Source: Candidatus Cloacimonadota bacterium
GTDB lineage: Bacteria > Cloacimonadota > Cloacimonadia > Cloacimonadales > Cloacimonadaceae
Direction of reading: 5' to 3'
Assembly: GCA_028683635.1 (NCBI GenBank)
Contig: JAQUHL010000001.1
Span: 1-25,351 of the forward strand
Length of the DNA stretch: 25,351 nucleotides
Shown here: positions 1 to 25,351 of the stretch, piece after piece
Layout of the letters: each line of letters begins with the position of its first letter
How positions within the stretch are numbered: position 1 is the stretch's first letter
Made by a program: the position numbers and the translations under genes
Notes under the pieces: generated by a model
What the model was told of the DNA's origin: nothing
Databases searched by the model: none
The model's input: only the letters and a program-made list of their open reading frames with translations

Positions 1-2130
1 CCGCAACCCCTCGGCACCCCCAGCACTTCCGCCACTTGGTGGATCATCTTCGAACGTGGCAGCAATATCAATCCTGCCGCCTCCTATCGCGACCGTCAGG
101 GTCCAGCTTATGACAGTAATTTCCAAGCCCTTGCCCTGCCCGCTGCCACGGCTATTGCAGATCCTTTCAACATCAATATGGTCGTCCCCATCAATCCCAG
201 ACGCTACGTCCTTACCAATAAATACGTGGTGCTCGGATATGACCAGGAAACTGGCGGAACTCTCATCACAGCCACTTCGACGGATCTGAATACTGGTGCC
301 TTTTCACTGAAGGTGGAAAGCGGAACCGTGATCCGCAGGATTGAAGTCCGCTCCCTGGATAATAATCTGATGGAAAGCCTGATAGGAGAATGGGATGGCC
401 AGGGTGGTGATGAATACTATGCAGATGTTACTGGCCTTAGCGGAAGCGCTCTGAGAGCCGGGCTCAAAACCATCACCTCCACGGGACAGATCAACAATAG
501 CTGGGACAACACCCGCTATCATATCTATGCATCTTTGGATAACGTCAATAACACCGTAAGCTGCGTCTATACCGGTGCGGTCTATGATCACCCTGCCGGT
601 GAACAATCCACGCCTGCCGGGCTGAGCGCTGAGCACAGCTATCCCCAGGAATGGTTCTCCGGCCACGCTGAAAGCAGCCTCATGGAAACCGATCTGCACG
701 CCCTCTTCCCTGCTAACCAGGCTGCCAATTCAGCCCGCAGCAATTACCCTTATGACTATGTGACCAACATCAGTTCCACCTGGGGAAGCGGAGATTACTT
801 CTCCTATGGTGGAACCAATTCCGGAGCAGACAATGCTTTCGACGTTGCCGATGAATTCAAAGGTGATGCTGCCCGTGCTATTCTCTATATGGGAATGAGG
901 TATTACGACGACGATCAGAACTTCACCAGGTTCGATGTAAACCTCTTGCCCATCATGCTTGTCTGGCACCAGCTCGATCCCGTTGATGACTATGAAACTG
1001 CCAGAAACACAGGTGTTTACGCCTTCCAGGGAAATCGCAACCCCTTTGTGGATCACCCGGAATGGGTAAACGATATCTGGGGTGATATCGCCATCGATAC
1101 TCCGGTGGCTACCATTCCATCCAACCTGGGAGACCACGGTTTTACGGCCAATTGGAATGCCGTCGCTGCTGCTTCTTCCTATCGCTTTGATCTCTCCACT
1201 TCCCCGATCTTCGCAGGATTCGTCAATGGCTACAAAAACAAGGTCGTGAGTGCCACCAGCCTGGATATTAGCGCTCTCGATCCCTCCACAACCTATTATT
1301 ACAGAATCCGGGCTCTGGGCTCGAATGGCGAACTCAGCCTCAATTCCAATACCATTTATGCCAGCACTACTGCCGGTGGCACCCTGGCTTATTACTGGAA
1401 CTTCAATAGCAATGTCCCCGGTACCGGAGTGAACTGGACACAACCTGTTCCCGCTTCCATCGGGCAAGGAAACATCACCTACAACCTCACCAAAGCAGTC
1501 AGCTTTGGCGGGACCACCTTAAATGGTGAAGCGGGAGAAGTAAGTGGAGGCAGCTTCGTTCCCCAGGGTGGAGATCTCGAATTGGAAAACAACGGCAATT
1601 GGATGGAGCTTGCTCTGCCCACTACCGGCCTGCAAGATCTCATCCTCACCTATGCTGCCCGAAGAACTTCCACGGGATTTAACTCCCATGAGATCTATTA
1701 CAGCTTGGGTGGTACGGATTTCACTCTCTTTACCACCATCACCGATCTGCCCTCCGATTGGCTGGTCTCTGGCGTGAAATCCATCGATTTTTCCAGCCTT
1801 GGCGGTGCAAATAACAATCCGGATTTCAAGATCAGGATTGTCTTCCTTGGTGCCACCACGGTCTCTGGAAACAACCGGATCGACAATATCAAGATCTTTG
1901 CCTCACCCACTGGTGGCGAGCCTCTGGCCTCTCCCCAGAACCTGCAGATCATTAACCAGAACGGCCAGGTCCAGATCTCCTGGGATGCCGTAACTGGTGC
2001 CACGTCCTACAGGATCGAACATGCCGATGATCCCGAGGGAACTTTCAGCACCGCTGACACCACCACAAACCTGAACTGGACGGCTGCCGCTTCCTCAAAG
2101 AAGTTCTACCGGGTAATCGCCATCCAATAG
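1..2130 (+). CDS. Secreted endonuclease I (EndA/Vvn-like His-Me nuclease) with FN3, beta-sandwich and C-terminal 'FYRVIA' domains; 5'-truncated
   Basis: Frame 1 is open from base 1 (PQPLGTPSTSATWW...) into the 178..2130 ORF, so the true start is left of the window. Endonuclease-I motifs are present: SAEHSYPQEW, DLHALFPANQAANSARSNYPY, KGDAARAILYMGMRY, WHQLDPVDDYETARN, QGNRNPFVDHPEW. FN3 is indicated by FTANWNAVAAASSYRFD...YYYRIRA. Confidence 0.88.
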   Translation, partial: PQPLGTPSTSATWWIIFERGSNINPAASYRDRQGPAYDSNFQALALPAATAIADPFNINMVVPINPRRYVLTNKYVVLGYDQETGGTLITATSTDLNTGAFSLKVESGTVIRRIEVRSLDNNLMESLIGEWDGQGGDEYYADVTGLSGSALRAGLKTITSTGQINNSWDNTRYHIYASLDNVNNTVSCVYTGAVYDHPAGEQSTPAGLSAEHSYPQEWFSGHAESSLMETDLHALFPANQAANSARSNYPYDYVTNISSTWGSGDYFSYGGTNSGADNAFDVADEFKGDAARAILYMGMRYYDDDQNFTRFDVNLLPIMLVWHQLDPVDDYETARNTGVYAFQGNRNPFVDHPEWVNDIWGDIAIDTPVATIPSNLGDHGFTANWNAVAAASSYRFDLSTSPIFAGFVNGYKNKVVSATSLDISALDPSTTYYYRIRALGSNGELSLNSNTIYASTTAGGTLAYYWNFNSNVPGTGVNWTQPVPASIGQGNITYNLTKAVSFGGTTLNGEAGEVSGGSFVPQGGDLELENNGNWMELALPTTGLQDLILTYAARRTSTGFNSHEIYYSLGGTDFTLFTTITDLPSDWLVSGVKSIDFSSLGGANNNPDFKIRIVFLGATTVSGNNRIDNIKIFASPTGGEPLASPQNLQIINQNGQVQISWDAVTGATSYRIEHADDPEGTFSTADTTTNLNWTAAASSKKFYRVIAIQ

Positions 2131-2161
2131 TTACAATTCTGGCTCTGCCACTTATATATCC

Positions 2162-2197
2162 GGGAGTCACCTCATAAAGGTGGCTCCCTATTTGTTT
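2162..2197 (+). terminator. Probable intrinsic terminator of the nuclease gene
   Basis: Stem GGGAGTCACCT (2162-2172), loop CATAA, stem AGGTGGCTCCC (2178-2188, one G-U pair), followed by TATTTGTTT. It begins 31 nt after the stop codon. Confidence 0.65.
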
Positions 2198-2623
2198 GCA
2201 TTCGGTCCCGCATGGGCTTGAATGAGAAGACCAAATAGGGGTGGGGACGTCCCCGTCGCCACATACTCCAATTGGGGTGGGGACGTCCCCGTCGCCACAA
2301 AAGGCTGTATGCCTTCCGAACAGGCAGATCCGCTGCCTCTGTCGACCGGGAGCTCGACAGCCCAAATTGGGGTGGGGACGTCCTCGTCGCCACATACTCC
2401 AATTGGGGTGGGGACGTCCTCGTCACCACAAAGGCTATATGCTTTCCGAACAGGTAAACAGCTGCCTCTGTCGACCGGGAGGTCGACAGCCCTAATTGGG
2501 GTGGTGACGTCCTCCTCGCCACAAAAGGCAAATTCTTTTTTTCTACTTCCGTTTACAGGGGCTCTGGCTTCGCCTCGCACCCTGCCTATGATCTGTCGCC
2601 CACCGGGCTTTCCCGTCCCTCCC

Positions 2624-2724
2624 TGCTTGACAGCGTTAATCACTTCTTAATCTAGCCTTAATCAAGCGTTAATAATTAACGCTTGATTAAGGCTAGATTA
2701 AGAAGTGATTAACGCTGTCAAGCA
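2624..2724. repeat. Perfect 101-bp palindrome (50-bp arms, 1-nt centre at 2674)
   Basis: TGCTTGACAGCGTTAATCACTTCTTAATCTAGCCTTAATCAAGCGTTAAT-A-ATTAACGCTTGATTAAGGCTAGATTAAGAAGTGATTAACGCTGTCAAGCA. The arms are exact reverse complements, read off directly. Confidence 0.97.
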
Positions 2725-2739
2725 AGGGTGCTTTGTCCT

Positions 2740-2766
2740 GGATTCCCGATCCGGGTCGGGAATGAC
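2740..2766 (-). repeat. dRS3-like palindromic repeat (GTCATTCCCG...CGGGAATCC class); diverged second copy at 4219-4244
   Basis: GGATTCCCGATCCGGGTCGGGAATGAC has the ATTCCC-Nn-GGGAAT core typical of Neisseria dRS3-like repeats. The second copy is CATCCCCGATCGGGGTCGGGAATGGC. Confidence 0.6.
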
Positions 2767-4295
2767 GGTAATGACGCTTGATTAAGGAAGACCTTTACAC
2801 ATCCCGATTTATCGAAATACAGACTTCCATATATGCTGGTTGTGAGGCTTGTTTTTGTAAATCTAATCCCGCCCTCTTGAGACGAGGTTGAATAGGCATT
2901 GGGATCCGGACAAGGTGTTTGGCATGCAGCAGGAGTGATGTCGCCCCTGACGGGGCTTGGGTGGTGGTTGTGGGGTTGCGCCTGTACAGGGGTTCCGCTT
3001 CGCTCCACGCCCTGCCTATGATATGCCGCCCGTTGGGCTAAGGTATTCCAAACCACTAACCATTCATCGTTCTCAAATACCGTTGCCCATCCCGATTTAT
3101 CGAAATACAGACTTCCAAATATGCTGGTTGTGGGGCATATTTTTGTAAAGCAGTATGCCCATTAGGGGTGGGAACGTCTCGTCAACACAAAGGATATATG
3201 CGTTCCGAACAAGCGACTCCGTTGCCTCTGTCGACCGGAGCTCGATAGCCCAAATTGGGGTGTGGACGTCTCGTCAACACAGAGCCCCTTGCGGGCGCAA
3301 TATCATAGGCAGGGTGTGCAGCGCAGCGGAATCCCTGTGTATGGCCACCTCACAACCACCAATCAAGCCCCTTGCGGGCGCAATATCATAGGCAGGGTGT
3401 GCAGCGCAGCGGAACCCCTGTATAAGGAACCCAAAAACCTCACAGAGAGCCCCGTAGGCGGCGACATAATATTGTGAGACGCTCCATCGAAAGATCGTTA
3501 CACATCCCGATTTATCGAAATACAGACTTCCAAATATGCTGGTTGTGAGGCTTTTTTTGTAAATCTATTCCCGCCCTCTTGAGACGAGGTTGAAAAGGCA
3601 TTGGGATCTGGACAAGGTGTTTGGTATGCAGCAGGAGTGATGTCGCCCCTGACGGGGCTTGGGTGGTGGTTGTGGGGTTGCGCCTGTACAGGGGTTACGC
3701 TTCGCTCCACGCCCTGCCTATGATATGCCGCCCGTTGGGCTAAGGTATTCCAAACCACTAACCATTCACCGTTCTCAAATACCGTTGCACATCCCGATTT
3801 ATCGAAATACAGACTTCCAAATATGCTGATTGTGGGGCATATTTTTGTAAAGCAGTACGCCCATTAGGGGTGGGAACGTCTCGTCAACACAAAGGATATA
3901 TGCGTTCCGAACAAGCGACTCCGTTGCCTCTGTCGACCGGAGCTCGACAGCCCAAATTGGGGTGTGGACGTCCTCGTCGCCACAAAGGGATATTTGCTTT
4001 CTGAACAGGCAGATCCGCTGCTTCTGTCGACCGGGAGGTCGACAGCCCAAAATGGGGTGGTGACGTCCTCGTCGCCACAAAGGGCTAATTCTTTTTTTCT
4101 ACTTCCGTTTACAGGGGCTCTGGCTTCGCCTCGCACCCTGCCTATGATCTGTCGCCAGCTGGGCTCTCCCGTCCATCCCTCTCTGCTTGACAGTGTCAAG
4201 CAAGGTATGAAGAAGTTCCATCCCCGATCGGGGTCGGGAATGGCGGGAGTTGGGGCAACGCTCCACTCATTTATGGGTGGTGGATTAGGCTTGGA

Positions 4296-6998
4296 TCATT
4301 TCATCAGCAGCATTTTACGGTTGCAGGAGAATTCGGCACTTTCCAGGCGGTAATAGTAGATTCCGCTGGCCTGGGATGTGCCCTTTTCATCTGTTCCATC
4401 CCAAGTGAGGGCAAGCGTACTTCTTTGAGGAATGCCACTGAAGAGGGTTTTCACCAATTGGCCTCTGGTGTTGAAAATCCTGAGAGACAGAGGAATGGAG
4501 GGGTTCTTAAGCTCGAAACTGATGGTGGTGCTGGGGTTGAAAGGATTGGGATAATTCTGGTTGAGCCGGTTTTGAAGGGCGGGATTTTGCTCATCGTCAT
4601 TGGACACAAAATTTCCGGTGGTGAACCTGCGGATGGTGGAGAAATTTCCATATCCGGCGGGGTTGATCGCCCGTACTCTCCAGAAATGAGTGGTGTTGGG
4701 ACTTAGGATGGGAACCCTGAACTCCGTGGCAGTAAGATCCTGATAAGTTATGTGGCCGGTATTAAAATAGCTGTCTGTGGCAATCTGTACCTCATAGCTT
4801 TCTGCCAGGGATGAGGCGTTCCATTTCAGCAGAGGGTTCTGGGCCACGTTGGTGGCGTTGTTATTGGGCAAAAGCAAAGACGGCACTGAGGGCAGGACGC
4901 TGATCTGACCCGTAGTGAAGCTGTAATCCCCGGTAAACATGCTATAGCCGATATCGGAGATGGAAGCCACCCTCCAGAAATATTGGGTGAAGGGCATAAG
5001 ATTGGGGCAGGCAAAGCTGGTATCGGGATGGTCGAGCGAATTCACCAGGAAGCTTTCAAATAAAGGATCATCTGAGAGCTGGACCTGGTAAGCAGTAGCG
5101 CCAAAAGCCCTATTCCATCTTAGTACCGGATTGGTGGGAAGGTTAATTGCCTGGTGGGCAGGATAGACCAGCTCGGGTGGATTGACTTCGCTGATGATAA
5201 TGAAGGGCCAGGTGTTTGTGTCACTATGGTTGTTGCTGAGCAGGGTGAGGCGGATAAAGCATTGGCTGGAATCCAGAAAAGGAATGTTGTTCCAGGTGTG
5301 ACTGCCATCATTGGCAGTGGATGCCACCAGAACCATCCAGTTTTGCTGGTTATCGGTGCTGTATTCGATCTTGACGTTTCCGCTGGAGGATTTTGCCTTC
5401 CAGGTAATGGTTTTGTTTGCACCGGTAAACCAGGTTTCACCACCTGTAGGATAGGTGAGTTGGATATCCGAGATTTTGATATCGAAGGTGATGGTATCAC
5501 CGATTAAGCCGATGTTATAAAGATTCAGGCCACCTGAGGCATTATTGCCGAGAAAGCCATTGGGGCTTGTGGTTTCATTTATCATGGTGCGCCCCTGATT
5601 GGCGGAGAAATGTGCCAGGCTGATGATGCCGTTGGTGGTAGTATCCGTGCCATAGGGACGGTATAGATAAAGCTCATCGGGAGGGCCGCTGGCGTTACCT
5701 TCCTCACGGGTATCCAGGCGATAGACGAGGAGGCCGGACCCGGGAAGATTGTGGTCGTATAACCCGGAGCCCTTGCGGTACTCGAGGATGTAAGCTTCCG
5801 TGCTGCGCCAGGAAGGCACCCGGTAGATGTTGTTCGTAGAGCTTGAAGCCACCGGCGAGAGGCTATAGCTGCCGGAAGTAGTGATGCTGGGAACTTCCTG
5901 AATCCACTGTCCATAGCGGTATTTCATCCAGACGCTCATGTGCTGTGGAGGATTGCTGTTGCCGGCCATCAGATCCCAGGCACCAATGGGCGTGATGGTG
6001 TTATCTTCATAACGATAGAGATCCGGTGCTCCCAGGGAATGGAACATTTCATGGGCCAGGACGCTGGCACCAGAGGAAAAAAGAGAGGATTCCAATTGCA
6101 GGTTAAAATCCCAGACCCGGGCACCATGAATATAGGCCTCAGTATAATATAAAACCCAGCGGTGGGGCCAAAGCAATTCAGCCCAGCCATCCGGCTGACC
6201 CTGAACGATAAAACAGACGTTATCCACATTGCCATCATCATCACCATCGATATCCAGATCAGCAGGGATGGCCGTACCAACGGCATTGACGCAATTCATC
6301 AGCATGGTGTGCTCCCGTATGGTTCTTTCCCAATCGTCGTCAGGATTATATCCGATGGGATTGGAAGCGGATATGGGACGGTAATAGTTACGGGGTTGAG
6401 GATCGACATAGGTCATAATCACAGTGCCATCCGGAGCAGGATAAAAGAATGAATCCACAATAAGCTGCTGGTAGGAGGCGTGCCAGAAATAGTTTTTCAT
6501 GGAGTTGTCGCTTAGGCCCGGGGCATTGAACATATTGTCATAGTAGCTGATGGGCGACGAAAAATCCGGATCTCCAGTGAATTTGATAAAGATCACAAGG
6601 TTATTGAACTGACCTGTGTGAGGGGAGCGGCCGTTGCTGTAATCCCGAAGGCTGGGGTCGTGGCTTTCATATTTGGCCTTCAGGGCTTCGCCCCGGATAT
6701 TGATACCCGGTACGAGATTGCGGGAGTGGGGAAGGTCTCTGCCTGCAATTAGAGTACCGGGTTCAATTCTATCTTCTGCCTGAACTGCATACGTGTAATA
6801 TCCGCTCTTGTCATCACGGATGATGGTATAACCTTCCGCATCGTGCAGCCAATTGTGAAATTCATCCCCGGAGGCGAAAATATTGAGCTGGGTTCCATCC
6901 GGTTGAGTAAGGTTGACAGGAGTGTTTTTGAGCGGTGCTGCGATGAGGGCAGAGGCCATCAGCAACAGGATCACGCAGATGTATAATCTTGATGTCAT
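4296..6998 (-). CDS. M6 family (immune inhibitor A-like) metalloprotease with FN3 repeats and C-terminal FlgD-Ig/T9SS-type sorting domain
   Basis: Zinc motif LAHEMFHSLGAPDLY, plus LWPHRW and WDLMAG. N-terminal TQPDGT..GDEFHNW prodomain and two FN3-like domains. CTD LNQNYPNPFNPSTTISFEL...WDGTDEKG...SGIYYYRL...RKMLLMK. The start is moved from 7052 to ATG 6998 (MTSRLYICVILLLMASALIA is a signal peptide, with AAGGA upstream). Confidence 0.9.
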   Translation of the reverse strand: MTSRLYICVILLLMASALIAAPLKNTPVNLTQPDGTQLNIFASGDEFHNWLHDAEGYTIIRDDKSGYYTYAVQAEDRIEPGTLIAGRDLPHSRNLVPGINIRGEALKAKYESHDPSLRDYSNGRSPHTGQFNNLVIFIKFTGDPDFSSPISYYDNMFNAPGLSDNSMKNYFWHASYQQLIVDSFFYPAPDGTVIMTYVDPQPRNYYRPISASNPIGYNPDDDWERTIREHTMLMNCVNAVGTAIPADLDIDGDDDGNVDNVCFIVQGQPDGWAELLWPHRWVLYYTEAYIHGARVWDFNLQLESSLFSSGASVLAHEMFHSLGAPDLYRYEDNTITPIGAWDLMAGNSNPPQHMSVWMKYRYGQWIQEVPSITTSGSYSLSPVASSSTNNIYRVPSWRSTEAYILEYRKGSGLYDHNLPGSGLLVYRLDTREEGNASGPPDELYLYRPYGTDTTTNGIISLAHFSANQGRTMINETTSPNGFLGNNASGGLNLYNIGLIGDTITFDIKISDIQLTYPTGGETWFTGANKTITWKAKSSSGNVKIEYSTDNQQNWMVLVASTANDGSHTWNNIPFLDSSQCFIRLTLLSNNHSDTNTWPFIIISEVNPPELVYPAHQAINLPTNPVLRWNRAFGATAYQVQLSDDPLFESFLVNSLDHPDTSFACPNLMPFTQYFWRVASISDIGYSMFTGDYSFTTGQISVLPSVPSLLLPNNNATNVAQNPLLKWNASSLAESYEVQIATDSYFNTGHITYQDLTATEFRVPILSPNTTHFWRVRAINPAGYGNFSTIRRFTTGNFVSNDDEQNPALQNRLNQNYPNPFNPSTTISFELKNPSIPLSLRIFNTRGQLVKTLFSGIPQRSTLALTWDGTDEKGTSQASGIYYYRLESAEFSCNRKMLLMK

Positions 6999-7085
6999 AA
7001 ACAAAATATCCTTGAACACTCCCGGGAGGGCAGACCTCCTCCGCGAGTGCATGGGCTCCTTTTTTTATTTCAGATTTCCTTTGTC

Positions 7086-7159
7086 ATGACATAATTCAAG
7101 CCTACCCACCACCCATAAATGAGTGGAGCGCTGCCCCACACCCAGTTGAATTATGTCAT
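7086..7159. mobile_element. 74-bp mini-element with perfect 14-bp terminal inverted repeats
   Basis: ATGACATAATTCAA (7086-7099) and TTGAATTATGTCAT (7146-7159) enclose a GTGGAGC-GCT-GCCCCAC hairpin. No target duplication was found, so mobility is inferred only. Confidence 0.5.
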
Positions 7160-7236
7160 TTCAATATTAACTCTGTATTGCACAGCTCTCATGCAATTTT
7201 TATGCCTGATCCTGTGAAAACTGGCGTTATCCAATA

Positions 7237-8197
7237 AAGGCCGTTGCACATCCCGATTCATCTGAATACAGACATCCAAATATGCTGGTTGTGAGGCATA
7301 TTTTTGTAAAGCAGTACGGCCCAATAGGGGTGGGGACGTCCTCGTCAACACAGAGCCCCTTGCGGGCGTAATATCATTAGGCAGGGTGTGCAGCGCAGCG
7401 GAACCCCTGTGTATGGGCACTTCACAACCACCAATCAAGCCCCTTGCGGGCGCAATATCATAGGCAGGGCGTGAAGCGAAGCGGAACCCCTGTATAACGA
7501 ACCCAAAATCCTCACAGAGAGCCCCGTAGGCGGCGACATAATATTGTGAGACGCTCCATCGAAATACCGTTGCACATCCCGATTTATCGAAATTCAGACT
7601 TCCAAATATGCTGGTTGTGAGGCATATTTTGGGAAATCTTACCCGCCCACCACCCTAATAGGAGTAGGGCTTTTTGAACAGGCAACTCCGTCACCTCTGT
7701 CGACCGGAGCTCGACAGTCCAAATAGGGGTGGTGACGTCCTCGTCGCCACAAAGTGAGATGAGGTTAAAAGGCATTGGGATCCGGACAAGGTGTTTGGTA
7801 TGCAGCAGGAGTGATGTCGCCCCTGACGGGGCTTGGGTGGTGGTTGTGGGGTTGCGCCTGTACAGGGGTTACGCTTCACTCCACGCCCTGCCTATGATAT
7901 GCCGCCCGTTGGGCTGGATGTCGCCCCTGGCGGGGCTTTTACGTTGGGTGTGGGTGCTGGTTACAGGGGTTCCGCTTCGCTCCACGCCCTGCCTATGATA
8001 TGCCGCCCGTTGGGCTAAGGTATTCCAAACCACTAACCATTCACCGTTCACCATTCTCAAATACCGTTGTACATCCCGATTTATCGAAATACGGACTTCC
8101 AAACATGCTGGTTGTGAGGTTTTTCTGGATATCTATTCCCGCCCACCACCCCAGAAGGAGAAGGGCTTCGCCCTATAACCCATTATAAAATGGTCTT
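7237..8197. repeat. Repeat mosaic 2: same modules as mosaic 1 in reshuffled order, ending in a complete MITE copy (8060-8197)
   Basis: 7342-7622 matches 3271-3550, and 7768-7915 matches about 3595-3740. MITE left arms at 7237, 7563, 8060. MITE right end AATGGTCTT at 8189-8197. Confidence 0.92.
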
Positions 8198-8241
8198 AAG
8201 ATATAATCCATACCCATTTGATTATGTCAATCAAGGTTGTA

Positions 8242-11200
8242 TCAGATCTCAATTTTGAGATATCTGCTTTGGGAAGAGGGCGTGTATCCCTTTAGAGCCT
8301 CCAGCTTTCCAGCCAGTTCCAGATAGTTATTCAATTGGTCGGGGGAATGGATGCCACCGGTCTTAAAATCGATGATTTCGAAGATCTTGTTTTGGGTATC
8401 GAGCATGAGGCGATCGAGGCGATATTCTTTGTCCTGATACCAGAAAGAGAATTCGGTGAACACTTTGTTCCAGTGAGGTGCAAAAATATCCTGGGGTAGC
8501 AAGGCTTGCAGGTCATCTGTAAACTTTCGGATCTGAGCTTCCGGAAGGATATAGGAATAGGCTGCCAGGCACTGGCGGTATGCAAATTCCCGCTCTTCGG
8601 GGTCGTTGTGTTTGAGGAAGGAAAGGTAGTGGTGGGCAAGCAGCCCTTTGAGCCGGGCTTTTTCCTCAGAGGCGCATTGTTGCCAGGAGCTTGCAGAGCT
8701 TTCAGGATCAAGCCGGATGCTTCTGGTTTTTCGCCAATCAGCAGGTTCGAGCCGGGGGGTGTCTTCGGTGTTTTTACCTGCTTCCGCCTGGGTTTGACCA
8801 GCATTCTGCCCAATCCCTCCAGTCTGGGAAAACTCCGGCAGGCCTTTCAGGCTTTCATAGTTCTGAAGGCAGTTCTGGCATACGAGCTTGGGGAAGCTGA
8901 GTTTGTCGGGTCCGAGCTCGGAAAAATAGGCTTCCCAATCCTTGGAGCTTTCAAAACAGAAAAAGATATGAAGCTTGGTTTTGGCACGGGTGAAGGCAAC
9001 GTAGAGGATATTGAGTTCTTCCAGATCCTCCTTGTCCTGGGCGAGGCGGGCAAGATGAGCAAAGCTGGAGGACTTAAGCAAGTGTTTGTAATTCAGGGTA
9101 ATGGCATAATCGGCGAGTGCTTCGAGGGTCTGGCCCTGGTATTCAATGAAGCTGCGCAGATAGCGGTCGTTGTCGCTATCCCGGCTGCTGAGATCATAGA
9201 AAACGAAGACTCTGTCATATTCAAGCCCCTTTGCCTTGTGGATGGTCTGCAGCTCAAGATTGGGAGTTGAGCTAAGGGAGCGTTGCCGCATGAATTCCTG
9301 TTTCTGGTTGTCTATCAGATATTTCAGAAAATCAGGAATCCTGGTTTTGCCGCTTTCCAGTTCGAAGGCTGCGGCGATCTCCAGGAAAGCAGAAAGATTC
9401 AGGTAGTCACGTTCCTTGAGGTTTCTATCAGCCAGGCAGGGTTCGATGAATTGGTTGAGTATTTCGGTCATGGTCATTCCAACAACGCTTTTGGCTTTGG
9501 TATAGAGTTCCTGGACGAGGGGCAGCATCGAGAAATCCGGGGGGCTCTTGGGAAGCTCATGAGTATCCGCAGCGTTTTGTTCAGGGATCCGGATCTGGCG
9601 GATAACTTGTTTTAAGGTTTTGGCATTGAGGAGGATATAATCCGAGCGCAGAATCTTTAAGAATTCCATCCAATCTCCGTAGGCCACGAAGGTTAGCCAG
9701 GAAACGAGAGGATGCACGAGGTCATGATCCAAAAGGCTGGCCGAGGGCTGGAAGATATTGGCCACGCCCTTTTCCTCGAGGAGCAATTGGATGATGCCCA
9801 ATTCCTTGGTTTTCCGGCAGAGGATGGCCTGGCTTTCTGCTTCCTTGTTCACGTGGGGAAGCACCATTTCGTTTACGAATTTCTCGAAGGCTGAGTCCTT
9901 GGAAGTTTGGATTTTGCCCCGGGTCTGGAAATTTTGGGAGCGCACTTCAAGCTCGGTCAATAAATCGAGTTTCATGCTTGCTACCGGCTGGTAATGCCAT
10001 TCAAGCTGTCTTTGGCTAAGCAGGTTTTGCAGGGCTTCGCCACCAAAGATACCGTTTATGAAGTCCATCAGACCTACTGAACTCCTCCAGGAGGAAGCGA
10101 GCGTTTCTGTGGAGAAGACCACTCTGCCGGCAAAGATCTTTTCCAGCTTGAGCAGGAGATCTCTTTCCCCTCCCCGCCAGCCGAAGATGGATTGCTTTTC
10201 GTCCCCCACCACAATGAAGCCGCCGAAGGGTTTGGTGCCTTCTCCGGAGAGGACTTCCTCGATTATGGGTTTGAGGATGTTGATTTGGATCAGCGAGGTA
10301 TCCTGGAACTCATCTAACAGGATGAACCTGCTGCGATGGGAGAGAAACTGGTAGAACTCGTTGGCGAGGGCTTCGTTTTCTGCCTTGAAGATGGGTGGGT
10401 TTTCGCTGAACAGGGCCTCGAAAGTGAACCAGGCTATATCATCGTAGGTCATATTTTTGTAACGATAGATCAGGCGGTCATATTCATCGAGGATGAGTTG
10501 CCAGATATCCCGGATTTCTCTCTGCTCGGGAATCTGGAAGGCAAAGATCAGATAATCCGCCAGGGCCTGGAGGAGGCCAGCATATAAATCTTCGAGCCCC
10601 TGGCAGAGATCGGGATAGCTTTTGGCACTGAACTTGTTCCTATCCCAAAATACGTCTTTATTGATGATGCTAAAGAAAGCCCTGCTGCGCCGGGGATTAT
10701 CCATCACCCTGAGCAGGCGTTCGGCAAATTCATCGAAATATTCCCCGCAGCCATCAAGGAAGTCACGTAGCGCCTTTTTAACCAGATCCCTGGGTTCCGG
10801 AAGGGTCTTGCTCGTTTTATTCGGAGTTTCAGCCCTGAGGCGCATCAGTTCCAATATTTGTTTTATGTATTGGATTACCTCCTGGCGCTTCATTTCGGTA
10901 ACTTTTGCAAGTTCGGCATCCGGAAGCGAAGCGAAATCTGCCAGAGTGCTTGCCTGAGTGCCTTTTCCAGGTGGGAAGCTGGCAATCATTCTATATAACC
11001 AGCGGGAATAGATCAGCGAGGCAAAAAAGGAATTGTAATCCTCCAAAGCGGGGCTGATCTTCCTGCGCAGCAAGCTCTTGAGGCTATCCTTGAGATTGGA
11101 TTGCATCAGATGTGCCAAAAGGAAGGGAAGGCGTTTCTGCACGGCCAAAAGATCGATCTCGAAGCTTTCGATGCTGCGCACGGGACGCACCATGTTTCTG

Positions 11201-11604
11201 AATATGGAACTGATATAGGAATCGATGGTCATCACCTGCATCAGATCTTTGTTGCGGGCCAGATCCTGCCTGGCACTGATCAGGATGTTATATTGCTCTT
11301 CTGTAAGCGTTTGGGAGCTGGATCCAAGCCCCAGGATCCGGTTCAAGTTCAGGGTAAGAGCCAGCTTATCCTTACTTGTTTGATCGTCCGTGGCATCAGT
11401 AATGAGAAGCTGCAAATGGCTCAGGATACGGTCCCGGATCTCGGCAGTGGCTTTCCTGGTGAACGTAAGCACCAGGATATTATCCAGCCTGAAATCCGGG
11501 TGTTTGTAATAGCGCAGGAGCAGGATCAGGTATTCGAGAGAGAGCCGGTAGGTCTTTCCGGTTCCGGCACTGGCAGTAATGATCTTGGCAAAGAGATTGG
11601 TCAT
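8242..11604 (-). CDS. addA: AddA/RecB-like UvrD helicase with C-terminal PD-(D/E)XK nuclease
   Basis: ASAGTGKT (Walker A), ILVLTFTRKATAEIRDRI, LLDEFQDTS, VGDEKQSIFGWRGG, QTIHKAKGLEYD, LYVAFTRAK, then RLDRL...IIDFKTG...QLNNY. ATGA overlap with the upstream AddB-like gene. Confidence 0.93.
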   Translation of the reverse strand: MTNLFAKIITASAGTGKTYRLSLEYLILLLRYYKHPDFRLDNILVLTFTRKATAEIRDRILSHLQLLITDATDDQTSKDKLALTLNLNRILGLGSSSQTLTEEQYNILISARQDLARNKDLMQVMTIDSYISSIFRNMVRPVRSIESFEIDLLAVQKRLPFLLAHLMQSNLKDSLKSLLRRKISPALEDYNSFFASLIYSRWLYRMIASFPPGKGTQASTLADFASLPDAELAKVTEMKRQEVIQYIKQILELMRLRAETPNKTSKTLPEPRDLVKKALRDFLDGCGEYFDEFAERLLRVMDNPRRSRAFFSIINKDVFWDRNKFSAKSYPDLCQGLEDLYAGLLQALADYLIFAFQIPEQREIRDIWQLILDEYDRLIYRYKNMTYDDIAWFTFEALFSENPPIFKAENEALANEFYQFLSHRSRFILLDEFQDTSLIQINILKPIIEEVLSGEGTKPFGGFIVVGDEKQSIFGWRGGERDLLLKLEKIFAGRVVFSTETLASSWRSSVGLMDFINGIFGGEALQNLLSQRQLEWHYQPVASMKLDLLTELEVRSQNFQTRGKIQTSKDSAFEKFVNEMVLPHVNKEAESQAILCRKTKELGIIQLLLEEKGVANIFQPSASLLDHDLVHPLVSWLTFVAYGDWMEFLKILRSDYILLNAKTLKQVIRQIRIPEQNAADTHELPKSPPDFSMLPLVQELYTKAKSVVGMTMTEILNQFIEPCLADRNLKERDYLNLSAFLEIAAAFELESGKTRIPDFLKYLIDNQKQEFMRQRSLSSTPNLELQTIHKAKGLEYDRVFVFYDLSSRDSDNDRYLRSFIEYQGQTLEALADYAITLNYKHLLKSSSFAHLARLAQDKEDLEELNILYVAFTRAKTKLHIFFCFESSKDWEAYFSELGPDKLSFPKLVCQNCLQNYESLKGLPEFSQTGGIGQNAGQTQAEAGKNTEDTPRLEPADWRKTRSIRLDPESSASSWQQCASEEKARLKGLLAHHYLSFLKHNDPEEREFAYRQCLAAYSYILPEAQIRKFTDDLQALLPQDIFAPHWNKVFTEFSFWYQDKEYRLDRLMLDTQNKIFEIIDFKTGGIHSPDQLNNYLELAGKLEALKGYTPSSQSRYLKIEI

Positions 11605-14552
11605 GCTTCCTCCTCAGTTTCGACTGGTCCAGAAGTGGCATCCAAACCCAGCATGGAATAGGAAAAGAGATCTGCCCGGGTGATCCGGATTTTATCGTTG
11701 CGGTTGGCAATAGTGCGGGGCAGGAGGAAGCCAAATCTGTGGATGAGTTCCAGTTGAGCAAGCAGTTTGGCAAGGAAAGCTTCCCGTTTTTTGGTGGTGA
11801 TGCCCTGGTTGCTTCCTTCCAGCTCAAAGATCTGGCAAAAACGGGAATCCAGTCGGGACTCAGCCTCTGGATCGTGCAGCAGAAAATATAGGTATTCATA
11901 GAAGATAAGCTGGTTTTCGTGGCCTTTACCAGTCTTGAAATCGATGATAAAGTAGTGTAGCGGAGAATTGATCCTCAGATCCGCCTTTCCCCGGATCATA
12001 AGCTTCACTCCAAGGGAGTTTTCCTGAGGGGGGATCAAGGTCTTGTAGGGTTTTTCTTCGTCTCTCAGGAGGTCTTTTTCGGGCAGAATCTCCAGTTGGC
12101 CGCTAAAACCAGGTTCCAGCGAGGGCAGGTACTCCGTGAAGACCCATTTCACACAGTCCACCAGGTTTTCTGCCATGATTTCCTTCAGGAACTCACGATT
12201 GTGGTTTTTGGGTATCTTATATTGCATCCTGGCTTCATTCAGCAGTTCCAGCAGCTTTTCTTCCAGGCTCTTGCTGTTAATCAGTTTGGAATCCCGAACC
12301 AGGCTATCCGGATGTGCTTCGAGGTAGATGGCAAATACTTTGGAGATGAACCGGTGTTGAAGCTCGCCAAAGAACTTCCTGGAGATCGCTTCTTCGGGAC
12401 AGATGCTCAGTTCCTGGATCCGGGAATAGCTGCTTAAGTACCAGACAAAGGGGTTTTTGAGAAACTGCTCGAGAGCATAGTAGGTGAGCTTCAGTTCTCC
12501 CTGGTTAGCAAAATCCTCTGCCGGATCACAGGGCAGGCTGAAAAACTCCCAGGGGCTATCCTTGCGAACCTTACACAGGCTCGTATCCTGCAGGCTGGAA
12601 GGCAAGCAGGAATCTCTGCCTCCAGCGCTCATCCGCTCCCGGGTGTAAAGCCCCATATACAAAGCTGAAAGGGGCAAAGGAGGCGAGAGAAGCTCATCTA
12701 TCTCAAGCAAACCCTGCTCTGCATAAAGCCTTAGTTCGCTAATGAAGGAACTGGGTTCGATCTCGCTTTCCACATCCCGGTAAGTATAGAGCACGGCTTC
12801 ACGGCTACAAAGCAGCGTTCGGAAGAAATAGTATCTTTCCCAGCGCCGGACATCCTCCCAGGTTTTGAGTCCCAACCTGCCTTTCTGGGTTTCGTTCAAA
12901 AGCCAGACCGCTTCCGCTTTGCCGGGAAGTTCACCTTCGACCAGATGCAAAAAAACCATCTTCCTTAAGTTCAAGTTTCTGCTATCCAGAAGATTGCTAA
13001 GCTGGTAAAGGGGTGGACCGGAAGCCGGGGAAGAGAAGCTAAAACTAAGGCTTTTCAGGTTTTGGGCACACAGACCGATGATGCCTGCGGCGATCTTTTG
13101 GGGTGGAAAGATCAGATCCCAGGAACGGACTATCCCCTGGTTTTCGGCCACGGCAAAGGAAGCCAGCCTGCGGTAAAGCATTGGGTAAAATTCCGTGCCC
13201 AGGAATATATCCTCCGGCACCAAAGCCTTGATCCTGATACCATCCTCCACATCGAGGAGCGAGATCAGATCCGAGATGGAAGCCAGATTCCGGCAACGTT
13301 TCAAAAGCCCGAAATATCGCGAAAGCAGATCCTTCAGCGGTGTATAGAGTTGGGCATCCTCCACCATATCCAGGAGCCTAAGCTCCAGATCCAGATAGAG
13401 ATAGTTTTCCTCGGTGAGTTTGGCCAGGAGCCTGGTTATCCTATCCCTGAGCCCACTATCTGAACCTGGCAAGAAGTAGGAAATGAACCACTCTTCGCAA
13501 CAGAGCTTCTGCAACCCGGCAAGGGGCAAGAGGAGTACCGGCGTGCTGCCAGCAGGACTTTCTTCGATTATGGACTCAAGCTGCGATTCCAGCGCCAGGA
13601 TAAACTGGTAGAGCGGTAATCTGGTTATGGCGATCCTGTCTGTGAGCCCCAGATCTGAGGGTTCGAACCATGCCTGGTAACCGCTTATCAGGAAGTGTTT
13701 GTCAAAGAGTACCGAGGGAGCTTCCGCGGCCTGATTCCGGGTGGCTTTGTCCTCGGGAAATCGGGCCAGAAAGCTAAGCAGCATGGCATCCCGGGAGGCT
13801 TTTTGATCGATGCTGAGCTTACGCAGCCTGTATCGCTTATCCTTGAGCAGGGAAGTCAGCTCCGGTTCCCTAACTTTAAGATTTTGGGTATCAAACCACT
13901 CCTTTTCACCCTGCAGGAGAATCACAATTCCCTTGCCCTGCTCTTCGAGGAAGGAGATCATGCTCTTTTCCAGAGAGGTATAATAATACTGGTTCACAAA
14001 TACGTAATTCGTATATAAGGGAAGAGGATGCAAGGCTTTTGCACCATGGGTAAAAATCCTGTCCTCAAAACCGAGGCCGCCGATAAACTCCCTGTAGCGC
14101 AAGCGGATGGCCAGAACCCTCTGGATGAATTCGATCTGCCAGCCCTGGGCAAAGAACTCAGCTCCGGCCTCAAGATCCTCCAAGCGTTTGAGATCAACTT
14201 CTTCCTCACAGAGTTCAGCAAAAAAGGAAAAGAAATTTCCTCCCCAGGGAATGAGATCGGCATATTCTTCCAGGTGAAAGATCGCTTTGTCCTCGGGTTC
14301 GAGAACCTGATAAAGGGCCAGAAGCCGCTTTTCATCCTGGATCAAGGGTTTATCCGGGGCCAGCATCATGGTTTTGAGATCCTCTATGGCCAGAAATTCC
14401 ACCTGGCAAAGCCCGGTAAGGGGATGGTAGCTCTGGTGCGCAAGCCTGGCTGATTGCCGCGTGGGATACACCATTATGGTACCGTCCTGTATATGCTTGA
14501 GGGATTGCTCCAGGATGTCTTCCCGGAAATCGTGGATAATAATCTTTCTCAT
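11601..14552 (-). CDS. addB: AddB-like subunit (inactive helicase scaffold plus C-terminal PD-(D/E)XK nuclease)
   Basis: ~980 aa, directly upstream of and overlapping addA by 4 nt. C-terminal GKADLRI...IIDFKTG...QLIFY, and no Walker A motif. The start is set at ATG 14552 (MRKIIIHDF, GAGGCGG upstream) rather than 14594. Confidence 0.82.
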   Translation of the reverse strand: MRKIIIHDFREDILEQSLKHIQDGTIMVYPTRQSARLAHQSYHPLTGLCQVEFLAIEDLKTMMLAPDKPLIQDEKRLLALYQVLEPEDKAIFHLEEYADLIPWGGNFFSFFAELCEEEVDLKRLEDLEAGAEFFAQGWQIEFIQRVLAIRLRYREFIGGLGFEDRIFTHGAKALHPLPLYTNYVFVNQYYYTSLEKSMISFLEEQGKGIVILLQGEKEWFDTQNLKVREPELTSLLKDKRYRLRKLSIDQKASRDAMLLSFLARFPEDKATRNQAAEAPSVLFDKHFLISGYQAWFEPSDLGLTDRIAITRLPLYQFILALESQLESIIEESPAGSTPVLLLPLAGLQKLCCEEWFISYFLPGSDSGLRDRITRLLAKLTEENYLYLDLELRLLDMVEDAQLYTPLKDLLSRYFGLLKRCRNLASISDLISLLDVEDGIRIKALVPEDIFLGTEFYPMLYRRLASFAVAENQGIVRSWDLIFPPQKIAAGIIGLCAQNLKSLSFSFSSPASGPPLYQLSNLLDSRNLNLRKMVFLHLVEGELPGKAEAVWLLNETQKGRLGLKTWEDVRRWERYYFFRTLLCSREAVLYTYRDVESEIEPSSFISELRLYAEQGLLEIDELLSPPLPLSALYMGLYTRERMSAGGRDSCLPSSLQDTSLCKVRKDSPWEFFSLPCDPAEDFANQGELKLTYYALEQFLKNPFVWYLSSYSRIQELSICPEEAISRKFFGELQHRFISKVFAIYLEAHPDSLVRDSKLINSKSLEEKLLELLNEARMQYKIPKNHNREFLKEIMAENLVDCVKWVFTEYLPSLEPGFSGQLEILPEKDLLRDEEKPYKTLIPPQENSLGVKLMIRGKADLRINSPLHYFIIDFKTGKGHENQLIFYEYLYFLLHDPEAESRLDSRFCQIFELEGSNQGITTKKREAFLAKLLAQLELIHRFGFLLPRTIANRNDKIRITRADLFSYSMLGLDATSGPVETEEEA

Positions 14553-14671
14553 TTTCCGCCTCGCAGTTTTGTTCCCGATCTGCATGTGTGGCATATTCAG
14601 AACCTGTGCCTATGTGTCAAGTCCGGCTTTGGATCAATTAGAGGGAAACAGCTCATGTTGCTTCAATGTAA

Positions 14672-14901
14672 AAGACCGTTGCACATCCCGAATTATCGAA
14701 ATACAGACTTCCGAATATGCTGGTTGTGAGGTATATTTTTGTATATCTATTCCCGCCCACCACCCTAAAGGAGTAGGGCTTCGCCCTACGACCCATTATT
14801 CAATGGTCTTTGGTTGTGAGGCATATTTTTGTAAATCTATTCCCGCCCACCACCCCAAAAGGAGTAGGGCTTCGCCCTTCAACCCATTATTCAATGCTCT
14901 G
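14672..14901 (+). mobile_element. MITE copy (14672-14810) with tandem duplication of its right half (14811-14901)
   Basis: AAGACCGTTGCA...TTCAATGGTCTT, then TGGTTGTGAGGC...TTCAATGCTCTG. Flanks are TGTAA (14667-71) and TGTAT (14902-06), an imperfect 5-bp target duplication. Confidence 0.8.
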
Positions 14902-15184
14902 TGTATATTCAATTTGCCTGGTTGGTCAACCCGAGTATTCGGGGTGAGATCAGCCATTTTGGCAAAGCCGGAACCCGTAGAGGTTTTTTGCAGGATATGA
15001 GGGAGGGAATGGTAGGAATATAGTGAAGCTTTTATTCTTGGGACGATTTGAAGAAAACACTGGACAGAATCCAAGGGCAAAGGAATTCGTTACCCTGCTT
15101 CCAGAACATACATATATCTGGTTCCATAGCATACACGAGGAGCGTGATTTGCACAAAATGAGGTAAACTGAAAATGGTGAAAGA

Positions 15185-16012
15185 ATGAGCTCAAAGGATT
15201 TGACATTCAGGAGAAAAGAAAGGAAATATATTATTCTGGAGCATGATTTCGAGGAGATAAACCAGGAGCTTCAAGCTCATATTCCAGTTTATCATTTCGA
15301 GGGCAGACCTGCCTTGGTAAACATCGAAACCACATATTTTGATACCGAAGATTTTTTGATCTATAATGAATATCTTGCCCGCAGCAAATTCCGCTTCAAA
15401 ATCCGGATGCGGCGCTATGGATATGAAGGTATCTTCGATCCACAGTATTTGGTTGAAATGAAGATCAATTCCAATTCTCTATCACACAAAAACCGGTTTA
15501 TCCTCCCAGGTGGATTATTTGATAGCTTTGTGGCTGGGGAGGATCTGCGGCCCGAGATCAAGGAAGCAAACCAGAGCCTGATCGGAGCTCAAAAGACCTA
15601 TCGCCTTATCTACAAGCTCCTCAAGATGAACCAGTTAGTACCGGTTTTACAAACTTCCTATTCGAGGATTGCCTATCAGAAGGGTTCCAAAAGGGTACGC
15701 GTAACAGTCGATACGGGCATCACCCACAAGAGTCTGATCGGCAAACCCAGGGAGGCCACTCTCGATGCCCTGGTATTGGAATCCAAGATCATGGGGAAAA
15801 CGCCCAAATGGCACCGGGAGATGGTGAATTCCCTATCGCTATTGAAGCAGCAGCGCTTTTCCAAGTTTGCCACCGGAATCAATTCCCTCTATTTTCCCAA
15901 GCGCGGTAAATACTATTTCTATCACGATGATAGTTCCACAGGGGGAGAGATGTCTTCCAGAATTGTGGAATCCTGTGAACTACTAAAAACTGCCCTGAGA
16001 CTGGGTGATTAA
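15185..16012 (+). CDS. VTC-domain (polyphosphate polymerase, CYTH/TTM tunnel fold) protein
   Basis: RKERKY, TTYFDT, KIRMRRY, EMK, YSRIAY, RVTVD, LESK and FSKF match the motif order of the Vtc4 catalytic domain and of bacterial VTC proteins. The adjacent DUF4956 gene is the usual partner. Confidence 0.88.
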   Translation: MSSKDLTFRRKERKYIILEHDFEEINQELQAHIPVYHFEGRPALVNIETTYFDTEDFLIYNEYLARSKFRFKIRMRRYGYEGIFDPQYLVEMKINSNSLSHKNRFILPGGLFDSFVAGEDLRPEIKEANQSLIGAQKTYRLIYKLLKMNQLVPVLQTSYSRIAYQKGSKRVRVTVDTGITHKSLIGKPREATLDALVLESKIMGKTPKWHREMVNSLSLLKQQRFSKFATGINSLYFPKRGKYYFYHDDSSTGGEMSSRIVESCELLKTALRLGD

Positions 16013-16030
16013 AGAACAAGCGGAGATAAC

Positions 16031-16546
16031 ATGCAGGAACTATATCAGATCATCAAGGATAGCGGTTCCGGAGGAGTAGTCCAATCCCCCCTGCAGATCG
16101 TGCTAAACCTTACCCTTTCCATGCTGTTGGGCTTTTTGTATGCCTATGTTTATAAACTGACCTATATCTGCAGGAAGAAAGACAAAGCAATGAAAGCGGA
16201 GATGGAAAACATCAAATATACTCTGCTGCTTTTGTGCATTGGCGGAGCTTTTATCTGGATCGTGGTGGCAGATAACCTGGTGAGGGCCTTTGGTTTGGCA
16301 GGTGCCTTGAGCCTGATCCGCTTCCGGACTGAGGTGCGGGACCCTTCCAATACAATAAAAGTATTCTTTGCCATCATAATCGGAATGTCCTGCGGGCTGA
16401 GCCAATACTCAGCCGCCATTCTCGGTACCGTTTTCATGTGTTTTGTGCTGACCCTGATCTATCTGATCAACGAGCATAGCCGCAAGCGCAGGAAAGCAAA
16501 CAATGATGAAGAACTTGCTGAATTGGACAAATACTTTGAAGATTAG
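16031..16546 (+). CDS. DUF4956-family membrane protein (about 4 TM, short form)
   Basis: Signature DNLVRAFGLAGALSLIRFRT plus IGMSCG, and four hydrophobic segments. RBS GGAG 6 nt before the ATG; 18 nt downstream of the VTC gene. Confidence 0.85.
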   Translation: MQELYQIIKDSGSGGVVQSPLQIVLNLTLSMLLGFLYAYVYKLTYICRKKDKAMKAEMENIKYTLLLLCIGGAFIWIVVADNLVRAFGLAGALSLIRFRTEVRDPSNTIKVFFAIIIGMSCGLSQYSAAILGTVFMCFVLTLIYLINEHSRKRRKANNDEELAELDKYFED

Positions 16547-17849
16547 GCTGAGCATTCTGTTTTTACTTGTCCTCGGAGGTCTTGGAGCTCAAAGCACCGA
16601 ACTCAGCAGCCTGATGGATTCACTCCTGAAGACCAATACCGAATACCAAAAAGCGCTCAGCCGCTATGAAAGCAAGAAAGCAGTCTCCCTGATCGAAAGA
16701 TCGCTCACCTGGTTTGATATAAATTTTATCTATAAACAATACGAGAACCGCTTCTCCCGGGATGAAATAGAGGATGATACCGAACACTCCAGGGTGCTTG
16801 AAAGGGACAAACGCTGGCGCATTGAACTGGATAAAAACCTCTTCCCCAAAGATTACGACCATGTGAGTGATGCCATCGAAACCAAACTGGCCCTGCTGCG
16901 CTATAAACAAGAACTTAAAATTGCTTATACAGAAAACGCTTTCCTCATTCTGGACGAACTGATTCTCTGGTATGAAGCCGAGAGCATGGCAAAGCTTCTG
17001 CAATCCAGGCTGGATGCCATGTATCAGCAGCAGGAGATATTGGAGGAACTGGACGCAAAAAACCTGATCGATACGGATCTGCTGATCGAAAACCTGGAAC
17101 TGATCGACGATAAGGAACAAAGCCTCAATGAATATCAGAAACTTGCCCTGATCTATAATCGCAAGTATCCGGATATGCTGTTACCCTTCACTGAAGCCAT
17201 GCTGAAATACATCTCAGAAGCCCCGCCTCCGGATACTCTTGCTTTCTGCCAACAGATCGAAAGGGAAAGAGACGCTCTGAACAAGGAGAGTGGAAAACTC
17301 TCGAAAAAGATCAAGGCAAGTTATCTGCACTACTTTATGCCGGAGCTTGATCTCACACTATCATATAACTGGCGGGAAACCAGACAGGATTGGGATATCG
17401 AGAAATCCGGAATATCTAAGACTTCAGACCGCAATCAGGACGAGGCTTTCCCTGAGGGAGAAATCCGGCTTTCCCTGCCCTTTGATCTATACTCTGCTGC
17501 CAAAGGCAAACGCTCCCTGCTCAAAGCCTATGAACGGGAGCTTGATTACCAGGCAGGCGATTTACTCTATGCCTGGCAGAAACTTTCCATGAACCGCATC
17601 CATTCCTACTACCGGGCAATTGAGACCTTAAGCCGCAAAACCCGTCTTCTGCAGCTATACAACAAAGAGCTTAGCCAAAGCCTGGAAAGGCTGGAAACGG
17701 AAACCGACCTGAAGAGCGGTAATCAGGAAACAAAGCTAAGGCAGCTTTCCCTGAAAGCTGCAGAGGCAGAGCTAAAGCTAACTATTGCAAAAATGAAGCT
17801 ATACAAAGAGGTATTCCTCATCAATACCCTTGGTCAGGATCTGAAATGA
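16536..17849 (+). CDS. TolC/OEP-like outer-membrane channel protein (divergent)
   Basis: Signal peptide (LKIRLSILFLLVLGGLGAQ; TTG 16536 preferred, ATG 16503 possible). Long helical segments alternate with OEP-type strands (FMPELDLTLSY, IRLSLPFD), and the C-terminus is LINTLG. It overlaps both neighbours. Confidence 0.68.
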   Translation: MKIRLSILFLLVLGGLGAQSTELSSLMDSLLKTNTEYQKALSRYESKKAVSLIERSLTWFDINFIYKQYENRFSRDEIEDDTEHSRVLERDKRWRIELDKNLFPKDYDHVSDAIETKLALLRYKQELKIAYTENAFLILDELILWYEAESMAKLLQSRLDAMYQQQEILEELDAKNLIDTDLLIENLELIDDKEQSLNEYQKLALIYNRKYPDMLLPFTEAMLKYISEAPPPDTLAFCQQIERERDALNKESGKLSKKIKASYLHYFMPELDLTLSYNWRETRQDWDIEKSGISKTSDRNQDEAFPEGEIRLSLPFDLYSAAKGKRSLLKAYERELDYQAGDLLYAWQKLSMNRIHSYYRAIETLSRKTRLLQLYNKELSQSLERLETETDLKSGNQETKLRQLSLKAAEAELKLTIAKMKLYKEVFLINTLGQDLK

Positions 17850-18949
17850 AAAAGAAGAAAATCCAGTTTGTTCTGATACTTTCTGTAATTGTGATGGCGA
17901 TTTCCGTGGCCGTTTCCTACTTTATTGAAGCTCACACCGTTGTGCTTCCAGCTGTAATACATACAGATAAGGTAGTCCTCAGTTCCGAGGTGGACGGCCT
18001 GCTCAAGAGATATTATGTATCTTCGATGCAAAGCGTCAAAGCCGGAGATCTGATCGCAGAGATCGATAACAACAAACTGCCCGGAATCCTGGAAAACTTA
18101 AAGAAAGAAAAAAGCAAATATGAAGAGCTGATTACCTCAGCAAAAACCGGGGATTTACTCACCAACCAACTTCATGAATTGGACGCAGATCTCCTCGAAT
18201 ATCGGATCAATATGGAGGAATCCAAATCTGATCTGCACAGAATAAATGCTCAGCTAAAGGATTTGGAAGGCAGGCACTCCACTGTTCTAAAGAGATTCGA
18301 GGCCAGCAAACGCATGTATGACAGCGGATTGATGAACAACTCGGACTTCGAAAAGGCCTCAAAAGAATATTGGGATTACAAGGAGAAATACAGTGAACTC
18401 CAGGCTGATTCGCTGATCGCCCGGGAAGTGATTTCGTCCAGCCAAAACCTGATCAATCTGATCAATTCCCGAAAACAGATCCTCACCAAGAGCACAGACG
18501 TTCTGGCTTCCAAACACGTGGTGGATATAAACAAGGTGGAGGCTGAAATCTCCGAACTACAGGCTGAGGTGCAGAGGCTACAGATCTTTGCCCCGATCTC
18601 CGGAATAGTGACAGATATAAACTACAACACCGGTGAACGGGTGGATAAAGGCGATGTCGTTGCCGAACTTGCAGATCTGAGCAATGTCTGGGTAGTAGCT
18701 TACGGCTCCTCGGAAAACCGGCACAGGATAACCATTGGAAACAAGGTACTGATCCAGACCGGCAGCAGAAAAAAAATATGGGGCGAGGTATCAGCAATCT
18801 CACCCATTATGGAAAAGATCCAATCCCTCAGCAGCACATTTGAGACAGTTAACACCTACAATAAAATCGAGATCCAACTGGAGGACCAGCAGGAAGCCCT
18901 GAAATATATCACTCCGGGAGAAAGGCTCTTTGTAAGGATTTTCTTCTGA
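17846..18949 (+). CDS. HlyD/EmrA-type periplasmic adaptor (membrane fusion protein)
   Basis: N-terminal TM anchor. Split lipoyl halves (SSEVDGLL..VKAGDLIAEID and IFAPISGIV..GERVDKGDVVAEL) flank a ~170-aa coiled coil, followed by a beta-barrel ending PGERLFVRIF. ATGA overlap with the TolC-like gene. Confidence 0.88.
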   Translation: MKKKKIQFVLILSVIVMAISVAVSYFIEAHTVVLPAVIHTDKVVLSSEVDGLLKRYYVSSMQSVKAGDLIAEIDNNKLPGILENLKKEKSKYEELITSAKTGDLLTNQLHELDADLLEYRINMEESKSDLHRINAQLKDLEGRHSTVLKRFEASKRMYDSGLMNNSDFEKASKEYWDYKEKYSELQADSLIAREVISSSQNLINLINSRKQILTKSTDVLASKHVVDINKVEAEISELQAEVQRLQIFAPISGIVTDINYNTGERVDKGDVVAELADLSNVWVVAYGSSENRHRITIGNKVLIQTGSRKKIWGEVSAISPIMEKIQSLSSTFETVNTYNKIEIQLEDQQEALKYITPGERLFVRIFF

Positions 18950-19085
18950 AAGACCGTTGCACATCCTGATTTATCGAAATACAGACTTCCAAATATGCTG
19001 GTTGTGAGGCTTTTTTGAATCTATTCCCGCCCACCACCCTAAAAGGAGTAGGGCTTCGCCCTACAACCCATTATTCAGTGGTCTT
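18950..19085 (+). mobile_element. 136-bp MITE, IS5-like ends, 5-bp target duplication
   Basis: Ends are AAGACCGTTGCA and TTCAGTGGTCTT, flanked by TCTGA at 18945-49 and 19086-90. Internal hairpin GTAGGGC-TTC-GCCCTAC. No ORF. Confidence 0.88.
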
Positions 19086-19090
19086 TCTGA

Positions 19091-20581
19091 TCAGAATTGA
19101 AAATAGATAAAGGGCTGGATATCTGAAGCTCGTGCCTGGAACAAAATCCAGATTACCAGGGCAAGCAGAGTGGCTTGCAGGGGAAGCGGTATCTTTTTCA
19201 GTACAGATTCAAAGCCCAGGCTGAACCTGGCTGGCAACCAATGGAAGATAAATCCCAGGAGGATCAGGATCCCCACATTGCGGTACCCTTCTATCCATTG
19301 CCAGAAGAGCGGTGCCTTGAAATGGTTGAAAATCCGATCCAGGATCTGCCAGGAATTGGCAAAACTGCGGGAACGGAAGAAGATCCAGCAAAAGCTTACA
19401 AAGTGGAAAGTAACAATCGTTCCCAGCACTTTCATTACTTTGCTTTGGGATATTTTGAAGGAAAGCCAGATTTTATCGAATGCCAGACCAATCCCATGCA
19501 TAGTTCCCCAAAACACAAAGTTCCAGGATGCACCATGCCAAAGCCCGCCCAACACCATTGTCAGCATCAGGTTCAGATATTGCCTGGCCTTGCCACGACG
19601 GTTACCACCCAGCGGGATATAGAGATAATCCCTCAGCCAGGTGGATAGCGAGATATGCCATCTCCTCCAGAAATCCGTGATGCTGCTGGCAACATAGGGA
19701 GCATTGAAGTTTTGGGGCAATTCAAAACCCATCATCAAGGCCAAACCAATGGCTATATCCGAGTATCCACTGAAATCGCAATAGATCTGAAGCCCATATC
19801 CATAGACAGCAAGCAGATTTTCCACCCCTGAAAAAAGCGCAGGAGCATCAAAGACCCGATCCACAAAATTCACACTGATATAATCCGCTATCACTCCTTT
19901 TTTGAGCAATCCGGCAAAGATCAGGGTCAAAGCCCGGGCCATTACATCCTTGTTCAGTGAAAGCCGGGCATGGATCTGGGGAATGAACCAAGTGGCACGA
20001 ACGATCGGGCCTGCCACGAGCTGCGGGAAAAACGATACGAAAAAGGTGAAATCGAAGAAACTCTTCAGGGGTTTGAGCTTACCGAAATAGATATCGAGGG
20101 TATAGCTCATGGTCTGGAAGGTAAAAAAGGAGATCCCCACCGGGAGGAAGATATCCACCAGCGGAAGTTGACCTCCACTGAGCTGGTTGATGGTATTGAT
20201 CACGAAATTTGTATATTTATAATATCCCAGGGATCCCAGATTCCAGATGATACTGAGCAGCAGCAGTCCCCTTTTGCGAAAAAGCTTTTGGCGCAAAGTG
20301 GCATATTCATCCGTAGCTACCCTGTGGATCCAAGCCCCGATTCCGAAATTTACAAAAGAGGTAAGAATCAGCAACAGCACAAAAACCCCGCTGGTTTTGT
20401 AATAGAAATATAGCGAGAAGAGCATCAGATACCAGGTGCGGACCTTGATCCGGCTCACGATCAGCGGGTAAAAAAACATGATTGCAAGGAAGAAGAAGAG
20501 GAAGAAGACGCTGTTGAAAAGCAAAGGTGATTGCGGATTATAGACCAGGTTTTGCAGGATGTGATCGAGGATGGCTTTCAT
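19091..20581 (-). CDS. MBOAT O-acyltransferase (AlgI/PatA-like)
   Basis: LPVGISFFTFQTMSY, SFFPQLVAGPIVR, YCDFSGYSDIA, FWRRWHISLSTWLRDYLYIPLGGNR, GLWHGASWNF (catalytic His). Confidence 0.93.
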   Translation of the reverse strand: MKAILDHILQNLVYNPQSPLLFNSVFFLFFFLAIMFFYPLIVSRIKVRTWYLMLFSLYFYYKTSGVFVLLLILTSFVNFGIGAWIHRVATDEYATLRQKLFRKRGLLLLSIIWNLGSLGYYKYTNFVINTINQLSGGQLPLVDIFLPVGISFFTFQTMSYTLDIYFGKLKPLKSFFDFTFFVSFFPQLVAGPIVRATWFIPQIHARLSLNKDVMARALTLIFAGLLKKGVIADYISVNFVDRVFDAPALFSGVENLLAVYGYGLQIYCDFSGYSDIAIGLALMMGFELPQNFNAPYVASSITDFWRRWHISLSTWLRDYLYIPLGGNRRGKARQYLNLMLTMVLGGLWHGASWNFVFWGTMHGIGLAFDKIWLSFKISQSKVMKVLGTIVTFHFVSFCWIFFRSRSFANSWQILDRIFNHFKAPLFWQWIEGYRNVGILILLGFIFHWLPARFSLGFESVLKKIPLPLQATLLALVIWILFQARASDIQPFIYFQF

Positions 20582-21894
20582 TATCTTTTCCCCTGGCGTT
20601 GAGCATGAGCGCTATAACCTTTGAGCAGGGCAGAATAGAAAAGCTGCCCCTGCAGCATATATCCCTTGGGTGTGAAATGGATGTTATCCCCGGCAGCCAA
20701 AGCATTTGCCCGCCACTTGCTCACAGATAATACTCCCCCCATCACTTCGCCAAGATCCCACCATGCAGCATTGTTATCCACGGCATATTCGCTGAGCTGT
20801 TTCTCCACTTTTCCCAGGTCGGCATTGTGGATCCCCCCCTTGTGGGAATCGGGAGGCAGGGTATAGATCACCGGGGTGGATTTTGCCGCCTTTTTGAGTC
20901 TTGTGCCAAAGCGCTTGAGGTTGCGCTCGAAATGATCTCCATTGTATCTTCCCTGGGCATCATTGGTCCCCAGAGAGACCACAATCAGATCGGGCTTGAG
21001 GATGGGTATCTGGGCAAAGAAATCATCCATGTTACCATATTTTTCAAAGGTAGCGCCATTGAAGCCCACAGAATGGTAGAGCAGACCCCGGACGTTGTTT
21101 TCCAGCACAATTCCATAGAGATTGGCAATATCCTGGGAATTGGCAGAATTGTATTGGAGCGTGATTTCCCGGGTGGGAGTATTCCATAGCAACTGGTAAA
21201 TTGCCTGTTTCCCAAAGGCTGCGATCTCGATATTGGGTGTCTCGGAATTGCCGGAAAGCGTCCAATCATAGGAATTTTCCTTTTCCTTGGTGATCAGGGT
21301 GATCTTGTTGAAGCTATTATCCAAACCAAAGAAGTTATTGGTCTTGATAGTAAGGTTTCCGCTTTGTTTGGTCCAGAGTCCATAGCCACAGATGCCCTTT
21401 TCGGCATTTGTCCGGTTCCAGTAGCTATTGGAACTGATCCGGATATCGTCCGGCTGGTTGGTTCCGGCAAGTTTCCAGGGGAAGACCAGCCCTCGTCCGG
21501 CATTGCCAAAATACTTCTGCAGCGAGCTCCGGGCTGCTCCGGGGAGGTAACCGGATTGAATATGCGAATCACCAATATGCAAAATGCTCACCCGGGAACG
21601 GAGTCCATAACGCAGTTCGATCAATTTCTGGTAAAAGGGAGCCAGGCTCTTAGCGTCGTTTTGAATGAGATTTTTATCATGATTCAGGAAGGGATAGTTT
21701 TGGGCAAGATCCTGTTTTTCAAAGAGCTTATAATAGCTTTGGATAAATTCTTCCAGGGCATCCAGATCCGAGGGATAAACCTCCTCGGCAGTGCCATCAT
21801 CCATTGCCTGGCTCACGCTAACCAAAGTGAAGGTGAAGAGCACCAGCACCAGGATTATCAGAGGGCATTTTCCTTTCAGAATCCTATCCTTCAC
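20581..21894 (-). CDS. Periplasmic SGNH/GDSL hydrolase (Ape1/PatB-like O-acetyl esterase or transferase)
   Basis: Signal peptide. Blocks LHIGDSHIQ, VGFNGA, SLGTNDA, GDNIHF. One-base overlap with the MBOAT start. Confidence 0.85.
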   Translation of the reverse strand: MKDRILKGKCPLIILVLVLFTFTLVSVSQAMDDGTAEEVYPSDLDALEEFIQSYYKLFEKQDLAQNYPFLNHDKNLIQNDAKSLAPFYQKLIELRYGLRSRVSILHIGDSHIQSGYLPGAARSSLQKYFGNAGRGLVFPWKLAGTNQPDDIRISSNSYWNRTNAEKGICGYGLWTKQSGNLTIKTNNFFGLDNSFNKITLITKEKENSYDWTLSGNSETPNIEIAAFGKQAIYQLLWNTPTREITLQYNSANSQDIANLYGIVLENNVRGLLYHSVGFNGATFEKYGNMDDFFAQIPILKPDLIVVSLGTNDAQGRYNGDHFERNLKRFGTRLKKAAKSTPVIYTLPPDSHKGGIHNADLGKVEKQLSEYAVDNNAAWWDLGEVMGGVLSVSKWRANALAAGDNIHFTPKGYMLQGQLFYSALLKGYSAHAQRQGKR

Positions 21895-23294
21895 TGCTTG
21901 TCCATCAGGTTTTTATAGAGCATATCCGCAATGTGGTTGGCACCGGTGCGGTTGAAATGGGTGTGGTCTTTCTGTGCCAGCGGAGGGTTCCGGTGCACAT
22001 AATCCACCATCGAGTTATAGCCTCCCATCGCCGAAAAGAGATTCCAGAAGGCACAATCGTTTTCGATGGCAATTTCCCCCTGGCTATTGACGAGGATGGG
22101 GATATCCGGCGAAGTGCGGTAACTGCCTTCCAGCTTAATACTTCGATCGTGGGCGGAGATGAGCAGGATCGGTGTTTCCCCCAAAGCTTTTTGGATGTGC
22201 TGAACGGATTGGCTCATGCCCTTTTTATAGTAACTATAGTCTTTCACCTTCGAATTTGATACATTTACGCCATAGTGCAGGATCACGAGGTCATAATCCA
22301 AAAACTTATGAAAATCCCTTAAGCTTTGCTCCCAGATCCGGTTGAAATACATCCCGGAAAAACCCCGGATCGTGTAACTATCCACGTATGCTCCGTTACT
22401 TTGATCCAGCGATACGCCATAGACGTGGATGGGATCCTGGGCATTGAATTCCAGATAGACGTTTTTTACCTGGGCTCCGGAGCTAAGATCCAGCATCTGC
22501 ACTCCCTTGCCCCTCTGCAAGTGATGTTTCTGGCTGGGATTGCCATCCAGAGAGCAGAGAACATAGGATGAATCGCTGGCATTGCTATAGAAGAGCCTGA
22601 TCCTGTCAAACCAGGCAGCGCCTCCCTCAGTATCGACAGCCCGGTATCTTACCCAGGGTGGAGAAGATACATAATTACGCTGAATTTCCGGCTTGGGTTG
22701 CTCTTCAACGGCTGTGCTGTCTGTGACGGCAAGGGTATCGATTTCGGTCTCGATGGCTTTTTCGATGAGATAGTAGCTTCTGGGAATAAAGGTGAACCCG
22801 CTGATCCCCAGGGAGATATCCTGCCTTCTGTTGCTCATGAAAGAGATGGCTTCCCAATTTTTGGCAAAGGTATGGTTTATGGTGGGACGGAAGCCTGCTG
22901 AGATGGAGGTGATCGGCATAAAGCCCAGCCCGGTGCCGCCATACTTTTGCTGTAAGAGGTGCCTGAGCCTTCCGGTTATCAGGTCACCCTCGATGATGGA
23001 ATCTCCAAAATAGGCTATGCGGATGGAACCAGACTGGTTTTTCTCATATTTGGCAAGCTCATTTTGGAAGATTTCGAGGGGAGTAAGTACAGTCTCGATA
23101 TGCAGAGAATCAGCTTTTTGGGAAAGAACCTCATCAATGGAGGGTTTACCCAGCCTTTTCAGGCTATCGAACCAGTGCATTTTTTTGATGGGGAAAAAAC
23201 CTGAATCACTATCCGGAAGCAGCAAGGCTATCGCGCCTAAGATCAGGATAGTACACGCTATTAGGATGAATGGACGCCAGAACGCTCGGTTCAT
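21891..23294 (-). CDS. Membrane-anchored SGNH/GDSL protein (PatB/Ape1-like)
   Basis: N-terminal TM. Blocks YFGDSIIEG, IRGFSG, HYGVN, KDHTHF. ATGA overlap with the next gene. Confidence 0.83.
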   Translation of the reverse strand: MNRAFWRPFILIACTILILGAIALLLPDSDSGFFPIKKMHWFDSLKRLGKPSIDEVLSQKADSLHIETVLTPLEIFQNELAKYEKNQSGSIRIAYFGDSIIEGDLITGRLRHLLQQKYGGTGLGFMPITSISAGFRPTINHTFAKNWEAISFMSNRRQDISLGISGFTFIPRSYYLIEKAIETEIDTLAVTDSTAVEEQPKPEIQRNYVSSPPWVRYRAVDTEGGAAWFDRIRLFYSNASDSSYVLCSLDGNPSQKHHLQRGKGVQMLDLSSGAQVKNVYLEFNAQDPIHVYGVSLDQSNGAYVDSYTIRGFSGMYFNRIWEQSLRDFHKFLDYDLVILHYGVNVSNSKVKDYSYYKKGMSQSVQHIQKALGETPILLISAHDRSIKLEGSYRTSPDIPILVNSQGEIAIENDCAFWNLFSAMGGYNSMVDYVHRNPPLAQKDHTHFNRTGANHIADMLYKNLMDKQ

Positions 23295-23325
23295 TTGATT
23301 TCTTGTTCGCTCGCTTTATTTATAT

Positions 23326-25351
23326 TTAGTCTCCGAAGAGCTCATCGCTTTCCATGGGCAGCGGAGCATCCTGGATGGGGGAGTTTATTTCTGTATGTAT
23401 CATAGATTTGGGAGTATAAAGGCTTTCCACCTTGGGAGAATAGGCCACGATAAATCCGGCAAAAACAATGGAAACCATGCTCATCAGTTTGATGAGAATA
23501 TTGATGCAGGGTCCGGCAGTATCCTTGAAGGGATCACCCACCGTGTCCCCAACAACCGTGGCTTTGTGAACCAGTGAGCCCGAGCCTCCGTGAGTTCCGG
23601 TTTCCACATATTTCTTGGCATTGTCCCAGGCCCCTCCGGCATTGTTCATCATCACGGCCAGCACGAATCCGGTGGTCAGAGATCCGATCAAGAGTCCCAA
23701 CACACCTGCCACCCCGAAGATCAAACCCACCGCCACGGGAGTGATAATACCCATCAGGGCCGGCAAAACCATCTCTCTTTGAGCGCCCTGGGTGGAAATC
23801 TTCACACAGGTGGCATAATCGGGCCTGGCTGTGCCCTGCAGAATCCCGGGTATAGTGGTGAACTGACGCCGCACTTCTTTTACCATCTGCCCGGCAGCGC
23901 GCCCCACGGCTTTGATGGTCAGGGCAGAAAACACAAAAGTCACCATCGCTCCCACAAAGACACCCAACAGGAATTTGGGATTGAGCAGATGGATCTGGTA
24001 ATATTCAATGAAATTTGTCAAGGTGGCTTGAGTTGCGGAGATCGTCTCTGTGAAATGGTTATATTGGATGGTAAGATCTGTCCCCAGCGAGACCAGAGTT
24101 TCTCTCACCTTTTCCAGGTATGCGGCCAGCAGAGCCATCGCCGTGAGCGCAGCAGAGCCAATGGCAAAGCCCTTCCCGATCGCGGCAGTGGTATTCCCCA
24201 CGGCATCGAGATTATCTGTGCGTTCTCTTACTTCCTTGGGAAGGCGGGACATCTGTGCATTTCCCCCGGCGTTATCCGCAATGGGACCAAAAGCATCCAT
24301 TGCCAGCGTTACACCCAGGGTGGCAAGCATTCCCACAGCTCCAAATCCAATGCCATAGAGCCCCATCTCCACTATCTGGAATCCTCCGCTTACTGTGAAG
24401 GCGATCATAATTCCCAACACGATTACCAAAACCGGAGCCAGAGTGGAAAGCATCCCAACCGAAAGCCCTTCCAGAATCACTGTGGCGGATCCATATTCTC
24501 CCTGGCTGGCTATATTGCGGGTGGATTTGTAACTATGCGAAGTGTAGAATTCAGTAAACCATCCGATCAGGATTCCGGCCAGAAGACCTACCACAGTCGA
24601 TAGAAAGACACCCAGGTAAAACTCCCTGGGAAGCAGGAGCCGACAAATAAAGAAAGCACTGATGGCGATCAGGATCGAGCTGAAATGGACGCTTTTGTTC
24701 AGAGCCCGCATCAGATCATTCATCTGGGAATCCTCTTTGGTGGAAACCATGAAAATCCCGATAATCGAGATCAATGCACCCACTCCCGCCAGAATCATGG
24801 GTGCGGTAACAAAATTCATCATCCTGGCCCCAATCTGAGGTGCCTTGGCCATGATCTGCAGGCAAGCACTCATGCCCAGTGCTCCGGTCGCCAGGATCGA
24901 TCCGGCATAGGATTCATAGAGGTCTGCACCCATGCCAGCCACATCGCCCACGTTGTCTCCCACGTTATCCGCAATCGTTGCCGGGTTGCGGGGATCGTCC
25001 TCAGGAATATCGGCTTCGATCTTACCCACCAAATCTGCCCCAACATCTGCAGCTTTGGTATATATCCCTCCGCCCAGACGGGCAAATAAAGCCTGGGAGG
25101 AAGCTCCCATGCCAAAGCTAAGCATTACCACTGCAATCTTTTCCAGGGGATAGTCCGTAAAAGCATTCAACACAAAAAACCAATTTGAGATATCAAAAAG
25201 TGCGAGTCCCACCACAATCAGACCCATAACTCCCCCAGCCCTGAACGCCACCTTCAGGCCCTTGTTCAGGCTTTCCGAACAAGCCTGGGCAGTTCGGCTG
25301 GAAGCCATGGTCGCAGTATTCATCCCAATGAACCCTGCCAATCCGCTCAAG
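23326..25351 (-). CDS. hppA: Membrane-integral ion-translocating pyrophosphatase, K+-dependent type; 5'-truncated
   Basis: [109 protein letters not shown]. The frame runs off the right edge. Confidence 0.96.

Follow-up and report, generated by a model that had tools for sequence, protein, structure and literature searches.

The locus and its surroundings

The window, by which we mean the whole stretch of 25,351 nt analysed here, is contig C240 of a metagenome-assembled genome (MAG) of 2.06 Mb in 343 contigs, which is 74% complete and has a GC content of 47%. A gene at 178–2130 (+) encodes a protein that combines an Endonuclease I domain with fn3, and a gene at 4296–7052 (−) encodes a 918-aa protein with fn3/Ig domains and a C-terminal tail of the FlgD-Ig/T9SS sorting type. 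Between the two lies a 2.2-kb intergenic region (2130–4296), which contains the palindrome and the following related features.

2621–2727, no strand: full repeat element of about 107 bp, consisting of an 83-bp core and a 12-nt variable end segment on each side (inverted-repeat pair I1)
2624–2724, no strand: perfect palindrome with 50-nt arms and centre A2674, the second-longest perfect arms among 51 full genomic copies
2633–2715, no strand: conserved 83-bp core, first base G and last base C, 97.7% mean identity over 51 copies
2636–2673, + strand: left array, TTAATC at 2636, 2647, and 2658 plus TTAAT at 2669, exact 11-bp period
2675–2712, − strand: right array, ATTAA at 2675 plus GATTAA at 2685, 2696, and 2707, mirror of the left array
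2769–2787, no strand: truncated third arm fragment (inner 14–19 nt), ending where another high-copy repeat (2788–2861) starts (repeat finder D20, I19, D5)
4183–4203, no strand: core-less version of the element, both end segments joined by a single G (repeat finder D6, D10, D12, D15)

The sequence and the repeat finder agreed on two perfect arms of 50 nt (2624–2673 and 2675–2724) around the single base A2674, as the earlier note on this DNA had described. The inverted-repeat pair I1 reaches slightly further, with arms of 53 nt each (2621–2673 and 2675–2727) and 98% complementarity. That note had also counted four TTAAT motifs per arm at a spacing of exactly 11 bp, which proved correct, and the first three of them read TTAATC. 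TTGACA is located at 2627–2632 and its mirror TGTCAA at 2716–2721. Folded as single-stranded DNA, a 127-nt stretch reached −61.6 kcal/mol, compared to −10.3 ± 2.6 kcal/mol for 200 shuffled sequences (z = −19.4), and the palindrome is thus far beyond chance. In summary, four T(T)nATC boxes at exact 11-bp spacing make up each of the two arrays, which converge on the centre, and short pyrimidine-rich end segments lie outside. The prototype 11-bp unit of the arrays is TTAATCAAGCG, and the innermost full boxes of the opposed arrays span a fixed 33 nt.

At least five further repeat families make up the rest of the intergenic region as a mosaic. Each of them has 50 to more than 99 copies in the genome, and one is a GC-rich, CGTC-containing unit (GGGGTGGGGACGTCC...). 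Within the mosaic, a direct duplication of 300 bp was found (2852–3151 and 3554–3853, 97%). A repeat of 74 bp (…CCCGATTTATCGAAATACAGACTTCC…), for which the genome gave at least 99 matches, occurs at 2788–2861, 3076–3149, 3491–3564, and 3778–3851, and one of its copies abuts and truncates the palindrome arm fragment at 2769–2787. A repeat of approximately 30 bp (CCCCGTTTGATTATGTCATTTCAAAGTGGA) is present in at least 20 copies in the host genome (G000), for example at C2:7072, C10:2363, C22:2426, C37:261, and C333:741.

Copies in the host genome

A BLAST search of the region against the whole MAG yielded 52 loci with a near-identical element of about 107 bp, of which 51 were of full length. The palindrome is not a singular site but a member of this family, and the element itself is real. 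The mean pairwise identity of the core (window 2633–2715) was 97.7% among the 51 copies, and 36 of these cores are perfect palindromes. The modal perfect arm of the family measures 41–44 nt, and in the alignment of all 52 copies, similarity stops approximately 12–13 nt beyond the core. Every (TTAAT-N6)n array in the host genome belongs to the palindrome family, and a search for such arrays returned no solitary arm in this MAG, which is 74% complete. The search for the arm and for (TTAAT-N6)n arrays, which the earlier note had proposed, therefore led to the 52 loci as well as to a phasing that is conserved in relatives (see below). That note had named a copy of ordinary sequence elsewhere, with no conserved phasing in any relative, as an outcome that would count against its reading. 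The arm is indeed copied elsewhere, but its phasing is conserved in relatives.

A second, non-palindromic family of about six copies was observed in G000 (C94:3133, C113:6171, C149:259, C235:1172, C266:1545, and C329:14185). It is laid out as converging arrays of (T/C)ATC boxes with an 11-bp period and units such as TATCAAGCCTA. The centre ATCAAGCGTTAA is common to this second family and to the main palindrome family.

The copies are intergenic. ORFs of at least 120 aa contained none of them, and neither gene ends nor an orientation were favoured, the distances to the 5' and 3' ends of genes being similar. Flanking gene pairs were convergent in 18, divergent in 21, and tandem in 44 cases, approximately the 1:1:2 ratio of random intergenic placement. 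Among the neighbouring genes, no enrichment of a protein family was detected, and the best one occurred at 6 of about 85 loci. Nor did any transposase gene prove to be linked to the copies. The copies of the host genome sit in BIME-like mosaics of other repeat families, and one REP-like unit is followed by the palindrome in 14 of its 21 copies.

Cores, end segments, and core-less sites

Variation within the core was partly paired. At 16 of 36 variant positions, the change is to a complementary pair on both arms. Eight types of both-arm change were distinguished, among them three single-copy changes as well as one copy with three more, and they indicate arm-to-arm homogenisation or selection for pairing.

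The end segments of 12–13 nt behaved differently, with 63 haplotypes in 102 ends and mostly two states per position. Their consensus (CC..TTG.. and its mirror) is common to several genera, and at least 90% of the copies from other genomes retain CC/GG at their outer edge. Within one copy, the two ends are less complementary to each other than ends taken from different copies (7.4 vs. 8.1 of 13, permutation p of about 0.0006), and an end of the GCTTGA type tends to be partnered with one of the GTTC[CG]A type in the same copy. The centre base, A or T, was uncorrelated with the end type (12 vs. 12 in a hand tally).

Three explanations of the ends were rejected. A target sequence is ruled out because the motif does not occur as a repeat of its own (189 matches vs. 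86 expected, of which 64 abut a core) and because the end consensus is common across genera. A copy-specific stem, either of DNA or of RNA with G-U pairs, fails because pairing within copies is lower than between them. Lastly, TTGACA does not qualify as a promoter −35 box. The earlier note had pointed out TTGACA at both outer ends, which is right for the window copy; the motif is not conserved, since it occurs at only about 14 of the 102 element ends and lies within the hypervariable segment.

The core-less site at 4183–4203 was the only one of its type found by a pattern search of the host genome. It sits in a paralogous mosaic of flanks, as 2461–2624 matches 4017–4180 at 93%. On contig C237, a copy has retained just the last 10 nt of the core. 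In our view, both sites are either products of deletion or scars left by excision. A recent burst in which the entire element was simply copied cannot explain copies with invariant cores and diverse ends, nor does it account for the low complementarity between the two ends of a copy. Possible explanations are a conversion or replacement limited to the core, or a preferential loss of copies in which the palindrome extends into the ends. The latter fits with the core-less site and the remnant on C237.

Distribution across Cloacimonadota

The core was matched in 13 of 24 relatives from the host family, covering eight genera, and in none of 16 genomes from the other families of the order. In a phylum-wide sample of 200 genomes, the element was present in 49 of 88 genomes of the host family vs. 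0 of 112 genomes from 15 other families. Its presence within genera was patchy (e.g., 10 of 20, 14 of 23, and 16 of 19 genomes), and element-positive genomes carried between about one and about 70 copies (1–69 as candidate counts at first look). A relative with a single-contig genome of 2,246,820 bp holds about five to six copies, which are spread over 0.53–1.88 Mb. In public genomes, more than 85 loci were found, all titled Cloacimonadota apart from five short-contig loci in three MAGs, one labelled Caldisericota, one Bacteroidales, and one 'uncultured bacterium'. At two loci, L049 (CAZMFK010000223.1, 2984 bp) and L077 (JAGODS010000351.1, 2910 bp), the element is positioned at contig ends in a Caldisericota and a Bacteroidales bin, respectively, and these are probably mis-binned contigs. 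Taking these data into account, the element is restricted to one family of Cloacimonadota, probably Cloacimonadaceae.

Copies are more similar within genomes (identity of 0.86–0.98) than between genomes (0.77–0.83), and for 100 of 121 copies, the nearest neighbour came from the same genome. Phage and plasmid collections contained no sequence match. Two contigs of IMG/VR were matched, one being a Ca. Cloacimonas genome sequence and the other carrying the copy at its contig end, and neither was informative. As we found no published description of the element in the literature searched, the repeat is apparently undescribed so far.

Conservation of boxes and pairing in relatives

The information content was determined for 83 copies from other genomes, which were anchored on the centre. 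High values were found only at T.ATC, at distances of 11–16, 22–27, and 32–38 from the centre, while the linkers vary. Among 84 aligned copies, of which 83 belong to other genomes, each of the six outer box positions shows ATC/GAT in 93–100%. In the left array, this concerns the ATC of boxes 2–4. Box sequence and helical phase are thus conserved independently of the linkers, as is expected for members of a binding array.

Pairing between the arms was considerably less strict. In relatives, a median of 7 of 41 arm positions was mismatched, and the arms were perfect in 5 of 82 gap-free copies. Over 84 sequences and 54 pairs, 80.0% of the cells were paired, compared to 75.2% in shuffles and 25–42% in slid controls, and 25–45% of the cells in linker columns remained unpaired. 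The covariation of the arms amounted to 0.200 (0.132 when shuffled), a value reached by none of 500 shuffles, and originated mainly from the inner linker. Because the arms covary above the shuffled level, a pairing constraint or an ongoing arm conversion is indicated in relatives as well.

The genome G023 leads to the same conclusion. Here, the arms are perfect tandem runs of the 11-mer introduced above as the prototype unit, and a major subfamily has a non-palindromic centre while the 33 nt that the innermost full boxes span are kept. From the conservation of the boxes, the G023 centre, and the second non-palindromic family, it follows that the invariant of the whole family is a pair of converging arrays of phased boxes. 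Judged by sequence conservation, such arrays appear to be the signature of sequence-specific protein binding on approximately one face of the duplex, and perfect palindromy is a local special case. The suggestion of a same-face array for a cooperative DNA-binding protein is supported accordingly by what is conserved across genera, namely boxes phased at 11 bp and not base pairing. Neither the neighbourhood nor the co-occurrence analysis delivered a protein candidate for the binding of the boxes.

Mobility and transposase genes

Target-site duplications were searched at offsets of 0–34 and lengths of 2–8, and none was found; the maximum was 10 of 51 copies (2 nt) vs. 5 in the control. The host genome (74% complete) and about 0.7 Mb of related loci contained no autonomous parent with solitary or separated arrays. 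Hence, neither the terminal inverted repeats with target-site duplication nor the parent insertion sequence with matching ends that characterise a DDE-type MITE was found. We found no insertion polymorphism. When two species of one genus were compared, the flanks of the loci were rearranged or located at contig ends, and no match to an empty version of the C5 locus turned up in metagenomes.

Two proteins similar to RAYTs (REP-associated tyrosine transposases) are encoded in the host genome. P0002 matches NF047646 at 87.6 bits (cut-off of 80), and P0001, which looks truncated, at 53.8 bits. The two genes are found at C267:3505–4194 (−) and C161:7526–8104 (−), i.e., loci L114 and L113. The gene on C267 is bracketed on both sides by tandem units of about 120 bp with REP-like hairpins. 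The gene on C161, apparently cut short at its 3' end by a repeat, lies among the GC-rich high-copy repeat families that also fill the window at 2130–4296, with a copy of the palindrome 1.15 kb away. Around the RAYT orthologues of three relatives (G009, G020, and G023), no copy of the element was found within 1.5 kb. Hand cross-tabulation showed PF01797 in 34 of 42 element-positive vs. 19 of 26 element-negative genomes of the family. A Y1 gene was absent from eight element-positive genomes, some of which contain about 20 copies. In the complete relative G010, IS200-like Y1 matches at C1:802675–803019 and 682980–683312 each contain an in-frame stop (TAG and TAA, respectively) and are probably decaying copies.

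Measured against REPINs, the element is extragenic, high-copy, hairpin-forming, and symmetric within the size range of about 70–110 bp. Two inverted and tagged REP units with conserved ends and a variable spacer were not found, nor was a cognate single-copy RAYT gene that is flanked by the element and inherited together with it.

Hairpin resolution, assembly, and SbcCD

The host genome, at 74% completeness, contains no match to the ResT/TelK catalytic domain (PF16684), and the copies are internal and dispersed instead of marking replicon ends next to a resolvase gene. With 52 contig-internal copies and another five to six scattered over the single-contig relative, the idea of a hairpin-resolution or protelomerase site had to be abandoned. 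The same applies to a recent fold-back product or assembly artefact, since the palindrome is the consensus form of the family in dozens of independently assembled genomes, which excludes an artefact at the family level. In Logan short-read contigs of four independent studies, the depth of the arms was 100 to 10,000 times that of the unique flank. These contigs break up within the repeats without any of them crossing the palindrome, so the exact arm length of the window copy is taken from the MAG assembly.

For SbcC/SbcD, the incomplete host MAG gave weak partial hits only. A bona fide SbcD above the family cut-off was detected in 3 of 24 genomes of the family (G001–G024), and several genomes of sister families possess one. 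The absence of SbcD is family-wide and not tied to the element, as the high-copy genome G009 has SbcD. The check for sbcCD and telA/telN homologues that had been advised thus gave SbcD in few family genomes, partial hits in the host, and no trace of a ResT/TelK domain there. The classical nuclease that cleaves palindromes is thus largely missing from the family, and its scarcity may explain why long palindromes are tolerated.

Interpretation and alternatives

We consider it probable that the element is a lineage-specific, non-coding, and non-autonomous repeat similar to REP, REPIN, or MITE sequences, with two converging arrays of putative protein-binding boxes as its working part. Taken together, variable copy number, patchiness, clustering by genome, and absence from ORFs correspond to what is seen in selfish, mobile, or homogenising DNA of this kind. 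On roughly one face of the duplex, the phased boxes would offer docking sites to a multimeric protein with sequence specificity, and this putative protein could be a copier or recombiner of the element or an exploited host protein. The perfect palindromy in the host genome would be a by-product rather than the function, with one unit building both arrays, and the host-genome subfamily may have been expanded or homogenised recently. Arm-to-arm conversion could keep the arms identical and flip the central base, and the long palindromes presumably persist because most of the family is devoid of SbcCD. Among the three readings offered at the outset, the same-face array is hence retained, while hairpin resolution and the fold-back product are not. 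Several results speak against our interpretation: the searches returned no trans-acting protein, no autonomous parent, and no insertion polymorphism, the diverse and poorly matching ends do not follow from a simple recent burst, the arms of relatives covary above the shuffled level, and the absence of SbcD is independent of the element. A more specific proposal, which we hold to be unlikely, is that the element is the substrate of an undescribed recombination or copying system, in which a multimeric protein on the arrays swaps or inserts only the 83-bp core into older copies. Such a system would explain the invariant cores, the hypervariable and non-matching ends, and the freely flipping centre base. 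If true, this 'core-homing' repeat, which lacks target-site duplications, would be distinct from DDE-type MITEs and RAYT-driven REPINs.

Other explanations read the same data differently. An ssDNA hairpin of the REPIN type could be moved by a Y1 HUH transposase (RAYT or IS200-like), in which case palindromy and not the boxes would be functional. The two RAYT-like genes, both flanked by REP-like clusters and one close to a palindrome, the absence of target-site duplications that HUH transposition predicts, and the joint changes on both arms, as known from REPINs (PMC3116915), are in line with this. However, PF01797 does not co-occur with the element, eight positive genomes do without it, and the RAYT orthologues of three genomes have no copy nearby, so that such a mechanism is possible but not supported. 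Furthermore, the ends carry no tag of the GTAG/CGTC type, the centre is conserved here and the two ends in REPINs (PMC3116915), and the boxes persist in relatives although most of their arms are imperfect. We therefore rate REPIN-type movement as conceivable but rather unlikely. Immobile host sites, i.e., platforms for a nucleoid-associated, replication, or regulatory protein that spread long ago and were kept by selection at each locus, would account for the strict conservation of box sequence and phase across genera while linkers drift. In addition, the opposed arrays with their 11-bp period recall the ParR–parC iterons and the opposed low-affinity DnaA arrays of oriC, and the box T-ATCA is similar to one half, WATCAA, of the consensus for IHF. 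Nevertheless, copy numbers range from 0 to about 70 among close relatives, nearly half of the family genomes are devoid of the element, two species of one genus do not share the loci (with the flanks rearranged or at contig ends), and gene starts and ends are not favoured. Linkers that are identical within a genome and different between genomes argue for copying rather than per-site selection, which makes host sites of this kind quite doubtful.

At the RNA level, a long transcribed hairpin could act as an RNase III target, mRNA stabiliser, terminator, or small-RNA precursor. Points in favour are the high stability of the hairpin, the helical repeat of the A-form, which is 11 bp, and Rfam matches that consist solely of long-hairpin miRNA precursor models. 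These matches, to the plant miRNA models MIR6288, MIR5635, and MIR476, were rejected, as they stay below the gathering scores and score equally on both strands, which corresponds to the generic signal of a long AT-rich hairpin. With no preference of the copies for an orientation or distance relative to genes, no T-run after the hairpin, and boxes conserved even where the arms are unpaired, a function as RNA is very unlikely. A protelomerase or hairpin-telomere resolution site, or a fold-back artefact of assembly or amplification, could draw on the length and perfection of the window copy and on the failure of the Logan contigs from four studies to span it. Given 52 internal copies, hundreds more in independent assemblies including the single-contig genome of 2,246,820 bp, no ResT/TelK domain, and arms at 100- to 10,000-fold flank depth in all four studies, this is improbable in the extreme.

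Comparison with known systems

Interspersed palindromic repeats are common in bacteria, and the mechanism is known for few of them. For the repeat family described here, the comparative signal is unusually clean, as helically phased boxes, and not a hairpin, are preserved by selection or copying, while the usual marks of transposition (target-site duplication, parent insertion sequence, RAYT linkage) are absent. The family is therefore a tractable starting point in the search for a new repeat-handling protein, in a phylum that is uncultured and common in anaerobic digesters in large numbers. From a practical point of view, the elements and the REP families clustered with them break short-read assemblies of Cloacimonadota, and the element can be used to flag mis-binned contigs and as a strain-typing marker. 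The persistence of perfect palindromes of 83–101 bp in a family with SbcD in 3 of 24 genomes also provides a natural datum on palindrome tolerance.

Iteron and centromere arrays, such as the 11-bp iterons of parC bound by ParR or the opposed low-affinity DnaA arrays in oriC, consist of short boxes on nearly the same side of the helix, and the box blocks of our element likewise lie at an 11-bp period about a centre. Such arrays are single-copy functional loci beside their cognate genes. In contrast, the element is dispersed in about 52 copies, has no adjacent cognate gene, and its box sequence is unrelated. With protelomerase targets (telRL of N15, tos of PY54, and the telomeres of Borrelia and Agrobacterium), it shares the long, perfect or near-perfect palindrome, but it is multicopy and chromosome-internal, the search for a resolvase gene was negative, and relatives have not kept the palindromy.

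Like the bacterial MITEs (Correia/NEMIS, RUP, ERIC, Nezha), the element is a small non-coding sequence rich in inverted repeats that occurs in many intergenic copies, some of them nested or truncated in the midst of other repeats. Unlike them, it forms a single palindrome over its whole length, neither a target-site duplication nor a parent insertion sequence sharing its ends was found, and Rfam, phage, and plasmid collections hold no sequence match to it.

The similarities to REPINs and the REP-RAYT system are more extensive. They include the size of about 100 bp, symmetry, hairpin formation, strictly extragenic location, and tens to hundreds of copies, as well as lineage restriction, largely vertical inheritance, flux in copy number, changes on both arms, and no target-site duplication. 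BIME-like mosaics with other REP families and RAYT genes in the genome can be added. REPINs have conserved ends, a variable spacer, and joint changes on both arms (Bertels & Rainey 2011, PMC3116915). In our element, by contrast, the centre is conserved and the ends are hypervariable. Moreover, it is AT-rich and derives from an 11-bp tandem unit instead of two GC-rich REP hairpins, carries no GTAG/CGTC tag, and is neither linked to nor co-occurring with RAYT/Y1 genes. Altogether, the element is best placed among the bacterial interspersed palindromic repeats, as a new lineage-specific variant with an unusual architecture that combines an origin from tandem 11-mers, a conserved centre, variable ends, and no target-site duplication.

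Follow-up and report, generated by a model that had tools for sequence, protein, structure and literature searches.

What does a VTC-type polyphosphate polymerase do beside a periplasmic adaptor and an outer-membrane channel when no pump is encoded with them? The question arises from a 25,351-nucleotide stretch of DNA, here called the window (GCA_028683635.1, JAQUHL010000001.1:1-25351), from a Cloacimonadota bacterium of anaerobic digesters. An initial annotation had read four of its genes as a machine for the synthesis and secretion of polyphosphate. A literature search found no published description of such a machine, which is probably undescribed.

The cassette and its four products

ORF calling places four near-contiguous, co-directional genes on the + strand at 15185-18949 (Table 1), bounded by a divergent AddB-like gene upstream and a convergent MBOAT gene downstream, in line with the divergent intergenic region and convergent gene of the initial annotation. 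The tight coupling proposed for the four genes agrees with their coordinates, with an 18-nt gap between the VTC and DUF4956 genes and with an ATGA stop/start overlap (17846-17849) at the junction of the outer-membrane factor (OMF) and membrane-fusion protein (MFP) genes. The second and third genes do overlap as proposed, but by more than the 1-4 nt of a stop/start overlap, namely by 44 nt with the ATG start of the OMF gene or by 11 nt with the TTG start, the latter giving a product in line with homologue lengths. Among ORFs of at least 150 aa in the 25-kb window, no ABC, RND or MFS family match was found, in keeping with the lack of transporters of these families reported earlier.

Table 1 Features of the cassette and its surroundings, in positions of the window
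Feature	Positions	Strand	Basis or remark
AddB-like gene, divergent, upstream	11601-14594	-	
Dispersed-repeat copies 5' of the cassette, ~138 nt: 14671-14809 and partial 14811-14900	14671-14900	.	
Cassette leader with putative promoter	14901-15184	+	inferred
VTC-domain protein P0001, 275 aa	15185-16012	+	Pfam PF09359
DUF4956/MgtC-like inner-membrane protein P0002, 171 aa	16031-16546	+	Pfam PF16316 and PF02308
TolC-fold outer-membrane factor (OMF) P0003, 448 aa (ATG 16503) or 437 aa (TTG 16536)	16503-17849	+	AF2 fold and Foldseek
EmrA-like membrane-fusion protein (MFP, periplasmic adaptor) P0004, 367 aa	17846-18949	+	Pfam HlyD_3, HlyD_D23, Biotin_lipoyl_2
Dispersed-repeat copy 3' of the cassette	18949-19084	.	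starts at last base of MFP stop codon
MBOAT gene, convergent, downstream	19091-20581	-	
H+/Na+-pyrophosphatase, the window's only membrane transporter	23326-25350		ORFs of at least 150 aa searched

A single 4113-nt unitig of the likely source metagenome covers 14867-18979, and the cassette is therefore not an assembly join; its flanks join it at high-copy repeats. The dispersed repeat is a genome-wide element outside the machine, whose 5' copies mark the edge of the cassette unitig and whose 3' copy contains a palindromic hairpin (GTAGGGC-TTC-GCCCTAC, 19048-19064) that may act as a bidirectional terminator for the two genes converging on it. A scan of the leader with the sigma-70 consensus, which is ill-suited to Cloacimonadota, identified no promoter.

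All four gene identities given in the initial annotation hold, those of the VTC, DUF4956 and HlyD-like proteins by Pfam and that of the TolC-like protein by fold. P0001 matches PF09359 at 137.5 bits (cut-off 23; residues 10-236) as its sole Pfam match; SPX and the fused DUF202 transmembrane domain are absent, and the protein is soluble, without a membrane domain. We take the Vtc4 tunnel set to comprise the TTKYW Lys, RxR, ExK, the Glu/Lys pair and the FSKF Ser-Lys. In a HMMER alignment to yeast Vtc4 (3g3q, E 6e-8), K14, R74/R76, E91/K93, E199/K201 and S226/K227 of P0001 pair with this set, in agreement with the catalytic residues proposed before. In a 50-sequence VTC alignment, each of these paired residues is either invariant or conserved in at least 90% of sequences; R74, K93, R104, R161, E199, K201, S226 and K227 do not vary at all. 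As such, P0001 is a candidate polyphosphate polymerase, a Vtc4-like triphosphate-tunnel enzyme.

P0002 matches DUF4956 (44.4 bits; cut-off 30.6) and MgtC (34.6 bits; cut-off 31.4) over the same stretch, and its look-alikes in a protein atlas are DUF4956 clusters. Inspection gives roughly five hydrophobic helices, loops that are basic on the cytoplasmic side, and a C-terminal tail that is short and charged. Within its core motif, LIRFRTxV(K/R)DP, the arginine R97 is invariant in 33 sequences from three phyla. The protein is a candidate membrane partner or translocator.

The third product was called TolC-like, an assignment that sequence searches do not reproduce, with no Pfam or NCBIfam match at E <=0.01, no PDB sequence match at E <=10 and a silent OEP model (PF02321), but that the predicted fold bears out. 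P0003 carries a signal peptide that lacks a lipobox cysteine, and its AF2 monomer (pLDDT 83.2) shows a twice-repeated beta-hairpin (strands 73-112 and 281-324) with long helices of up to 69 residues. The best 39 PDB matches of the model in Foldseek are all TolC/OprM/CusC-type OMF chains (E 2e-13), aligned at full length over about 440 columns. On this model, P0003 is confirmed by fold as a TolC-fold OMF too divergent for the Pfam OEP family.

The adaptor P0004 is recognized by HlyD_3 (61.8 bits; cut-off 22.2), HlyD_D23 (58.5 bits; cut-off 30) and Biotin_lipoyl_2 (38.2 bits). The NCBIfam EmrA/EmrK model spans residues 3-320 below its cut-off, no NCBIfam MFP subfamily cut-off is reached, and the best PDB match of the P0004 profile is EmrA (4tko, E 9e-12, residues 38-321). 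From its sequence we read an N-terminal membrane anchor (hydrophobic residues 7-27), followed by a lipoyl domain split around a long helical hairpin and by a beta-barrel, after which the protein ends without sequence able to form a membrane-proximal domain.

Linkage, replacement and recurrence

Eleven further Cloacimonadota loci, with unrelated flanks and VTC identities of 41-68%, share the order VTC-DUF4956-OMF-MFP, and a neighbourhood survey of the kind proposed with the initial annotation recovered a rearranged version in Bdellovibrionota; the linkage thus extends far past close relatives. Of 121 sampled Cloacimonadota genomes, one and the same ~10% carry VTC, DUF4956 and the TolC-like gene; in this sample, DUF4956 adjoins a polyphosphate synthase gene in 12/12 cases and the OMF gene occurs in 12 genomes, 11 of them also with DUF4956; these counts overstate the support because kin are not independent. 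VTC and DUF4956 form an obligate pair. The expectation that the MFP/TolC pair is linked to VTC has one exception, a metagenomic contig (L005/L006) on which an OMF-MFP pair adjoins neither VTC nor DUF4956, and no pump either. Its MFP nests in the VTC-linked MFP clade, and the pair can therefore persist alone or serve a partner encoded elsewhere.

The synthase itself can be exchanged. One complete Cloacimonadota genome carries PPK1-NUDIX-DUF4956-OMF-MFP, with VTC missing; its DUF4956 protein is 60% identical to P0002, and its PPK1 is a full four-domain enzyme. Judged from the sequences, PPK1 for VTC is a non-orthologous displacement, in a case that comprises one lineage with two near-identical genomes and in which the link is gene neighbourhood across a 379-nt gap between PPK1-NUDIX and DUF4956. 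Within the 121-genome Cloacimonadota sample, this genome alone had a PPK1 match, and PPK2 had no match in five cassette genomes and one further genome searched. That the same slot is filled by either of two unrelated polyphosphate synthases argues for polyphosphate as what the module handles. Together with the retained catalytic set, the PPK1 in the VTC slot supports polyphosphate synthesis as the relevant activity that the first gene would provide.

Additionally, all 27 of the 201 Bdellovibrionota genomes with a DUF4956 match also carry VTC, on one contig and within ~4 kb except in two fragmented assemblies. About 19 loci encode DUF4956, a 590-aa HlyD-like protein, a 386-aa protein and VTC in that order. 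The 386-aa protein is Pfam-silent and has a predicted TolC fold (pLDDT 83; best 43 PDB matches all OMF); sequence comparison detects no similarity between it and P0003. Sequences and models thus suggest an independent recurrence of the VTC-DUF4956-HlyD-like-TolC-fold set in this phylum. Three metagenomic loci follow a different architecture, VTC-DUF4956-Porin_O_P-like porin-CotH, in which the porins score 22.9, 20.0 and 17.7 bits against Porin_O_P (PF07396), borderline values around its cut-off of 20.9. A porin of a phosphate-selective family in place of the duct suggests that what crosses the outer membrane is a phosphate anion.

Proposed polyphosphate export and its rivals

The available data are compatible with a model, to which we lend moderate credence, in which the four genes would form one module that makes polyphosphate at the inner membrane and exports it through the envelope. 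Specifically, soluble VTC would polymerize phosphate from ATP at the cytoplasmic face, and the DUF4956/MgtC-like protein, as the membrane partner that VTC requires, would most likely give the polymer its route across the inner membrane. EmrA partners a pump without a periplasmic domain. The EmrA-like adaptor of the cassette, with its one-helix anchor, would be suited to partners of this kind; in contact with the DUF4956 protein, it would bridge the periplasm to the TolC-fold channel, which would free the polymer at the surface, where secreted CotH-family kinases are its likely users or companions.

Alternatively, polyphosphate might reach only the membrane or periplasm, as chelator or energy source, while the duct exports other dependent cargo, such as cation-polyphosphate complexes, metals or another anion. 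The adaptor is weakly matched by EmrA-, CusB- and CzcB-type models of NCBIfam alike, and MgtC-family proteins have been linked to Mg2+ and phosphate homeostasis, not to polymer transport (PMC12345266). We nevertheless regard this alternative as unlikely, given that related loci share no gene for a metal-binding protein, P-type ATPase, CDF or RND component near the cassette, that the duct is swapped for a phosphate-selective-family porin in other lineages and that the only invariable partner is a polyphosphate synthase. It is quite unlikely, in turn, that the OMF-MFP pair serves an MFS, ABC or RND pump encoded elsewhere and lies beside VTC-DUF4956 through co-regulation or joint inheritance. Such an arrangement would suit an adaptor whose sequence is that of an ordinary EmrA-like MFP, the lone pair on the metagenomic contig, one Bdellovibrionota locus in which a VTC gene adjoins an OEP-HlyD-ABC set, and a window genome that is 74% complete, in which a partner pump could be unseen. 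It sits poorly with the overlaps of the OMF gene with DUF4956 and of the MFP gene with the OMF gene, and with an OMF family whose narrow distribution alongside DUF4956 is unlike that of parts of a housekeeping pump. Moreover, the linkage outlasted the replacement of the synthase and is found again in a second phylum, where the gene order differs and the MFP and OMF are unrelated in sequence, and no ABC, RND or MFS pump gene recurs in the flanks of the 12 related loci.

A further reading concerns the enzyme, which might be a tripolyphosphatase or NTPase that regulates or energizes a DUF4956-based transporter of unspecified cargo rather than a polymerase. Most enzymes of the triphosphate tunnel metalloenzyme superfamily, to which VTC belongs, are hydrolases and not polymerases, a point in favour of hydrolysis. 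A glutamate two residues ahead of the catalytic lysine (E12), where yeast Vtc4 has Thr, is kept in bacterial VTC, and the literature search found no paper measuring activity, transport or contact for bacterial VTC or DUF4956 proteins, and thus no assay of any bacterial VTC. We consider this reading very unlikely, as the residues that pair with the polymerase tunnel set of Vtc4 are conserved and the PPK1 that holds the slot in the complete genome shares with Vtc4 the synthesis of polyphosphate, but neither its fold nor a hydrolase chemistry.

Known systems and CotH companions

In alginate (Alg8/Alg44/AlgK/AlgE), cellulose (Bcs) and PNAG (Pga) export, an inner-membrane polymerase feeds its chain into an envelope-spanning exit, and Alg44 has an MFP-like periplasmic domain. 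The export model proposed here would follow the same logic, a resemblance that is functional only: the polymer and the enzyme family differ, and the cassette is without a glycosyltransferase, PilZ, TPR scaffold or that type of beta-barrel porin. With the tripartite efflux systems EmrAB-TolC (MFS type; 4tko, 8zar), MacAB-TolC and HlyBD-TolC it shares the adaptor domains, EmrA being the nearest solved relative, and the TolC protomer fold. Unlike them, it has no MFS, ABC or RND protein in the window or the conserved neighbourhood, and its candidate inner-membrane parts are only the polymerase and the 171-aa MgtC-like protein.

Eukaryotic VTC (yeast Vtc4/Vtc3/Vtc1; 3g3q, 7ytj, 8i6v) couples polyphosphate synthesis to its own membrane channel (PMC9911596; bioRxiv 10.1101/2023.01.27.525886). 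The window's VTC has a homologous catalytic domain with conserved Lys, Arg, Glu and Ser in the tunnel, and in both systems a small membrane protein of several helices invariably goes with the enzyme. However, the window's VTC is without SPX, and its membrane part is a separate DUF4956/MgtC-like protein, the fused three-helix DUF202 occurring only in long eukaryote-type VTC homologues. Eukaryotic VTC targets the vacuole, whereas the window's module would target the cell envelope, with an adaptor and an outer-membrane channel added.

Gram-positive pel loci carry accessory cotH, polyphosphate-polymerase and DUF4956 genes (bioRxiv 10.1101/768473 = PMC7112168; S. intermedius SIR_1592-1594, PMC12345266), and membrane-protein and CotH mutants of S. 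intermedius lower Pel-dependent aggregation (PMC12345266), from which it follows that the CotH/VTC/DUF4956 trio acts on extracellular material. The published work on this set proposes no export function (bioRxiv 10.1101/768473 = PMC7112168; PMC12345266). The pel set shares with the cassette the VTC and DUF4956 pair and the association with a secreted CotH kinase; it differs in that its hosts are single-membraned and have neither adaptor nor outer-membrane channel, and in the window CotH does not adjoin. The phosphate/pyrophosphate-selective porins OprP/OprO (PF07396) are absent from the window, but a member of their family, matched at the borderline scores given above, replaces MFP and OMF in the sister VTC-DUF4956 architectures.

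Secreted CotH-family kinases, unmentioned in the initial annotation, usually accompany the system. In six other Cloacimonadota loci, the cassette's immediate neighbour is a CotH gene whose product has a type IX secretion tail, and CotH is present in 13/13 sampled genomes with DUF4956 or the OMF-like gene, as against 36/108 of the remaining genomes. The 25-kb window holds no CotH gene; three with signal peptides lie on other contigs of the same genome. A wider proposal, rather unlikely as a whole, is that of a dedicated polyphosphate secretion system of double-membraned bacteria, in which VTC or PPK1 docked on DUF4956, instead of a transporter, would be the inner-membrane engine, the exit would be either an MFP/TolC duct or a porin of the phosphate type, and the polymer would be a phosphoryl donor or cofactor for secreted CotH kinases acting on surface proteins or polysaccharides. 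If true, exported polyphosphate would explain how kinases act outside the cell, where ATP is absent.

The four-gene cassette and its products

Four co-directional and tightly coupled genes at 15185-18949 encode a VTC protein, a DUF4956 protein, an outer-membrane factor (OMF) and a membrane-fusion adaptor (MFP). As the initial annotation described, they are bounded by a divergent intergenic region and a convergent gene; all four lie on the forward strand, between the AddAB-type pair upstream and the MBOAT block downstream, both on the reverse strand. Its account of the junctions holds for the 18-nt gap between the VTC and DUF4956 genes and for the ATGA overlap of the OMF and MFP genes. The stop/start overlap that it gave is roughly right for genes 2 and 3, which overlap by 44 nt (from ATG 16503) or by 11 nt (from TTG 16536), and the latter start agrees with the 436-439 aa typical of most OMF homologues. 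The large ORFs of the 25-kb window gave zero matches to ABC, RND or MFS families, in line with the claim that no such transporter accompanies the cassette.

In the likely source metagenome, one 4113-nt unitig spans 14867-18979. The host is a 2.06-Mb metagenome-assembled genome, 74% complete, assigned to Cloacimonadota by the window's homologues. Metagenomes from bioreactors, landfill, wastewater, manure and digesters contain near-identical sequence; three runs labelled metatranscriptomic are probably DNA and carry no information on transcription. In the window, neither Rfam nor tRNA scans returned a match, and a promoter scan for the sigma-70 consensus, which is ill suited to this phylum, found sites no more often than in shuffled sequence.

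Features of the cassette, its surroundings and the compared loci
Feature	Sequence	Position	Strand	Length
VTC domain protein	window	15185-16012	+	275 aa
DUF4956/MgtC-like protein	window	16031-16546	+	171 aa
Gene 3, no family match	window	16503-17849	+	448 aa
HlyD-type adaptor	window	17846-18949	+	367 aa
AddAB-type helicase-nuclease pair, divergent from cassette	window	8242-14594	-	
MBOAT/GDSL/GDSL/H+-pyrophosphatase block, convergent on cassette	window	19091-25350	-	
Dispersed intergenic repeat	window	18949-19084, 14671-14809, 14811-14900, 8059-8196, 7562-7672, 7236-7303, 3777-3844, 3490-3576, 3075-3142, 2788-2874		~138 nt
PPK1-NUDIX, 379-nt gap, DUF4956-OMF-MFP	L065 (G086:C1:14000-32000)	5800-11681	all one strand	
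Porin_O_P-like gene between DUF4956 and CotH	L068	1385-2407		~340 aa
Porin_O_P-like gene between DUF4956 and CotH	L069	6184-7203		~340 aa
Porin_O_P-like gene between DUF4956 and CotH	L070	7497-8528		~340 aa

The VTC protein aligns with the catalytic domain of yeast Vtc4 (3g3q) at an E-value of 6e-8. Specifically, K14 lies opposite the Lys of TTKYW and R74/R76 opposite the RLR arginines, and E91/K93, K102/R104, Y159/R161, R172/D176, E199/K201 and S226/K227 also have Vtc4 counterparts. Across 50 aligned representatives of the 1097 hits (E <=0.001) in a 1.8-billion-protein library, each of these residues is either invariant or conserved to at least 90%, which confirms the earlier claim that the Vtc4 catalytic set is retained. 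The protein lacks an SPX domain and a membrane domain. None of the ten long VTC homologues inspected is a VTC-DUF4956 fusion, and four of them are eukaryote-type VTC-DUF202 fusions.

On inspection, the DUF4956 sequence shows some five hydrophobic helices, with basic loops and a tail that is charged. Its core, LIRFRTxV(K/R)DP...G(M/L)xxG, is kept across 33 orthologues from three phyla, with R97 invariant, and its profile found no match among PDB sequences. The gene 3 product carries a signal peptide and matches no named family by sequence, and a search of PDB sequences was empty. Its AlphaFold model (pLDDT 83) shows long helices and a twice-repeated beta-hairpin, and its best 39 PDB matches, which extend along the whole protein, all belong to the group of TolC, OprM and CusC; the TolC-like identity proposed for it is thus upheld by predicted fold and not by sequence. 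The adaptor is anchored by a single N-terminal helix and has a beta-barrel as well as a lipoyl domain that is interrupted by a ~170-residue hairpin; EmrA is its nearest solved relative. A co-fold of VTC, DUF4956 and MFP, run on own alignments with DUF4956 as the partner and without controls, scored 0.08 against a mark of 0.32 and speaks neither for nor against binding.

Linkage, synthase exchange and recurrence outside Cloacimonadota

The same gene order is found in 11 further Cloacimonadota loci (ten species-representative contigs and one more genome), with VTC identities of 41-68% and flanks that have nothing in common except CotH-type secreted proteins. Together with a rearranged form in Bdellovibrionota, these loci bear out the expectation that the linkage extends beyond close relatives. 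The locus search, made with a 3-sequence VTC alignment, reached only Cloacimonadota and one Bdellovibrionales locus, and word-based searches that started from the window's OMF and MFP, and from the OMF of G086, a complete Cloacimonadota genome, found no homologues outside Cloacimonadota. Among 121 evenly sampled Cloacimonadota genomes, VTC, DUF4956 and the TolC-like family occur in 12 each; ten genomes hold all three genes, which are neighbours on a single contig in nine cases and lie apart at the ends of contigs in the tenth. This co-occurrence indicates an accessory module, present in ~10% of genomes from several families and either inherited or lost as a unit. An OMF-MFP pair alone stands behind two TldD/PmbA genes on one metagenomic contig (L005/L006), a derived state, since its MFP nests inside the VTC-linked clade. 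In another locus (L022 9363-10684, equal to G025:C2:262400-263697), the cassette is intact apart from the TolC-like gene, which is broken by a TGA and so may be a pseudogene.

G086, a single contig, has the TolC-like gene and no VTC. Its locus, which holds no VTC remnant, places a 679-aa PPK1 with all four PPK1 domains before the DUF4956-OMF-MFP trio, whose products are 60% (DUF4956), 38% (MFP) and 25% (OMF) identical to those of the window. PPK1 was not found in the other 120 of the 121 sampled genomes, nor PPK2 in G086 and five cassette-bearing genomes; both classical polyphosphate kinases may thus be absent from most of the phylum. That a lone PPK1 lies two genes from a VTC-less cassette by chance is very unlikely, as judged by a post hoc test in one lineage. 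VTC and PPK1 have no common fold and share polyphosphate synthesis. As such, the replacement of VTC by an unrelated enzyme is the best available evidence that the VTC gene serves here to make polyphosphate and that the trio handles the polymer. The swap constitutes a natural experiment in which one trio is paired with two unrelated synthases, so that either enzyme could be used in tests of the membrane trio.

In Bdellovibrionota, VTC is present in 32 of 201 genomes, and the 27 genomes with a DUF4956 match all fall within these 32; both genes lie on one contig, at most ~4 kb apart, except in two fragmented assemblies. About 19 of 36 loci encode DUF4956, a 590-aa protein with a HlyD barrel-sandwich N-terminus, a ~390-aa protein and VTC, and about eight read DUF4956-CotH-VTC. 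The ~390-aa protein is Pfam-silent in most loci (one orthologue reaches 26.5 bits on OEP) and is predicted to adopt a TolC fold (pLDDT 83), with OMFs as all of its top 43 PDB matches. Profile-profile comparison with the window's OMF family found no similarity, and the fold common to the two phyla is seen at the level of structure prediction only. The ~19 loci thereby indicate that a second phylum combines these four functions, in another order and with very different adaptor and channel sequences. One Bdellovibrionota locus (L050, G282:C116) has VTC without DUF4956, followed by OEP, HlyD and a 650-aa gene that clusters with an ABC ATPase; this set would be a conventional pump beside VTC, with the Pfam scan covering OEP and HlyD only.

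Among seven further metagenomic VTC representatives, three unrelated loci carry a ~340-aa protein in the order VTC-DUF4956-(~340-aa protein)-CotH. These proteins score 22.9, 20.0 and 17.7 bits on Porin_O_P (cut-off 20.9), and Atlas feature scores of 0.97 link them to clusters that are 99-100% Porin_O_P, so that they match the phosphate-selective porin family as putative members; their profile had no match among PDB sequences. In the remaining four, CotH follows the pair in one, and three stop at or near a contig end.

In six loci (L003, L020, L021 on both sides, L023, L025 and L026), the cassette is directly adjoined by a CotH kinase gene whose product bears a lamin-tail domain and a sorting signal for type IX secretion. 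All 13 sampled genomes with a DUF4956 or OMF-like gene also have CotH, as against 36 of the 108 others, and the window's genome has three signal-peptide CotH genes on other contigs. Separately, a Cloacimonadota polysaccharide biosynthesis cluster (L067, G017:C1:1027000-1043000), with GDP-mannose dehydratase, DegT aminotransferase, EpsG and GT4, contains DUF4956-CotH(887 aa)-VTC at 6020-10022. In Gram-positive pel loci, cotH, a polyphosphate polymerase gene and DUF4956 form a conserved accessory set (10.1101/768473), and mutants of the MgtC-like protein and CotH lower Pel-dependent aggregation in S. intermedius (PMC12345266).

A possible route for polyphosphate across the envelope

The most likely reading, to which we give somewhat better than even odds, is an envelope conduit driven by a polymerase. 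VTC (or PPK1) would synthesize polyphosphate at the cytoplasmic face, and DUF4956 would anchor the synthase and pass the chain over the inner membrane. The adaptor, whose EmrA-like build suits a partner that lacks a periplasmic domain, would then connect to the TolC-fold channel. In other lineages, a phosphate-type porin may serve as the outer exit, and single-membraned bacteria would need none. The conserved DUF4956 arginines are a candidate polyanion path; we infer this path and all physical contacts.

Three other readings were weighed against the same evidence. Polyphosphate might remain inside while the duct carries something else, which we consider unlikely; the duct might serve a pump encoded elsewhere, which seems quite unlikely; or VTC might be a hydrolase, which we regard as the least probable. 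Against each of them stand the PPK1 swap, the porin variant and the phyletic pattern. The polymerase-driven conduit would combine familiar components, namely a Vtc4-type enzyme, an efflux-type MFP and OMF, and a membrane domain like that of MgtC.

We know of no polyphosphate export route in bacteria. The literature searched describes no bacterial polyphosphate exporter, and no adaptor, TolC-like channel or porin with cotH/VTC/DUF4956 genes; within that literature, a polymerase where a pump would be is an undescribed combination, as the initial annotation had supposed for a trans-envelope VTC system. New here are the Cloacimonadota form of the module, the displacement of VTC by PPK1, the type IX-secreted CotH neighbours and the porin variant, as well as the independent check in Bdellovibrionota. 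Some bacteria release polyphosphate, with effects on host cells (PMC10653871, PMC12772234), and the cassette offers a concrete, clonable candidate for the export route. If correct, the proposal would for the first time assign a function to the VTC fold in bacteria and to DUF4956, the latter with implications for the MgtC membrane domain; it would also establish the first envelope-spanning MFP/TolC assembly with a polymerase, not a pump, as its driver. The link to CotH suggests a hint at the purpose of extracellular polyphosphate. Additionally, anaerobic digesters, landfill and wastewater, in which the host commonly occurs, are settings where phosphorus cycling has practical interest.

Neighbouring genes and repeats

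An MBOAT (DltB/AlgI-like) gene and two GDSL/SGNH genes (19091-23294, reverse strand) look like a polysaccharide or teichoic-acid O-acylation module, which is not kept beside the cassette in other loci. The same holds for a membrane H+/Na+-translocating pyrophosphatase, a phosphoanhydride enzyme cut off by the window end (23326-25350, reverse strand). A secreted endonuclease I with fn3 domains lies at 178-2130 (forward strand), and a 918-aa protein at 4296-7052 (reverse strand) bears a type IX sorting tail, which shows that such a secretion system is present in the organism.

The ~138-nt dispersed repeat bears the hairpin GTAGGGC-TTC-GCCCTAC and has no Rfam match. It gives 210 blastn hits on 116 of the 343 contigs of the window's genome, and its word depth in the likely source metagenome is 50-100x that of single-copy sequence. 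It resembles a REP/MITE-like element of very high copy number, which is probably why the assembly is fragmented. The ~136-nt direct repeats that flank the cassette were considered as marks of a mobile cassette and rejected on the strength of this genome-wide distribution. Two gene-free blocks (2650-4290 and 7050-8240) are mosaics of several short repeat families, and the gene-free blocks also contain a 702-nt duplication (2852-3151 and 3554-3853, 97% identical).
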